DNA of 64,000 nucleotides from Candidatus Latescibacterota bacterium. GTDB taxonomy: Bacteria; Latescibacterota; UBA2968; GCA-2709665. How positions within the stretch are numbered: the stretch's first letter is position 1; each line of letters starts with the position of its first letter. The notes beneath the pieces were generated by a model that worked only from the letters and a program-made list of their open reading frames with translations, was not told where the DNA came from and did no database searches. Location: the NCBI GenBank assembly GCA_965237675.1, contig OZ250150.1, positions 2,016,001-2,080,000 of the forward strand. Direction: 5' to 3'. This document shows positions 1 to 64,000 of the stretch, piece by piece. A program made the translations under genes and the position numbers.

Positions 1-104
1 GGTGGTTGCGGTTGACTTTCACCGTGTTCATTGGCATTTTAGCCATGGTCTATGCGCCAGGCAAACGAAATTGAGCGGATTTCTTCAACGGAAGGGGCAA
101 TTGA

Positions 105-971
105 ATGTCATTACCGGTTATTTTGCACGTGAATTACTGTGAACAGGGACAGTCGATCCCGGAGATGTGCCGGAAAGCGGTGGGCTGGGGGTACGAAGGG
201 ATCGAGTTCCGCCGGTACCGCCGGGGAGAAGACGAGACGCCAGAACAGTACCTGGATACGATCGCCGCGGCCGCGGAAGCATCGGGGCTGATGCACGTGC
301 TGTTCGGGGGCCCCGGCGTGGAGCTGACGGGGGAGGATTCCGCCGGTCGCGCGGCGCAGGTGGAGGAAGGGGTTCGGTTCTACCGCCTCGCGAGCGAGCG
401 CTTGCAACTTTCGGTGTGCAATATAATGGCCGGAACACTTCGCAGTTCGGACCCGAACGCCGGATCCCGGCATCATATGCACGGGTCCGGAGCCGCGTCG
501 GCGTATCATTACGCATGGGCGGCCGAGGGGTTCAAGGAACTCGGTGCGGTGGCGGAAGAGATCGGATTCAAGCTGGCGTTCGAGATCCACATGGGCTATG
601 TGCACGACCTGCCGGCGCCCACGATGAAACTCCTGGATATGATCGGTTCGCCGTGCGTTGGGGCGAACCTGGACTACGGGAACATGGTGTACTTCCCGTC
701 CTGTCCGTCCATCGGAGAGACCGTTTCCACGCTGGGCGACAAGCTGTTCATGGTGCATCTGAAGAATTCAATGCCCGCGGGAGACGGGCGGAACGCCGTG
801 GGGTTGGGCGACGGGACTATCAACCACAGGGAGTACCTGCTGGCGCTGAAACACGGGGGATTCAGCGGTCCGCTATGTATTGAAGCCCCGAGGCCGGGCG
901 ACCGGGAGTGGTACGCGCAGCAGGACATCGCATATCTGAAAGGGGTGTTGAAGGATCTGGCGTGGGAGTAG
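105..971 (+). CDS. Sugar phosphate isomerase/epimerase (xylose isomerase-like TIM barrel)
   Basis: GYEGIEF N-terminus; metal-ligand motifs AFEIH, NLDYGN, VHLKN, CIEA; AAGGGG RBS. Confidence 0.85.
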   Translation: MSLPVILHVNYCEQGQSIPEMCRKAVGWGYEGIEFRRYRRGEDETPEQYLDTIAAAAEASGLMHVLFGGPGVELTGEDSAGRAAQVEEGVRFYRLASERLQLSVCNIMAGTLRSSDPNAGSRHHMHGSGAASAYHYAWAAEGFKELGAVAEEIGFKLAFEIHMGYVHDLPAPTMKLLDMIGSPCVGANLDYGNMVYFPSCPSIGETVSTLGDKLFMVHLKNSMPAGDGRNAVGLGDGTINHREYLLALKHGGFSGPLCIEAPRPGDREWYAQQDIAYLKGVLKDLAWE

Positions 972-1032
972 CGGCGGCGGCCGGCTCGGGGGTGCGGTCG
1001 ATCGGGGGAACGTCCCCTGCCCGTACGGCCGG

Positions 1033-1971
1033 TTACTTCAGGACCAGGCGTGAGGCGCCCAGGACGCCGGCGTCGTTGCCCAGTTCGGCCGGCAGTATCC
1101 GTGTGTGATCGAACATCCCGTCAAGGGTGTACTCCCGCGCTGCGGCGACGATCGGGTCGAGAAGAATATGACCCGCCGCGGAGATACCGCCGCCGATTGC
1201 GATCACGTCGGGGCTGACAACGTTGATAATATTGGCAATGGCGATCCCCAGATAGCGCGCGACGTGGGCGACGGTTTCGCAGGCGAGGCCGTCGCCATTT
1301 TCGGCGGCCCTGCAGATGGATTCCGGAGAGAGGGTGCGGGTGAGAGATGAGGACGGCGCTTCCGAAAGGCGGCCGCGAACGTAACGGACCATCGCGGGGC
1401 CGGCGGTGAGGGCTTCCAGGCATCCCTTTTTGCCGCATCCGCAGACAGGGCCGTCCGGGTCCATACACATGTGCCCGATTTCACCCGCGGCGAAAGAGGC
1501 GCCATGGTGAATGCCGCCGTTCAAAACCAGCCCGCCACCAATGCCCGTGCCCAGGGTGATGAGGAAAAGGGACTCGCGGCCCTGGCCCGCCCCCAGGTGG
1601 GCTTCTCCCATTGCGGCAACGCTGGCGTCGTTGTCGATCTCAACGCGCAGTCTGATCCGATCCTCGAGGATCCGCTTAAACGGGACGTGGCGCCAGTGGA
1701 GGTTTGGGGCAATGATGACGTCGCCCTCCTCCGTGGTGACGCCTGGCACGCCGATACCGATGCCCGCAATGTCGCCCTTCAGCAGGCGGTTCCGGTCGCG
1801 GAGGGATTCGAAGAGTTCCGCGATCCGGTCCGCCACGCCGTGCTCACCGCTTTCCACGTCCGTAGGACAGCGGGCTTTGGCTTCGATGCGACCGTCGGCG
1901 GAAACGAGCGCGCCCTTGATGCTGCCGCCGCCCAGGTCGATGCCGACGGCGTACTGGGGATGGCCGGGCAT
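1033..1971 (-). CDS. ROK family sugar kinase (glucokinase-like)
   Basis: GIDLGG ATP motif, DNDA, TLGTGIGGG, GEIGH, CGCGKKGCLE zinc motif. Confidence 0.9.
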   Translation of the reverse strand: MPGHPQYAVGIDLGGGSIKGALVSADGRIEAKARCPTDVESGEHGVADRIAELFESLRDRNRLLKGDIAGIGIGVPGVTTEEGDVIIAPNLHWRHVPFKRILEDRIRLRVEIDNDASVAAMGEAHLGAGQGRESLFLITLGTGIGGGLVLNGGIHHGASFAAGEIGHMCMDPDGPVCGCGKKGCLEALTAGPAMVRYVRGRLSEAPSSSLTRTLSPESICRAAENGDGLACETVAHVARYLGIAIANIINVVSPDVIAIGGGISAAGHILLDPIVAAAREYTLDGMFDHTRILPAELGNDAGVLGASRLVLK

Positions 1972-2079
1972 TGCAAATCCTTCCGGTTGGCTTTGGAAAA
2001 TCGCATGTCAACCCTGTCTGAATTCGAATGAGCGATTGACGCCGGTCGTCAACGCCCATGGCCGGATCGGGAACGCGGA

Positions 2080-2400
2080 TCAGGCGTTCTCGGCGATCCA
2101 ATTCAGATAAGGCGGATACCCCTGGTGGATGGGAAGAGCAATGATCTCAGGCACGTCGTAACTGTGTAACTCGTTCGCCCGGGCGATGAGAGCGTCGAGG
2201 CTGGCCTGTGACGTCTTGAGGATCATGAGAAATTCGGCCTCGTCTTCAATGGCGTCCTGCCAGCGGTAAATGGATCGGATCTGTCCGGTGATGTTGGCGC
2301 ACGCGGCCAGGCGTTCTTCAACCAGGACGCGGCCGATTCCCGCGGCTTCGGCTTCGCTCGGGGCGGTGATGAACACGACGTAATTCCGGACTTCGCGCAT
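2080..2400 (-). CDS. cutA: Divalent-cation tolerance protein CutA
   Basis: LVEERLAACANI, SIYRWQ, LHSYDVPEIIALP; start trimmed to ATG at 2400 (106 aa). Confidence 0.92.
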   Translation of the reverse strand: MREVRNYVVFITAPSEAEAAGIGRVLVEERLAACANITGQIRSIYRWQDAIEDEAEFLMILKTSQASLDALIARANELHSYDVPEIIALPIHQGYPPYLNWIAENA

Positions 2401-2638
2401 AGAAGACACTCCCGAAAGTGGAGACTCATGCAATGGGGTCGTGCGACACGGCGTGCCCACGGCGGCCCCAGATCCGCGTTCGGGCCGCGCGCGCCGCGGG
2501 GGAATCCGGCGGTATCTCGCACCGCTGAAGATATGTAGAAGGGTGGGGAAGGTCAAGCCGAGAATGGGTCTGAATTGACGACGGGACCGCCAACTCCAAG
2601 GACGAAGTACGGCGCGATTTAGAGGTTCACGAGGCGAC

Positions 2639-3718
2639 ATGGATACGGAACGATCTGACTGGCGGCCCGGGTGCGCCGGGGAGGTGCTGGAGCGCCACGT
2701 TCAGGAGAGAAGCACGCCTGGCGCGGTGGGTCTTTTGGTGCGGGGCGCGGGCGGGGCCGCCTGCTGGGTGGCGGGACGGCACACATACGATCCGGATGCT
2801 CCAGGGGTCAGGGAGGATGACCTCTACGACCTTGCGTCGTTGACGAAGGTGGTTGTAACAACTTCGATTTGCATGGCGCTCGAACCCGGCCTGGATCTGG
2901 ATGGGCGGGTCGGTGACTACGTGCCGGCGTTCGTTGGGGAAGGTCGGGACGGGGTGACGATCAGACATCTCCTGGCGCACTGCGCGGGATTGCCGGCGCA
3001 CCAGCGTTTTTTCGAGGCCTGCCAGGGCAAGGAGGCGGTACTCGCGGCCGCATGCAGGACACCGCTTGCCTACAAGCCGGGCACGAATACGATATATAGC
3101 GATCTGAGCTTTCTGTTGCTGGGGGCGGCCGTCGAACGCGTGGGCGGAGCGCCGCTTGTGGAACTGGCTCAGCGATACGTCTTCGGTCCGTTGGGGATGG
3201 CGGATACGACGTATCTGCCCGGGCGCGAGTTACTGGACCGGATTCCCCCATCGGAGTTTCAGGCCGAGCAACGCAGGGGACTGATTCACGGGCAGGTACA
3301 CGATGGAAATGCCTGGGCGATGGGCGGCGTGGCGCCACATGCGGGCCTCTTCGGGACGGCGGCGGACCTGGGTCATTTTTTAAGGGTGATCCTGAACGGA
3401 GGAAAACATGGCGGAACCCGGGTGTTTTCCGAAACTGCCATCCGCCGATTTACGTCGCGGGCCGGATTGGCGCCCGGCAGTACCCGCGCACTGGGATGGG
3501 ACACGGTATCGAAGGCGGGAAGTTCGGCGGGCCGGCACTTTTCGGCCCTATCGTTCGGACACACCGGATTTACAGGCACCTCCATGTGGGCGGATCCCGA
3601 TCGGGATGTCGGTGTGGTTCTCCTGACGAACCGGGTGCATCCCACCCGGGAGAATCAGGGGATTCGGAGGTTGCGGCCGGAGTTTCACGATGCAGTGATG
3701 GAAGCGGTCATCCCTTGA
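2639..3718 (+). CDS. Serine hydrolase, beta-lactamase-like (class C/AmpC superfamily)
   Basis: YDLASLTK (SxxK), IRHLLAH, YSD, FGHTGFTG, LLTNR; GAGG RBS. Confidence 0.88.
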   Translation: MDTERSDWRPGCAGEVLERHVQERSTPGAVGLLVRGAGGAACWVAGRHTYDPDAPGVREDDLYDLASLTKVVVTTSICMALEPGLDLDGRVGDYVPAFVGEGRDGVTIRHLLAHCAGLPAHQRFFEACQGKEAVLAAACRTPLAYKPGTNTIYSDLSFLLLGAAVERVGGAPLVELAQRYVFGPLGMADTTYLPGRELLDRIPPSEFQAEQRRGLIHGQVHDGNAWAMGGVAPHAGLFGTAADLGHFLRVILNGGKHGGTRVFSETAIRRFTSRAGLAPGSTRALGWDTVSKAGSSAGRHFSALSFGHTGFTGTSMWADPDRDVGVVLLTNRVHPTRENQGIRRLRPEFHDAVMEAVIP

Positions 3719-3763
3719 CCGCAGGGGGTTCGAACCGGAAGACCGCGACCCGGAAGCGGCCGG

Positions 3764-5317
3764 TTAGCGCAGCCAATTCTTCAGGAATTCCAGGTCCAAT
3801 TCCGGGTAGGCCGGATACCGGTGGAGCAGATCGACCACCTCGGCACGGGCTTCTTCGAGGGCCTCCGGCCGGGTCCGGAAGCGCGCCTTGCTGAATCTTC
3901 CGGCGTGCCTGCCTTTCTTGATCCGGACGGGCCGTGTGTTGAAAAGCACAAGGCGCAGTGAGGCGGCGATTTTCCGCATTTCTTCCACACCCATGCCCAG
4001 CGTGGTGAGGGCGGGCGTGCCGAGCCGGAGGCCGCTGGTATACCAGGCTCCGTTCGTATCGAAGGGAAGGGCGTTTCGGTTCAGGGTGATTCGGGCGTTT
4101 CGCAGGGCGGATTCCGCCTGTCTGCCGGTGAGATCCAATGGCGTCACGTCGATGAGCAGCAGGTGGTTGTCGGTGCCGCCGCTGAGTACGGCAAGCCCCT
4201 CTTTGACGCAGGCTTCGGCCAGGGCCGTGGCGTTTTGCACGATGCGGCGGGCGTAGGTTCTGAATTCACCCGCACCGGCCTCCTGTAAGGCGACGGCTTT
4301 GGCCGCAATGACGTGGGGCAGAGGACCGCCCAGCACCATTGGACAGCCTCTGTCTACGTGTTCCGCAAATTCCGCCTTGCAGAGGACCATGCCGCCTCGC
4401 GGCCCCCGGAGGGTCTTGTGGGTCGTGGTGGTCACAACGTCGGCGTAGGGCAAGGGATCGTAGTCGCCCGTGAAGACTTTGCCCGCCACCAGACCGGCAA
4501 AGTGCGCCATGTCAACCATGAGAACGGCGCCGATCTCGTCGGCGATTTCCTTGAATATGCGGAAGTTGATTTTCCGGGTGTACGCGCTGTACCCGGCCAG
4601 GAGAATTAGGGGTTTGAACGCTTTCGCCTGGCTGCGGACCCGGTCGTAATCGATCAGTTTGGTCTCGGGGTCGACACTGTAGGATTCGGCGTGGAACATT
4701 CTGGCGGATACGTTGTGCCGGTACCCGTGGGTGAGGTGGCCGCCGGAATAGTAATCGAGACCGAGCAATTTCTGGTTTCCCAGGGCGGTTCTGAGTTCCC
4801 GCCAGTCGGAGTCGGAAAGGCCCGCGAGATCGGACTGTCCGGTCTGTTCCATGAACGGCGCCTGAATACGAGCGGAAAGGATGGCCCAGAAAGCCACGAG
4901 GTTGGCGTCAGCCCCCGAGTGGGGCTGTACGTACGCGTGTTCCGCCCCGAAGAGGTCGCGGGCGAGTGAAGCGGCATGTTTTTCGACGTCGTCGACGTTG
5001 TCGCAGCCGGCGTAGAAGCGGCGGTCGGGCACGCCTTCGGCATACTTGTCCGTGAAGAGATTGCCCTGTGCAAGCTGGACGGCCAGCGAGCAATAGTTCT
5101 CGCTCGCGATCATCTTCAGGTTGCCTCGCTGGTCCTCCAGTTCGGCAACGATGGTTGCGGCCACTCGCGGCGAAGTTGCGTGAATCTGTTGGAGTGACGC
5201 GAGATAGGCTACGAAACCGGGATCTACGGAATGGCCGAGGGCGGCGGATTCGGAGAGATACCGGGCAAGTGGAGATGCCGGGGTCGTTACATCGACAGGT
5301 GGTGATGCCTGAACCAT
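3764..5317 (-). CDS. glyA: Serine hydroxymethyltransferase (long variant)
   Basis: [39 protein letters not shown] (PLP lysine), SGGTDNHL; GGGAGA RBS before ATG 5317. Confidence 0.96.
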
Positions 5318-5427
5318 TCTGTTTCTCCCAGACACATTGAAAGGACGCGGGTACGTAGATTGGCGAGGTCCGAATCCGGGAGATTCGTACCCCGCTCACG
5401 GAACGAGGAGAAGAGACCGGACAGACG

Positions 5428-5463
5428 AAAACCCGGGCCGGATAACGATGAAACGAGCCCGGG
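5428..5463 (-). terminator. Intrinsic terminator-like hairpin in glyA 5' leader
   Basis: Minus strand CCCGGGC(T)CG-13 nt-CGGCCCGGG followed by TTTT. Confidence 0.55.
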
Positions 5464-5558
5464 CGATTGACCGTGTGTCGGAATCTGGGTTCGCCGGTGA
5501 ACGATGGTTCGCGGTGCCGTGTTATGCCTTCCTGAAGAATCCATCCACCGCGAACACC

Positions 5559-5587
5559 AATATATCGGACTTCCCCGGTGCGGTCAA
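5559..5587 (-). promoter_or_regulatory. Putative sigma-70 promoter for glyA
   Basis: TTGACC-N17-TATATT on minus strand. Confidence 0.6.
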
Positions 5588-5789
5588 CATTTTTCTGGCC
5601 ATATTTCGGGCGAGAGACCGGCCCCCGGTATTCCGTCATATCGCTCAGGATTCCGGAAGCCGCCGAATCCACTCCGGAATTTTCCACTTGCCATCACGGT
5701 TCGGCCGGACTATATTTGCATTTTAATGGAAATCCCCACAATTCGATCTCAATTTTTCCGATACTCCGGCGTTCCGGATGTTGGTTCTT

Positions 5790-5815
5790 CGCTCCCCTGA
5801 AGGGGGAGCTTTTTT
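5790..5815 (+). terminator. Terminator hairpin upstream of pyrB (candidate attenuator)
   Basis: GCTCCCC-TGAA-GGGGAGC followed by TTTTTT. Confidence 0.7.
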
Positions 5816-5822
5816 GTTGTGA

Positions 5823-6007
5823 GAAGCTGTTTTAAAAATCCCGGTGAGTTCCCGAGCGCGAGCGAAAAGGTGTCGGTCCAGGCGGGCGAAGCCGACTGTG
5901 AGAGGCGAGCGAGCGCAGCCTCGACCTCGAAGGACGGGTGGATTTGACCAACGCCGGCGACGCCTTTGCAGCCGCGCGAAGACCGCTGGGGGTTTTAATA
6001 CAGCTTC
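5823..6007. mobile_element. 185-bp MITE, IS5/IS1031-like ends
   Basis: Terminal inverted repeats GAAGCTGTTTTAAAAATCCC / GAAGCTGTATTAAAACCCCC (17/20), flanked by TGA direct repeats at 5820-5822 and 6008-6010; no ORF. Confidence 0.72.
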
Positions 6008-6023
6008 TGAGGGAGGATACTCG

Positions 6024-6950
6024 ATGGACAGCCTGTTCCACGTGGTCGAGGCGCAGCAGTTCAACCGGGAATTGCTAACGGAAATTTTCGCGGTGACCAA
6101 GGAGATGGAGGAGGTTGTAAGCCTCTACGGGTCCAGTATACTGAACCGCCGGATCATGGCCACGCTGTTTTACGAACCCAGTACCCGCACCCGGCTTTCT
6201 TTCGAGTCGGCCATGATCCGTCTGGGGGGGAGCGTGGTCACGACGGAGTCGGCACGGGAGTTTTCCTCGGCTGCGAAGGGCGAGACCCTCGAGGACACCA
6301 TTCGAATTGTGGAGGGATACGCGGATGTGATCGTGCTCAGGCACTACGAGGGAGGATCCGCGCGGCGGGCGGCGGATGTGGCGTCAGTACCGATTCTGAA
6401 CGCCGGCGACGGCCCGGGCCAGCATCCTACGCAGGCGCTGCTGGACGTCTATACCATCCAAAAGGAGATCGGTCGGCTGGACGGGATTTCGGTGGCTATG
6501 GTGGGTGACCTCGCCAACGGCCGCACGGTGCGTTCGCTGGCCTATCTGCTCACCCGGTACGAAGACGTCAAGCTGTATTTCGTGGCGCCCGAGATGGTGC
6601 GCATGAAGGCCGATATCAAGGAATACCTGCTCCGGAACCGGGTGTACTTCGAGGAACGGGACGACCTGATCGAGGTTGTGCGCCAGGTTGACGTGGTCTA
6701 TCAGACACGGATCCAGAGGGAGCGGTTCGGCGACCGCACGCGCGACTACGAAGCGGCGCGGGGGAAATACATCATCGATACAAAGGTAATGGAGGCGCTT
6801 TCCGATAACGGCCGCGTGATGCACCCCCTGCCGCGCGTGGACGAGATCGACCCCGCGGTGGACACGGATCCCCGGGCGGCGTATTTCCGGCAGGCGCACA
6901 ACGGGCTGTACATTCGGATGGCGTTGCTGAAGATGGTGCTGGCCGCGTGA
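6024..6950 (+). CDS. pyrB: Aspartate carbamoyltransferase catalytic subunit
   Basis: FYEPSTRTRLSFE, KGETLEDT, HPTQALLD, MHPLPR; GGGAGG RBS before ATG 6024. Confidence 0.97.
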   Translation: MDSLFHVVEAQQFNRELLTEIFAVTKEMEEVVSLYGSSILNRRIMATLFYEPSTRTRLSFESAMIRLGGSVVTTESAREFSSAAKGETLEDTIRIVEGYADVIVLRHYEGGSARRAADVASVPILNAGDGPGQHPTQALLDVYTIQKEIGRLDGISVAMVGDLANGRTVRSLAYLLTRYEDVKLYFVAPEMVRMKADIKEYLLRNRVYFEERDDLIEVVRQVDVVYQTRIQRERFGDRTRDYEAARGKYIIDTKVMEALSDNGRVMHPLPRVDEIDPAVDTDPRAAYFRQAHNGLYIRMALLKMVLAA

Positions 6951-7200
6951 TCGTTCGTTGAAGGCTGAAACGATAGGACAAGGTGCACAGATTCACTCTC
7001 TGTTGGCCCAAACTGTTCCTGTAGCCTACCCGCGCCGTCTACGTTTGCCTGCCGTTTTGAATCCACGTCTTAAGAAAACCCGTTGCAGGTCGGCATCAGA
7101 TCCGATATATTCAATCATACTGCGGGCGCGAGAGTGACAATGATTGATTTGGTCATCTATGGGCACGATGGATCGAAGTGCGATGAAAGAAGAGTTCGCG

Positions 7201-7482
7201 ATGCCGAACGCCCAGCAAGTTGATCGCACAGCGTTGTGGGAGCGAATCAAACTGGCTCTGGCAGACGAATGTTGGGCTTTCAGGACTGTCGAGGGAATTG
7301 CGGACGAGATAGGCGTTAACCCCGACGTCGTAACGGAACAGCTTGATTTGCACGATTCGGAAGTGCGAACATCTATCGATTGGAGAACAAGACCCCGCAG
7401 AATATTGTACACGACGAGATCGCGGCGGATGTCATTCCGGGAACTTGCTGCTGACGCGCAGGAATTCGCACGGAGATGGTAG
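7201..7482 (+). CDS. Small hypothetical protein, possible winged-helix
   Basis: ORF with HTH-like segment RTVEGIADEIGVNPDVVTEQL; overlaps next gene; start uncertain (7183 or 7201). Confidence 0.5.
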   Translation: MPNAQQVDRTALWERIKLALADECWAFRTVEGIADEIGVNPDVVTEQLDLHDSEVRTSIDWRTRPRRILYTTRSRRMSFRELAADAQEFARRW

Positions 7483-7781
7483 ACGAATGTATCGAATCGT
7501 TCGTTTGGGGATGCGTTGGTGGAATACTTGCTGAGTTTTTGAAGTGGTACCGGATCCGGGAGACGCTGCATAAGGAAGCACCTGGCTACGCGAAGAGCAT
7601 GTTTTATTGGATACTGACGTTCGCAGGAATCATGATTGGTGGTGTCTGTGTTCTGGTTTACAAGAGATATGGAATCGAAATGAACATATTGCTTTCAATC
7701 CAGATTGGAGGTTCTTCCATGTTGTTATTGGATAAGTTGTTCGCCAGCACTCCGCGGATTGATAAGGGCGAAATAAAGTAA
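7476..7781 (+). CDS. Small hypothetical membrane protein (about 3 TM helices)
   Basis: Three hydrophobic segments; GGAG RBS; coupled to upstream ORF. Confidence 0.6.
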   Translation: MVDECIESFVWGCVGGILAEFLKWYRIRETLHKEAPGYAKSMFYWILTFAGIMIGGVCVLVYKRYGIEMNILLSIQIGGSSMLLLDKLFASTPRIDKGEIK

Positions 7782-8286
7782 TACAAGTATCCAATTTGGA
7801 CTTTTCTCCGTAGTCAATATACCAATCTTCTCGCGTTTAACGGACAGGGGCCTGTCGGCAAGAACGGCAAGCCCTTTTGCGTTCTGCGTACCCACGGATA
7901 ATTGGGATTATTCCTGGAATTTTGGCGACGAACTCTCGTCTTCCCATGTCAGGATATGGATCGAATCACAAATTTGCGCCGGATGAGTCTGGGGTCGCCG
8001 GCGGATTTGGAATCGATCCACGTCTCGAACAAAAGATGAAAGGCGGTGCACAATGGGCCCCGGGGCTCCGATACGCTGCCGGTTATGCGGCAGGATACTC
8101 GGCGTCATCCGCGGTTTCGAGGGCCGCGTTTTTACCCTCTGCCGCGCATGCGAAACGAAAAACAAAACGCGTAAAAAAGAGAAAAAGGGTGCCGGCAAAA
8201 ATACGGCCTGACGAGGTCGAAACGGTTCGAGATTGCGCCTGGAATAGCCGCCCGCACCGGCTCACACTGTCGAGAGGTCTCTTGAG

Positions 8287-9066
8287 ATGTGCCTGACACG
8301 CACGATAAAGCGGCTGCTTTTGACGGTTCTAGCGATTTGGATTGTGGTCGTGCCTGTTGGCGTTTCGTGTCAGGTTCAGAAAGCCCTGGAGGATTCGGCG
8401 GCAATGTCTTGGCTGACCAGCATGGTTGCGAAAGCTGTCTCTCAGGGAAAAGACTCCTTTTTGAAGGATGAATACCTTCGCAACAGCCTGCTATTGAGGG
8501 GGCAGAGGGCAATTGGCAAGAGAATGACTCAGATTGGCGCACGAGAGATCGCCGTAGAGCGGTTCTTTTGGACAGTTCAAGCTATGAGGAACCGATTTAT
8601 GAGGGAATCTCTGAGGAATTTTCGGTGGAACCTGATGATGACCGATCTCATTGTGATAGGGAGGGTGTTGTCGGTATCGAAGGAAGAAGAAATATGTGCC
8701 TATGGAACCCACGTAGACATCGAAGTTGCGAAATACTTGAAAGGTACGGGACCCGACACGATCCAGGTAAAGCTTATCAGAGGGAGGAAAATTACAGATA
8801 GATCTTATATTCTTTCTTCCGGCGAACCCCAATTTGCAGTCGGAGAAGAGATTCTTCTGCATTTGTCGGCAACCCCGATTGCCGGACACGACCAAGTAGC
8901 CGTAAATTCGATGCCGGGCTGCACGGGCTTTTTTTATTTGACAAATACCGGGGGCGATTACTACGAGGTTGCAGGGGTCGAAGACGCGAAGCGAGACATC
9001 GTTGACGGCAAGTTGAAATGGCGGGGAAGACGCGCACGCTGGAGGAAGTTGAGGCGAGCATTCTGA
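8287..9066 (+). CDS. Hypothetical exported protein
   Basis: N-terminal hydrophobic signal segment ending VGVSC; beta-rich C-terminal half (DLIVIGRV...GEEILLHL). Confidence 0.55.
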   Translation: MCLTRTIKRLLLTVLAIWIVVVPVGVSCQVQKALEDSAAMSWLTSMVAKAVSQGKDSFLKDEYLRNSLLLRGQRAIGKRMTQIGAREIAVERFFWTVQAMRNRFMRESLRNFRWNLMMTDLIVIGRVLSVSKEEEICAYGTHVDIEVAKYLKGTGPDTIQVKLIRGRKITDRSYILSSGEPQFAVGEEILLHLSATPIAGHDQVAVNSMPGCTGFFYLTNTGGDYYEVAGVEDAKRDIVDGKLKWRGRRARWRKLRRAF

Positions 9067-9101
9067 GGGATCTGAAAACCACATTTTGATTTGAAAATAC
9101 G

Positions 9102-9413
9102 ATGACGAGAAGGGGGTATACCATGTCGTTAAGCCGGATGGTCGGCAATCGGGAGGGAGTGTTGAACGTAGCGATCACCTTCCTGCTGATCGGCCTTATT
9201 TCCGGGCAAGTGTATGGTGGCGATACGGAGATTGGTCCAAATGATACATGGGAAATCAATCCCCCGTTTTGCGTCGTTAAATACGGGCTTCAGAATGATG
9301 CCAATCTGGACGGTTGCATATACCAGGCTGCGGCGGCCATGAACTTTCATTCCCAGTTCGAACTTCAGCAGGGTCCTCCCGATAATATTACGGTTATGAG
9401 GAAAAAAAACTAA
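9102..9413 (+). pseudogene. Probably truncated exported protein
   Basis: Signal-like VAITFLLIGLISGQVYG; ORF ends in an A8 run right at the start of the repeated element at 9415. Confidence 0.4.
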
Positions 9414-9414
9414 A

Positions 9415-9864
9415 CATCCACTTCTCCCCGAATTCCCTGCCTCCGGCGGGTTCCCTGGGAATACCGATCAGCAGTCAGCTAACACCGGTGAGCGATACGG
9501 ACGGAGGATGTCAATTGCCAATATTTGGGTTTTGTAGGGGGACCCCACGGGTCGCCGTCGTATTGATCAGGAACGATCAGCGACTGGTAAACAGCTAACC
9601 GCGTACGGCAATCAGCAAAAAGCGATACGACGCCAAACCGCGCGCCAGCTCTTCCCGGTCTGCCTCTCGCCCGCACGGTGGTAGGGGAGGGCTTTTTCGC
9701 GCTATTCCGTCCACCGACGTCGTATGGGGAGAGCTGAAAACGTTGCAGGGCACAGTCCTTGGTTTGCATTGTAGGAGTAGTTCGCGGAAAAGCAGCCCCG
9801 CGGCGTCTGAGCGGCGCCGTTCTTTTTGGTCCTTTTTCTTGGGCGTACAAGAAAAAGGACGTAA
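9415..9864 (+). repeat. Structured ~450-nt repeated element, copy A (triplex-ended)
   Basis: 9809-9864 is the exact reverse complement of 60687-60742; 9415-9448 matches reverse complement of about 61107-61140; shared internal stem. Confidence 0.8.
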
Positions 9865-10012
9865 GAAAAGAAAAAACAAGAAGAAGGAAGAAAAATGACA
9901 TCAAGGGCCGGGAGCACAGCCCATCATTCACCCTTCCACGAATTCCCTGCCTCAAGCGGGTTCCTTTCGAAGCGACCGAACGGGACCAAAGTTCGCCGCT
10001 CGCCGCGGATCG

Positions 10013-11779
10013 CTACCGAAAAGGCGCGGTTTCCGGCATCGTCAACACGCCGTGCGCTGGCATGAGACCGAGACGGCGCGCGATGTTGACAAAGGGTTGA
10101 ATCGCGCGCATTGCATGCGCGAGCGTGGATACGGCCGCGGGTTCACTGCCGCGGATGATGCCTTGTTCAAGCAGCAATTCCCATGTGGATTTGGGCCTGG
10201 GGTAGACTTGCAGCCGGAGTTCGGCGTCCGGCGGCAAATGCGCGGCTTCGCGCAGGAGTTGTAACGCCACGCGAAAACCACCCAGTTCATCCACCAGCCC
10301 CAACGCCATGGCGTCTTCTCCGGTCCAGATCCGTCCTCGCGCAATGTCGAGCACCCGTTCTTTCGGCAAGGAACGGCCCTCGGCGACCTTGTCCGTAAAA
10401 TCCTCGTAAACGCTGTCCAGCCATTCCTGCAACTCCGTCCATTCTTCCTGCGAGAAGTCTCTGTTGCCGGTCCACATCGCAGAATGGGCGCTTGTTTGGA
10501 CTTCATCCCAGGAAACTCCGGTCTTCTCCCACATTCCGGAGGTCAGCATCTTGCCGGCCAGGACACCGATGGAGCCGGTAATCGTTCCCGGCTGCGCCAC
10601 GATTTTGTCCGCGGCCATCGCCACGAAATAGCCGCCGGAGCCGGCCACGTCTCCCATGGACACCACCACCGGTTTGCCCGCTTCCCGCGCGCGCACGGTT
10701 TCGCGCCAGATGACATCCGAGGCCACGTAAGAGCCGCCTGGGCTGCTAACGCGGAAGAGGATCGCTTCGACCTCGTCGTTACGGACCGCGTTCCGAAAGG
10801 CTTTGGCGATCGTATCCGAACCCATCGTCGTCGTGCCAGAGGCGGGATCGAAATCGCTCTTGCCGCGGGTCACGTTGCCGATCCCGTAGATCAGCGCCAC
10901 AGTCTGACCCTCCTCCGCGGGTCTTTCGAGCCGCTTCAGGTATTTCCGTGCAGACAGATACTCTGCCTCGTCGTCCACGTACACTTTGACGCGCTCGTAT
11001 ACTTCGTCCCGGTACGCAATCCCGTCAATCAGCCCTGCCTCGAGCGCCTCCCTTGCGAGAAACGGGCCCTGGTCGAACAAGCTGCGGACCGTCTCCGGCG
11101 ACAGGTCGCGCCTTTCCGCGATTCCCCGCACCAGTTGATCGAATTGCGAATCCATCACCGTTCGCGTCGCTTCTTTGTGGGCTGGCGTGTACTGGCGTTC
11201 GGTGTAGAAATTCATCGCGTTCTTGTACTCATGGCGCTGGTCCCAACGGGGGACGACGCCCAGCTTTTCCAGCGTTCCGTTTATGAACGGGGTCTCGGCG
11301 ATCAGACCGGTCAGCCCCACCATGCCGGAAGGCTGCAGATAGATCTTGTCAAAGGCGGTTGCAAGATAGTAAGAGGCGTTGCCCGGACCGAACTCGCCGA
11401 ACGACTCCGAGTAGGCGAATGCAGGTTTTCCGCTCTCACGGAAAGCCTGCACGGCGTCTCGCAATTCCTGAAGCCGGGCAAGGCCCATACCGCTGTTGCC
11501 CACCCTGGCCAGGAGCGCCTCCACGCGCTCGTCCGCCGCGGCTCGATGCAAGGCTTCGACCATCTTCCGCACGGTGGTCCCATCCTGAAACAGAATCTGA
11601 GCAATCGGATTTACCGGCACGTACTCGGGCAGATTCCGTTCAAAGTTCACTGCCAGTACCGTATGGTCGGGCACCTCCTCCTCATCCATGTACGCCAGGG
11701 CGATCACCGCGAGAATGATGACGAGCAGGGTGGCAACGCCGCCAATAATGGCGAAGACCTTTACTATGATCCGCTTCAT
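10013..11779 (-). CDS. sppA: Signal peptide peptidase SppA (long, 67K type)
   Basis: N-terminal TM, two S49 domains, YKNA, RVSSPGGS, SMGDVAGSGGY, TITGSIGV; GGAGG RBS before ATG 11779. Confidence 0.94.
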   Translation of the reverse strand: MKRIIVKVFAIIGGVATLLVIILAVIALAYMDEEEVPDHTVLAVNFERNLPEYVPVNPIAQILFQDGTTVRKMVEALHRAAADERVEALLARVGNSGMGLARLQELRDAVQAFRESGKPAFAYSESFGEFGPGNASYYLATAFDKIYLQPSGMVGLTGLIAETPFINGTLEKLGVVPRWDQRHEYKNAMNFYTERQYTPAHKEATRTVMDSQFDQLVRGIAERRDLSPETVRSLFDQGPFLAREALEAGLIDGIAYRDEVYERVKVYVDDEAEYLSARKYLKRLERPAEEGQTVALIYGIGNVTRGKSDFDPASGTTTMGSDTIAKAFRNAVRNDEVEAILFRVSSPGGSYVASDVIWRETVRAREAGKPVVVSMGDVAGSGGYFVAMAADKIVAQPGTITGSIGVLAGKMLTSGMWEKTGVSWDEVQTSAHSAMWTGNRDFSQEEWTELQEWLDSVYEDFTDKVAEGRSLPKERVLDIARGRIWTGEDAMALGLVDELGGFRVALQLLREAAHLPPDAELRLQVYPRPKSTWELLLEQGIIRGSEPAAVSTLAHAMRAIQPFVNIARRLGLMPAHGVLTMPETAPFR

Positions 11780-11973
11780 GGAAAACCTCCATCGGAAAGA
11801 CGATGGTGGAAACAACGGGATGGGGTTCAGGCGCATCCGTGATGTTTGCCTGGATCTCAAGGTGTCTGGAGATAGCAATTCTGTTCGAAAAGAAAAATTG
11901 GGAAATGCAGGAAAGTCCGAACGATCTGCCCGCGAAGCCTTCCAGGCTTTCGCGGGTTGCATAGACTTGAGGC

Positions 11974-12234
11974 CTAAGCGCCGCCGGACCGTTCAATTTC
12001 CCAGCCGGGGAAGACCAGGACAGCCGGATGGCACATTAATGAGCGCGCCAACACTTTGGCGCGCTCGACACCAAGCCGTATTCGGCCGTTTTCAATGGCC
12101 GAAATTGTGGGCTGGGGAATGCCGGTGCGTCTGGCCAGTTCATTCTGGCTGAGCTTCTGAAGCTCACGGATCGTGCGGACGGACTCGCCCACCGAAACTT
12201 CCACGCGCTTCAGTGACTGGCGATGGTTTCCCAT
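11974..12234 (-). CDS. XRE-family HTH protein, HigA-like antitoxin
   Basis: LSQNELARRTGIPQPTISAIENG; GGGAGG RBS; downstream of RelE-like ORF. Confidence 0.8.
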   Translation of the reverse strand: MGNHRQSLKRVEVSVGESVRTIRELQKLSQNELARRTGIPQPTISAIENGRIRLGVERAKVLARSLMCHPAVLVFPGWEIERSGGA

Positions 12235-12251
12235 ATCGTTTCCTCCCGTGG

Positions 12252-12512
12252 TCACTTGCCGCGTATCGCCCGTACGAGGATATGCTGGGCCCTTGTTCTG
12301 TACATGACTCGCCAGAGAAGGCCAAGCCGAGACGATCGGTGCCCCTTCTTCTTACCCCGCCGCGCTTCGTCCTGAAACCCCTCGATAAACCGCAAGCCCT
12401 CCGGACCGGAGATGGTTACGATGTCCTTCCACGTCTCGTAACGTTTGAGTATTTTCCGAGGAATGGATTCGACCTGCTTTCCCACCCGTCGATGTTCAAG
12501 AATGATCCACAT
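12252..12512 (-). CDS. RelE/HigB-like toxin
   Basis: 86 aa basic protein, GFQDEA..G..KGHRSSRL...WRVMY; toxin-first order. Confidence 0.72.
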   Translation of the reverse strand: MWIILEHRRVGKQVESIPRKILKRYETWKDIVTISGPEGLRFIEGFQDEARRGKKKGHRSSRLGLLWRVMYRTRAQHILVRAIRGK

Positions 12513-12546
12513 ATTATATAATATATAGCCTATAATTAATATGTCA
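12511..12546 (-). promoter_or_regulatory. TA promoter/operator, probably leaderless
   Basis: TTGACA-N16-TATATT then 7 nt to the ATG; perfect palindrome ATATTATATAATAT at 12511-12524. Confidence 0.55.
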
Positions 12547-12922
12547 ATCGAAAACTGTCCAACCGAAGCGGTCGTGGCTGGCCGTCATCGAAGCGAACAC
12601 GTCGGAAGGCATCACACTTCGAAGCCGCATCCGATTGGCGAAAACGTCAAGAGCGGGTCTTTCCGGATGCGGCCGTTCATTGGGACGGGTCGTAAACGGA
12701 CAGGTTTGGCCCTTTTCTGTTGACAAAAGCGGATTGTACCGTGCATGTTTATTGTTGGTACGGATCGAGGGGCCGGAGGACATTCGATGGGGGAGGGATG
12801 AAGGCGGACGGAAGGGTCGGGGATGTGGGAGGCGTCGCCGGTCTCCGGGGACACGGGGGTAGGAAAGCCAGCCGCTGCTCCCGCGCGATTCAGCGAAGCC
12901 GGTTTTCAACGCCGAGGTTCGA

Positions 12923-13894
12923 ATGGGCGATATTCTCAGGGTAGAGCATCTCGAGGCCGAGCCGGGGCAGCGGCGGGATGGGTATTTGACAGTAGGAGAG
13001 ATGCAGGATAACTCTCCGGTGCGTCTTCCCGTTGTGCTCGTGAACGGGGCCCAGCCGGGGCGTACGCTGTATCTGCAGGCGACCAGCGACGGGGATGAAC
13101 TGAATGGTATCGGCGTGATCAGGCGGGTGGTGAAACGGCTGGATCCGGCGGTTCTGACGGGCCGGGTGATTGCAACCCTGATTGTGAACATCCATGCTTT
13201 TCACGCGGGCGCGTCTCTGAATCCCGTGGACGGAAAGAAGATGAACCGGTGCTTTCCGGGTCGGAAGGAGGGCACGTCGAGCGAGCGGGTGGCGTATCGA
13301 CTGTTCCATCGCGCCGTGAAACAGTCGGACTATTGCATCGATCTGCATCAGGGCGGCGTTCGACCCATGATCGACGAGGTCCGGGTACGGGTGGATCGGC
13401 GAAAACGCATCCACAGGGTGTGCATGGAGATGGCGCGCGTATTTGACATCGGATACATTCTGGACTGTCGGGGTCCGGACGGACAGTTGGCGCGCGCGGC
13501 GCCCGACGCGGGGATTCCCACCATAGATCCGGAGCTGGGAGGCTGCCACGGATGGGATGAAGGCAGCATACGGAAGGGCGTGGTGGGCGTGGAAAATATC
13601 TTGAAGCACTACGGGTTTATCGAGGGCCGGACGCAGACGCCACGGCGACAGACGGTGGTGGACGGCTTCCTGACCCTCCTGGCTGGCCGGGGCGGTTTCG
13701 TGGAGTATCGCGCCGCGCTGTACGAGCATCTGGAGAAGGGCGACCCCGTGGCGGACGTGACCGATCCTTTCGGCAGGGTGCTGGAAACGGTTTATGCACC
13801 GCAGGAGTCCATTTTCTGGGCGCGGACGTTGCGGCCCATGGTCGCCACCGGCGAGGCGGTGGCCATGCTCGGAAAGAATATACGGTACGTTTGA
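12923..13894 (+). CDS. Succinylglutamate desuccinylase/aspartoacylase family (M14-like)
   Basis: SDGDELNG (variant of HGDE), MNRCFPG, CIDLHQG, PELGG, C-terminal biotinyl-like segment. Confidence 0.85.
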   Translation: MGDILRVEHLEAEPGQRRDGYLTVGEMQDNSPVRLPVVLVNGAQPGRTLYLQATSDGDELNGIGVIRRVVKRLDPAVLTGRVIATLIVNIHAFHAGASLNPVDGKKMNRCFPGRKEGTSSERVAYRLFHRAVKQSDYCIDLHQGGVRPMIDEVRVRVDRRKRIHRVCMEMARVFDIGYILDCRGPDGQLARAAPDAGIPTIDPELGGCHGWDEGSIRKGVVGVENILKHYGFIEGRTQTPRRQTVVDGFLTLLAGRGGFVEYRAALYEHLEKGDPVADVTDPFGRVLETVYAPQESIFWARTLRPMVATGEAVAMLGKNIRYV

Positions 13895-13920
13895 GCGGCC
13901 GGCGCGTCATTGCCGGGAGA

Positions 13921-14184
13921 TTATTCCTGCATGGATCTGACCGCGTCGATGCGTTCGCGCACGAGGGGCCGGACGTAGACGTCGTCCAGGGGAAGCCGGG
14001 CGAAATCCCGTGCGAAGATCTCAACGTGGGTACGGACGTCCGGGCCTCGGTTCAGAATAAAACGGCGCTTGCCCCGCACCACGCACAGGCCGCCTTCGCC
14101 GCCATCTAGTTTTGCGTAGGTGACAGGGATGTCCAGGCGTTCGGCGAGAGCTTCGAATTCCTGCAGGAGTTGGGTGTCGGTCAT
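13921..14184 (-). CDS. Small conserved-looking hypothetical protein
   Basis: MTDTQLLQEFEALAERLDIPV..GGLCVVRG..DDVYVRPLVRE; start trimmed to 14184. Confidence 0.6.
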   Translation of the reverse strand: MTDTQLLQEFEALAERLDIPVTYAKLDGGEGGLCVVRGKRRFILNRGPDVRTHVEIFARDFARLPLDDVYVRPLVRERIDAVRSMQE

Positions 14185-14343
14185 AACGCGTCGGGTTCGA
14201 ATGTGAAGGAATGCCATAAAGCTGGGTCTCGCGGAATATAACCCATCAGGTGCTGATTTACAATGGTGCTTACGGAGCGTGGCCCGCTGCGCCGGACCGG
14301 CCACGGCTGAACCGGAAAGGATCCGTAACTGGACGTCGAGCGT

Positions 14344-15627
14344 ATGGCAAGCGACTACCGCGGCGTATGGTACCGCTGCGGAACCGTAAACGTGCTTCCC
14401 GGAAAAACCTTCGTCTACTCCGGCCCCATGGCGAGCTATTCGGCCTGGCATCGGCCGATGGCTGTGTATTCGCCAGAAGTCAACACCACCTATTTCGTGT
14501 TAGGAAACGAGGGGAACGCGCCCGCGATCGGCAGCTACGATCACGCCGCGCAAGGGTATTCCAGGCCGACTGTTCTCGGCGCCAATCCGGACGGAGACGC
14601 ACACAGGAATCCCACCCTGGCGCTGGACGACACGGGCTTCCTCTACGTGTTCTTCGGCGCACACAACGACCCCACCCGGGTTCTCCGTTCGGACCGGCCT
14701 CACGAAACTGACGCATGGCGGGAGTGCGCCGCGATCATCGATCCGAGGACCTCCTATCCCCAGCCGTTCCAACTCCTGCCCGACGAGATATTCGTGTCCT
14801 ACCGAGAGCAATCCTTCGGCTGGCGATCGCGCGTATCGAGGAATCAGGGCGAAACGTGGGAGGATCCGTTCGACATCGTAGCGTTCGAAGGCTGCGCGAT
14901 CTACGCCGTGTCGATCGCAGAAACCGGGGATTATCCACGCAAGATTCATCTGGCCTGGTCCCGGCTCGGCGGCGGAACCGACGAAGAGATCCGAACGAAG
15001 CACCTCTGGGCGAGGCGGTATAACATCTACTATGCGTGTTCCGACGATGGCGGAAAGACCTGGCAGCGCAGCGACGGGACACCCTACGACGTGCCGGTTA
15101 CGGAGGCGGACGCGGAGACGCTTTACGATTGCGGTGAGCGGGGGGTGTGGCTGAAGGATATCCAATTGGGTCCGGGCGGACGGCCCTTCATCCTGTTTAT
15201 CGACGCGGATCCGTTCACCTACATAAGCCATTGGAAGTGCGCGCGACTGTGCGAACAGGGGTGGCGGTTCAGCGATATCGCCGTCGGAGACCACATGTAC
15301 GACGACGGCGGCGTGGTGATCGAAAACGGATCGGTAACCGTCTATGCGCCGACCACGGCGTCTCAGCCGCGGGAGGACGGCGGGGAGATCGACGTCTGGC
15401 GGTCCGCCGACGGGGACGGGCCCTGGCAACGCGGGGAGCCGCTCACGACGGGATCGGATCTATCGCACAACAACGTGAAGGTCGTATTCAATCACCAGGC
15501 GGGGCCTGGAGACATGCAGGTATTCTGGAGCTACGGCGACAGCCTGTCCCCGCCCTCGACCAGGGAGTCGAGGCTGTTCGCCTACGGGAGTAGAATGGAC
15601 AAGCCGAGGATGATTCGGTCGGGTTGA
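14344..15627 (+). CDS. BNR/Asp-box repeat protein (BNR_4-like beta-propeller)
   Basis: Asp boxes SRNQGETW and SDDGGKTW; DAHRNPTLALDDTG..VFFGAH; SYPQ. Confidence 0.8.
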   Translation: MASDYRGVWYRCGTVNVLPGKTFVYSGPMASYSAWHRPMAVYSPEVNTTYFVLGNEGNAPAIGSYDHAAQGYSRPTVLGANPDGDAHRNPTLALDDTGFLYVFFGAHNDPTRVLRSDRPHETDAWRECAAIIDPRTSYPQPFQLLPDEIFVSYREQSFGWRSRVSRNQGETWEDPFDIVAFEGCAIYAVSIAETGDYPRKIHLAWSRLGGGTDEEIRTKHLWARRYNIYYACSDDGGKTWQRSDGTPYDVPVTEADAETLYDCGERGVWLKDIQLGPGGRPFILFIDADPFTYISHWKCARLCEQGWRFSDIAVGDHMYDDGGVVIENGSVTVYAPTTASQPREDGGEIDVWRSADGDGPWQRGEPLTTGSDLSHNNVKVVFNHQAGPGDMQVFWSYGDSLSPPSTRESRLFAYGSRMDKPRMIRSG

Positions 15628-15888
15628 ACGGCAGTAATAAAACGATCGATCGTCCACAACTCTTGACAATTTCTCCGGGTTATTCTACGTTATCGAAGGA
15701 TAGACCGAGAATTTGCGTTCTGATTTTAGAGCGTACCAATTGCCCGATCTTGCGACTGTCCCTATTTTTGATCAAAGGTCAAACTGGTCAAGATCTGGCA
15801 AGGAATGAGTCCGACGTCCGATATAAGACACGGGAAAAACAGTCTGCTATTGCAAGCCGAATTTCAATGTACAATGTCAGTGTGAACG

Positions 15889-16125
15889 ATGCCTACCGTT
15901 TGTCGGGTTGGACCGTACCGGTTTTTCTTCTATTCGAGCGATCGTGATGAACCTTCTCACGTTCATGTCGAGAGCGAAAATAAAATAGCCAAGTTCTGGC
16001 TTCAGCCAGTTCGACTTCAAGGCAGCGGAGGGTTTGGTCGAGCTGAAATCAAGAGGATTCAGAAAGCGGTAACAGACAATAAGGAACTTTTGCTGCGAGG
16101 GTGGGATGGATTCTTTGCAGACTGA
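15889..16125 (+). CDS. DUF4160 family protein (putative toxin)
   Basis: MPTV...YRFFFYS.D..EP.HVHV....AKFWL. Confidence 0.88.
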   Translation: MPTVCRVGPYRFFFYSSDRDEPSHVHVESENKIAKFWLQPVRLQGSGGFGRAEIKRIQKAVTDNKELLLRGWDGFFAD

Positions 16126-16420
16126 ACGCATAGTTGCCAAAGCCGAGGATATTGTTGTGACAGACGATACTCTGACTGTCGATTTCGCCGACGGGCGCAG
16201 TATATCGGTACCATTAGTGTGGTATCCCCGGCTTGTTCACGGAACGCCGAGAGAACGAAACAACTGGAGCATAATAGGAAACGGAGAAGGGTTTCATTGG
16301 CCGGATTTGGACGAGGATCTCAGTGTAGAAGGGCTGCTTCTTGGCAGGCCATCCGGTGAAAGTCAGCGATCCTTTCAGCGATGGTTGGACGAGCGTGCGA
16401 AACGTCTCGAACAATCGTGA
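16106..16420 (+). CDS. DUF2442 family protein (putative antitoxin)
   Basis: DGRSISVPLVWYPRL...HWPDLDEDLSVEGLL; overlaps DUF4160 gene. Confidence 0.88.
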   Translation: MDSLQTERIVAKAEDIVVTDDTLTVDFADGRSISVPLVWYPRLVHGTPRERNNWSIIGNGEGFHWPDLDEDLSVEGLLLGRPSGESQRSFQRWLDERAKRLEQS

Positions 16421-16541
16421 GTTCTCACGAGGCAATTCGGCACCATTCCCCCGCACGGTCGGCCACGGGATAATGGAGTACATTTTTCTCACTTTTGATT
16501 CCTTTCCTCAGACAATGCCAACGCCCTTTCAGTCCTCCCGA

Positions 16542-17156
16542 ATGAAAAACCAGAGCCTTCCTCGCTGTTTCATCTTCGATTTATCGGAAGTTTTCATTGC
16601 AGGGCTCCCCGGGGTCGAAAAGTGTGTATCCCGGAGGCTATCTTTGCCCGAGGATGGCCTATTGGAATGTTTCGCGGGAGATCCGCTGATTCAGGTCCTG
16701 GAAGGACGAATTTCAGAGGATTCCTATCTGGGCGGGATTCTGGAGCGAACGGGATGGAACCTGGACCTCGCATCGCTCAAGAGAATCCTCAGGGATAACT
16801 TCCACGTCCGGATCGAGGGTTCTCTCGACATTCTGCGCGAGGTCGCCAGGACCCATCGTGTTGCCATGCTATCGGACCACGTTCGGGAGTGGGTCTGTTA
16901 CATCAGGTCGATTCATTCGTTTCTGGATGTATTCGACGAAATATTCTACTCCTGCGAATTGGGGAAGACCAAGTCTGATCCGACGGTTTTCATGGATGTA
17001 CTCGACGCCCTTGGCCTCGAACCACGGGAGTGTCTGTTTATCGACGATCGAATACAAAACGTGAGGAACGCGGAATCGGTCGGCATGCCGGCGATCCAAT
17101 TTCACAACGCCGACCGATTGAGGTCCGACCTTGAACGAAGACGGATTCTGATCTGA
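16542..17156 (+). CDS. HAD-superfamily phosphatase
   Basis: FIFDL motif I, MLSD motif II, K motif III, LFIDDR..NV motif IV; start uncertain. Confidence 0.8.
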   Translation: MKNQSLPRCFIFDLSEVFIAGLPGVEKCVSRRLSLPEDGLLECFAGDPLIQVLEGRISEDSYLGGILERTGWNLDLASLKRILRDNFHVRIEGSLDILREVARTHRVAMLSDHVREWVCYIRSIHSFLDVFDEIFYSCELGKTKSDPTVFMDVLDALGLEPRECLFIDDRIQNVRNAESVGMPAIQFHNADRLRSDLERRRILI

Positions 17157-17198
17157 CACCGAACATTGGGGAAACGGCGAAAGAACTGTCTGATCTAG

Positions 17199-18886
17199 CC
17201 CGATTAATTCATGAATCGTCAGATAGAGCATTTTAAGGAAGCAGAAAGAGCTTCCGAGTGAGACAAGAAACGAAAGCGCATGGGCTGTGACGGATTTGGC
17301 GTGTTCAAGCCGTTTGGGCGGCGCCTGCTTTGCCTCGTGACGTCAGGTTGACCTCGATGCCCGTGTCAAGCGCACAGACTTCTCCATGACCTTTGGTGGT
17401 GGTCGATGCAAATGTGAAGGCGGGGTCAGCACGTCGATGGGTTATGGAACACCCGTTGCCAGATTATAGAGGATCTTGCCATAAAGGTGTTTGAGTGGAA
17501 ACGCCGTTGGCAGATGGAACTTGATTTTAGTTTTCAACTCACAAACGCGCCCGGCGACTTTCAAGAGACGATTTTGCAGGGTATTGAACTGTGCGTTGGT
17601 CCACTTCGTGCCGCGCAATCCGATTGCAGCCAGGCTGTGCATCAGGACATAGGCGGCGCTGTGGAGAAAGAGACGGAAGTGATTGGCCTGGAAGGTGTGA
17701 CAAGAGGTGCGATCGGAATGGAGAAAGGTCTTGTGATTTTTGATGAAGTTTTCCATCCTGCCGCGTGTGCAATAGGCGGTTTTGTAGATGAATGACGGTT
17801 GGGCGCGCTTCAGGTTGGTGACCACGAATCGGATATTGACACCTTGCGGTGTCACTTCCGCCTTGCAGACGATGCGTTGTGGACACGCCCAGGTGCCGGC
17901 CTGATAGGCCCAACAGCGATAAAGGCGCACGGTTTCTCCGGAATCGGCATACCGCGTTTTGGCCTGGTCTATCAAGGACTGTGCCTTCCGCAGGAGTTTG
18001 GCGTTGCCGTTCTGTCCGAGGACAAAATACACATCTTCTTCCTCACACAACACGTGCACTTCCGGACACGAAAAATGCGCATCGCCACGTAACAGGATCT
18101 CCACGTCGGGCCAGGCTTTACGCAGGTAGGCGATCACCCGTTTGAGGATGGTGACGATCTCTTTACCCGCAGGCCGCCTGCCAGGACGCAAGACCGTCGT
18201 GATCAACTTGCCGGTTTGGCCTTCATAGATATGCAGGGGCTGGTAGCAATAGCCATTGAAATACGCATTGAACAACGACAACTGTTGAGACCCATGCACC
18301 TTGTCTTCGGTGTCATCGATGTCCAACAGAATGGCTTCCGGCGGTTCCTCATACGAGGCGACAAACACATCCGCAAAGGCCTTGGCGATCCGATACAAAT
18401 CGGTTCTGCTGATGCGGTTCTCGAACCGACTCATCGTGGGCTGACTGGCCAGGTCCGCGCCAGACAACGGCAACCGATCACAGGCCGCCTTGAAGCCGGG
18501 GTCCTCGCGTAACGTCTTGCAATCATTCGCATCCTCATACCCACAGGCCATCTGAAAGACACGTTGTTTGATCAGGTCCATCATCGAATGATGTACGTAA
18601 CTTTGATGTCGATGATCGGTGAGCGCCGCAACCATCCGATGCAAAATGCCGACATTGGCCTCGACCTCACGAAGCAGCATCACCCCGACGTCGGTCGTCA
18701 GCACGCCCCCGTCGAACGTGGCTTCTACCTGCCTACCAGAAAGACTTGCGAAAGACAACCTGTGATGTTTATCTTGAACTCCCACGGTAGTTTCCTCCTG
18801 TTTCATTGTTATTAGGTTATTTGCGTAACCATAATATAATACAATGACTTGGGTATGGAAACTACCTTTTTTGTGAATTATTCAGG
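17199..18886 (-). mobile_element. IS1380-family insertion sequence, copy 1 (1688 bp)
   Basis: Imperfect terminal IRs CCCGATTAATTCA / CCTGAATAATTCA; flanks CTAG and CTAA; same ends, length and transposase as copy 2. Confidence 0.93.
17442..18806 (-). CDS. IS1380-family DDE transposase
   Basis: FDGGVLTTDVG, GYEDAND, LASQPTMSRFEN, LDIDDT, LRGDAHF, RGRMENFIK. Confidence 0.94.
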   Translation of the reverse strand: MKQEETTVGVQDKHHRLSFASLSGRQVEATFDGGVLTTDVGVMLLREVEANVGILHRMVAALTDHRHQSYVHHSMMDLIKQRVFQMACGYEDANDCKTLREDPGFKAACDRLPLSGADLASQPTMSRFENRISRTDLYRIAKAFADVFVASYEEPPEAILLDIDDTEDKVHGSQQLSLFNAYFNGYCYQPLHIYEGQTGKLITTVLRPGRRPAGKEIVTILKRVIAYLRKAWPDVEILLRGDAHFSCPEVHVLCEEEDVYFVLGQNGNAKLLRKAQSLIDQAKTRYADSGETVRLYRCWAYQAGTWACPQRIVCKAEVTPQGVNIRFVVTNLKRAQPSFIYKTAYCTRGRMENFIKNHKTFLHSDRTSCHTFQANHFRLFLHSAAYVLMHSLAAIGLRGTKWTNAQFNTLQNRLLKVAGRVCELKTKIKFHLPTAFPLKHLYGKILYNLATGVP

Positions 18887-18993
18887 CTAACATTGCAAAT
18901 TGGCTATTCCGGCCTGTCTGACCGGCAAGCCGGCTGCTTTCCCGGTTGCCTCCAGACCGGCGTAAGCCCAGTGCTTTCGTGAAAGAATGCACG

Positions 18994-19875
18994 ATGATCG
19001 AAATACTGCCCCATGAAACTGCGGATGATCTGATTTCAACTTCGGGTGCGTTCCTGGAATTGCACGAGAGTGAAAACAACCTGCCGATCGGCCTGATGTA
19101 CGGGCTTGCAAGGAATCCGAACGGCGCCGAACCCCCTCTATTGTTGAGTATCCTGGATACGGGTCGGGCGGTTGGGGTGGCTATCAGGACGCAGGGAAGA
19201 AAACTCATCCTGAGCAGGATGGATACGAGAATCGAAGAGGCTATCGTCCGTCTCGTCCGCTACTTACGTGAGAATGAGTTTTCAATACCCGGTGTTGTAG
19301 GGCCGATGGCTGAAGCCCGTGCATTTTCTGATTATTGGGCCGAAGCCGTACCTGGCGTCTCTTCCAGGTTGGCCATGCGGATGCGTGTATTCGAGATCAG
19401 AGAGGTCGCCGACGTGCCTCTTACCGACGGGGAATTGCGCCTGGCCGGCTTGGATGATCATGTCCTCATGGCGCAATGGATTGCCGATTTTTCGGAGGCG
19501 ATCGGTGAGCCGGCAGATTTCGAGGCGGCCGTTCGCGGCTCCGAGCGGTATATTCAGGCAGAACAACTGTACATCTGGGATTTCGGGGGGCCGGTTTCCA
19601 TTGCCAAGACCTCTCGTGCGACGAGAAATGGCATAACGGTCAATACGGTGTACACGCCCACGGAGTATCGAAATAAGGGATACGCGACTTCGTGCGTCTG
19701 GTCGCTGACGAAGAAGCTTCTTACCGATCGCTATTCATTTTGCAGTTTATATACCGATCTGTCGAATCCGACATCCAACAGCATTTATTCCAAAATCGGC
19801 TATTCGCCTGTGGGGGATGCGTTGGCATTTGGTTTTGTCTCTCCCGATCCGAAGGTGCCGGACGTTTTGACTTGA
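18994..19875 (+). CDS. GNAT family N-acetyltransferase
   Basis: VYTPTEYRNKGYA, LYTDLSNPTSNSIYSKIGY. Confidence 0.88.
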   Translation: MIEILPHETADDLISTSGAFLELHESENNLPIGLMYGLARNPNGAEPPLLLSILDTGRAVGVAIRTQGRKLILSRMDTRIEEAIVRLVRYLRENEFSIPGVVGPMAEARAFSDYWAEAVPGVSSRLAMRMRVFEIREVADVPLTDGELRLAGLDDHVLMAQWIADFSEAIGEPADFEAAVRGSERYIQAEQLYIWDFGGPVSIAKTSRATRNGITVNTVYTPTEYRNKGYATSCVWSLTKKLLTDRYSFCSLYTDLSNPTSNSIYSKIGYSPVGDALAFGFVSPDPKVPDVLT

Positions 19876-20021
19876 GGCGTTGATGCCGCGCGTACACGCC
19901 GGGTGAGGGACGGAGTATGGACACTTCTCACGAGAATGGAGTCTCGTTCCGGTGACGGTCGTCAAGGGCGGCAGGGTCTATACGTCCCGTCGCACAAGTG
20001 GAAATGCCGTGATATTGGGGG

Positions 20022-21962
20022 ATGGATATGTCGTCGCCAATTAAACCCGAGCATACGTACGATCTGATCGACGTATCGGATGTGGATATCGCCGCGAACG
20101 GTTCGGCCCTTGTTTTCGTGCGGCAGGAGATCAACAGAGAGACGATGAAGCGGGAGTCGCGGATCGTAATGCAGTCGCTCGAGGACGGTGCTGCCGTCGA
20201 TGTGGCGAAGGGGCCGGGGGATGGGGCGCCCAGACTCTCGGCAGACGGGAAGACCCTGGCTTTTTTGCGTACGGGAGAGGATGACAAAGGGCAGGTCTGG
20301 GTGATGCAGGTCGATGGCGGGGATGCCAGACAGGTGACGACGCTTCCCGATGGGGTTAAGGATATGGCGTGGTCGCCCGATGGTTCGGAATTTGTCGTTG
20401 TATCACGGGTGGATCCGGATCGCGTGCCAAAAGACCCCGACGAGGAGACGATGCCGAGGACCCGGGTCGCCCGTCGCGTGCGATATCGTGATGATGGAGA
20501 TGGCTGGCGGGGTGACGCCTTTTCGCAGTTGTTTCTGGTGGATGCCGTGACCGGCCAGACGGAGCAGATTACGGATGGGGAGGGCAATCACGAGGCGCCG
20601 GCGTGGTCTCCCGACGGAAGCCGAATTGCATTTGTGACCGACAGCGTTAAGGAGCGCGATTTCGTGCGGGGTTCAGAGGCCCATGTGATGGAAAAGGCCG
20701 GTGGGACGTCGCGTTGCTGGTCGCGGGGACTGAGCCGTGCGGAGTCCGTGGCGTGGTCGCCGGATGGAAAGCGGCTGGCGGCTGCGGGTTCTCGCCACGC
20801 GGACGTCTGGGATTCAAGGCAATCGTGGCTGTTTGTGCTCGAGGAAGCCGGGAAGCCGGTGTGCGTGGCGGGTGATGTCCATACTGTTGTGCAGCCTCTT
20901 GCATCGCGGTGCTGGACGCCGAAGGGCGGGATATTGTTCATCGGTGACAGAGCGGGTGAGTCGTTCTTGTGCCGGGCGAATTTCGATGGGTCTGCCCCAC
21001 GGATCCAAGTTGTGGATGGCGGTGGCCAGGAATTTACGGGTTTGTCGGTCGATCGCACCGGCGCGCGTGTCGCGATGGCGATGTCCTCCCCCGCCTGTCC
21101 GTGCGATGTGGCGGTGCTGGAGGTGGGCGCGAAGCGTCAACGCGTGGTGACGGCTGCGAACGCCGGGCTCCTGGAGGCTTACCCCGGTGCGCGCGTGGAG
21201 AAGCTGATGTTCGAGCGGGGTGGCGAGAGGATTCAGGCGCGGGTGCTGTTTCCCAGGGATTTTGACAATGCGAGGTCATATCCGCTGGTGCTGGATATTC
21301 ACGGGGGACCGAACGGGCGTTTCTCGGATTCGTACGATGTCACGCATCAGATTCTGGCTGGCGCGGGGTATATCGTGCTGGCTGCGAATCCAAGGGGGTC
21401 GTCGTCGTACGGGCCGGATTTTCTGAAGGCGGTGCTGGGGGATTGGGGCGGGGAAGATTTCCTGGATCTGATGGCGGGCGTCGACCTGCTGTGTGAACGG
21501 CCCTACGTGGATTCGGACCGGTTGGGGGTTCACGGATACAGCTACGGCGGTTTTATGAGCAGCTGGATCGTCGGTCACGACCATCGGTTCAAGGCGGCAG
21601 TGATCGGTGCTCCGTGCATCAATTTGCACAGTATGTACGGGACGTCGGATATCGGGGTGTCGTTCGGAGAGAATCAGTGGGGTGGCTCGGTTCTGGAGAA
21701 CGTGGAAGCGCTTGTGAAACGGTCGCCGCTGACGTTTGCATCAGAGGTGCGTACGCCGGTGTTGCTGATGCACGGCGAGGAGGACTACCGCTGTCCGATC
21801 GAGCAGGCCGAGCAGTTTTTTGTCGCGCTGAAGCGACAGGGAAAGACCGTGGAGTTTGTGCGCTTTCCGAAGTCGTCCCACGGGTTCAGGAGGAGCGGAC
21901 ACCCGGCGCTGCACGTGGAATATCTCCAAAGGATGTTGTCGTGGTTGGAGAAGTACGTGTAG
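20022..21962 (+). CDS. S9 family (acylaminoacyl/dipeptidyl) peptidase
   Basis: WSPDG propeller repeats, IHGGP, GYSYGG nucleophile, HGEED, SSHG. Confidence 0.92.
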   Translation: MDMSSPIKPEHTYDLIDVSDVDIAANGSALVFVRQEINRETMKRESRIVMQSLEDGAAVDVAKGPGDGAPRLSADGKTLAFLRTGEDDKGQVWVMQVDGGDARQVTTLPDGVKDMAWSPDGSEFVVVSRVDPDRVPKDPDEETMPRTRVARRVRYRDDGDGWRGDAFSQLFLVDAVTGQTEQITDGEGNHEAPAWSPDGSRIAFVTDSVKERDFVRGSEAHVMEKAGGTSRCWSRGLSRAESVAWSPDGKRLAAAGSRHADVWDSRQSWLFVLEEAGKPVCVAGDVHTVVQPLASRCWTPKGGILFIGDRAGESFLCRANFDGSAPRIQVVDGGGQEFTGLSVDRTGARVAMAMSSPACPCDVAVLEVGAKRQRVVTAANAGLLEAYPGARVEKLMFERGGERIQARVLFPRDFDNARSYPLVLDIHGGPNGRFSDSYDVTHQILAGAGYIVLAANPRGSSSYGPDFLKAVLGDWGGEDFLDLMAGVDLLCERPYVDSDRLGVHGYSYGGFMSSWIVGHDHRFKAAVIGAPCINLHSMYGTSDIGVSFGENQWGGSVLENVEALVKRSPLTFASEVRTPVLLMHGEEDYRCPIEQAEQFFVALKRQGKTVEFVRFPKSSHGFRRSGHPALHVEYLQRMLSWLEKYV

Positions 21963-22216
21963 CTGAATGGGAACCCGGGCATTGTTACTTGAGGTAATGA
22001 CCGTGAATCAGAAATCGCAAAGTACGCATTTTTCAGCGTGGGCCGTGGATTACATCTGGCATTTCTGGATGGAACACTTCATCATTTGCCGAAAATGAAT
22101 GCCGGGGCGGTGGTGTTTCATCAGCGCGCTTGCGTGGAGGTCCACCTGGAGGGAGATACGTTTGTAGAAATCGTGGCGATCGCCGCGAAATAGGTGGCAT
22201 ATATGGTATACGAAAA

Positions 22217-23041
22217 ATGAGTGAAAGCAAGGTCGTTGAAAGAACCGAAACGCCTGCGACGATTGAATCGTTGCAGAAGGATCTCCGCGCGCTTGGCGTC
22301 AGACCGGGGATGGTCGTGTTGGCGCATTCATCCTTGAGCGCGACGGGATGGGTGTGCGGAGGAGCAGTAGCAGTAGTTACTGCTCTTCAGAGAGTCCTGG
22401 GATCGACCGGAACGCTCGTGATGCCTGCGCACTCGTCCGGTCTGAGTGAGCCGAGCAAGTGGGAAAGTCCGCCTGTGCCCGAGTCGTGGTGGCCGGTCAT
22501 ACGGGAGAACATGCCGGCCTATGATCCATCGGTTACGCCAACTCATTATATGGGCATTATCGCGGAGACATTCCGCAAGCAGAGAGGGGTTCTCCGCAGT
22601 TCACACCCGCAGGTCTCGTTTTGTGCGTGTGGGCCTCATGCATCGCATATTGTGAATGATCATTCATTGGCTTTCGGCCTGGGCGAGCATTCGCCGCTTG
22701 CGAGAATCTACGATTCGCACGGTTTTGTCCTTCTTCTTGGTGTGAGTCATAATGTGAATACATCCATGCACCTTGCGGAATACCGGGCGAATTTTCCAAC
22801 CAGGCGCATTGTGCAGGAGGGCGCTCCGATCTCTGCGTCGGGTTTAAGGAAATGGACTGCCTTTGAAGAAGTCGAACCGGATAGTTCGGATTTCGATCGC
22901 ATAGGTGAGGATTTTCTGGGGTCGGACACAGGGAAAATGGTGCGTGAGGGCAAGGTTGGTCTGGCGAGTTGCCAACTTATGCCGCAGCGCGATGTTTTGG
23001 ATTTCGCAGTCGGCTGGCTGGAGGAGAATAGACAGAAATGA
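22217..23041 (+). CDS. AAC(3)/YokD family N-acetyltransferase
   Basis: LAHSSLS, GTLVMPAHS, RSSHPQVSF, NTSMHLAE. Confidence 0.9.
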   Translation: MSESKVVERTETPATIESLQKDLRALGVRPGMVVLAHSSLSATGWVCGGAVAVVTALQRVLGSTGTLVMPAHSSGLSEPSKWESPPVPESWWPVIRENMPAYDPSVTPTHYMGIIAETFRKQRGVLRSSHPQVSFCACGPHASHIVNDHSLAFGLGEHSPLARIYDSHGFVLLLGVSHNVNTSMHLAEYRANFPTRRIVQEGAPISASGLRKWTAFEEVEPDSSDFDRIGEDFLGSDTGKMVREGKVGLASCQLMPQRDVLDFAVGWLEENRQK

Positions 23042-23310
23042 AACAGGTCGAACGAGACGTGGGCCGAGAGATTCTCGAAGGGCTTCGGGAACTCAAGCGC
23101 GGCGAACATGGCCGGGTAATCAATGTGCCGGATATCATCCGGATCCGGAAACAAGCCGGTCTGTCACAGGTTCACTTCGCCGAATTGCTGGGCGTATCGG
23201 TTCGAACACTGCAGGATTGGGAACAGGCGCGTCGTCGTCCATCGGGGGCCGCCCGTACACTGCTGCTGATCGCGGCCAGGAATCTTCAGGCGGTATTGGA
23301 CGTGGCGTAA
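23038..23310 (+). CDS. XRE HTH protein (antitoxin-like, no adjacent toxin)
   Basis: GLSQVHFAELLGVSVRTLQDWEQARRRPSGAARTLL. Confidence 0.82.
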   Translation: MKQVERDVGREILEGLRELKRGEHGRVINVPDIIRIRKQAGLSQVHFAELLGVSVRTLQDWEQARRRPSGAARTLLLIAARNLQAVLDVA

Positions 23311-23542
23311 GGAGACGTAGCCTCGAAGAAGACGCCCGGAACGGTCGCGTGGCAAACTTCGCAGCTCGAAGACACGCGCTGGAAGCCATAACGGGACACC
23401 AGTTGGCGGAGAGACCCCCCTTTGTACACGGAGACTCCCCCCATACGGACGCGCGGCGCGCTACGCGAGTGGACCTCGCACAGCGATGGGAGGAGTGGCT
23501 CAGCGAAACCCGGCCGGAAGGGCGGGTTTAATCAAAAGGGCG

Positions 23543-24634
23543 TCATTCGATCACCACCAGCACGGCCTCTCCCTTCAAGAGCTCGCTGACCATGGTGATG
23601 TGGGTGCCGTCTGCGCTCAGGCTTACCGTATAGTCCTTTCCTTTTTTCAGCTTACCGGAACGGCCGATCAACTCCTTCAGCTTCTGTCCGGGGTGCAGGG
23701 TCAGACGCTCGCCGACGGCGAGGACATTGACCTTGTAATCTTCGTGTCCGGGTTTCTGGACCAGTTTGTATCCCTTGCGGAAGAAGCGCCAGCCTGTCTC
23801 CAGGAATCCGTCGGCCTTGAGACGATCCTCCGTGCCCACCACTACGCGCACCGCGTTCCTGGCCTGGTCGAGTTTCGCCTGTGTTCTTTCGATATTCCTG
23901 CCGGCCGCATCCAGATCCTGTGTCAGCTTCAAGGTGACGTCTCTCTGTTCGCGCAGGGCGGCGGTGAGGCTGTCCGACTCGGTGATAAGCCGGTCGATTT
24001 TTGCCGCGTCGACCTCCTTCTCCTCCTGTAGCTGGCTGATTGCTTTCTGCAGCTCTTCGTTCTTGCGACGGCGTTGCGCGGCTATGGAACGGTATTTTTT
24101 GACCTCCTTCTGGAGTTGCTGGTTTTTCTCATGCAAGAGCATTTCGAACTTGGTGAGGCTGTCGAGTTGAGACTTCAGAGTAACGAGTTCGGCCTGAGAA
24201 CTGCCTACCTCGTCTTCGAGCGAGTCGATGCTGGCTTCTTTCTGGTGCGCCAGGCATGGCGCGAAGTGCCGGTGCAAGGTATCGGTGCTTTGAACCGGTA
24301 AGGGAAACCGAACCGGGAAGTGACTGGGAGGGTGAGAGTCCCTCCAGAGGCCGTGGTGACCGGAACCGGGGAGGCAGCGGCGGCACCGCGAGGGTCCCGG
24401 AACCCGGGCATCAAACGGACACGGCGCGCAACGGGAAAACCGATTGGCAGGCAGCCACACCGATGCCTGAATGGCTTGGCTTGAACCGCCGGATACTGGA
24501 CGCTGGAGATGTTCTGCATTCAGCCCGTCCGGATCTATCCGAACGTGGAAATCTGCCAGATTTACTACCATACTCTGGAAGGGGACTTCGAGACCTACGA
24601 AGGTGGAAAATACCAGAACAACAAGGGCATTCAA
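23543..24634 (-). CDS. Hypothetical coiled-coil protein; N-terminal third doubtful
   Basis: Heptad-rich segment from about 24240 downward plus a globular C-terminus; upstream part has non-protein-like composition. Confidence 0.45.
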   Translation of the reverse strand: MNALVVLVFSTFVGLEVPFQSMVVNLADFHVRIDPDGLNAEHLQRPVSGGSSQAIQASVWLPANRFSRCAPCPFDARVPGPSRCRRCLPGSGHHGLWRDSHPPSHFPVRFPLPVQSTDTLHRHFAPCLAHQKEASIDSLEDEVGSSQAELVTLKSQLDSLTKFEMLLHEKNQQLQKEVKKYRSIAAQRRRKNEELQKAISQLQEEKEVDAAKIDRLITESDSLTAALREQRDVTLKLTQDLDAAGRNIERTQAKLDQARNAVRVVVGTEDRLKADGFLETGWRFFRKGYKLVQKPGHEDYKVNVLAVGERLTLHPGQKLKELIGRSGKLKKGKDYTVSLSADGTHITMVSELLKGEAVLVVIE

Positions 24635-24755
24635 CCCAGTCGCATGTATCTCGACTTCATCTGATGTATTTTTCAGGCTGAGGCGACGGGATGTGCGTAA
24701 CCGGGACGGCCGAATAGCTGGGGTTTGTTCGATATTTCAAGGATGGGATGTGATC

Positions 24756-25195
24756 GTGTTCACGATCGGTGTTTTCGGCATCATCACCGATGACAAGGAC
24801 CGCGTCCTGCTGTGTCACCGGCGTGACTTCGATCTGTGGAATTTGCCCGGTGGCGGCGTTGAGGCTGGCGAGAGTCCGTGTGGGATGCGCTCGTGCGGGA
24901 GATAGAAGAAGAAACGGGCTTGAAAGCGGTGCCAGTCAATCTCAGCGGCGTTTACAGCAAACCGAATAAGAACGAGATTGTATTGTCATTCTTTTGCCAG
25001 GTTACAGGAGGTGCGATCCAACTTACCGATGAGGCGGATCGGATCGAATACTTTAACCTGGATCGTATCCCGAGCAACACCTCCCCAAAGCAGGTTGAGC
25101 GCATCAAGGATTACTTTTCGGATAAGACAAGGACACATTACAAGGTACAAACTGGTCCTTCTGCTATTGAACTGATCAATCAGGGAAAGATGTGA
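24756..25195 (+). pseudogene. NUDIX hydrolase with frameshift inside the Nudix box
   Basis: WNLPGGGVEAGESP and WDALVREIEEETGL are in different frames, joined by an extra TG in GTGTG at 24878-24882. Confidence 0.82.
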
Positions 25196-25255
25196 GCAGA
25201 ACGCCCATTGCCCGGCATCGGGTCACTGCGGCGCGTCTCACCGGTCGACGATGAA

Positions 25256-25864
25256 ATGTCAGACATTCTGATCATTGGCGTTGCGATTATCCTGAGAGAG
25301 AAGAATGGCTTTCTCTTTGAACTCCAGAAGCCAGCGAAATGGAAGCGTAGGCGAGGCGGGGTCCTGGAGATCGGCATGAGCTGCATCGGCGGAACGGTGG
25401 AGGAAGGGGAGTCCCTCGAGGACGCCCTGCAGAGGGAGGCGATGGAAGAAATCGGCTGCCGGATCGCGTTCGATGGATCAACGCATCCCTTCTCGATGGA
25501 TCCGGGCGGCAGGATATCGCCGCTTCAGCCACGGAGCGTTCCGGATGGCGTGCAATTTGTGTGGGAAGGAAACGACCCGGGATATGTCCCGGGTGCGAAG
25601 GTGGCGGTGTACGTTGGCCATTCGATCGGGCGGGCGGAGCCTGGCGATCTTTCCGGCATTGTGAAGCTGGAGCCGGATCTTTTCTATGAACTTGCCACAC
25701 AGTCTCACACCATTGAGAGTCTGGAGCAGCGAGGCGGGAGCCTCCAGGAGCGGCGCAGAGTCCCACGGTTCGCGCACGTAAGACCAGTGGGAACGGCCGC
25801 CTGGCTTCTGGAACTGCGGAGGCGGCACCCTGAGTTGCTGAAACACGTTTTTGGGGAATCCTGA
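25256..25864 (+). CDS. NUDIX domain protein
   Basis: GGTVEEGESLEDALQREAMEEIG Nudix box. Confidence 0.82.
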   Translation: MSDILIIGVAIILREKNGFLFELQKPAKWKRRRGGVLEIGMSCIGGTVEEGESLEDALQREAMEEIGCRIAFDGSTHPFSMDPGGRISPLQPRSVPDGVQFVWEGNDPGYVPGAKVAVYVGHSIGRAEPGDLSGIVKLEPDLFYELATQSHTIESLEQRGGSLQERRRVPRFAHVRPVGTAAWLLELRRRHPELLKHVFGES

Positions 25865-25955
25865 TCCCGGTGTTGCCAACCCCCTTGTAGTACAACATTT
25901 AAACTTGGTCCGGCGCAGAACAGCAAACTCGGATATATCTGAAGATGTTGTATCC

Positions 25956-26130
25956 ATGAACGAAGTACACGAAGCCAACCGCCGGCTATGGAACAATATG
26001 GCCGCGGATTGGGAGGAACGTCTGAATCGCGACGGCCTTTGGCGCAGGTGCCACAGGGAACCCGAGTTGGCATTCGAAGGGGAGACGCTTGACACGATTC
26101 GGGAGATGGTCGGCGCCATGAGCAAGAGCA
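25956..26130 (+). pseudogene. N-terminal fragment of a probable SAM-dependent methyltransferase
   Basis: MNEVHEANRRLWNNMAADW resembles class I MTase N-termini; runs into repeat DNA before motif I. Confidence 0.45.
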
Positions 26131-26175
26131 AGATCCGGATTGTAATCCGTTCAAGCGTCGGATCCCCCATCCCGC

Positions 26176-26251
26176 GTAGGGGCAACCCTTGTGGTTGCCC
26201 TGGATTTCGTGGTGGTGTCTGTCGCTTATCGATGGGGCGGGCGCCCACAAG
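26176..26251. repeat. GTAG-type REP/REPIN, degenerate copy
   Basis: GTAGGGGCAACCCTTGTGGTTGCCCT palindrome plus partial second REP. Confidence 0.7.
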
Positions 26252-26283
26252 TCTTGCCCTCCAGTAGCGACTATTGCGAAAAA

Positions 26284-26709
26284 ATGAAGTCCCATAAATT
26301 TGCAGATTATACATACCCGGAAATCAAAGGCCATATTGGGGACGGGTGCCTGGCGATCGTAACCACGGGTTGCAAGGCTTGCCTTCCATCCCTCCCATAT
26401 CACGACATTTGGTGGCGTGTAGCTGATCCGGGCGTTCCAGGGGGTCACGCCGATAGTTTCACGACCTCGATTGCCATGTATAAGCGCCCGGCCACGGTCA
26501 GACTCGAAAGCATCCCTTCATACGGTTCAAGAGAAGTGAATTGGGATGATCCGCATCTCGATTTCACAGAATACTCAGATACGGGTGTTATCGGTGACGC
26601 GACCAGAGCGAGTGCTGAGTTGGGACGCAGGCTTTGGCATGAGGTCGTCTCCAGCGCGGCAACGACATTCAGGGATGCTATGACAAAGTCTGGATCGGAT
26701 CTGGTTTAA
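26284..26709 (+). pseudogene. Creatininase-family gene with large internal deletion, copy 1
   Basis: Keeps N-terminus, GGHAD and GVIGDAT..SAELG; lacks both the GPHLP.D and NGHGGN-type segments. Confidence 0.68.
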
Positions 26710-26738
26710 TCACAGCATTGTACGACGGGAGAATTCGA

Positions 26739-27347
26739 ATGAGTACATGGCGCGAATTGACCTTCCCGACCAGAACATTTGAGGACGCAATGCTCGTTAT
26801 CGAAGATGATCGCGCGAAAATCCTCGCCGATCCACTTCGCTGGCGGATTCTCGAAATCCTTGGAAACGGGAAGACTGTGGCGGAAATTTCGCAGGCGTTG
26901 GACGTTACCGATGCCAGGGTGCTGTACCACTTGAAACGACTGGCGCAAACAGGTGTCGCGCATTTGGAGGAAGATGATGCAGATCACCGGGAATGGCGTT
27001 GTGTGCCTGCGGCAGCGAAAATTCGCGTTCGGGAGACGCTGTCGGCGAATGACCAAATTGCTGAGGCGATGCCGACGGATGTTGTAAGCCAGTTCAATCA
27101 GGCATTTCGCGAAGCTGCCGAGGGCATATATGGCTCGAGATTCCAGATGTCAGTCAATCACAACCGCGCGCGACTTTCTGAAGATCAGGCATCCGAATTT
27201 GGCCGTCGATTATTGGCGCTTATTGAAGAATATTTCCCTCCGGGAAGAGGAGATAAATCGGGTATCAAGTACGGTTTCTACGGGATTCTCACGCCGATAG
27301 ACCTACATCCGCTCGAAGAATCTGAAACTGAGACGCTTGAAAATTAG
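26739..27347 (+). CDS. ArsR-like winged-helix transcription regulator
   Basis: LADPLRWRILEILG..KTVAEISQAL......LYHLKRL; GGGAGA RBS. Confidence 0.8.
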   Translation: MSTWRELTFPTRTFEDAMLVIEDDRAKILADPLRWRILEILGNGKTVAEISQALDVTDARVLYHLKRLAQTGVAHLEEDDADHREWRCVPAAAKIRVRETLSANDQIAEAMPTDVVSQFNQAFREAAEGIYGSRFQMSVNHNRARLSEDQASEFGRRLLALIEEYFPPGRGDKSGIKYGFYGILTPIDLHPLEESETETLEN

Positions 27348-27473
27348 AGAGTAATGAAGAGGGCGAATCCCCGTGTGGGATTGCCGATCTGGTTAACGGT
27401 CGCCGAAACAACGACGTAAAAAGGGTTGAATCCGGAGCTTGCGCCTTTCCAGCGTCGGATTCCCCCGTCCCGC

Positions 27474-27562
27474 GTAGGGGCAACCCTTGTGGTTGCCCTG
27501 GGTTTCGTGGCGGCGCCTGGTGTGTCGTTGAGGGGGCGGGCGCCCACAAGGGGCGCCCCTAC
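27474..27562. repeat. GTAG-type REPIN (inverted REP doublet)
   Basis: GTAGGGGCAACCCTTGTGGTTGCCC ... GGGCGCCCACAAGGGGCGCCCCTAC. Confidence 0.78.
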
Positions 27563-27583
27563 AATCAAAACTCATGCGGAAAA

Positions 27584-28054
27584 ATGAAGTCCCACAAGTT
27601 CACAGACTATACATACCTGGAAATTAAGGACCTTATTGCGGCAGGTTGCCTGGCGATCGTACCCACGGGATGCACCGAGCAACAGGGCCCGCATTTGCCG
27701 GTGGATTTCGACACCTGGTTTGCAGAAACCGTTGCCCTGGAGGCCGCAAAGCACGCGTTGCCATATCATGACATTTGGTGCCGTGTAGCCGATTCCGGTG
27801 TTCCCGGTGGTCACGCCGATAGTTTCACAACCTCAATTGCCATGTACAAGCGACCGGCCACAGTCAGACTCGAATGCATCCCTTCGTCCAGTTCAAGAGA
27901 AGTGAATTGGAATGATCCACATCTCGATTTCACGAAATACTCCGATACCGGCGTTATCGGCGATGCGACGAAAGCGAGTGCGGAGTTGGGACGCAGGCTC
28001 TGGGATGAGGTTATATTGACCGCGGCGACGATATTCAGAGATGCACTGGTATAA
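27584..28054 (+). pseudogene. Creatininase-family gene with internal deletion, copy 2
   Basis: AIVPTGCTEQQGPHLPVDFD, GGHAD, GVIGDATKASAELG; only 156 aa, central NGHGGN-type segment absent. Confidence 0.7.
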
Positions 28055-28136
28055 TGGATGATCTGGTTAAATCAGAACCCTAACGATCAGTCGTCCTTAT
28101 GGGTTCCAACTGCAGTAAGCCCCAGGAGAGGCGAAA

Positions 28137-30260
28137 ATGTCGCGACCATTCACTGTCGATGATTTGTTGATCGTCAACCAGTTTACCCATCGTTGTCCGT
28201 GGGATATTTCGCCTGATGGCGGATTGCTCGCTGTAACACTCAGTCGGGGGAAGCGTCGCGTCCCACACGATACCAGTAATAGTAGTCAGGCAAACGGCGC
28301 ATACATTGTCCTGATTGACGTTGAAACAGGTGAGTCCATGGAGCCGTTTTCCGATCTGCAAATGAGCTGGGCAGGGCGATGGTCTCCAGACGGACAAACG
28401 CTTGCCGCATACGTCGTTGGAAAAGATGCTCACGCTTGTGTAGGATTATGGAACAGACACACACGCGAAGCATTTATCGCATCCAACGCTGAGATTCCCA
28501 GGGTTTATCCCTCTCACGTTCCTCAATGGACTCCCGACGGTCGCCGTATCATTGTGCCGCTGATCCCGAATGCCCGTGGCTCTACGACATCCCCTGGCAT
28601 CATTGTGCGATCTTATACTCCGGGAGGACCAGCCTCAGATCAGCATAGCCCACTCGTTGACCAGCCCGATTATGCAAAGTGCGTCGGCGTTTTGGTGGTA
28701 AGCTCAGGCATTGTGACAGAATTTGCGTCCGGTCTTGTATTCACTGTCCCACGTATGGCACCTGATGGACAAGCTGTAGCACTTCTCAATATAATCGCAT
28801 CTCCGGTGGATCGACCCCACACTATTGCCGATGTGATTATCGTCCCATTAGATGGTCGCGATCCCTATACGGTCGCACGGAACGTACCGGTAAACAGTTA
28901 TGCCTGTCGTTTCTCGTGGTCGCCCGATTGCCGGACAATTTCCTATGTCACCGGTGGAAAGTGGGGAGACCCTCAACATCTCCATTGTGTACCGGCGGAC
29001 GGATCAACTGAGCCTGCAATGGTGACGGAATTCACTTCCTCCTTAGGTAACTTTCAAATACCCTGGTGGACTGATGACGGCACGCACGTCATCTTGCTCG
29101 AAAACGGATGTTTGTTTCACCTTGCCATTGAGGACGGTAGGAAACGTGGGCTTATGGATGATTCGACTGGCAATCATCTGAGGATAAATGCGATTGCACA
29201 ACGGCATGGAGAATCAGTCCTTCATACGGATGATCAGGGCAATATTATTGCCCAAGCGACTGACACACGCGATAACTTGAAATATATCGTCCGCATCCAC
29301 TCTGTTTCCGGCGAGATGACCAGAGTTTGTCCCGCGCCGCATTCGAGCCCTGATGAGTTCAATCTGGTCGCATCCGAACGATTCGTCTTTGCGCGCGGCA
29401 GAGTCGATCTTGACGAGGCCGTACATGCCTACCCGCTCGACGGTAGAGAGGTTCGTACGCTTTTAAAGGCCAATCCCTGGCGTCGCATATTGCCGCAGCC
29501 GTCGCCTCGCATAATTGAGTTTCGGGACGGGAATGGCCGTGTGCAGGAAGCGGCGCTTTTCGTTCCCAAAGACACTCTGGAGGGAGACCGACTACCCATG
29601 GTTGTTACCATCTATCCTGGGAGTAATTTTTCAAAGCGCGACAGGTATTACTCGGAAGCGCAGCTACTCACCAGCGCCGGCTATACCGCGCTATATCCAG
29701 ACTCGATTATGGAGGACAATAACCCAATTGATCAAATCGTGCGGGTAACACTACCTGCTGTTAGTCGCGCCATAGAAATGGGTATTGCCGACAAAAATCG
29801 AATCGGTGTTTGGGGGCACAGCTATGGTGCTTATGGTGTCATGGCATTGGTTACGCACACAAAGGCTTTCCGCGCCGCTGTTGCCAATGCACCGTTCGGA
29901 ATCAACATGACCAGCACCTATCTTGCAGATGTAAATGGAATGGGGTGGTGCGAGGGGAAGCAAGCGCGAAATGGCGGAAGCCTTTGGGAGAAACGAGATG
30001 CCTATATTAAGAACTCGCCGCTTTTCGCTTTCGACCAGGTCGAAGCGCCGGTGTTGGTTATATGTGGAACTCACGATGTGCCCGGGTCGGTGGGTGCACG
30101 GGAGGCATACCTCGGTCTCAAACGACTTGGCAAACGAGTGGAAATGCGAGAATATAGGCATGAGGGCCATATTGTGACTGATTGGTCGGCTGACGATACT
30201 AAGGATTATTACAAGAGCGTGCTCAACTGGTTCAATCAATATCTTAATGAGGGGCAATAG
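28137..30260 (+). CDS. S9 prolyl oligopeptidase family protein
   Basis: SPDG/WTPDG propeller repeats, GHSYGA nucleophile, GTHD, EGH. Confidence 0.88.
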   Translation: MSRPFTVDDLLIVNQFTHRCPWDISPDGGLLAVTLSRGKRRVPHDTSNSSQANGAYIVLIDVETGESMEPFSDLQMSWAGRWSPDGQTLAAYVVGKDAHACVGLWNRHTREAFIASNAEIPRVYPSHVPQWTPDGRRIIVPLIPNARGSTTSPGIIVRSYTPGGPASDQHSPLVDQPDYAKCVGVLVVSSGIVTEFASGLVFTVPRMAPDGQAVALLNIIASPVDRPHTIADVIIVPLDGRDPYTVARNVPVNSYACRFSWSPDCRTISYVTGGKWGDPQHLHCVPADGSTEPAMVTEFTSSLGNFQIPWWTDDGTHVILLENGCLFHLAIEDGRKRGLMDDSTGNHLRINAIAQRHGESVLHTDDQGNIIAQATDTRDNLKYIVRIHSVSGEMTRVCPAPHSSPDEFNLVASERFVFARGRVDLDEAVHAYPLDGREVRTLLKANPWRRILPQPSPRIIEFRDGNGRVQEAALFVPKDTLEGDRLPMVVTIYPGSNFSKRDRYYSEAQLLTSAGYTALYPDSIMEDNNPIDQIVRVTLPAVSRAIEMGIADKNRIGVWGHSYGAYGVMALVTHTKAFRAAVANAPFGINMTSTYLADVNGMGWCEGKQARNGGSLWEKRDAYIKNSPLFAFDQVEAPVLVICGTHDVPGSVGAREAYLGLKRLGKRVEMREYRHEGHIVTDWSADDTKDYYKSVLNWFNQYLNEGQ

Positions 30261-30364
30261 CAACTGCCTCGCGAAATTCGGATTCCCGAGTCTGAAAACT
30301 CGATCGGCCACAGTCGGGTGAGCAATGGTCCCTTCCATCTCGATATTTGGAAACACCAATTCCG

Positions 30365-31210
30365 ATGGTTACCTCCGAATCGATTGTTAGGGACGTTCTG
30401 GATGAGCCGGTCGAGTCGCTGGTTCGGGTGGAAGAGGGCTGGACGAATATCGTACTGGAGGTAGACGGAAAGTGGATATTTCGTTTTGTTCGGGACCTTT
30501 CGAATACGCAGCTTGCTATTGAACAGGCATTTTTACCGATCTTTAAGGGACATTCACCCCTTCCGATCCCGGAAGTACGGTATTCGGGCGCAAACTACAT
30601 CGCCTACGAAAAGATCGTTGGTGTCAAGTTTTCTGAGGCAATATTCCGGAATCTGGACAGGAATGAGAGAAGGACCCTGGCGGCAGCGTTGGTCGACTTC
30701 CTGTCCAGTCTCCACACCTTTTCATTCGAACACCGGCATCTCAAGACCGCTCCATTTGGCGGCGGTGATTTCTGGCGGGAGTTGTGGCCGGCCGCGTCTC
30801 CGCATCTCCAATCCCATACCCGGAAGAAAGCAGAGAGCTACTTCCATCGAGCATTGTCAAGAGTCGCGTCCGCCGCATACCGGAACACCGTCGCTCATTC
30901 GGACTTCGGTACCAGCAACGTCCTTCTCGACGCGGCTCGATCGGAAATTGCCGGGGTGATTGACTTTGGTGATATCAGTATCAGCGATCCGGCGACAGAT
31001 TTCGCAACGTCCTACCGCAGGTTCGGGAAGCCGTTCGCCGAGGATATGGCTGAAAACTACCGGTTGCCCCTGGGTGACGATTTCTGGACGAGGGTGGATT
31101 ACGAGTCGAAGCGGAAGCTCTTTTTCGTTGCCTTTTTCGCTCTGAATTGCGCGTTTGAGGAGTACGTGCCTGGGATTGTCCGGGCTATTGAATCCCAGTT
31201 TGCAGAGTGA
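30365..31210 (+). CDS. Aminoglycoside phosphotransferase (APH) family kinase
   Basis: EGWTN, WIFRF, HSDFGTSNVL, GVIDFGD, DPATDF. Confidence 0.85.
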   Translation: MVTSESIVRDVLDEPVESLVRVEEGWTNIVLEVDGKWIFRFVRDLSNTQLAIEQAFLPIFKGHSPLPIPEVRYSGANYIAYEKIVGVKFSEAIFRNLDRNERRTLAAALVDFLSSLHTFSFEHRHLKTAPFGGGDFWRELWPAASPHLQSHTRKKAESYFHRALSRVASAAYRNTVAHSDFGTSNVLLDAARSEIAGVIDFGDISISDPATDFATSYRRFGKPFAEDMAENYRLPLGDDFWTRVDYESKRKLFFVAFFALNCAFEEYVPGIVRAIESQFAE

Positions 31211-31593
31211 TAGGCTCGTCAATTCCGGTATTTCCCCACAATTCAGCGAGAACCTGCAGCGTCGTCGCGCGTGATTGGAATTCCTCCCCAACGTTTGGGT
31301 GGGCAATCGAAACTACATCAGTTGGCTCGTTTTTGTTGTTACATTCCGTAGAAAAAAACGGCCCCACAACTCCTTTGTATGAAGGAATGTGGGGTCTATT
31401 CAACGATGGCGTGTTTTCGCCGAAAGTCAAGTAGAATTAAGCTTGTTTTTCTTCGTCTGCCATTGCCCTTATCTATTTTTGGCCAAGCTTCAATATCAGT
31501 CTGATATACGTATCCATAGAACTATGTGGACCAATGTGAAGGGGTCTAAACGTCTCATTAACCTCAATTCGAAAAAAGACAACAGTCAAATTG

Positions 31594-31622
31594 GCCACAA
31601 AAAGCACAAAAGGCACAGAAGG
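31594..31622 (+). repeat. 9-bp-period GCCACAAAAAGCACA repeat
   Basis: Also at 34642-34670 (+) and 34575-34602 (-). Confidence 0.65.
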
Positions 31623-31761
31623 TACCGGTGCAAAACGGGGTATTAAGGTCGTCCGGAAGGACATTTTTCCGTTCACGTCCAGTGACTTGGTGTATCCTGG
31701 TAATCCGCCGTCTAATCGCCTTTATTAACTAGCACATATTCGAATTAACGTCCACGAAAAC

Positions 31762-31995
31762 TTACGAATCAAGGTTAAGTATTGAGAAGGCCATCCTGAA
31801 ATTCTTATTCAATCGAACTTGATAAAAAAAATCTATCTTTTTAAGCCTTCTTCCTCTCGGTAAATGTCCTTTTTCTATCTCAATATAGAGCCTGCGCACT
31901 TCTTCTTGTATTTGTGGAGGGAGTTTTTTGAATTGTTTTCTTGTTTTTGAACGACTGTCTGGATCCTCAAAGTATTTTACTGGAGGGAGTTTCAT
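31762..31995 (-). CDS. RelE/ParE-like toxin, possibly C-terminally truncated
   Basis: Basic 77 aa, KQFKKLPPQIQ...LKKI..FYQVRLNKNFRMAF; AT-rich. Confidence 0.62.
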   Translation of the reverse strand: MKLPPVKYFEDPDSRSKTRKQFKKLPPQIQEEVRRLYIEIEKGHLPRGRRLKKIDFFYQVRLNKNFRMAFSILNLDS

Positions 31996-32123
31996 TCCCG
32001 ATATCTTTATTCCCACAATGCCTTTAAGGCTTCATTTGCTGAATTATGAATTTTGGGGGAATGAGTTCGTCGTGTGTTATAGATAACGCTCATTCGCCAA
32101 TGACTTTCCCTTAAAACACTTAA

Positions 32124-33811
32124 CCCGATTAATTCATGAATCGTCAGATAGAGCATTTTAAGGAAGCAGAAAGAGCTTCCGAGTGAGACAAGAAACGAAA
32201 GCGCATGGGCTGTGACGGATTTGGCGTGTTCAAGCCGTTTGGGCGGCGCCTGCTTTGCCTCGTGACGTCAGGTTGACCTCGATGCCCGTGTCAAGCGCAC
32301 AGACTTCTCCATGACCTTTGGTGGTGGTCGATGCAAATGTGAAGGCGGGGTCAGCACGTCGATGGGTTATGGAACACCCGTTGCCAGATTATAGAGGATC
32401 TTGCCATAAAGGTGTTTGAGTGGAAACGCCGTTGGCAGATGGAACTTGATTTTAGTTTTCAACTCACAAACGCGCCCGGCGACTTTCAAGAGACGATTTT
32501 GCAGGGTATTGAACTGTGCGTTGGTCCACTTCGTGCCGCGCAATCCGATTGCAGCCAGGCTGTGCATCAGGACATAGGCGGCGCTGTGGAGAAAGAGACG
32601 GAAGTGATTGGCCTGGAAGGTGTGACAAGAGGTGCGATCGGAATGGAGAAAGGTCTTGTGATTTTTGATGAAGTTTTCCATCCTGCCGCGTGTGCAATAG
32701 GCGGTTTTGTAGATGAATGACGGTTGGGCGCGCTTCAGGTTGGTGACCACGAATCGGATATTGACACCTTGCGGTGTCACTTCCGCCTTGCAGACGATGC
32801 GTTGTGGACACGCCCAGGTGCCGGCCTGATAGGCCCAACAGCGATAAAGGCGCACGGTTTCTCCGGAATCGGCATACCGCGTTTTGGCCTGGTCTATCAA
32901 GGACTGTGCCTTCCGCAGGAGTTTGGCGTTGCCGTTCTGTCCGAGGACAAAATACACATCTTCTTCCTCACACAACACGTGCACTTCCGGACACGAAAAA
33001 TGCGCATCGCCACGTAACAGGATCTCCACGTCGGGCCAGGCTTTACGCAGGTAGGCGATCACCCGTTTGAGGATGGTGACGATCTCTTTACCCGCAGGCC
33101 GCCTGCCAGGACGCAAGACCGTCGTGATCAACTTGCCGGTTTGGCCTTCATAGATATGCAGGGGCTGGTAGCAATAGCCATTGAAATACGCATTGAACAA
33201 CGACAACTGTTGAGACCCATGCACCTTGTCTTCGGTGTCATCGATGTCCAACAGAATGGCTTCCGGCGGTTCCTCATACGAGGCGACAAACACATCCGCA
33301 AAGGCCTTGGCGATCCGATACAAATCGGTTCTGCTGATGCGGTTCTCGAACCGACTCATCGTGGGCTGACTGGCCAGGTCCGCGCCAGACAACGGCAACC
33401 GATCACAGGCCGCCTTGAAGCCGGGGTCCTCGCGTAACGTCTTGCAATCATTCGCATCCTCATACCCACAGGCCATCTGAAAGACACGTTGTTTGATCAG
33501 GTCCATCATCGAATGATGTACGTAACTTTGATGTCGATGATCGGTGAGCGCCGCAACCATCCGATGCAAAATGCCGACATTGGCCTCGACCTCACGAAGC
33601 AGCATCACCCCGACGTCGGTCGTCAGCACGCCCCCGTCGAACGTGGCTTCTACCTGCCTACCAGAAAGACTTGCGAAAGACAACCTGTGATGTTTATCTT
33701 GAACTCCCACGGTAGTTTCCTCCTGTTTCATTGTTATTAGGTTATTTGCGTAACCATAATATAATACAATGACTTGGGTATGGAAACTACCTTTTTTGTG
33801 AATTATTCAGG
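32124..33811 (-). mobile_element. IS1380-family insertion sequence, copy 2 (1688 bp)
   Basis: Same termini as copy 1; perfect TTAA target duplication (32120-32123, 33812-33815). Confidence 0.95.
32367..33731 (-). CDS. IS1380-family DDE transposase
   Basis: Protein identical to 17442..18806. Confidence 0.94.
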   Translation of the reverse strand: MKQEETTVGVQDKHHRLSFASLSGRQVEATFDGGVLTTDVGVMLLREVEANVGILHRMVAALTDHRHQSYVHHSMMDLIKQRVFQMACGYEDANDCKTLREDPGFKAACDRLPLSGADLASQPTMSRFENRISRTDLYRIAKAFADVFVASYEEPPEAILLDIDDTEDKVHGSQQLSLFNAYFNGYCYQPLHIYEGQTGKLITTVLRPGRRPAGKEIVTILKRVIAYLRKAWPDVEILLRGDAHFSCPEVHVLCEEEDVYFVLGQNGNAKLLRKAQSLIDQAKTRYADSGETVRLYRCWAYQAGTWACPQRIVCKAEVTPQGVNIRFVVTNLKRAQPSFIYKTAYCTRGRMENFIKNHKTFLHSDRTSCHTFQANHFRLFLHSAAYVLMHSLAAIGLRGTKWTNAQFNTLQNRLLKVAGRVCELKTKIKFHLPTAFPLKHLYGKILYNLATGVP

Positions 33812-34429
33812 TTAAGATGTGATCCATGTTTTTCATTGTCCTGTTTGCAATTTTTGTGAATTTGCGTATTTCTATTGCCGCTCCAGGAAATCTCTTTCTA
33901 CATTCCCTCATTTTCATTATTGCAGATCTTATCCTATTCTTCCAATCAACATAGTCTGTTTCTCTTTTTTCAGTAAATTCCAAATAACTCGCAATTCTAT
34001 TGAAAGAATCTTCGTCAAGAGAATCTATGTCGACTATTTCTAATGTTCCTATAAAAAAAGCATACTTGGAACGCAGGATTTCGACCATGTCATTATTTAT
34101 TTCCTGCATATCTTTGCAAAGGCGTTTGACACCGGCTCTGACATATTGAGTCTTTTCCTTTTGCACTTTATAAGAGTCACAAATTTCATCTACTGCGGTG
34201 ATATTTATAGGCAATTTGTCTTCCAAAGCCTTTGTTTCAGGAAATGTAATCACCTCTGCCATTCCGATATCCCCTTTCCGATTGGGGCTGTTGAGCGTTC
34301 GCGTCAAAATTAATATATCGTAGTTACGTATACGCGGCAAGGATAAGTTAAGATAGCTGAATCGCAATACTTCCTCTGAAATGATATGACATAGACTTTC
34401 CGTTCAACATGAATTTGTATAGGCAAGGT

Positions 34430-34573
34430 CACTGCTGTCCAAGATAATTTGGCAACGACGATTTTGGGCGGGTAAGTACCTGGTTTTCTTGAAAGTCGTT
34501 TCGTAGCGCCAATACAGGTCACCTTCTTTAGGCCAATGCTGTCCAAGAATGAAGCCGATTTCGGACAGGTGTG
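34430..34573. mobile_element. 144-bp MITE, copy 1
   Basis: Ends CACTGCTGTCCAA / CACACCTGTCCGA (reverse complement); differs from copy 2 at 2 positions. Confidence 0.72.
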
Positions 34574-34775
34574 ACCTTTTGTGTTTTTGTGCCTTTTGTG
34601 GCAAATGTTTTTTCGCGGCAAACTGGTAGAGCAGGACAATAGCCACAAAAAGCACAGAAGGCACAGAAGGACTACAAGCCAACCGGTGGGTGAAGAAACG
34701 CCTGCAGTCCGTATGAAATATTGGCGTTTTTCGTAGTTATTCAGCCGTTCACGGAATAAACTTTTTACCCTATGT

Positions 34776-34919
34776 CACTGCTGTCCAAGATAATTTGGCA
34801 ACGACGATTTTGGGCGCGTAAGTACCTGGTTTTCTTGAAAGTCGTTTCGTAGCGCCAATACAGGTCACCTTCTTTAGGCCAATGCTGTCCAAGAATGAAG
34901 CCGATTTTGGACAGGTGTG
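34776..34919. mobile_element. 144-bp MITE, copy 2
   Basis: Direct repeat of 34430-34573; ends CACTGCTGTCCAA / CACACCTGTCCAA. Confidence 0.72.
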
Positions 34920-35030
34920 AGGCAAGGTATAATAACCCAGTGTAAGCGCCGAAAGTGAGGCCGCAGGTCGAGCGAAGGGTGAACCTTTGCAAGCCGGCGG
35001 GACTTTAGGGCATAAACGAAGGATCTCGAA

Positions 35031-35576
35031 ATGTTGCCAGAGCTGATCGAAACGGACCGGTTGAGACTCAGGCTGCCCAGCCTGAAGGATGTTGAAGATG
35101 TCCTGGCGTACGCATCCAATGCGGATTGGGCGCGCTACCTTCCGGTTCCTCAGCCCTACACGAGAGCCGACGCCGAGAATTTCCTGGCGGGACAACTGTT
35201 GCAAGATCCCAAGAAACGCGTGCAGTGGGCGATTGAACACGCCGGATCCGCTATCGGCGGAATCAATATCCGGTTTGACTTTGAGAATCGCGTCGGCACA
35301 TTAGGTTATAGCGTTGCCAGGCGCCATTGGGGGAAAGGGTTGGCCACGGAAGCCGTTGGAGCGGTGATCGACGAAGCGTTTACGGTCCATCCGGACTTGA
35401 ATCGCATTCAAGCTTCGGCCGATGAGAGAAACATCGGTTCCCTACGCGTCATGGAGAAACTTGGGATGGTCCGGGAGGGTGTCCTGCGCGAGGATCAATA
35501 TCTGAGAGGGGAATTCAGAAACACGGTGTGGTGCGGCTTGTTGCGTTGTGAATGGGAAGCTCGCAAGAATAGGTGA
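35031..35576 (+). CDS. RimJ/RimL-like GNAT N-acetyltransferase
   Basis: IETDRLRLR, LGYSV...HWGKGLATEA, NIGSLRVMEKLGM..EG. Confidence 0.9.
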   Translation: MLPELIETDRLRLRLPSLKDVEDVLAYASNADWARYLPVPQPYTRADAENFLAGQLLQDPKKRVQWAIEHAGSAIGGINIRFDFENRVGTLGYSVARRHWGKGLATEAVGAVIDEAFTVHPDLNRIQASADERNIGSLRVMEKLGMVREGVLREDQYLRGEFRNTVWCGLLRCEWEARKNR

Positions 35577-36094
35577 AAGAGACGATGCGAATCAGTCTGA
35601 AAAAGGCACTTATTGCAGACGCGGAAGCTATTCACCGGCTTCAGGTTGAATCGTTCCTGCCGCTGCTCCACAAGTATCGGGATTCCGATACGAATCCAGC
35701 CAACGACGGTGTCGAACGAATTATCGCCAGACTGAAACAGCCCCATACGACTTACTACCTCATCATGCTCGATGGCGTCCGCATCGGAGCGATCAGAACA
35801 ATCTACGATGGCGAGGCCAGACGGGCGAGAATCAGTCCCATGTTTATCGTTCCAGAGCATCAAAGGAAGGGGTATGGTCAGGATACCATCGCGCTTGTTG
35901 AGGATGTTGTTGATGCGGAATACTGGGAACTCGAGACGATCCTGCAGGAGAAAGGCAACTGTCATTTCTATGAGAAAATGGGTTGTCGGAGAACTGGAAT
36001 CGCCCGGGAGATCAATTCCAGAATGACCATTGTATCCTATGTGAAATCAACGGGTGGAGGAAAGACCAATGGGCGACCTGGAAAAGTATATTGA
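35573..36094 (+). CDS. GNAT family N-acetyltransferase
   Basis: FIVPEHQRKGYG, NCHFYEKMG. Confidence 0.85.
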   Translation: MKETMRISLKKALIADAEAIHRLQVESFLPLLHKYRDSDTNPANDGVERIIARLKQPHTTYYLIMLDGVRIGAIRTIYDGEARRARISPMFIVPEHQRKGYGQDTIALVEDVVDAEYWELETILQEKGNCHFYEKMGCRRTGIAREINSRMTIVSYVKSTGGGKTNGRPGKVY

Positions 36095-36344
36095 GAAACG
36101 CAAAGCAAGAGACCCCGAATTCGCCGCGAATTACGAAAGCGGTTATCTGGAATTCAAGATCGGTGTTTTGCTCCGACAAGCCCGAAGAGACGCCGGTCTG
36201 ACACAGGAGGAGGTGGCAAAAAAGCTGAATACAAAGAGGTCCGCAATTTCGAGAATGGAAAACCATGCACAGGACATCAGACTGTCGACTATGGGGAAGT
36301 ATGCAAGAGCGATTGGAAGGAAATTGCACTTTTCGGTGGGATAG
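36069..36344 (+). CDS. XRE HTH protein (HigA-like antitoxin, no adjacent toxin)
   Basis: DPEF, ARRDAGLTQEEVAKKLNTKRSAISRMEN; GGAGG RBS. Confidence 0.82.
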   Translation: MGDLEKYIEKRKARDPEFAANYESGYLEFKIGVLLRQARRDAGLTQEEVAKKLNTKRSAISRMENHAQDIRLSTMGKYARAIGRKLHFSVG

Positions 36345-36388
36345 GTAAGACATACTCTGCGCAGCCTGAACCTGCCCTCTGAGCCGCT

Positions 36389-36430
36389 CCCTGAGCTTGC
36401 GGTCCCTGAGCCTGTCGAAGGGTCGAAGGG
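36389..36430. repeat. Nested CCCTGAGCYTGTCGAAGGG REP-like palindromes
   Basis: One full unit sits inside a split outer unit; related cluster at 51801-51864. Confidence 0.55.
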
Positions 36431-36498
36431 TCGGCCGAAGTGTGTCAGATGCTGTGCGCTGTAGCGGCTCCGGGAAACGCCAGAGAGGACTCTAAACA

Positions 36499-37227
36499 AT
36501 GACTGAACATGCGGGCAAGACGCTTGCAGGCAAAGGAGCGGTTATCACGGGCGCCGGTCGTGGCATCGGCCAGGCCATCGCGCTGGGTTACGCCCGGGTG
36601 GGCGCATCGATCTGTTGCGCGGCGAGAACCGAAACCGAAATCCAGGAAACGGCACGTCGGATTCGAGGGGAGGGTGGAACCGCGGTCTCATTCCAAACCG
36701 ACATAACGCAATGGCCTGCGGTACAGGCGCTTTTCGATTTTGCGGAATCCGAACTCGGCGGAATCGACATCGCGGTGTTGAATGCAGGGGTGAATCTCAA
36801 TCACGGCGCCGTCGAGGATAGCGATCCGGCGGCCTGGGAGGAAACCATTCGCACCAATCTGCTTGGCGCGTACTATTGCGCCAGGGCGGCAATTCCGGCC
36901 ATGAAGAAGCGGGGCGGCGGAAAGATCATCACGATTGGTTCCGGCATGGGCCACAGGGGATTCGCGGAAAGTTCGGCATACTGCTGCTCGAAGGCCGGTC
37001 TCTGGATGTTGACGCGTGTTCTAGCACAGGAACTCTGGCAGCACAATATCAGCGTCAACGAACTCATCCCCGGGCCGGTACGAACCGAAATGGACGCGGT
37101 ACTCGACATCGAGAGCGAGTGGATCAAGTCTCCTGAGGACGTCGTGCCGATGGCGCTTTTTCTGGCGACGCAACCCGATATCGGGCCGACCGCGCAGAGT
37201 TACAGTCTGATGCGGCGGGATACATAA
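36499..37227 (+). CDS. SDR family oxidoreductase
   Basis: TGAGRGIG, LNAG, YCCSK, PGPVRT. Confidence 0.92.
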   Translation: MTEHAGKTLAGKGAVITGAGRGIGQAIALGYARVGASICCAARTETEIQETARRIRGEGGTAVSFQTDITQWPAVQALFDFAESELGGIDIAVLNAGVNLNHGAVEDSDPAAWEETIRTNLLGAYYCARAAIPAMKKRGGGKIITIGSGMGHRGFAESSAYCCSKAGLWMLTRVLAQELWQHNISVNELIPGPVRTEMDAVLDIESEWIKSPEDVVPMALFLATQPDIGPTAQSYSLMRRDT

Positions 37228-38270
37228 TGAGTGTGCAGCTGGCCAGCATGAAGGATATCCGGGCCTTATTCCGCAATAAGCCGGATCTTTCCCGAGCCCG
37301 GATCGATGCGCTCCTCGAGAAACACGGCTTCAGTTCGTCCCGGACTATTCAGCGCCTGGATGGCAATTTCACAAATCTGACTCTTGATGTGGAAACTCAA
37401 GCCCACGGCCGTGTATTCCTCAAGATGCAATTCCGGCGAACCCGCGGCTTCAGTCTGGAGGCCGAGTTCATCGCCACACGGGCGTTGCAGGCGGCCGCCG
37501 ACGTTCCCGTGTCTGAGTCCCTGGTGTACGACGGCGACGGGGAACCGCTTCCGTTTGAATGTCTATTGATCCCCCATGAACCTGGTGAGCCGGGCCTTGG
37601 CTTCTACAGGGGCGCATCCCGGGCGCAGCGACTGCAGTTGGGCGCCCTGCTGGGCGAGACCCTGGCGCGCGTGCATAGCCAGCAATGTCCGGAAGCGCTT
37701 CAGGCGGAGCATACGAGGGACCTGGCACGTTGGGAGGGGACGGTCCGGGATGCGTTGTTCGGAGACGAGGCGCTGGCTTCTTCCCTTGCGGTAACCCTGC
37801 CCGAACTGTGGGGCAGGGTGCAGGCCGCCATGGAACGCGCGCCCGATGTGAGGATACGCGGCGGTAACGTCTTCCTGTGGGGAGAACCCGGACTCCACAA
37901 CGTGCTCGTGATGAACGGCGGTTCGCTGCAAATCACAAACGCGCATGATTTCCAGTCGGCCGGATGGGGAACGGCGATCCTCGACCTGCAGCAGGTCGAA
38001 GGCGAAACCCTGGCCAGGCCGGGGTCGGATTACTATGAATCCGGTTACGTCGATGCATTTCGATCTTCCTACGAGGCCGCCGTCGAAAAACCTGTCGCGC
38101 GGTTATCGCAACACGAGGAAAAGCTTCTGGCAATTGTCAAGAATATCCGCGGGATCAGGTTTTTCTGGGACTGCGGAAGTCTTCTCCACCCCAGGACACC
38201 TGAGTTCCTGGGCGCCGCGGTTACCGATCTCGAGAGTCTGCGTCTCGGGCAGGACGAGTATTCCTCCTGA
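37227..38270 (+). CDS. APH/choline-kinase-like phosphotransferase, divergent
   Basis: VFLK, LARVH, WGEPGLHNVL (variant of HGD...N), HDFQ. Confidence 0.62.
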   Translation: MSVQLASMKDIRALFRNKPDLSRARIDALLEKHGFSSSRTIQRLDGNFTNLTLDVETQAHGRVFLKMQFRRTRGFSLEAEFIATRALQAAADVPVSESLVYDGDGEPLPFECLLIPHEPGEPGLGFYRGASRAQRLQLGALLGETLARVHSQQCPEALQAEHTRDLARWEGTVRDALFGDEALASSLAVTLPELWGRVQAAMERAPDVRIRGGNVFLWGEPGLHNVLVMNGGSLQITNAHDFQSAGWGTAILDLQQVEGETLARPGSDYYESGYVDAFRSSYEAAVEKPVARLSQHEEKLLAIVKNIRGIRFFWDCGSLLHPRTPEFLGAAVTDLESLRLGQDEYSS

Positions 38271-38283
38271 CACCAGTTGAGGT

Positions 38284-38818
38284 GTGACGCGGCTATTCAC
38301 CATCGCCGGCAACAAGTACCGTATGATTGCCTCCATTCATTTCAATCGGGGCAAAGTATATATCCATCATGTGCGTACGCAAAATGCCTACTTCCGCGGA
38401 GGATTGGAGGACATGAACTTCTTTACCCCACAGCTTCAGCGATCCTGGACGCACGTGAGCGCCTTACTTGAGATTCGAAACGAGCGTGATTACGATATGG
38501 CTGTGGAGCGCCTTAACAGCCTCATTGACGAGGTAGGCACGGATGAGGAAACATCCGCTCCATTCTCTGCTTGATACGCTAGGCGCCGTTGTCCATGCTT
38601 GGGAGGAACACCATCATCCCATGCCCCGGGTCAATGGCAGAGATGTGCTTAGATTGCTCATGGAGGTACATAACTTGACGCAGGCGGAACTGCCAGAGGT
38701 GGGTTCGCAAGGGGTTGTTTCGGAGATTCTGGGTGGCCGCCGAGAGCTGAACATCCGGCAGATTCGTGCTCTGTCCGACCGTTTCTGCGTATCACCGTCG
38801 GCTTTTGTATACCATTAA
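38284..38818 (+). pseudogene. Degenerate HigB-HigA module
   Basis: Only the HigB C-terminus (FTIAGNKYRMI) remains and runs in frame into HigA (ATG 38413); HigA frameshifted near 38548 (LTQAELPEVGSQGVVSEILGGRRELN in second frame). Confidence 0.8.
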
Positions 38819-38943
38819 TCTCCGGCGAACGCCCGCCCTGAAACACCCTGCCGCCACCTTCGGTCCTTGCGGTGTTCAAGCCGCGACCTGCGAATCAGAC
38901 AAAACAAACAGTAAGACCCGCATCAACGGAAGGAGATTCCGGA

Positions 38944-39684
38944 ATGGGACGATACCAGGCATATGACCCCTTTGCCCGCATTTACGACATGCACTGGAGC
39001 AATTTCGCAGAGAGGATTTACCCGGTACTGGATCGTCTCGTGCTGGGGCATCTCCCGAGAGGCTGCGCCGTTATGGATCTCTGTTGCGGTACCGGACAGC
39101 TTGCCGCGGTGCTTTCCGCTAAGGGATACGCTACGACTGGCGTGGATGGGTCCGAGGGGATGGTCGAGATCGCGAGGAAAAACGCGCCGGACGTGGCGTT
39201 CTTCGTGCAGGACGCCCGAAACATCTCCCTGAACCGTCAATTTTCGGCGGTGTTCTCAACCTTCGACAGCCTCAACCACGTGATGAGCCTGGACGAACTG
39301 GAGCAGGTTTTTCGAAACGTGCACGCCGTCCTGGAAGAGGGCGGACACTTCGAATTCGACCTGAACATGGAAGAGGGCTACCTGCAGCGCTGGCGCGGTA
39401 GTTTTGGAATTGTGGAGGATGATCACGTATGTGTGGCCCGATCGTCGAGAGATGAAGAAAAAAGGATCGGACGGATGGACCTGACGGTGTTCGAGTCGGT
39501 GGTGACAGGCTGGATGCGGACCGACGTTTCCCTTCTGCAGCGCTGGTACCGGGAGAGCGATATCAGGGAGCGACTCTCGAGTGCTGGTTTCGTGGAGTTG
39601 CAGACGTTCGATGGAAAGGATCCGATCGTGGAGGGAGCAAAGGATTGCCCAGGCAGGATGTTTTTCGTAGCGAGAAAACCGTAG
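38944..39684 (+). CDS. Class I SAM-dependent methyltransferase
   Basis: MDLCCGTG motif I, GVDGS, FDSLNH; GGAG RBS. Confidence 0.9.
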   Translation: MGRYQAYDPFARIYDMHWSNFAERIYPVLDRLVLGHLPRGCAVMDLCCGTGQLAAVLSAKGYATTGVDGSEGMVEIARKNAPDVAFFVQDARNISLNRQFSAVFSTFDSLNHVMSLDELEQVFRNVHAVLEEGGHFEFDLNMEEGYLQRWRGSFGIVEDDHVCVARSSRDEEKRIGRMDLTVFESVVTGWMRTDVSLLQRWYRESDIRERLSSAGFVELQTFDGKDPIVEGAKDCPGRMFFVARKP

Positions 39685-39818
39685 GATCGACCGTCGGAGG
39701 GGAGCGTGAGACGCGCTGGATACCGGGCTGAGTGGGGAGAGGGCCACGTTCTGTGTCGAGGGCGAGATGTCCTCGGTTGCTGGTCTTGCGGCTTCTCAGC
39801 CCGGATACCGCGTGGGGT

Positions 39819-41708
39819 TCAATCTCTGTCAAGACTGTATTTCTTTAGTTTACGGTGTAATGTCGCCCGATGGATGCCGAGCGCATGTGCGGCGCGCGTA
39901 ATGTTGTCGCCAGCGGCTTCCAGTGCCAGGAGCAGGGCCTGTCGCTCCACCTCGGCGAGAGGAAGGATAGCCGTCGGCGCGGCCCGGTCCTGTCCGGACG
40001 CAATTGCCGGAGACAGCTGAGGCGGCAGGTTGCCAGCCCGAATCACAGATGCCGTCTCCAGAAGCATGGCGCGCTCGATGGCGTTTTCCAATTCGCGTAC
40101 GTTTCCTGGCCATTCGTACTGTAGCAACAGACGCATGGCGGCCGTGGAGATGCCGTTAATGGATTTTTTCATGCGTACGGCGTATTTCTTCAGGAAGTGT
40201 TCGGCAAGCACGGGAATATCCTCACGACGCTCTCTAAGCGGCGGAATCGAAATGGGGAAGGCCGCCACTCGATAGAACAGATCCTCACGGAACTCGCCCG
40301 CCTTTACCGCGCGCTCCAGGTCTTTGTTGGTGGCCGTTATCACCCGGATGTCGACGGATATGGGGGCTGTTCCACCGATCCGCTGGATTTCCCGCTCCTG
40401 CAAAACCCGCAACAGCTTGCCCTGCAGGGTGTGCGGCAGGTCGCCGATTTCGTCGATAAGGATCGTGCCTGTGCCCGCACGCTCGAAGGCACCGGTTCTC
40501 CGCGTGGTTGCGCCCGTGAAAGCTCCTTTTTCATGTCCGAACAACTCGCTTTCGATGAGCGTTTCGGGAATTGTGGCGCAATCGAGGGCAACGAACGGAC
40601 CTTTTTTTCGCGAACTGTTAAAGTGAAACGACCTGGCAACCAGTTCTTTGCCGGTGCCGCTTTCGCCTCGGATCAGAACCGTAATATCGCTTTCGGTGGC
40701 CTGTTTCATGAGCGCGTACACACGCTGCATTCCTCTGCTCGTGCCTACCATTCCTGCAAAGGAATAGGTCGTTTCCAATTCCGTGCGCAGGCGCAGGACC
40801 TCGGCCTTCATCTGCTCGGCATCGATTTCCCTGGACACGTCCCGATACAAGACGAGGTTGCCGACTACGTGTCCCTGGTCGTCGCTAACCGGCGCGGCTG
40901 AGCGGTAAAACAGGCGTTGCTTCGGCAAGCCGCCGGCGCCGGTTGTTTCCACCACGTCTCCGCTGTCGAGGAGAACTCTGCCCTCCATGTGGCTCAGGTC
41001 AGGTTCCCGGAACCGCTCCTTGAAACGTGCCGAGAGAACACCCGGCGGGAATTTCTCCAGTTCGATTCCCTCCAGACCCAGCAGATTCAGGTACATCTCG
41101 TTGGCGAATACCAGGCGTCCGGTGACGTCGTGCATTGCGATAGCGTCGCCGGTAGCATTTAGCACCGCTTCCAGTCTTCCATGGCTGGCGGCAAGTTGCC
41201 GCCTTTGTTCCGCCAACTCTTGTTCGACGTTCCACTTTCCGACCAGCGACAGGGTAATTTGCTGTATTTCCTCGTGTGTAAAGGGTTTTCTTATGTAGAG
41301 CAGTTTGTGCAGCAATTCCATGTCGTAGACGATTTCGGGCAGCGACCTGTCGGTGTAAGCGGTCATAATGACAATTTCAATGTCGCGATCGATTTCTCTC
41401 ACCCTGCGCACTGTTTCAATGCCATCGATGCCTGGGGGCATTCGAATATCGATATAGGCCACGGCGACTGGGCGGTTCGATTCCCTTCCACCCCGGATGA
41501 TGTCGCATGCTTCCTCCCCGTTGTTCGCGTGCAGCAACTCGAACTCCGGGAGATAGTTTCCTTCCTGTTCGTGCACGAACGAAGCCGCCAGATCGTCATC
41601 CGACGGGCTCGCGACATCGGAACAAAGCATTTCCGCAAAGTCGTCGTGTATCTCGGGCTGATCATCGACGATCAGAACGCGATTGTTTCCGTGATTAAAG
41701 GATTCCAT
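39819..41708 (-). CDS. Sigma-54 enhancer-binding response regulator (REC-PAS-AAA+-Fis HTH)
   Basis: VLIVDD, DIRMP, PAS segment, GESGTGKE, GAFTGA, WPGNVREL, C-terminal HTH. Confidence 0.92.
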   Translation of the reverse strand: MESFNHGNNRVLIVDDQPEIHDDFAEMLCSDVASPSDDDLAASFVHEQEGNYLPEFELLHANNGEEACDIIRGGRESNRPVAVAYIDIRMPPGIDGIETVRRVREIDRDIEIVIMTAYTDRSLPEIVYDMELLHKLLYIRKPFTHEEIQQITLSLVGKWNVEQELAEQRRQLAASHGRLEAVLNATGDAIAMHDVTGRLVFANEMYLNLLGLEGIELEKFPPGVLSARFKERFREPDLSHMEGRVLLDSGDVVETTGAGGLPKQRLFYRSAAPVSDDQGHVVGNLVLYRDVSREIDAEQMKAEVLRLRTELETTYSFAGMVGTSRGMQRVYALMKQATESDITVLIRGESGTGKELVARSFHFNSSRKKGPFVALDCATIPETLIESELFGHEKGAFTGATTRRTGAFERAGTGTILIDEIGDLPHTLQGKLLRVLQEREIQRIGGTAPISVDIRVITATNKDLERAVKAGEFREDLFYRVAAFPISIPPLRERREDIPVLAEHFLKKYAVRMKKSINGISTAAMRLLLQYEWPGNVRELENAIERAMLLETASVIRAGNLPPQLSPAIASGQDRAAPTAILPLAEVERQALLLALEAAGDNITRAAHALGIHRATLHRKLKKYSLDRD

Positions 41709-41788
41709 CGACCACCTTCGTCCCCGTCCGGTTGACAAGTAATCTGAAAACGGCGCATTCATGTCTCATCCTGCCCTTCACGGTTTAC

Positions 41789-41805
41789 TGCACAAATTGT
41801 GCCAA
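41789..41805 (-). promoter_or_regulatory. Sigma-54 (-24/-12) promoter
   Basis: TTGGCACAATTTGTGCA on minus strand, GG-N10-GC. Confidence 0.72.
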
Positions 41806-42002
41806 CTATTCCTGAAAACGATCAATTCATTGAAGATTAGGGAGTTAGATCATACAGGAGAATGACGGAAGATCTTGCGAGTGTTGTATAATGCGTCGCC
41901 GTAGATCGTCAGGGTGACTGCATGTCAGTTGCAAAGAATATGTCATAAATAACTGTTTATAAGGAAATTATGAGAATAATCCTAAAGGAGTATGGAGGGA
42001 AT

Positions 42003-42036
42003 GTTGCAAATGACGACTAAAGTCGCTTTTTGCAAC
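42003..42036. promoter_or_regulatory. Palindromic candidate enhancer (UAS)
   Basis: GTTGCAAATGACGAC-TAAA-GTCGCTTTTTGCAAC about 200 bp upstream of the sigma-54 site. Confidence 0.5.
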
Positions 42037-42297
42037 GCAATGGCTGGGTTCTCTGTCTCGAGTTCTGCCTAACAACGAATAAAAAACTCCTGACGAACCG
42101 GTATTGCCCCGGGGCGGGAGCGAGAGCCACTCGAGTTCGGGGAAGAAGGCTTCCGGGCGCCGGCGCCAATGCTGCTTCCGCCCGCAGATGCAGGTCGTGA
42201 GTATGGTGTTCACGCCGCAATTCATGCGTGACCCGCCGGCGCGGACGGACGTTCACCAGGTACCGGATGCGAGCGTAAGAGGGCGTTTTTGCAATGG

Positions 42298-44415
42298 CTA
42301 TCCCGCATCTACCCGCGAGGTTACTGCGGAAAGCGGCAGCAAGACGCCCATGGTCGTTCCATGGCCCTTGCCTTCGCTCAACGGTTCGATTCGTCCACCG
42401 GAAGCAATGACGAAGTTGGCCGCCGAATGGAGGCCGAGCCCGCTGCCCGATTTCTTTGTGGTATAACCCGGGGTAAACAGCACCCCGGTGTCTTTGTTCT
42501 CGATACCGATGCCGTTGTCGATTATTTCAAGGTAAAGAAAGCCGTCGGCGACGCGGGCCGTTATCCTTATGTGGGGCGTTTCCTGGAGTCCGAACAAAAC
42601 GGCATGTTCATCGATGGCTTCAATCGAATTCTTGACCAGGTTGACCAGCATCTGGTGAAACTGGCTCTCACGGACGCGAATCTCCTGCGGCGCATTACCA
42701 CAGTCTACGTCGGTCTGGATCCCCCTTCTGTTGAGTGAGTCTCTCAACACCCTGAATGCACCCGAGAGTGCGTCGTAGAGATCGATATCCTTTCGATCCA
42801 TATCGGAACCGTCGAGGGCCTTTTGGGTGCGGATGATATCGGCGATGCGATTGGCGCGATCCCTGACGCGCACGACCGTCTTCATCAGTTCGTCATTTCT
42901 CCTGCCGAAGTCTTCGGCGAGGTTGATGATGAACGGCATCACCTTTCGGCCCTGTGGGTCGTTGGCAATATAGCCGATCCAATCGCCCTGGTGCGCGCCA
43001 ATAGCGTCGGCGAGTGCGAACAGGCGGCGTCCGGCGCGGTCATTGGTCAAATTTCGGCGGACGGTCTCGATTCCTGTGGTGACACTGTTCATTGCGTTGC
43101 CGATGTTGTGGAGAATGGTATCGACCATCTCCAGGCGCCCCTGGTCGAATGCCTGCGCCAAGGACTCCTCGACGAGGACGCGCTCGGTAACATCGCGGAA
43201 GATAACCACGCCGCCCCTGATTTCTCCCATGTTGTCGAGAAGGGGCCGTCCGCTCATCCGGATGTAGACGCCATCCGGCTTCTTCTCGTTCCGTATGAAT
43301 ACCTCCTCCTCGTCCGTGGACTCGCCGCGGCGAATGGCTCGCATAAGCGGCAGATCCTCCGTCTTCATGGGTGTTTCCCGATTGGGATAGTATGCGCCGC
43401 ATTTCTCGGCCCACTTGTCGGGGGGTTCGTCGGTTATATCCATTCCCAAGATTTGTTGTGCGCCAGGATTGACATAGAGGAACTTTCCCGCTGAATCAGC
43501 GACGGCGATGCCGTCACTGATACTCTTGAAAGTGGTTTCCATGAGTTCGCTCTGGTTGCGGAGTTCCCTGATGGTTGTCTCCAATTCCGCAGCCGAACGT
43601 TTCGGCCAGGTAACGTCGCGGAACACGAACACGGCGCCTCTCGAAACACCGGTTTCCCGCATCAAGGGCCTGCTGCTCACCCTGATATGGACGCCCTCCT
43701 GCTTCTGGTCGTTCCGTATGAACGCCTCGACCTCGTCGACGGGCTCGCCTTTGAGCGCGGAATACAGCGGGTTCTGGTCGAACGGAAAGTGTGTCTTTCC
43801 GTCCGGTTGAAAAACACCGTATTTTTCGGGCCACCGGACGATATCCGTTTCGAGGGGATGGTCGCCAACAATGCGTAGCCCGCTCGAATTGTGAAATAGA
43901 ATGGTCCCGTCTTCACTTATGGCCACCACACCCTCGCTCATGCTATTGAATACGGTTTCCAGGAGTTCCGTGTGGTATCTCAATTTATCGATTGTACGTT
44001 CCAACCCGATTCGAGTCTCTCGGTGATTGCGTTCCCTCTCGTGCAGGAGGACTGCGGTCTGGATGTTCAGTTGGAGTTGGCCAGCGTCGAAAGGCTTAAG
44101 CACGTATCCGTACGGATTCGTTGCCTGCGCCCGTTCAATCAGTTCTCCCCTGGTGGTGTCAGTCAGGTACACAACGGGAACATCGTACCGGCCGCCAAGC
44201 AGTTCGGCTACTTCAGGACCGGTTTGGTCCCCGACAAGCCCGAGATTGACCAGCGCCAAGTGGGGTCGGGCGTTCTCGGCGATTTCGACAGCCTCGCGCG
44301 CGCCCTCAACCGTCGCGGATACAGTGTATCCCATATTCTTCAGGCATTCCTTCAGATCCGATGCGAAGGGTTGGTCGTGTTCTACAATCAGAATCTTTGG
44401 AATTGGATTCGACAT
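42298..44415 (-). CDS. Cytoplasmic histidine kinase (REC-PAS-PAS-HisKA-HATPase)
   Basis: N-terminal receiver fold, two related PAS repeats, LHNIGN H-box, NLVKNS, DNGIG, GSGLGL. Confidence 0.9.
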   Translation of the reverse strand: MSNPIPKILIVEHDQPFASDLKECLKNMGYTVSATVEGAREAVEIAENARPHLALVNLGLVGDQTGPEVAELLGGRYDVPVVYLTDTTRGELIERAQATNPYGYVLKPFDAGQLQLNIQTAVLLHERERNHRETRIGLERTIDKLRYHTELLETVFNSMSEGVVAISEDGTILFHNSSGLRIVGDHPLETDIVRWPEKYGVFQPDGKTHFPFDQNPLYSALKGEPVDEVEAFIRNDQKQEGVHIRVSSRPLMRETGVSRGAVFVFRDVTWPKRSAAELETTIRELRNQSELMETTFKSISDGIAVADSAGKFLYVNPGAQQILGMDITDEPPDKWAEKCGAYYPNRETPMKTEDLPLMRAIRRGESTDEEEVFIRNEKKPDGVYIRMSGRPLLDNMGEIRGGVVIFRDVTERVLVEESLAQAFDQGRLEMVDTILHNIGNAMNSVTTGIETVRRNLTNDRAGRRLFALADAIGAHQGDWIGYIANDPQGRKVMPFIINLAEDFGRRNDELMKTVVRVRDRANRIADIIRTQKALDGSDMDRKDIDLYDALSGAFRVLRDSLNRRGIQTDVDCGNAPQEIRVRESQFHQMLVNLVKNSIEAIDEHAVLFGLQETPHIRITARVADGFLYLEIIDNGIGIENKDTGVLFTPGYTTKKSGSGLGLHSAANFVIASGGRIEPLSEGKGHGTTMGVLLPLSAVTSRVDAG

Positions 44416-44613
44416 ACTTTGCACTTTCTCTATTGGCTTATCGTATTCGCGGGTGAATCGATGCCGGCGCCCAACGCTGGTTTGAACCGCATGGGTCCGA
44501 ACGCCACCGGACAAAACGCATGCGTACGTAACAAGGGCGCCGCCAAACTCGTACGTCTTCTTGACGCTGCCATGGCCTACGCATCTAACACCGCCCCGAC
44601 CCCTTCCGCCTAT

Positions 44614-45846
44614 TCATTCCGCCTGCGGTTTTTCCCAGGACACCCGCATCCCCCGCTTTCGAAATTCAGCAATATGCGTTCGTATCGACTCCCCTGTTAG
44701 GGGATTGCCGCGGACAATCAGCCTCGCCAGGTTGTTGAGCCCGGAAAGGGCGGATATGTCCATGATGCGGTTTTGCCCAAGATTCAGGGTTTCCAGGTTA
44801 ACCAGACCGGACAGAGACTTTATGTCGCTGATGGCGTTGTTGTGAAGGTACAGGTGTTCGAGATTGGCCAACCCGGAGAGGGGCGACAGGTCCGTAATGC
44901 CGTTATGACCGAGATGCAGCCTTTCGAGTTTTCTCAATGGGGACAACAGCCTCAAATCGCTGATGCCGTTCCTGTCAACGTACAGTCGGGTCAGGTTGGT
45001 CAATCCCGACAGCGGCGAGAGGTCACTGATGCCGTTTCTATCCAGGTCCAGTTCTTTCAGGTTCTTCAACCCGGATAGAGGTTTCAGGTCACTGATGCCG
45101 TTGCTGTCAAGCCGCAGCCCGGTCAGGCTGGTCAGTCCAGATAGGGGCGCCATGTCGCTGATGCCGTTGCTGTCCAGATCCAGTTCCTTCAGGTTTTTCA
45201 GTTCGGACAGAGGCGCTATGTCACTGATGCCGTTGCCTTCAAGTCGCAGCCCCGTCAGGCTGGTCAGCCCGGACAGGGGTGACAGGTCGCTGATGCCGTT
45301 GCTGTCCAGATCCAGTCCCTTCAGGTTTTTCAGTTCGGACAGAGGCTCTATATTGCTGATGCCATTGCCTTCAAGACGCAACCTTTTCAGGTTGGTCAGC
45401 CCCGACAGGGGCGATACGTCACTGATGCCGTTATCACCCAGGTACAGCCTTTCGAGGGTTTTCAACTCCGACAGAGGCCCTATGTCGCTGATGCGGTTGC
45501 CATCAAGACGCAGCCTTGTAAGATTGGTCAGGCCGGACAGGGGTGAAAGATCGCTGATGTCGTTGGCGTCAAAATTCAGCGACACCAGGTTTTTTGCATG
45601 CTCAAGTCCGTCCAGATGAACGATACTGTCGCGCTGCGCTGCCAGACGTGTTAATGTTGCCAGATCGGCCGCGGTGATCGGCTCACCGTCCGGCTTGTTC
45701 AGGGAATTCCGAACAACCGCTTGCAAACGTTTGTCTGGAAACAAAAACAGCGTGGATTCGGGAGCCGGAGGTTTGGCGACTTCCCGCGGTCCGGCGCAAC
45801 CGGGAAAGCCAAAGACGGCCGCCGACAATATGACTCTGTAGATCAT
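44614..45846 (-). CDS. Internalin-like leucine-rich repeat protein, probable lipoprotein
   Basis: Signal peptide ending FPGC, FPDKRLQAVVR cap, about 14 tandem 22-aa LxxLxxLxLxxNxIxDLxPL repeats; start uncertain (45846-45858). Confidence 0.9.
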   Translation of the reverse strand: MIYRVILSAAVFGFPGCAGPREVAKPPAPESTLFLFPDKRLQAVVRNSLNKPDGEPITAADLATLTRLAAQRDSIVHLDGLEHAKNLVSLNFDANDISDLSPLSGLTNLTRLRLDGNRISDIGPLSELKTLERLYLGDNGISDVSPLSGLTNLKRLRLEGNGISNIEPLSELKNLKGLDLDSNGISDLSPLSGLTSLTGLRLEGNGISDIAPLSELKNLKELDLDSNGISDMAPLSGLTSLTGLRLDSNGISDLKPLSGLKNLKELDLDRNGISDLSPLSGLTNLTRLYVDRNGISDLRLLSPLRKLERLHLGHNGITDLSPLSGLANLEHLYLHNNAISDIKSLSGLVNLETLNLGQNRIMDISALSGLNNLARLIVRGNPLTGESIRTHIAEFRKRGMRVSWEKPQAE

Positions 45847-46006
45847 GCGCATCTCCATTTTTGCTGTCTGGCGCCGCCGCGTGCGTGTTCCTGGCGACGA
45901 GCCGGGCATAGTTTTACCCACTCGATCCCGGAAACCGGGGTCTCCGCGATTACACATGTGTCCACTGATTGGTGACAATATGGTTAGGTTGAAGAATTCG
46001 CCTGTG

Positions 46007-46035
46007 AAGATAGGGTGAAAGCATCGCTTTGACAA
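46007..46035 (-). promoter_or_regulatory. Putative sigma-70 promoter for the LRR gene
   Basis: TTGTCA-N17-TATCTT. Confidence 0.5.
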
Positions 46036-46037
46036 TT

Positions 46038-46066
46038 CAAAACCGAAACGGCCCGGGCCGTTCGGC
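46038..46066 (-). terminator. Intrinsic terminator at the end of the minus-strand array
   Basis: CCGAACGGCC-CG-GGCCGTTTCGG followed by TTTT on minus strand. Confidence 0.55.
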
Positions 46067-46167
46067 TTCGGACCGACAGGAGAGGAGGGGAAGAGGTCTG
46101 GTGGGTTGGTAACGATTGGGGTGCGCGGATGCGGCGGTCCTTCAGGGGTTCCCGGCCAGTTGGTTTC

Positions 46168-46611
46168 TTAATCCGACTGATGGACGAAAATAAGTCCAGT
46201 AACGAAGAAACCTAATATCGTTCCGACTGCAACGCCCGCCACAAAAACAGGTAATTCACGAACCAATTCACGATATTCGATGCTCTCGATGTCTGAATAG
46301 TGCAACGTTAACTCCCGACTGACAGTACCACGGGCATAAAACACGATAGGGGTTACTGTCAGTGACGTTAGACCGATCTTTTCAATAATACCCTCGATAA
46401 CTTCACCGTTTGTCGGCCCACGGGCACCCTCGCGAATTCTTATCCTTACGCGCATGCCCTCTTTGAGTTTCCCCAGAACCAGCTCTTGCATCGGAGTCTT
46501 TTTGTCCCACCAGGGGACCCCGCTCCCGCGATCCAGGGGTCGCCATGTACTGCATCCGACCGTTTGCAGCGCAATCGCTATGATCAAAACGATATTAATC
46601 GCGCGTATCAT
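46168..46611 (-). CDS. Lipoprotein with Sm-like domain and C-terminal TM helix (paralog 1)
   Basis: Lipobox TVGC; KLKEGMRVRI..G.IEKI....LTV...LHYSDIESIEY; GVAVGTILG helix; GAGGAGG RBS. Confidence 0.75.
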   Translation of the reverse strand: MIRAINIVLIIAIALQTVGCSTWRPLDRGSGVPWWDKKTPMQELVLGKLKEGMRVRIRIREGARGPTNGEVIEGIIEKIGLTSLTVTPIVFYARGTVSRELTLHYSDIESIEYRELVRELPVFVAGVAVGTILGFFVTGLIFVHQSD

Positions 46612-46776
46612 TCTGTAGCCTCCTCACACTAAGACAGCGTGACGGCATTGTTCTCCGCCACAGGTGCGGTTAGCCTTCGCGACGAAGGGGAAACCCCCGA
46701 CGGAGATCCGTGAGGTGGTCGCGATTGGCGTTCCGCCGACGGGGCGGCACTGCCGGTATTCCGGTTAGTTGTGTTG

Positions 46777-47223
46777 TTAGTCCAACTGGATCCCAGATAG
46801 TCCATAAAGAAAGAGGAAGAAACCCAATACCGTTCCGACTGCAACGCCCGCCACAAAAACAGTTAATCCACGATTCGATTCGCGATATTCGATACTCTCG
46901 ATGTCTGGATAGTTCAACGTTAGCCTCCGACTGACATTATCGGGGAAAAAATATGTCGAAGCGGTTAATGTCAGCGTCGTTTTCCCGATCTTTTCAACTA
47001 TACATTCGAGAACTTGGCCTTTGATCGGAGCAGGGGTACCCTCGAGAATCCTTATCCTTACGCGCATACCTTCTTTGAGATTCCCCAGAACCAGCTCTTG
47101 CATGGAAGACTGTCTGTCATCCTCGGAGACCTCGTTCACGCGAGCCAGGGGTCGCCATGTACTGCATCCGACCGTTTGCAACGCAATCGCTACGATCAAG
47201 ACGATATTGATGGCGCGTATCAT
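46777..47223 (-). CDS. Lipoprotein with Sm-like domain and C-terminal TM helix (paralog 2)
   Basis: Close paralog of 46168..46611; GAGGAGG RBS. Confidence 0.75.
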   Translation of the reverse strand: MIRAINIVLIVAIALQTVGCSTWRPLARVNEVSEDDRQSSMQELVLGNLKEGMRVRIRILEGTPAPIKGQVLECIVEKIGKTTLTLTASTYFFPDNVSRRLTLNYPDIESIEYRESNRGLTVFVAGVAVGTVLGFFLFLYGLSGIQLD

Positions 47224-47331
47224 TCTTTCGCCTCCTCGATTCGTGGGGATGCGACGATTTTATTGATCATGGAATCGGCCATCTGTGTGTGTTGCCCGTC
47301 GGACATCTCGGCATAAAAGCCGGCCTTTCGT

Positions 47332-48300
47332 TCAGAGATACAGCGCGACGCTGAAGACATGGATCCTTTGATCTCTCACAGACCCGCCAAAGCCCCTGTT
47401 GGCGTAATCCACGGCGATTCCACTGCCGCCTGCTGTGGTAAAATCGAATCCGAAACCCAACGCGATGGGAGTCCGGGATTTTTGTCCTGCTCGCAGCGAA
47501 ATGGCAAGTGAATACCCCGGAGCCAATGAAGTAATATGGGTATACTCCACACCCGTGTGCAGTGCGGATTGACCGTGGGGATAGAAGGGTCTGGTCAGGT
47601 CAACGGCGATGTCGAGGCGATACGGGAAGGGCTCGAAACCCATCGTCGATATCAAATCGATGAGCACCCCCGCCCGGACCTGCTTCGGAACGGCAATGCG
47701 CTCTGGCTCGCCCATTGCTCCGGTGCTCAGGTTTCGTGCGCCCAGCGCGATCATCGCATTCCGGGACTCCGTGGCGAAATACGCGCCGAGATCGAGGGCA
47801 AAAGCGTTCCAGGTCCCGTCCCCATACCCTTCGCGGATCAACTTGACAGCGGTACCCAGCGCAAATCGGTCGTTCATCTCCGCTCCCCAGGCGCCGGTAA
47901 CGGCGTAGTTTTTAACGTCCAGGGTCGTGCTGCTTCGGTTATCGTAAATGGTAGTGCGTCCGGCGTCGAAGTTCTGCAACGAAAGTCCGAACGTTCCTGC
48001 CTTCGATACCCTCCCCGCAATGCATGCTACGTGTTTTTTGGTACGACCATACCAATCCACATACGTATAAGTCGCGTCTATCCTCTCCACGAAGGCGAGC
48101 CCCGCCGGATTATACACCATGGTCGAGGCGCTTCCCACCGACGCGACGCCGGTTGCGCCAAGCGCTTCGTCACGGGCGCCGTTGGGCAACAGGAGAAAGG
48201 TGAACCCAACTCTGCGATCGGGTAGTCCCTGGGCGAATCCCTTGTCTGCCATCAGTCCGGCAGATAGCACACATAGTCCCAACGCGATGAACTGTCTCAT
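47332..48300 (-). CDS. PorV/PorQ-like outer membrane beta-barrel
   Basis: Signal peptide, GFTFLLLPNGARDEALG, YNPAGLA, amphipathic strands; GGAGG RBS before ATG 48300. Confidence 0.8.
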   Translation of the reverse strand: MRQFIALGLCVLSAGLMADKGFAQGLPDRRVGFTFLLLPNGARDEALGATGVASVGSASTMVYNPAGLAFVERIDATYTYVDWYGRTKKHVACIAGRVSKAGTFGLSLQNFDAGRTTIYDNRSSTTLDVKNYAVTGAWGAEMNDRFALGTAVKLIREGYGDGTWNAFALDLGAYFATESRNAMIALGARNLSTGAMGEPERIAVPKQVRAGVLIDLISTMGFEPFPYRLDIAVDLTRPFYPHGQSALHTGVEYTHITSLAPGYSLAISLRAGQKSRTPIALGFGFDFTTAGGSGIAVDYANRGFGGSVRDQRIHVFSVALYL

Positions 48301-48397
48301 GATCTGCCAGCCTCCAGAATGGATTGCCGTACAAGAAACCTGGAATGCCATACGGCGTGGAAAAGAGGTTCTCCCGTTGCCACCGAGCCACTTCTGA

Positions 48398-49435
48398 TCA
48401 CATCTCGATTGAGACGCTTAGCAACTGCACGCGATCGTCCTTGATCTCCTCATTAATGATCGCCCCAATATAGGAGTCAACCGCGACGCCCAGACCCCTT
48501 CTGACGTAATCCACGGCAATCCGCCGGCCGCTCGCCGACCTGAATTCCAGCCCGCCGCCCCATCCAAAGGGATTCGGGGATGCGTACCCTCCTCGAATGG
48601 AAATACCGAGTGAATATCCGCCTGCTCGTCGCATCAAATACGTATATTCGACACCCACGCGCAGCGTGGTGTCACCTGACGTTCGGATAGGCTTGTAGAG
48701 GTCGGCGGCCAGGTCCAGGTAGTGCGGAAAGGGTTCCAGACCCAGCGTGGAGATCAGATCGATGAGTACCCCGGCGCGGATACGCTTCGGTACGACGTAT
48801 TCCTCCGGCTCGCCCAGAAAGCCACCAGTCAGGTTCCGCGCGCCCACGGCGATGATTGTATTGCGGGACTTCGACGCGTAGTACGCGCCCAGATCGAAGG
48901 CAAAGACATTTTCATTCCTGACCGTAAACGCCTCATGGATGAGCTTGAGGGTGGATCCGATCGCAAATCGATCGGCAATCCTCCAGCCGCAGGCGCCGGA
49001 AACGGCATACTGGTTTACATCTTCAGTGCGTAATCCTCGATCGTAATTCTGGACTGAAAGACCGAGCGACCATCTTTCGGCTGCATTCGCGGCAATCCCG
49101 ACGACATAGTTCCTTTCATTATATTCCAGGTCCGCGTATCCCTGCTCGGCCGAGATCCAAACGTTGTCAGCTTTCCGGTTCGTGTTCGCGAATGTTAAGC
49201 CCGCATCCAATCCCACCACGAAGGCGAGGCCCGCCGGATTGTACATAATGGCCATAGCACTCCCGATGGTACTCACGCCGGTTGCGCCTAACGCTTCGTC
49301 ACGGGCGCTGAAGGGTTGCCGCAGAAAGTGAAAACCCGTGTATTGGGCGGGCGTCTCCTGAGCGTATCCTCGTTGTGCCATTGGACAGGCGCAGAGTGCG
49401 CAGAATATAGTCAGAATAATGCGTCTCATCGTCAT
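48398..49435 (-). CDS. PorV/PorQ-like outer membrane beta-barrel (paralog)
   Basis: GFHFLRQPFSARDEALG, YNPAGLA, AFDLGAYY. Confidence 0.8.
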   Translation of the reverse strand: MTMRRIILTIFCALCACPMAQRGYAQETPAQYTGFHFLRQPFSARDEALGATGVSTIGSAMAIMYNPAGLAFVVGLDAGLTFANTNRKADNVWISAEQGYADLEYNERNYVVGIAANAAERWSLGLSVQNYDRGLRTEDVNQYAVSGACGWRIADRFAIGSTLKLIHEAFTVRNENVFAFDLGAYYASKSRNTIIAVGARNLTGGFLGEPEEYVVPKRIRAGVLIDLISTLGLEPFPHYLDLAADLYKPIRTSGDTTLRVGVEYTYLMRRAGGYSLGISIRGGYASPNPFGWGGGLEFRSASGRRIAVDYVRRGLGVAVDSYIGAIINEEIKDDRVQLLSVSIEM

Positions 49436-49628
49436 TCACCCTTCGTGATTGGTTGCCGCACCGAACCTGGAGACTATCGAACCGCATCGAAACTGAACGT
49501 CACCCTAGGGCGCTGTGGGCGACGCGAAATTTCTACGGAGTTACCGTGTACGACCCGTTGAGACCACCGGAGGCCGGGAACGACGCTGAATGCCGCTTCC
49601 CGACGGTGCCCGGGTCCAATGTTGGCTT

Positions 49629-50888
49629 CTACCTGCCGCCGAGTACGGTGCCGACGTTCAAAAGGAGCTCGATCTGATTTGCCTGTTCGTACTCATCCCC
49701 GAGCCATCGCACGTATTGCACCTCGTATCTGAGCACGATGCCGCTGTGGAGAACATGCCGGGTTCCCAGGCCAACCCCGGCGCCGAATCGAGAGCCAAAA
49801 TAGTCGCCGTCAATAGTCGTGGCGAAAATCCGGCCATACGGCGAACTCGAAGCCGATCCACGGGCGAGAAAACTGAATCCACCCTGTGCGACCCTCGCAG
49901 TGCTGGCGTCCCCTTCGCCAAGTGAGACATGGGAAACGGCTATTCCAAAATCGAAAGCCAGACGATCCATAAGAAATGAGGTCATATAAATCGATGGCGA
50001 CAGCCGTACCAGACCTCCCCCGGCGCTGGCGATCTTCAGGGCATCACCGGATTGGCCCTTCAGGACAGAATACGAGAGTAGATTCGCGCCAATTTCGCCC
50101 CTGGGCCTGTTCCGAGTTTCGAATCCTGCAGTAACCCTGGGTTTGGGCCAGGCTTCAACGGCGTCGCGTTTTTCAGCAACAACGATCACGTCGATCTCCT
50201 CGAACGCAATCTGCAGGCTTTTCCGTCTTGCAAGCCCGCGCCGCCTGGCGGGAGGCGCGTATTCGATTGTGACGCCAACGGAGTCCATGGCAACAATCTC
50301 TCCTGTTACCGCGCCTTCCTTCCCTTCCGTCGTGTAGACCACGTGAGCATACCAGCCCGTCGCGATTTGCGAAGGGTCGAGGTCGCCCCGGTACATTACG
50401 GTCACGTAGTCGGCAGCCTGCCGTGCCCGTCGCCATTTCTCAAGGGTCCGCCTGTCCGGTGCGACGGCGAGTGTCTCAATAACCGCATAAGCGATTTCCC
50501 GTCTTTCCCAGGGTCCGGATTTCACGACTATGCCATCCGTGTCTTTACCGACAATTTCCCCGTTGACGGTTCCCCGGACGCCTTCCGCCGCGTAGACGAC
50601 GTGCGCGAACCACCCCTTGACAATCTTCAAGGTGTCCAATTCCGCACGCGTCATTACAAGAACGCCCATCTCGCGGGACCACTGGTCGGATAGTTGCTCC
50701 CCACCGCTCTCGTCCCCCGTCTGCTCTACTTCTGTACTGTCTTCGGCGGCGATTGAGGCGAGTGTAGGCCCGGTTGGTGCGCTTCCTACGGGATCGACAC
50801 CCGCATCGCGTTGTGCCGCAAACGAATGGCCAGGCCAGAACATGATTACAAGCGTGATCGCGATCAGAACTGTAGGGTAACGTATCAT
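49629..50888 (-). CDS. Exported protein: two ~85-aa Sm-like repeats plus small C-terminal beta-barrel
   Basis: Signal peptide (SFA), repeats with GWFAHVVY / GWYAHVVY, C-terminal alternating strands (PYGR..FGAGVGLG..LRYEVQY). Confidence 0.72.
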   Translation of the reverse strand: MIRYPTVLIAITLVIMFWPGHSFAAQRDAGVDPVGSAPTGPTLASIAAEDSTEVEQTGDESGGEQLSDQWSREMGVLVMTRAELDTLKIVKGWFAHVVYAAEGVRGTVNGEIVGKDTDGIVVKSGPWERREIAYAVIETLAVAPDRRTLEKWRRARQAADYVTVMYRGDLDPSQIATGWYAHVVYTTEGKEGAVTGEIVAMDSVGVTIEYAPPARRRGLARRKSLQIAFEEIDVIVVAEKRDAVEAWPKPRVTAGFETRNRPRGEIGANLLSYSVLKGQSGDALKIASAGGGLVRLSPSIYMTSFLMDRLAFDFGIAVSHVSLGEGDASTARVAQGGFSFLARGSASSSPYGRIFATTIDGDYFGSRFGAGVGLGTRHVLHSGIVLRYEVQYVRWLGDEYEQANQIELLLNVGTVLGGR

Positions 50889-50967
50889 AAATGCCTCCCG
50901 GGTTAAGGATTTTTCGTTTACCTTCTCGCATTAGCGAGCGACACGTAATTGGTTGGTAGCATGATGC

Positions 50968-50996
50968 AGCTGTCAGCGATCAGCTCTCAGCCGTCA
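50968..50996. repeat. Heptamer tandem repeat (CAGCNNT)n at the intron 5' junction
   Basis: CAGCTGT CAGCGAT CAGCTCT CAGCCGT CA; similar units near 9467 and 61170-61198. Confidence 0.55.
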
Positions 50997-51545
50997 GTGC
51001 GCCGTGCAAAGGCGCGGATCTTCAGTGGGTGAGAGTCCCACCCGACAAGGGTTGCTTCAGTCGGTAGCAACCGGAGCAGGGACGTAGGTAACGAAATCTC
51101 TGACGCCTCCGGTGTAAAGGGTCGCAAGGCGACCCCGCGAGTATGCAGGCCGTAACGAGCAGTGAACGCTGAGCAGGCCTCGGAAAAAGCTAATGCGGGA
51201 GCCGGGAGATTGGTATGAGCCGGAGACCTCCGGAGAAGGTTCGGAAGCTACAGAGGACGTTACATGCCAAAGCGAAGGAATCGCCCGACTACCGATTCTA
51301 CGCGGTTTATGACAAAGTGTATCGGGAGGACGTCCTGCACTGGGCCTACCGCTGTTGCAAGGCCAACGGCGGCGCGGCAGGTGTGGATGGAGAGACGTTC
51401 GAGGATAACGAGTCATATGGACGAGAACGGTGGTTAGGCGAACTGTCGGAAGCCGTGAGAAGCAAATCGTATCGAGCAGCCCCGATCCGCCGGGTCTACA
51501 TCCCGAAGGGGGACGGCAGGCAGCGTCCGCTGGGCATCCCGACGA
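50997..51545 (+). mobile_element. Group II intron remnant (5' part only)
   Basis: GTGCG 5' boundary, domain I-like hairpins (GTGGGTGAGAGTCCCAC, GGGTCGCAAGGCGACCC), then RT N-terminus; no YADD, domain V or VI. Confidence 0.82.
51215..51545 (+). pseudogene. Truncated group II intron reverse transcriptase/maturase
   Basis: KLQRTL..KAK....RFY..YDKV, GAAGVDG, RRVYIPKGDGRQRPLGIPT, then similarity ends. Confidence 0.88.
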
Positions 51546-51645
51546 CGTGCCCGTTATATTCGGTGAGCGAATCGGCCTGCACCGGCTTGCCGGACCAGGG
51601 GCAGGTCTCATTGATGCAATCGTCAATGTCAAGAGCGCGTTTCAT
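51538..51645 (-). pseudogene. Fragment of a small YHS/TRASH-like protein
   Basis: AGGAG RBS, CINETCPWSGKPV....EYNGHVVG, cut before the expected FC...C. Confidence 0.5.
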
Positions 51646-51975
51646 CCTTAGTTCTCCTGGCGCGGCCTCGCAATGCTTGCCCGCGACAAAAAAGCGGCAA
51701 TGATCGAGCGAGCCCGTTTGATGGTTCAATCACTCCCCCCTTGAGGAGGAGTCGCAAAAGCCGGGCCCGTCCACTGAGACTTGCCCTCTTGTGCTGCTTG
51801 CACTGAGCTTGCCGAAGTGAATTGTCGAAGCAAGCCTGTCGAAGGGTGTCGAAATGTCGAAGGGCCGGCCTGTTTGCGTGCAACGCACAGGCAGGCGACG
51901 GCTGATGCGGTGGGGGGATCGCATATGGGCTGCGCCGCAAGACCGGCACTTCAGGAGTTTCAAGCAGTTGTTTTT

Positions 51976-52419
51976 CTAGTCCGAACCCCGACGAAATACA
52001 ATACCAGTGACCAGGATACCCAATATCACTCCGGTCGAAAGTCCCCCGGCGAAAACAAGCGATTTACGTGCCACGCCGCGATATTCGATGCTGACGATGT
52101 CGGCAAAACGCAATGTGAACTCCCGCCCAGCGTTGCTACGGGCAAAGGAGGTGTACGGGGTTACCGTCAGCGACATGTGCCCGATTTTTTCAATAACACA
52201 CTCGACAACGCGGCCTGTGATCGGCGTAGGGGCACCCGCCCGTATTCTAATCCTTATGCGCATGCCCTCCTTGAGTTTACCGAGAACTTGCTCTCGCATC
52301 CAAGTCTGATTGTCTTCCTCGAATACTTCGTTTGTGCGAACCAGAGGTTGCCATGTACTGCATCCGACGGTTTGTAGCGGAATTACTGCGATTAAAGCGA
52401 TACTGACTGAGCGTCTCAT
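51976..52419 (-). CDS. Lipoprotein with Sm-like domain and C-terminal TM helix (paralog 3)
   Basis: LQTVGCSTW, LGKLKEGMRIRIRI, FADIVSIEYR, C-terminal hydrophobic helix. Confidence 0.75.
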   Translation of the reverse strand: MRRSVSIALIAVIPLQTVGCSTWQPLVRTNEVFEEDNQTWMREQVLGKLKEGMRIRIRIRAGAPTPITGRVVECVIEKIGHMSLTVTPYTSFARSNAGREFTLRFADIVSIEYRGVARKSLVFAGGLSTGVILGILVTGIVFRRGSD

Positions 52420-52507
52420 TCAGTTATCTCCTCGTATTTTAGGCAGCGTGAATGCATCGTTCCATACTCAATGGGCAGTTCGCCTTCGCGGCGATGAGGA
52501 AAGCCCG

Positions 52508-53598
52508 CTAGTGTCCCGTCCCAGAAATAGCTTTACAAAATCGTTCGACTTTTTGGATGATCGATTGTGCGGTGGCGGTCCAGAGGAAAGGCTTCGACGT
52601 GTCGTTGTAGTTGTCGGTGAAGGTTTGTATTCTGTCGATAAGTTCATTGACAGATCTGAAGGAGCCGCGCCTGATGGCCTTCTGAGTGATGATATTGAAC
52701 CAGATCTCGACCTGGTTGAGCCAGGATGCGTAGGTCGGTGTAAAGTGAACGTGGTATCTGGGTCTTTGTGAAAGCCATCGTTTCACTTTGGTGTGTTTGT
52801 GCGTACAATAGTTGTCGACGATCAAATGCACATCGAGATCATCAGGGACGTTTTGGTCGATGTGGTTGAGAAACTGCAAAAACTCCTGGTGGCGGTGCCT
52901 GCGCTTGCATTGCGTCAACACCTCGCCCGAGGCAATGTCCAGGGCAGCGAACAACGTCGTGGTGCCGTGGCGGCGGTAATCGTGCGTCACGCCCTCCACA
53001 TATCCCAGCCCCATCGGCAAAAGCGGCTGGGTACGCTCCAACGCCTGCGTCTGGCTTTTCTCGTCGACACAAAGCACTATCGCAGAATCCGGTGGGTCCA
53101 GATACAGACCGACGATGTCGTGGACTTTTTCTGTGAAGAAGGGATCGTTAGATAGCTTGAAGTGCTTCTGACGGTGTGGCGCAATCCCCAATGTGGACCA
53201 GATACGTTGCACCTCGGATTTGGATATCTTCGTTTCGGCAGCGATGGAACGACACGTCCAATGGGTGCTGCCGTCTTCGGGTTTTTGGTCAGCGTCTTGC
53301 GGATCAGTGCGGTGATGTCTTCGGCCTCAACCGTGCGTGGTCTGCCCGAACGGCGTTCATCATACAGACCCATTAATCCTTGCTGGAGAAAGCGGTTACG
53401 CCAGGTGATGACGCTCTGCTGGCTCAGCCCGACTTTTTGGGCAATCACCCGGTTACTGAGACCTTCGACGCTCATCAAGACGATCTTGGCACGTCGCACG
53501 AGACCATGCGACAACGTACGAGAGGTTGAAAGTGAGTTGAGTTCCTCACGGACCTGGCCAGACAACACAATGGGCTTCCGAGGACGACCGCGTCCCAT
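52508..53598 (-). CDS. IS630 transposase in two frames (needs a -1 shift)
   Basis: HTH part RSGRPR; DDE part CVDEK, YRRHGT, IVDNY, SWLNQVE; frames join at C-AAA-AAC (A5 run at 53282-53286). Confidence 0.88.
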
Positions 53599-53690
53599 GG
53601 TTCTCTCCTTTCCCGATGGGTGTAAGAAGCGTGTAGAGAGAACATAGGACAGGCTCAATAAATAGTCAAGTTACTTTAGGGACAAAACAC
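52511..53690 (-). mobile_element. IS630-family insertion sequence
   Basis: Imperfect IRs GTGTCCCGTCCCAGAAATAGCTTTAC / GTGTTTTGTCCCTAAAGTAACTTGAC, TA on both flanks. Confidence 0.92.
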
Positions 53691-54499
53691 TAGAGCATAG
53701 AAGGATTCAGATCCCAGCGCGACATTCTGAGGATGCCGCTTTGGGTCCACCTCTGCCACCTTTCCAGGGCCTGTAAGGTTTTAGCGAAAGCGAGTGTGTC
53801 AATTTCCGAAGCTGTAATTTTCCAAGTTTCCGGTCGTTCGGCCCCGGACTTGATCACAATGCCATCCGCATCTATCTCCAGGACCTTTCCGGATGCCGTC
53901 TTTTTGAGACCCCGCCACGTGTAGACCGCGTGCGCATACCATCCCGTCGTGAGCTTCGACAGGTCGAGATCTTTACGGGACATGACGGTGATCTTCTCCG
54001 CGGCCAGTCTTGCATTCAGCCAGGATTCGAAGGTGAGCCGATCTTCTGCGACGGCCAGAATGTTAATGTCGCCAAATGCTGTTTTTCGCGTTTCAAATGG
54101 CGCGGCCTCGGATTCAATCAGGATACCATCCGGATCTATTCTCGCAATCACGCCCCATGCCACTCCTTCGATCCCTTCCGTGGTGTAGACAACATGCGCA
54201 AAGGATCCCGTTTTAAGCGTTGAGGGGTCCACTTCTCCACGCGACATCACTTTGATGCCGGTCTCCCGGGTCCTTTGGCCGGGCGCTCTCAAAATCTGCT
54301 CCTTCTTCTCGCCGCCGCTATCGTTTTCCGTCTCCAGCTTGTCCTTCACATCTGCACCGTCCGACACAGCTTCGGAAGCACTAAATGGCGCTCTACCTGC
54401 CATCTGAGTTGCGGAGAGTCGCTGCGCGGCGTGCGAACGCGACGATGCTGCAATGGTCGTCAGGATGGCTGCGAGCAATACCAGGGCGGATGACTTCAT
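53690..54499 (-). pseudogene. Exported Sm-like repeat protein truncated at the IS630 junction
   Basis: Signal peptide (SHA), two full repeats, third repeat stops after 14 aa at the IS boundary. Confidence 0.75.
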
Positions 54500-54751
54500 G
54501 GATTCTCCTCGTTGAAATACTCTACCTGCTATTTTTGTTGAAGGAGGTGAAACGGGAGAGGGAAGAAGGTAGAGGCAAAGGCGGATTCCTTGATGAGCCA
54601 GACGTGTGACGTCCCCATCATGCCTGTTGTTTGTGGTTTTTCTAACTTCTCCCCTCTTCCGTCTCTCGTCTCCCCTCATTCAGCGTCTTGCCACTTACTG
54701 TGACGATCTACCTTCATAGTAATCGCGACATTCTGGTGCCCTGGCAGACGC

Positions 54752-55975
54752 CTAAAACTCGAACGACAATGCGGCTCGCAGACCCTTGTCTCTTGTCGGC
54801 GCGATGCTCAAGTTGAGGCGGTTAATTGGAGCGTCGACCCATCGGTCGGTCTGAATCAGAGAGCCGATTGCAGTAAAGACAATAACCGGCACAAAGAACC
54901 CGGTAAACAACCGATTGACTTCATACCCGGTATCGGGGTCGTTCCATTGCGGTTCTTCCGTATTTGCTGTAACTACCAGCGCAGTCAACATTCCTGCGGC
55001 CAAACCGATCAGCAGCCCTTTGCCCGTGTTTCGGCGACGCCCATTATAAAACTCCAAATCAGTTATTGAAGAAGCGGGTACTGGAAAGACATCCCGCCTG
55101 GATGGACCAACCCCAATCAGGAATGTATCCTGTTTCACGTCGACAAGCCTGCCACGTGTCCATCTCTTTTCGGACAGTTTATCAATAGTCAAGGGCGCCT
55201 TGAAATGTAGTTCGGAATCCTCCATCAGGCGTTTGATGGCGAGTTTCACGTTTCTCCATCCCGTAATGTCGCCACGTCTTTCAGCGCCGACGATGATGTG
55301 GATGTCGTTAAACGGGATTTTTCTCAATGTGCCCGAACTCCCCCAGGAACCGTAACTGGAATTGACAACAAAGTGTCGATTTCCAATTTCCACAATTTCC
55401 GCGAGTTCGGCTCGTTTGTCGTAATTGAAATCGTATACCACGTACGCGTACCATCCGTTCTTGAGTCTAGTTACGTCGAACGTGCTACGCGACATGACGA
55501 CGAGACGGCCTTCCATCCGCCTTTGCCACCTCTCCAGCGCCTGTGGATCCCTGGCGACAACGAGCGTGTCAATTTCGGCGTACCTTATATGTATTTTTCT
55601 CCGGATTATGCCGGCGGATTTTATCCAGATGCCCTCCGGATATTTCCCGCTGATCTGGCCGGTAAAGGTGCTCTTCGCGCCTGACGAAGTGTAGATTACA
55701 TGCGCATACAATCGCTTCTCTAACTTCGATTCAATCATATTCGCCCCCGACATCACCACGACGTCCATCTGATAGAATAACCTTATTGCCCGTTCAGCGA
55801 CAGCCAGGGCACGGTCCCTCTCGGACAGGGGTTTCCGCCCGCTAAGCCTCGTGGCTTTGGTCTGTCCGATCCGCTCGGGCTTTCCGCCGGGGAGTTCCTC
55901 CGCCAGCACGGAAACGTACGGCGCAAGGATCTCGATCAACAGGCATGCGATCAATATCAAAGAGGTTGACTTCAT
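54752..55975 (-). CDS. Exported protein: two Sm-like repeats, third related domain, Gly-rich helical hairpin, terminal beta-hairpin
   Basis: Signal peptide; LYAHVIY / GWYAYVVY repeats; GLLIGLAAG; ends LSIAPTRDKGLRAALSFEF. Confidence 0.75.
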   Translation of the reverse strand: MKSTSLILIACLLIEILAPYVSVLAEELPGGKPERIGQTKATRLSGRKPLSERDRALAVAERAIRLFYQMDVVVMSGANMIESKLEKRLYAHVIYTSSGAKSTFTGQISGKYPEGIWIKSAGIIRRKIHIRYAEIDTLVVARDPQALERWQRRMEGRLVVMSRSTFDVTRLKNGWYAYVVYDFNYDKRAELAEIVEIGNRHFVVNSSYGSWGSSGTLRKIPFNDIHIIVGAERRGDITGWRNVKLAIKRLMEDSELHFKAPLTIDKLSEKRWTRGRLVDVKQDTFLIGVGPSRRDVFPVPASSITDLEFYNGRRRNTGKGLLIGLAAGMLTALVVTANTEEPQWNDPDTGYEVNRLFTGFFVPVIVFTAIGSLIQTDRWVDAPINRLNLSIAPTRDKGLRAALSFEF

Positions 55976-56097
55976 TGATTCCTCAAATCTCCGAGTACTC
56001 GTGGAACTCTACTCGGGCCGTGATCCTAGCTCATTGAGACAAAGACCGGCTATCCTCCCACTCTGTTTACCTGGCAGAATGCGATCGTGGATCTTGA

Positions 56098-57306
56098 TTA
56101 AAATCGATACGTTGTGACAGCGGTTACGCTACCGTTTCTCCTGGGCGCCAGGCCGACCGAAAAACCAGGCGCGTCAGGCGGCCTTCGCGAACGCTCGAAC
56201 ATCATTGTAGCTCCAACCAGAGGGCCTAAGAGAAGTGATGGCCAAAGGACTTCGTCTAACATCGTCATTACGACGCCTGCTCCGCATCCTGTCGCGGAAC
56301 CGGCCAATGAGTAGATGTGTCGATCATACGGATCTGCGAGGCTTGCCATGGATACACCAAGTAAATACCCCAGGGACAATCCCAGAGCGGTTTCGCCCTC
56401 GATGCAGATCTCACCTCTCATCCCGGGACGATTGCAGTTGTTTTCTGTGAAACCCATTCCGATACTGCCGATCAGAATTGCACCCCCTGCTGAGCCAAGG
56501 ATCCCTCCAAGTGCTCCGTAGATCAACTTGCCTGCAATCCGCATCGGCGCTCCGACCGTTATGGGTTGGCTTGCATTTCTCCACTGACGGATCATCTTTC
56601 TTTTTACCGTGACAGCGATGGTCTCGATGTCACCATACTCGATTTCCAGCTCTTTTCCCCATCTGGATGAATTACTGCTTCGGTCCCATGACGTGATCAG
56701 GATAACCCGATGGTCCACGTGGGTAATTTCTCCGGTGGCAGCGTCTTTGTTTCCACCCGACGTATAGGTTACGTCCGCATACCATCCCTTCCTGATCTTC
56801 GAGAGTTCAAGCGCTCCACGCGCCATCACCAGGAAACGGCCATTCGATCGTGCTTTCCACTTCTCCATCGTTTGACGGTTTCTGGCGACTACGACCGTGT
56901 CGATGTCGCTATACTCTATTTGCCACCTTTCAATGAATCCGGCTGTAGATTTAAGTGTCATTCCTTCCTGGCTTCTTTCTGCAATGGTGCCTGTCGATGT
57001 TGCCCTGACTCCTTCCGAGGTGTAGACCACATGCGTGTAACGTCCTCTCTTCAGCTTCTTCAGGTCAATACTTCCGCGTAACATTACTGCGACATCCTTT
57101 TCGAAGAATTGCTTAACTGACCGATCAACGATCTCCGCGGCGCTATCAGTCTCCATCGTCTGTTTGTGCGTCTGTTCAACAGCCGGATCCAGTCCTGCCG
57201 TGCGTTGCGTCCTCATGTAATGCAGTCGACCGGTGGCGTGGGCAAGACAGGGTGCCAGGATCTCAAGCATCAGGCCTGCATTTAATATCACGGCAGTTAA
57301 TTTCAT
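56098..57306 (-). CDS. Exported protein: two Sm-like repeats, glycine-zipper helices, terminal beta-hairpin
   Basis: Signal peptide (AHA); GRYTHVVY / GWYADVTY repeats; GALGGILGSAGG; ends SVGLAPRRNGSVTAVTTYRF. Confidence 0.75.
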   Translation of the reverse strand: MKLTAVILNAGLMLEILAPCLAHATGRLHYMRTQRTAGLDPAVEQTHKQTMETDSAAEIVDRSVKQFFEKDVAVMLRGSIDLKKLKRGRYTHVVYTSEGVRATSTGTIAERSQEGMTLKSTAGFIERWQIEYSDIDTVVVARNRQTMEKWKARSNGRFLVMARGALELSKIRKGWYADVTYTSGGNKDAATGEITHVDHRVILITSWDRSSNSSRWGKELEIEYGDIETIAVTVKRKMIRQWRNASQPITVGAPMRIAGKLIYGALGGILGSAGGAILIGSIGMGFTENNCNRPGMRGEICIEGETALGLSLGYLLGVSMASLADPYDRHIYSLAGSATGCGAGVVMTMLDEVLWPSLLLGPLVGATMMFERSRRPPDAPGFSVGLAPRRNGSVTAVTTYRF

Positions 57307-57516
57307 CGACACACCTCGCTGAAAAACTCTTCGTACTGTCCTTATGCAAGAAGGTAGGAAGAAAGAGGGTGGAAGGAAGAGGAAAACGCGGTTTTATCGA
57401 GGCGCACCGCGCGTGAGGTCTCTTGCGCGCCTTTCATTTCAGGTTTTTTCTCACCTCTTACGTCTCGCCGTATTTCGGGTTTTTCTCACGTCGCACCTCT
57501 TCCCTCTCACTGCTTT

Positions 57517-58666
57517 TTAGAACTTGAACGACATCGCGGCTCGCAGACCTCTGTCTCTTGTCGGCGCGATGCTCAGATTGATCCGTGAAGGGGAGACTTC
57601 GACCCATTTTTCGCTAATGGTTCTAACACCGACCAGGGTTCCACACAGTGTCGCGAGAGGCACAGCCAGTACCCGCGTAGAAGAATCGATCGTTGCCCTC
57701 CCGTTCTCCAACTTTCTCTCTTCTATCGTTGTCAGATACATCATGAGGATATATCAGAAATGCCGCGCCAAGTCCGGAAAGAAACCCGATCCCTATACCC
57801 TTGATCGTGTTTCGATGAAGACCCATGCTTACTTCCAGATCTTTGACTAAAGCGCGGGGGATCCGTTCGGCGCCGCGTTCGGACAGGATCTCAAGCGTGT
57901 CCTGGACGGAACCAATAAACCTCCCGGTCACCCATTTCGGCGATATCGAGGGCGCCTTTAACCGGACCCTGGGTCCCTGGAGCTCACGCATCGCCCTCTG
58001 CGTTCTCTGCCAGCGATCCATGTCTCTGCGATTGCGGGCGACGATGATGCGCTCGATATCGTCCGACCGGATTGTCCAACGGACTCCGGATTTCTTCCCG
58101 GGTTTGATTACGATATGATTCGCGTCTCTACGGATAATCACACCCGTAGTGGAGCGCCTGACACCTGAGGATCTATAATCAACGTGTACGTGCCATCCGA
58201 ATCTCAGCTTCCCGAGGTTGAGGTCTTCGTCGGACAACACCGTCATCGCCGACTTCTGAACCTGAAGCATCGCCCGTCTTGACATTCGCCACAATTCGAT
58301 GCCTCCCGGGTTGTCGGAAAACGCGAGGACCACAATATCGCGACGCGCGATCTCCCATCCTTTCCCTTCACCCGCCGCGATGACGACTCGATTCGAATTG
58401 CAGCTAACGATTCGGCCCATCGCCGCGTTTTCAACCTCGTTCGAATTGAACACCACGTACGCATACAATCCGGGCGAAAGCTTTTTCACATCAAGTTCCT
58501 TACCGGGCATGACCGTAACCGCCTTCGCATGGAGCCTCTGAATGGCCGCTTCAATTGCCGGATCCGCCTGCTGCGCGCCTCGAAGTTGTGTGGCTGCGTG
58601 CGCAAGGGCGGGTGCAATCGCGTTTGACATCAGGGTCGCGGTCAAGATGAGTGCGACAGATTTCAT
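57517..58666 (-). pseudogene. Exported Sm-like repeat protein with frameshift near 57680
   Basis: Paralog of 54752..55975; its tail NLSIAPTRDRGLRAAMSFKF lies in another frame (ORF 57517..57744). Confidence 0.72.
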
Positions 58667-58728
58667 GATTACCCTCCACAGGCTCTTACATGGCGATTTC
58701 TGCAGCGTTCGAGACGTTCTCCGGACGC

Positions 58729-59763
58729 TTATCCCTGGTGCAGTGGCGCCGCCGTTTCCATCTGCTCGAGACCGTCTTTCTCCTTCGGCGCGCCGAACTG
58801 TATAATGCTCGATCCGAGCAGGAGCAGCAGCAGGCCCAACAGCATCCAGAAGATCTTCCGGATTCGACGGATAATTCCCACGGCCAATCCGGTACCCGGT
58901 TCCAGTCCCATCAAATGAAAGAGGAACACGTGCCCGCCTTCGAAGACCCCCATGCCGTAGGGAACGAAACCGAATATCACGTTGATCACCATCATCAGTG
59001 AATGGAACAGGTAGACCGAAACGAACGGCAGTGGTTCACCCAGCACTTGAAGAATCACGTAAATCTCCAGTGTGCCGAGGCTCCATGTCAGCAGATGGAG
59101 TCCCAACAGGCCCGCCAGCCGCAAAGGGTTCAGACGGTAAAACGCGGCCAGGCTCCGATCGATCTCCGCCGCCCGGTCGCGGTACCGCTCCACAAACGTG
59201 ATCCGCATCCGCAGCAACAGATTCAAGAGCCCGGTGAAGGGATTGCGGCGCTGTCTGACGACGGTCAGAACGCCGCCGCCGACGGCCAGTGCCAGCATGG
59301 CAAAAAGCGTCCACCGGATCTCCTCCGAAAACGCGTACCGATTAAGACCCGCGATGACGCCGCCCAGGACGAAAATGACGCCGCTGATCATCTCGCCCGT
59401 TTTATTGAGGACAAGCGAGGACACGCCGGCGATCACGCCCATTCTCTGCCGCAGCATCATCACTTTGGCGACCTCTTTGCCGATCTGCGAAGCCGGCATC
59501 ACGTTTCCCAACGCTTCGCCAACCAGTTTGACCCACAGCAACGGTCTCAATCGGGGCCTCTTCTTCCCACCGTCGAAGCATTTCCGCCATGCGCAGACGT
59601 TAATGATATAGGCCGCCAGGGTAATTCCGATCGTCGGAATATATCCCCAGCCCATCATCACCACGTGCTGCCACACCTCCGGATCGCCAAGCTGGTGCAG
59701 GAGCACGCCGAGGCATGCAAGGCCCAACAGCCAGAGCAGTATATACGTTTCCTGTCTCATCAT
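58729..59763 (-). CDS. Lysylphosphatidylglycerol synthase TM / flippase-like (UPF0104) membrane protein
   Basis: About 8 TM helices, GEALGNVMPASQIGKE, FVPYGMGVFEG, GIIRR. Confidence 0.82.
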   Translation of the reverse strand: MMRQETYILLWLLGLACLGVLLHQLGDPEVWQHVVMMGWGYIPTIGITLAAYIINVCAWRKCFDGGKKRPRLRPLLWVKLVGEALGNVMPASQIGKEVAKVMMLRQRMGVIAGVSSLVLNKTGEMISGVIFVLGGVIAGLNRYAFSEEIRWTLFAMLALAVGGGVLTVVRQRRNPFTGLLNLLLRMRITFVERYRDRAAEIDRSLAAFYRLNPLRLAGLLGLHLLTWSLGTLEIYVILQVLGEPLPFVSVYLFHSLMMVINVIFGFVPYGMGVFEGGHVFLFHLMGLEPGTGLAVGIIRRIRKIFWMLLGLLLLLLGSSIIQFGAPKEKDGLEQMETAAPLHQG

Positions 59764-59785
59764 ATTCTCCTCGAATAGCGACCAG

Positions 59786-60433
59786 TCAGATCACGACCCT
59801 CTTGGCCGCGGTGATTACGGGAATTCCCCGGATCGCGCACAGGGCGACGGTCAGGTAGGTCGCTGCCAGAGCGACCCTCTCCACACCCGGTTCGACCGCA
59901 CCCGCCAGGTTCGGTGAATGTTGCACGGCGTTCAGGATGAACAACGCGACGAAAGCGATCACCTTCGCAACGCCGTACGTCGCCCGGCTCGCCCGGGAGG
60001 CAACAAGGGCGTACCCCATGCGCGACCGCATCATCGATGTCTCACCGAACGCGGTCTCACCTCGGGCCAGCGCGCAACTCCGAATCGCGTCCGTCACGAA
60101 TCCCCTGCTGAGCACAACCAGGGGCACCCAGAGGGGGATCACATGTAACCACGCGAACACCACCCACCACACGTTCTCCGCTATCCGGTCTCCGACGATA
60201 TCGAGCAATCCGCCGACTTTGCTCTCGCATCCCAGGCGGCGTGCGGCGTACCCATCCAGCCAATCCATCAGCAGCGCGGCAAACGCGAGGGGCACCGCAA
60301 TCCAGGCCAGCACGGTATTTCCGGTGACCGCGAAGGCCGCCGCCAGAAACAGGCAGACGACCCGGGTGGCGGTGATCAGGTTGGCAACGTGGCGCTGAAG
60401 GGTGGCTGCAACCATCAATGTCTGTGTTGACAT
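59786..60433 (-). CDS. CDP-alcohol phosphatidyltransferase family protein
   Basis: ANLITATR; DWLDGYAARRLGCESKVGGLLDIVGD signature; GGAGG RBS before ATG 60433. Confidence 0.92.
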   Translation of the reverse strand: MSTQTLMVAATLQRHVANLITATRVVCLFLAAAFAVTGNTVLAWIAVPLAFAALLMDWLDGYAARRLGCESKVGGLLDIVGDRIAENVWWVVFAWLHVIPLWVPLVVLSRGFVTDAIRSCALARGETAFGETSMMRSRMGYALVASRASRATYGVAKVIAFVALFILNAVQHSPNLAGAVEPGVERVALAATYLTVALCAIRGIPVITAAKRVVI

Positions 60434-60462
60434 AACTTCCTCCTTTCTTGCACCACACATTT

Positions 60463-60478
60463 CGCAAACCCCGTGCCA
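60463..60478 (-). promoter_or_regulatory. Sigma-54 (-24/-12) promoter
   Basis: TGGCACGGGGTTTGCG matches TGGCAC-N5-TTGC exactly, 30 bp upstream of ATG 60433. Confidence 0.85.
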
Positions 60479-60542
60479 CAGCCGTTCGGGCTCGAAATCA
60501 GGCCGATTAGATGATTTTCGGCACCTGAAAGCGCCCGACCTG

Positions 60543-60580
60543 TGCAATGTTTTATTTGCACCTGCAATCCCGGTCTTGCA
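60543..60580. promoter_or_regulatory. Twin palindromic enhancer sites (UAS)
   Basis: TGCAA-N8-TTGCA at 60543-60560 and 60563-60580, centres 20 bp apart. Confidence 0.72.
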
Positions 60581-60686
60581 GGCAACGCGCCGATAGGCGG
60601 CACAAAAAAACCCGAAGACAAGAAATTTGTCTTCGGGCACCCTTTGGGGAGGCGACGATCCAACTGCATTGTTTATTATTATAATT

Positions 60687-61140
60687 TTACGTCCTTTTTC
60701 TTGTACGCCCAAGAAAAAGGACCAAAAAGAACGGCGCCGCTCGGCGCGGAGCCGGTTTTTCCGCGAATCGCCTCAGAGGCATAAACGGGAATTGGGTACC
60801 CTGCGAACCTGTCAGGTGTACCTGTACCACCGTGCTGGACGGAACAGTACGGAAAAACCCCCCTTTCCACCACCGGTCGCACGATCGGTAGATCGGGAAG
60901 CTGCGCGAAAGGCGGGCGGTTCGCGAACCGCCCCTACGAAAACCTGATGTCCGTGATGTTGATATCACGGTGTTTCTCGCCAACCTCGTATTCGTAGGGG
61001 CGACTCTTAGAGTCGCCCACGTCGTGGCGTGCATATCGCTAATTGGCTTCGCCAAGCCATGTCGATGTCCGGTGTTGGCTTTTTGCTGTCTACTGACCGC
61101 TGTTCTCGCCGGAGGCAGGGAATTTGGGGAGATGTGGATT
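60687..61140 (-). repeat. Structured ~450-nt repeated element, copy B, containing GTAG REPs
   Basis: Inverted homolog of 9415-9864; REPs at about 60914-60937 and 60994-61018. Confidence 0.8.
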
Positions 61141-61197
61141 TTGAAATTGGTTTTCGGTTTTGATCTTTGTTGACTGCTGAAGGCTGACTGCTGACTG

Positions 61198-62595
61198 CTA
61201 TCTGTAAATCCCGGGATCGATCCCGAGTTCCCTCACTTTCTGCTGCAGCGCCTGTCGCTTCATGCCAATGGCGGGCGCCGTCCGGCTCATATTGCCGTTG
61301 TGGCGTTCCAGAGCCGACCGGAGAAACGCTGCTTCGAAATCCTGCACGACCTCCTGTTTGGCGTCCTGAAAACAATCGCCATCCCTCCAGCCGGGCGTCG
61401 CGGCCCCGGCGTATTCCGCCCCGCTCGTACGGATTTCCTCCGGAAACAGATCTCTGCTCAGGGTGGATCCGTCCGCCAGAATGATCGCGCGCTCGAGCGC
61501 GTGCATCAGTTCCCGAATGTTTCCCGGCCAGGCGTATGCCACCAGCAGCTTCATCGCGTCAGCCGGCAGTTCCGTTACGGCCTTACCATGCCGGCGATTG
61601 AATCGATCCAGGAAATATTGAACAAGCAGCGGAATATCCTCACGTCGGTCGCGCAACGGCGGAAGGAGAATATCCACCACTCTCAGTCGATAATAGAGGT
61701 CCTCGCGGAACTGCCCTCGCGCAATCTCACTCGGAAGGTCCCGATTGGTCGCGCTGATCGTCCGCACGTCTACAGCCACCGTCTCCGTACCGCCCAGGCG
61801 CTCGAACCGTTGTTCCTGGAGCACCCGCAGCAGTTTTGCCTGGGTCTCCACGTGCATATCGCCGATCTCATCCAGAAAGAGCGTTCCGCCATCCGCAAGC
61901 TCAAACTTGCCCTGCCGCCTCGCCGCGGCTCCCGTAAAAGCGCCTTTCTCATGCCCGAACAGCTCGCTTTCGATCAGCTCCGTGGGGAGCGCCGCGGCAT
62001 TCACGGCGATAAACGGCCGCTCCTTCCTCCCGCTTTGTTCGTGAATCGCACGGGCCACGAGTTCCTTGCCGGTTCCGCTTTCCCCGTGAACCAGCACGGC
62101 AGCATCCGTTCCGGCCACCTTGCCGATCATGTCATACACCCCGTCCATCGCCCGGCTCCGGCCGATCATCAGTCCGAACCCCGACTGTCGCCGAATCTCG
62201 TTGCGCAGCGTTTCGTTCTCCCTGCGCAGTCTCACGGTCTCCAACGCGTTTTGTACGAGACAGCGAAGTTCGTCCACGTCGTAGGGCTTGCTCACGTAGT
62301 CGTACGCGCCCGCCTTCATTGCCTCCACGGCAATCCGCTCCGATCCGTAGGCTGTCATGACAATGACCGGCGGCGCGCTTCCCTGATCGCCAAGGCGCTT
62401 GACCAGCGTCAACCCATCCATTTTCGGCATCTGGATGTCACAGATCAACAGATCGGGACGGCTGCGTGCAATTTCCTCGAGTGCCGCCGCCCCATCTCCC
62501 GCTTCGACGATCTCGAAGGACAGTGCCGCCAGGGCCCGCTTCAGGCCGTGCCGAGCGGCAGGGTCGTCGTCTACAACCAGAATCTTATGCCGCAT
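61198..62595 (-). CDS. NtrC-family sigma-54 response regulator
   Basis: ILVVDDD, DIQMP, GESGTGKE, GAFTGA, WPGNIREL, Fis-like HTH. Confidence 0.94.
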   Translation of the reverse strand: MRHKILVVDDDPAARHGLKRALAALSFEIVEAGDGAAALEEIARSRPDLLICDIQMPKMDGLTLVKRLGDQGSAPPVIVMTAYGSERIAVEAMKAGAYDYVSKPYDVDELRCLVQNALETVRLRRENETLRNEIRRQSGFGLMIGRSRAMDGVYDMIGKVAGTDAAVLVHGESGTGKELVARAIHEQSGRKERPFIAVNAAALPTELIESELFGHEKGAFTGAAARRQGKFELADGGTLFLDEIGDMHVETQAKLLRVLQEQRFERLGGTETVAVDVRTISATNRDLPSEIARGQFREDLYYRLRVVDILLPPLRDRREDIPLLVQYFLDRFNRRHGKAVTELPADAMKLLVAYAWPGNIRELMHALERAIILADGSTLSRDLFPEEIRTSGAEYAGAATPGWRDGDCFQDAKQEVVQDFEAAFLRSALERHNGNMSRTAPAIGMKRQALQQKVRELGIDPGIYR

Positions 62596-64000
62596 CGTCT
62601 CCTCCGGGAAGTTGAACTTCGAACACAGCTCCATCCGGGTTCTCGTTTGCGACCGCGATCGATCCGCCCATTCGTTCCACGTCCCGCTTCACGATGGCAA
62701 GCCCCAACCCGGTCCCAGAAGATTTTGTGGTAAAGAACGGTTCGAAAACGTGGGAGAGGGCCTCATCTTGAATTCCCGGCCCGGTATCCGACACCCGCAC
62801 CGCCACCCGCCCATCCGAATGTCCCGCCCGCACGGTCAGACGCCGTTCCGTCCCGTCATCCGCCTCTTCCATTGCCTGAATGCCGTTTAGTATCAGGTTG
62901 AAAAACACCTCCTTCAGATCCTCGGGATCTCCCCTGACCACAAGGCCCTCTCCAACCTCGGATCGGATCTCCACGTTCCTTCGCTCCGCCTCATGCGACA
63001 GGATCAACACCACGTCTCCAAGCACGGCCTTCAGGTCCACCGGATGGAATGCGTCGCCCTGTTTGGGCTGGGCAAACCTGAGCAGCCGGTCCACCACGCG
63101 GCCCAACCGGTCGATTTCATTCAACACAACGGTCAGATCTCCGGACTTGGTTGCGTCGTTCGCGAGGTCTTCACGTAGCACGGTGGTAATCGCCTTGATC
63201 GAACTGAGCGGATTCTTCACCTCGTGCGCGATGCTCGCCGAAAGCAGCCCCAGCGCCGACAGCCGCTCCGCCTCGTACATACGTCGTTCCAGGTGCAGTC
63301 GACGTTCCACCAGACGGGTATTCTCCACGGCCAGCGCAATCTGATTACAGAGCGTGCCGAGCAGGTCCCACTCCTCCGACGAAAAAGGCACGCCGCGTTT
63401 TTTCTCTCCCAGGCACAGGAATCCGGCGGGCTTATCCTCCTGCATCACGGGTATGCACAGCCGGACCCCCTGCTCGGTGAGGACCGCGGCGAGGGCCGGA
63501 CGATGCAACTCGCCCACGTCCAGCGGCCGTCGGTTGAACGACATCCATACCGCCACTTGCTCTACCTGCCCCAATTCGTGGTTCCTTCGACTGAACGGTG
63601 CCTCGGGAGGATCGAAGCCCGCCAGACCGCCGCCTGAAACCACACGCACGTCACTGACCCGTCCCTCCTCGTACTCGAACAACACCAGCGAAACAAGATG
63701 CACTTTCAACACGGTTCCCACGGCGTCCACAACCACCTTCAACCGCCTTTCGAGCGCGTCCGGCACGTTCAACGTCTGGCTAAGCGTGCCCAGCAGGTGC
63801 TGATATTCGTATCGCGCTTTAAAAAACAGCCGGTTGATCGCCCTCTGCAACCGATTCTTGACCGGCTGAAAGAGGAAGATCAACAGGGAAATCAGTACCG
63901 CCTCAACGACTTCCACCCGGAACCCGCCGCCCAGGCGTCCGAATTCCTCCGCAACGCGACGGATCACAAGCAGGTAAACGGTCAGGACGATGCCCGTCAG
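62585..64000 (-). CDS. Membrane GAF-domain sensor histidine kinase (5' end outside window)
   Basis: TM segments, LFQPVKNRLQ..INRLFF, GAF (LGEKK....FS.EE..LL), AHEVKNPL, DTGPG, GTGLGL. Confidence 0.9.
   Translation of the reverse strand: MTGIVLTVYLLVIRRVAEEFGRLGGGFRVEVVEAVLISLLIFLFQPVKNRLQRAINRLFFKARYEYQHLLGTLSQTLNVPDALERRLKVVVDAVGTVLKVHLVSLVLFEYEEGRVSDVRVVSGGGLAGFDPPEAPFSRRNHELGQVEQVAVWMSFNRRPLDVGELHRPALAAVLTEQGVRLCIPVMQEDKPAGFLCLGEKKRGVPFSSEEWDLLGTLCNQIALAVENTRLVERRLHLERRMYEAERLSALGLLSASIAHEVKNPLSSIKAITTVLREDLANDATKSGDLTVVLNEIDRLGRVVDRLLRFAQPKQGDAFHPVDLKAVLGDVVLILSHEAERRNVEIRSEVGEGLVVRGDPEDLKEVFFNLILNGIQAMEEADDGTERRLTVRAGHSDGRVAVRVSDTGPGIQDEALSHVFEPFFTTKSSGTGLGLAIVKRDVERMGGSIAVANENPDGAVFEVQLPGGDDAA

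Follow-up and report, generated by a model that had tools for sequence, protein, structure and literature searches.

Within type IX secretion systems (T9SS), PorV and PorQ hold PorU and PorZ, respectively, at the cell surface, and the PorV family is FadL-like. The PrsK/PrsR regulon, as outlined by Haft et al. (2006; PMC1569441), combines a multi-pass membrane histidine kinase and an NtrC-like activator with a conserved upstream activator motif and a -24/-12 promoter before genes for secreted envelope proteins. According to a preprint (10.64898/2025.12.22.696046), SlyB builds lipid nanodomains as an 11-mer and YfgH has a genetic link with cardiolipin synthase, and a flippase role has been described for the PF03706-type domain of MprF (PMC5898192). 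Here we compare with these systems a gene cluster from Candidatus Latescibacterota bacterium (GCA_965237675.1, contig OZ250150.1, 2,016,001-2,080,000; this whole 64 kb stretch is called the window). In this conserved and tightly regulated cluster of an uncultured phylum, two lipid enzymes occur together with several undescribed families of apparent outer-membrane proteins.

An earlier note, made from the sequence of the window, had described twelve co-oriented genes together with a sigma-54 promoter, twin enhancers, a terminator and a kinase/regulator pair, and each of these was recovered in place (Table 1). All elements of the cluster lie on the minus strand, with a group II intron remnant on the plus strand. 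The note recognized no named system with such a gene set, and our searches agree, as the repeat proteins (REP), the lipoproteins and the anchor module match no curated family or named system.

Table 1. Features of the cluster, listed from upstream to downstream in window coordinates.
Feature	Coordinates	Strand	Remarks
Sensor histidine kinase, PrsK-like architecture	62585..64000	-	GAF, HisKA, HATPase_c; N-terminus beyond window edge
NtrC-type sigma-54 activator	61198..62634	-	REC, AAA+ with GAFTGA motif, HTH_8
Intrinsic terminator preceding the enhancer sites	60610..60638	-	-20.8 kcal/mol, z -5.3
Twin enhancer sites, TGCAA-N8-TTGCA x2	60543..60580	-	20 bp spacing; -102 and -82 relative to promoter
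Sigma-54 promoter TGGCACGGGGTTTGCG	60463..60478	-	-24 GG and -12 GC elements
CDP-alcohol phosphatidyltransferase, PgsA-like	59786..60433	-	PF01066, 61 bits
MprF/HpnL-type flippase-like membrane protein	58729..59763	-	PF03706, 94 bits
REP1: signal peptide, two repeats, Sm-like domain, anchor	57518..58666	-	Frameshifted near 57650
REP2: two repeats, Sm-like domain, glycine-zipper and C-terminal anchor	56098..57312	-	
REP3: two repeats, Sm-like domain, glycine-zipper and C-terminal anchor	54752..55975	-	
REP4: two repeats only, no anchor	53690..54679	-	Likely start near 54499
IS630-family element, split transposase ORF (interloper)	52510..53690	-	TA target duplication
LIPO1: lipoprotein, Sm-like domain, C-terminal Gly-rich helix	51976..52419	-	
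Truncated group II intron (interloper)	51023..51703	+	Rfam RF02003, 99.7 bits
REP5: two repeats and small C-terminal beta-barrel	49629..50888	-	
PorV/PorQ-family barrel 1	48398..49435	-	
PorV/PorQ-family barrel 2	47332..48351	-	
LIPO2: lipoprotein paralogue	46777..47223	-	
LIPO3: lipoprotein paralogue	46168..46611	-	
Terminator-like hairpin and T run, 3' of last lipoprotein gene	46030..46075	-	-21.3 kcal/mol, z -2.6

The promoter is an exact TGGCAC-N5-TTGC, without a second one in the 64 kb window, and stands about 31 nt ahead of an AGGAGG ribosome-binding site and its ATG (60433). Both enhancer palindromes (60563-60580 and 60543-60560) are perfect, and they are the sole exact ones among the seven window matches to TGCAA-N8-TTGCA with at most one mismatch, where 1.78 would be expected. 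As in the PrsK/PrsR regulon described in PMC1569441, a kinase/activator pair of the same kind thus accompanies an upstream motif and a -24/-12 promoter, and full-length orthologues of the kinase align across the whole PrsK model (TIGR02916; 5-679 of 679). However, these orthologues stay at 127-138 bits, below the cut-off of 300, and the regulator, which scores 243 bits with PF00158, reaches 408.5 bits with TIGR02915 (cut-off 502.6). Exosortase, PrsT and polysaccharide genes and the PEP-CTERM motif were also all absent from the search results for the window. The cargo proteins come from families unrelated to those of PEP-CTERM systems, and here lipid genes head the array.

This arrangement recurs in a comparison set of 27 related loci plus the window. 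The promoter cassette occurs in 14 of the 27 loci, from 13 Candidatus Latescibacterota assemblies, as well as in the window. The set contains no copies beyond these, which include a second one in L014 upstream of REP and WD40 genes. All 12 loci having the phosphatidyltransferase gene carry the exact promoter upstream of it, and the 13 promoter regions compared all retain the twin sites at -102/-82 (within 3 bp, each with one mismatch or none) and a hairpin corresponding to the terminator that precedes them. Counts of adjacency are biased upward, because every locus was retrieved with a REP protein as bait, and should be read so: in all 12 loci the next gene after the phosphatidyltransferase is the flippase-like one, with REP genes within the next two genes, and the regulator is directly upstream in 9 of the 12, adjoined by the kinase in 8. 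The earlier note had staked its proposal on synteny between the lipid genes, regulators and repeat proteins in relatives, and such synteny is what we find. These results support the view that the cluster is a genuine conserved envelope locus, predicted to be under sigma-54 and two-component control. Its parts are nevertheless separable, because one locus (L006) has the cassette directly driving REP/barrel pairs in the absence of lipid genes, and two others (L019 and L026) have lipid genes and REPs without PorV-like barrels or lipoproteins. For the same reason, the twelve genes are, as judged from gene content, a core plus variable modules.

The two lipid genes resemble PgsA and the flippase domain of MprF in having, respectively, an intact CDP-alcohol phosphatidyltransferase motif (D-x2-DG-x2-AR-x8-G-x3-D-x3-D) and a PF03706 membrane domain. 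Unlike these, both products fall under the equivalog cut-offs: the transferase scores below every one (PgsA, 60.4 bits versus 109.1), and the flippase-like protein, which has no aminoacyl-transferase domain, reaches 147.2 bits with HpnL (cut-off 195.65). The pair forms a small lineage-specific subfamily tied to the promoter cassette; for example, the flippase subfamily has just 28 members, beyond which identity falls sharply from 45% to 31%.

All five REP proteins in the window have a signal peptide and exactly two repeats of about 85 residues, recognized by our own HMMs with domain E-values of 1e-13 to 1e-38. Across the loci, the family consists of two to four beta-rich repeats and one of two anchors. 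The first is an Sm-like domain followed by two Gly-rich hydrophobic segments, which have GxxxG spacing and flanking basic residues, and an amphipathic C-terminal hairpin of alternating hydrophobic residues that ends in an aromatic one; the second is a small beta-barrel, with which REP5-type proteins end. The Sm-like anchor module is widespread, has no Pfam or NCBIfam family, and in many stand-alone versions carries a pair of Cys residues in the loop joining the Gly-rich segments. Because of the signal peptides, the barrel-type C-terminus, this Cys-pair loop and the barrels of REP5-type proteins, we infer that REP proteins are anchored in the outer membrane. The repeats may face either side of the outer membrane: large proteins with a dockerin tag would normally be extracellular, whereas a region that extends a small barrel at its N-terminus would normally be periplasmic. 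Display of cluster proteins at the surface would be plausible.

The three lipoproteins are paralogues (80% and 71% DNA identity over 300 nt) that share the Sm-like domain of the REP anchor. Profile comparison with hhalign relates their domain to the third domain of REP (probability 91%, P 1.1e-6) and that third domain to the repeat (probability 70%, P 3.9e-5), and we argue that all three probably belong to one domain superfamily. Of eight relatives scanned, three pass the RimP_C gathering score of 26.3 (28.3-42.6 bits), and one anchor-module relative matches LSM (47.8 bits) as well as RimP_C (39.8 bits). However, at E <= 0.05 the RimP_C model picks up just 4 of 60 repeat units, and none of the five window REPs matches it at E up to 1. 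Hence, the Sm-like assignment proposed in the earlier note stands for the third domain of REP and for the lipoprotein domain, but finds little backing for the repeats themselves.

REP genes keep particular company. Again among loci chosen by a REP bait, a REP ORF directly precedes 13 of 19 PorV-like ORF pieces, at distances of -49 to 213 nt (373 nt for one small fragment), and many REP/barrel pairs are separated by just 4-51 nt. The similarity matrices of 12 adjacent pairs correlate (Spearman 0.45, reached by 9 of 5000 permutations), although this may merely reflect shared descent. In sister loci, a REP ORF directly follows 17 of 29 dockerin-bearing ORFs, which encode LRR, WD40, metallopeptidase-like and Ig-like proteins with a dockerin tag. 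Of four Ig-like proteins scanned, three end in a dockerin type I module (PF00404; 26.4-30.9 bits, cut-off 22.9). As in cellulosome-type cohesin-dockerin systems, dockerin-terminated proteins are thus found with a candidate for anchoring, the tandem-repeat, membrane-anchored protein encoded by the next gene. By contrast with those systems, REP proteins have no cohesin match, their repeats are about 85 residues long, and the window encodes no dockerin protein.

The reading that we prefer, and to which we give roughly even chances, is that the cluster is an envelope regulon specific to the Candidatus Latescibacterota lineage, which forms an inducible platform of outer-membrane scaffolds with a lipid of its own and is not part of a T9SS. 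An envelope signal would switch on sigma-54 transcription, and the cell would then make a special phospholipid, which is probably an anionic, PG-like one, and flip it. REP scaffolds anchored in the outer membrane would be installed, each with a partner PorV-like barrel, and lipid, scaffolds and barrels together would constitute the platform. Its most likely role would be to hold or anchor the dockerin-tagged proteins at the envelope, because REP genes directly follow their genes in sister loci.

It is also possible, if rather doubtful, that the twelve genes do not form a single unit, and that the sigma-54 unit comprises the transferase, the flippase and REP1-4, with REP5, the barrels and the lipoproteins as a separate variable module. 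The window has a single cassette, and two insertions that the earlier note had overlooked lie between the halves: the IS630 element at the stop codon of REP4, and the intron remnant, which consists of domain 1-4 RNA and an N-terminal reverse transcriptase piece antisense to the cluster. Because these split the array, its downstream half may escape the sigma-54 promoter in the source genome, where the single twelve-gene transcript proposed earlier is doubtful. Moreover, L019 and L026 have the same flanks without the distal half. However, the two halves are contiguous and co-oriented in L002 and L023, where no mobile element was found between them, REP/barrel pairs stand directly under the cassette in L006, and a terminator scan of the window found no strong minus-strand terminator inside the array.

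We consider it unlikely that the cluster encodes a stress-induced outer-membrane stabilizer of the SlyB/YfgH type, in which glycine-zipper rings would enclose barrels and phospholipid and the operon's anionic lipid would supply nanodomains. The likeness, as far as the preprint (10.64898/2025.12.22.696046) describes these proteins, is in a Gly-rich, two-segment membrane hairpin joined to a beta-rich domain, periplasmic in SlyB/YfgH, and in two-component control and a link to anionic phospholipid; the array here is rich in barrels and led by a PgsA-like enzyme. The spacing and basic flanks of the anchor segments fit as well, and some relatives weakly match Gly-zipper_YMGG and Rick_17kDa_Anti. 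Nevertheless, these matches miss the Pfam gathering scores (best 26.4 bits versus 28.9; Rick_17kDa_Anti 18.7 versus 24.2), no significant sequence match was obtained, and the sequence search yielded no PDB relative. The domain order is reversed, the anchors add a C-terminal barrel-type hairpin, and most members have an ordinary signal peptide and no lipobox. Pairing with dockerin-tagged proteins would also be left unexplained.

The earlier note leaned toward T9SS-linked display, with PorV-like barrels as shuttles or anchors that take repeat proteins or cargo to the surface, which now appears very improbable. In its favor, this phylum is part of the FCB group, the PorV/PorQ family model NF033709 recognizes both barrels (98.3 and 64.7 bits, one above the cut-off of 90), the best solved relative is PorV (6h3i_F, E 1.4e-3), and each barrel gene is coupled to one gene for a soluble-domain partner, as in the PorV-PorU and PorQ-PorZ pairs. 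But the barrels fall far short of the T9SS equivalogs for PorV (28.9 and 45.3 bits, cut-off 250) and PorQ (49.2 and 70.5 bits, cut-off 220), and neither the window nor a set of 53 representatives of flanking ORFs yielded a T9SS gene. REP C-termini are barrel-type and not cleavable sorting domains, and partner proteins end in dockerin-like modules; none of the cluster and partner proteins scanned carries a T9SS C-terminal sorting domain.

Traffic of the locus lipid or another hydrophobic substrate across the envelope through FadL-like channels and periplasmic Sm-domain proteins would suit the FadL-like PorV family, the lipid synthase and flippase genes at the head of the array and the tight coupling of REP and barrel genes, but it is highly unlikely, as REP proteins have no detected lipid-binding fold, L006 retains REP/barrel pairs without lipid genes, and many paralogous REPs with a dockerin association fit a transporter poorly.

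As with the two insertions, the frameshift in REP1 had been overlooked: the listed ORF stops at 57623, and the conserved C-terminus continues in another frame to 57518.

The cluster is real and conserved, and its parts comprise known superfamilies together with families that have no description. Family scans agree with the gene list that the earlier note had drawn up: every gene is on the minus strand, and the twelve genes of the array run down to position 46168. A genome scan recovered 27 related loci from 21 assemblies, 25 of them titled Latescibacterota or Latescibacteria and two Gemmatimonadota, the Latescibacterota phylum lying within the FCB group. The transferase gene is found in 12 of these loci (phmmer maps), representing 11 assemblies because two loci overlap on one contig. 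The flippase-like gene comes next in all 12, with REP genes within two genes, and the regulator lies immediately upstream in nine, with the kinase beside it in eight. The note had linked lipid genes, regulators and repeat proteins, a link that would have failed had synteny been missing in relatives. The shared gene order in these 12 maps and a regulatory cassette conserved in 14 loci therefore bear the linkage out.

Only a single exact match to TGGCAC-N5-TTGC occurs in the 64-kb window, upstream of the transferase gene, and an exact promoter is found 5′ of that gene in 12 of the 12 loci that have it. When promoter regions from the window and 12 loci were aligned, all 13 had a terminator hairpin with a T run, twin palindromes and the promoter, and the palindromes lay at the same places, -102 and -82, in every region (to within 3 bp, 20 bp from each other, and with no more than one mismatch). 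A joint search for the complete cassette was positive for 14 loci and the window, with no further sites in that DNA beyond these occurrences. In the window, the spacer between regulator and promoter is 720 nt long and has a strong terminator at its end. The cassette in locus L006 drives pairs of REP and barrel genes with the lipid genes absent. Locus L014 has two cassette copies, the second of which (L014:6452-6567) is followed by a REP gene, a WD40 gene and another REP gene. Judging from this second copy, the regulon may include several cassette promoters per genome.

Coordinates, within the window, of the regulatory elements, terminators and mobile elements of the cluster
Feature	Position	Strand	Evidence
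Sensor kinase, GAF/HisKA/HATPase	62585 to >64000 (off the window edge)	minus	family scan
NtrC-type activator: REC, sigma-54 AAA+ with GAFTGA, HTH_8	61198-62634	minus	family scan and translation
Terminator in spacer	60638-60610	minus	folding, -20.8 kcal/mol, z -5.3
Twin perfect palindromes TGCAA-N8-TTGCA	60580-60543	minus	motif search
Sigma-54 promoter TGGCACGGGGTTTGC	60478-60464	minus	motif search, -24 GG and -12 GC elements
AGGAGG ribosome-binding site and ATG	ATG at 60433	minus	sequence reading
IS630-family element, imperfect 12-nt terminal inverted repeats, TA duplication	52510-53690	minus	family scan and sequence
Group II intron 5′ remnant, between LIPO1 gene and REP5	51023-51703	plus, antisense to cluster	Rfam and family scan
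Hairpin with T run after the array	46075-46030	minus	folding, -21.3 kcal/mol, z -2.6

The spacer also holds two inverted GC-rich hairpins with a common GGGGCG core (60929-61002). L006 and L009 have similar elements close to the cassette, and the 10-mer of this hairpin type is not enriched across the window. Upstream of the cassette in three loci (L009:1714-4577, L015:5324-6793 and L018:4460-7323), a Schlafen/AlbA_2-type gene replaces the kinase and regulator, and an IS701-family transposase gene is also present upstream in L009 and L018. The occurrence of these genes in place of the kinase and regulator suggests rearrangement.

The activator, which adjoins the twin sites and promoter, scores 243 bits against PF00158, and its GAFTGA motif is readable in the translation. 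Envelope functions are already known to come under sigma-54 control (PMC3162934), and one example for comparison is the PrsK/PrsR regulon of PEP-CTERM systems described by Haft et al. (PMC1569441). Kinase orthologues of the cluster align over the whole PrsK model (TIGR02916), yet their scores of 127-138 bits fall below the cut-off of 300, and the regulator reaches 408.5 bits where the PrsR model (TIGR02915) requires 502.6. The regulatory logic of the Latescibacterota cassette therefore resembles that of PrsK/PrsR, but the cluster is not a member of that regulon, since both proteins fall under the model cut-offs and family scans of the window genes and 53 flank representatives revealed neither PEP-CTERM cargo nor an exosortase. 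The closest known kind of system is an envelope-protein regulon under sigma-54 and two-component control, from which the cluster differs in its cargo and its lipid genes. A second signalling pair, a REC-PAS-PAS hybrid kinase and a REC-PAS sigma-54 activator, is located just downstream of the cluster (39819-44514), and its region includes a -24/-12-like site with one mismatch (41789-41804). The same pair follows a shorter cluster in L019.

The transferase scores 61.1 bits against PF01066 (Pfam cut-off 22), and the catalytic motif D-x2-DG-x2-AR-x8-G-x3-D-x3-D can be read in its translation. Its closest relative in the PDB is PgsA (7drj, E = 1.3e-3), and its score against the PgsA equivalog TIGR00560 is 60.4 bits, below the cut-off of 109.1. 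Similarly, the flippase-like protein reaches 94.1 bits against PF03706 (cut-off 33.4), a domain for which a flippase role has been described (PMC5898192), and 147.2 bits against HpnL, which falls short of the 195.65 required. It belongs to a subfamily of 28 sequences, beyond which identity falls from 45% to 31%, and a PDB sequence search with it gave no useful relative. In seven loci (for example, L007:7143-7670) the flippase-like gene is followed by a gene for a small, barrel-like protein of about 175 residues whose last residue is aromatic. Searches by tblastn found no remnant in the window of this small barrel or of a 300-residue unknown protein of sister loci.

None of the five REP proteins or three lipoproteins matched a curated family in our family scans. 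HMMs built from the REP family alignment identify exactly two copies of a repeat of about 85 residues in each REP protein (domain E-values 1e-13 to 1e-38). REP4 consists of the repeats alone, whereas in REP1-3 a beta-rich third domain and then a C-terminal anchor come after them, and REP5 carries at its C-terminus a distinct stretch of about 170 residues with the look of a small barrel. Profiled by column, 188 unique anchor modules display beta-type alternation in the third domain, then two hydrophobic Gly-rich segments separated by a variable loop and bounded on both outer flanks by basic residues, and finally two amphipathic C-terminal strands with an aromatic last residue. These strands may be like those of barrel substrates of the BAM machinery. 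The Gly-rich segments are unlikely to span the inner membrane as a hairpin whose loop is cytoplasmic, because many stand-alone relatives of the module have a Cys pair in that loop, which suggests that it faces an oxidising compartment. GxxxG spacing is visible in the anchor profile, and the best score for the glycine zipper 2TM family (PF05433), 18.7 bits in a relative, is below the 24.2 required.

Profile–profile comparison with deeper alignments matched the lipoprotein domain to the third domain (probability 91%, P = 1.1e-6), the third domain to the repeat (probability 70%, P = 3.9e-5) and the lipoprotein domain to the repeat (P = 2e-3). The last match depends on alignment depth, as it was not significant (P about 0.02) with only three window sequences and eight locus homologues. 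These comparisons place all three in what appears to be one domain superfamily. The putative Sm/SH3-like label for the REP family domains comes from relatives rather than from the REP proteins of the window. Three of eight scanned relatives (P0023, P0026 and P0024, at 42.6, 36.3 and 28.3 bits) exceed the cut-off of 26.3 for the RimP C-terminal domain (PF17384), and another relative, P0198, reaches the gathering score for LSM (PF01423) with 47.8 bits. No RimP_C or LSM match at E ≤ 1 was obtained for the window's five REP proteins, and a RimP_C match at E ≤ 0.05 was seen in just 4 of 60 repeat units. PDB sequence searches with REP, anchor-module and repeat profiles yielded nothing significant.

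A word-indexed search returned 45 REP relatives, and a profile searched against 1.84 billion representatives returned 4388 proteins at E ≤ 1e-3, 791 at ≤ 1e-10 and 89 at ≤ 1e-30. Many of the profile matches are proteins of about 185 residues aligned over the third domain and anchor alone; hence this module is a widespread stand-alone family. All members whose names were looked up are called 'hypothetical', including one from a Vicinamibacteria MAG. The lipoprotein family comprises 87 sequences with identities of 48% or more, for which the sole name given by any source is 'hypothetical protein'.

A defence-system reading was dropped, as none of 13 proteins matched PADLOC anti-phage models. The earlier note had also pointed, through the PorV-like barrels, towards a connection with type IX secretion. 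One barrel (47332-48351) does belong to the broad PorV/PorQ family NF033709, scoring 98.3 bits against a cut-off of 90, and the other (48398-49435) scores 64.7 bits. However, their scores against the type IX PorV equivalog NF033710 are 28.9 and 45.3 bits where 250 is required, and both also fail the PorQ equivalog model. Moreover, no type IX C-terminal sorting domain was detected on the cluster or partner proteins scanned, and no core genes (SprA/Sov, PorK-N or PorU) are present in the window or the 53 flank representatives. The connection thus finds no support in the DNA examined, namely the window and the flank representatives.

In sister loci, barrel genes are paired with REP genes. A REP gene of either anchor type directly precedes 13 of 19 PorV-like barrel ORF pieces, the distance between them being -49 to 213 nt (373 nt for one small fragment), and across 12 adjacent pairs the REP and barrel similarity matrices correlate (Spearman 0.45, a value reached by 9 of 5000 permutations). 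Likewise, 17 of 29 ORFs identified by a dockerin HMM have a REP gene as their immediate downstream neighbour. These pairing counts come from loci that were all fetched with a REP bait, in related genomes with shared descent. The dockerin proteins preceding REP genes are Ig-like (He_PIG/PKD/fn3) or WD40-LRR proteins, one with a metallopeptidase-like segment as well, and in three of four Ig-like proteins scanned from other loci the terminal module is a dockerin type I domain above the PF00404 cut-off. This is not a cohesin–dockerin system as known: dockerin modules occur solely in proteins of other loci, neither our own HMM nor tblastn found such a protein or module in the window, and the REP proteins have no cohesin match. 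A dockerin-like end module of about 57 residues is present on large secreted proteins in ten loci (L004, L005, L007, L009, L010, L011, L013, L015, L017 and L018), and most of the genes for these large proteins have a REP-family gene immediately after them.

Our findings demonstrate a regulatory cassette linked to a lipid gene pair and REP arrays, a modular REP architecture, and pairing of REP genes with their neighbors. In a proposed mechanism, the kinase would respond to a cue from the envelope, and binding of the activator at the twin sites would open the sigma-54 promoter. The transferase and flippase-like protein would in turn provide the inner membrane's outer face with a dedicated phospholipid, probably of the PG type. 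REP proteins, barrels and lipoproteins would be installed in the outer membrane to form a scaffold platform that, in sister loci, would hold dockerin-tagged proteins. Basic residues on either side of the Gly-rich hairpin would favour contact with the head groups of anionic lipids. SlyB and YfgH offer a glycine-zipper parallel for such contact (preprint 10.64898/2025.12.22.696046), and since no family score is reached, any resemblance of the anchor to them would be functional only.

A more far-reaching proposal, which we consider rather unlikely, is that REP proteins represent a previously unrecognised class of oligomeric outer-membrane anchor (Sm-like domain, glycine zipper and C-terminal hairpin) that Latescibacterota have expanded into an inducible, cohesin-independent docking system. 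Its tandem Sm-like repeats would bind the C-terminal dockerins of eukaryote-like LRR, WD40 and Ig-like proteins, a cognate PorV-like barrel would seat each scaffold in a locus-specific phospholipid patch, and one sigma-54 regulon would switch everything on. The cluster offers a candidate explanation for how the many dockerin-tagged, eukaryote-like repeat proteins of these bacteria could stay at the envelope without cohesins. We found no description of the cluster in the main texts of open-access PMC and bioRxiv literature, and a term search of the main text of the 2015 Latescibacteria genome paper returned no mention of dockerins, cohesins or the cluster. The uncultured Candidatus Latescibacterota would gain an envelope regulon of clear extent, complete with exactly defined promoter and operator sites and its cognate two-component system. 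The putative outer-membrane module is found in thousands of representative proteins, and no relative in Pfam, NCBIfam or solved structures covers it. A dedicated phospholipid synthase and flippase would be coupled to outer-membrane protein remodelling, a theme that came to light only recently for the glycine-zipper lipoproteins of E. coli.

In this genome the array has been damaged. The IS630-family element, whose transposase is split into two overlapping ORFs, sits exactly on the REP4 stop codon; truncation of REP4 by the element was considered and rejected, because the stop codon is present with or without it. The group II intron remnant includes an RNA matching Rfam RF02003 (group-II-D1D4-4; 51023-51160, 99.7 bits) and an N-terminal reverse-transcriptase fragment of about 110 residues (51215-51703). 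REP1 (57518-58666) carries a one-base frameshift near 57650, so that its conserved C-terminal anchor is in another frame, ending at 57518, and the last 64 nt of the region are 88% identical to the REP3 3′ end. The gene could be a pseudogene or, because the shift falls in a G run, the frameshift could be a homopolymer assembly error. Given this mobile-element damage and the separability of the modules in L006, L019 and L026, it does not follow that the twelve genes work, or are transcribed, as a single unit here.

Just downstream of the cluster is a gene for an LRR lipoprotein (44614-46035). Farther away, two same-orientation IS copies with a DDE_Tnp_1_4 transposase (17196-18806 and 32121-33731), 14,925 bp apart and 100% identical over the 300 nt compared, bracket a stretch of lower GC content (0.485-0.52 around 28-36 kb). 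The genes between them include an aminoglycoside N-acetyltransferase-like gene, a phosphotransferase-like gene, S9 peptidases and duplicated creatininase fragments (26395-26678 and 27761-28044, 86% identical), and the layout of 17196-33731 resembles that of a composite transposon.
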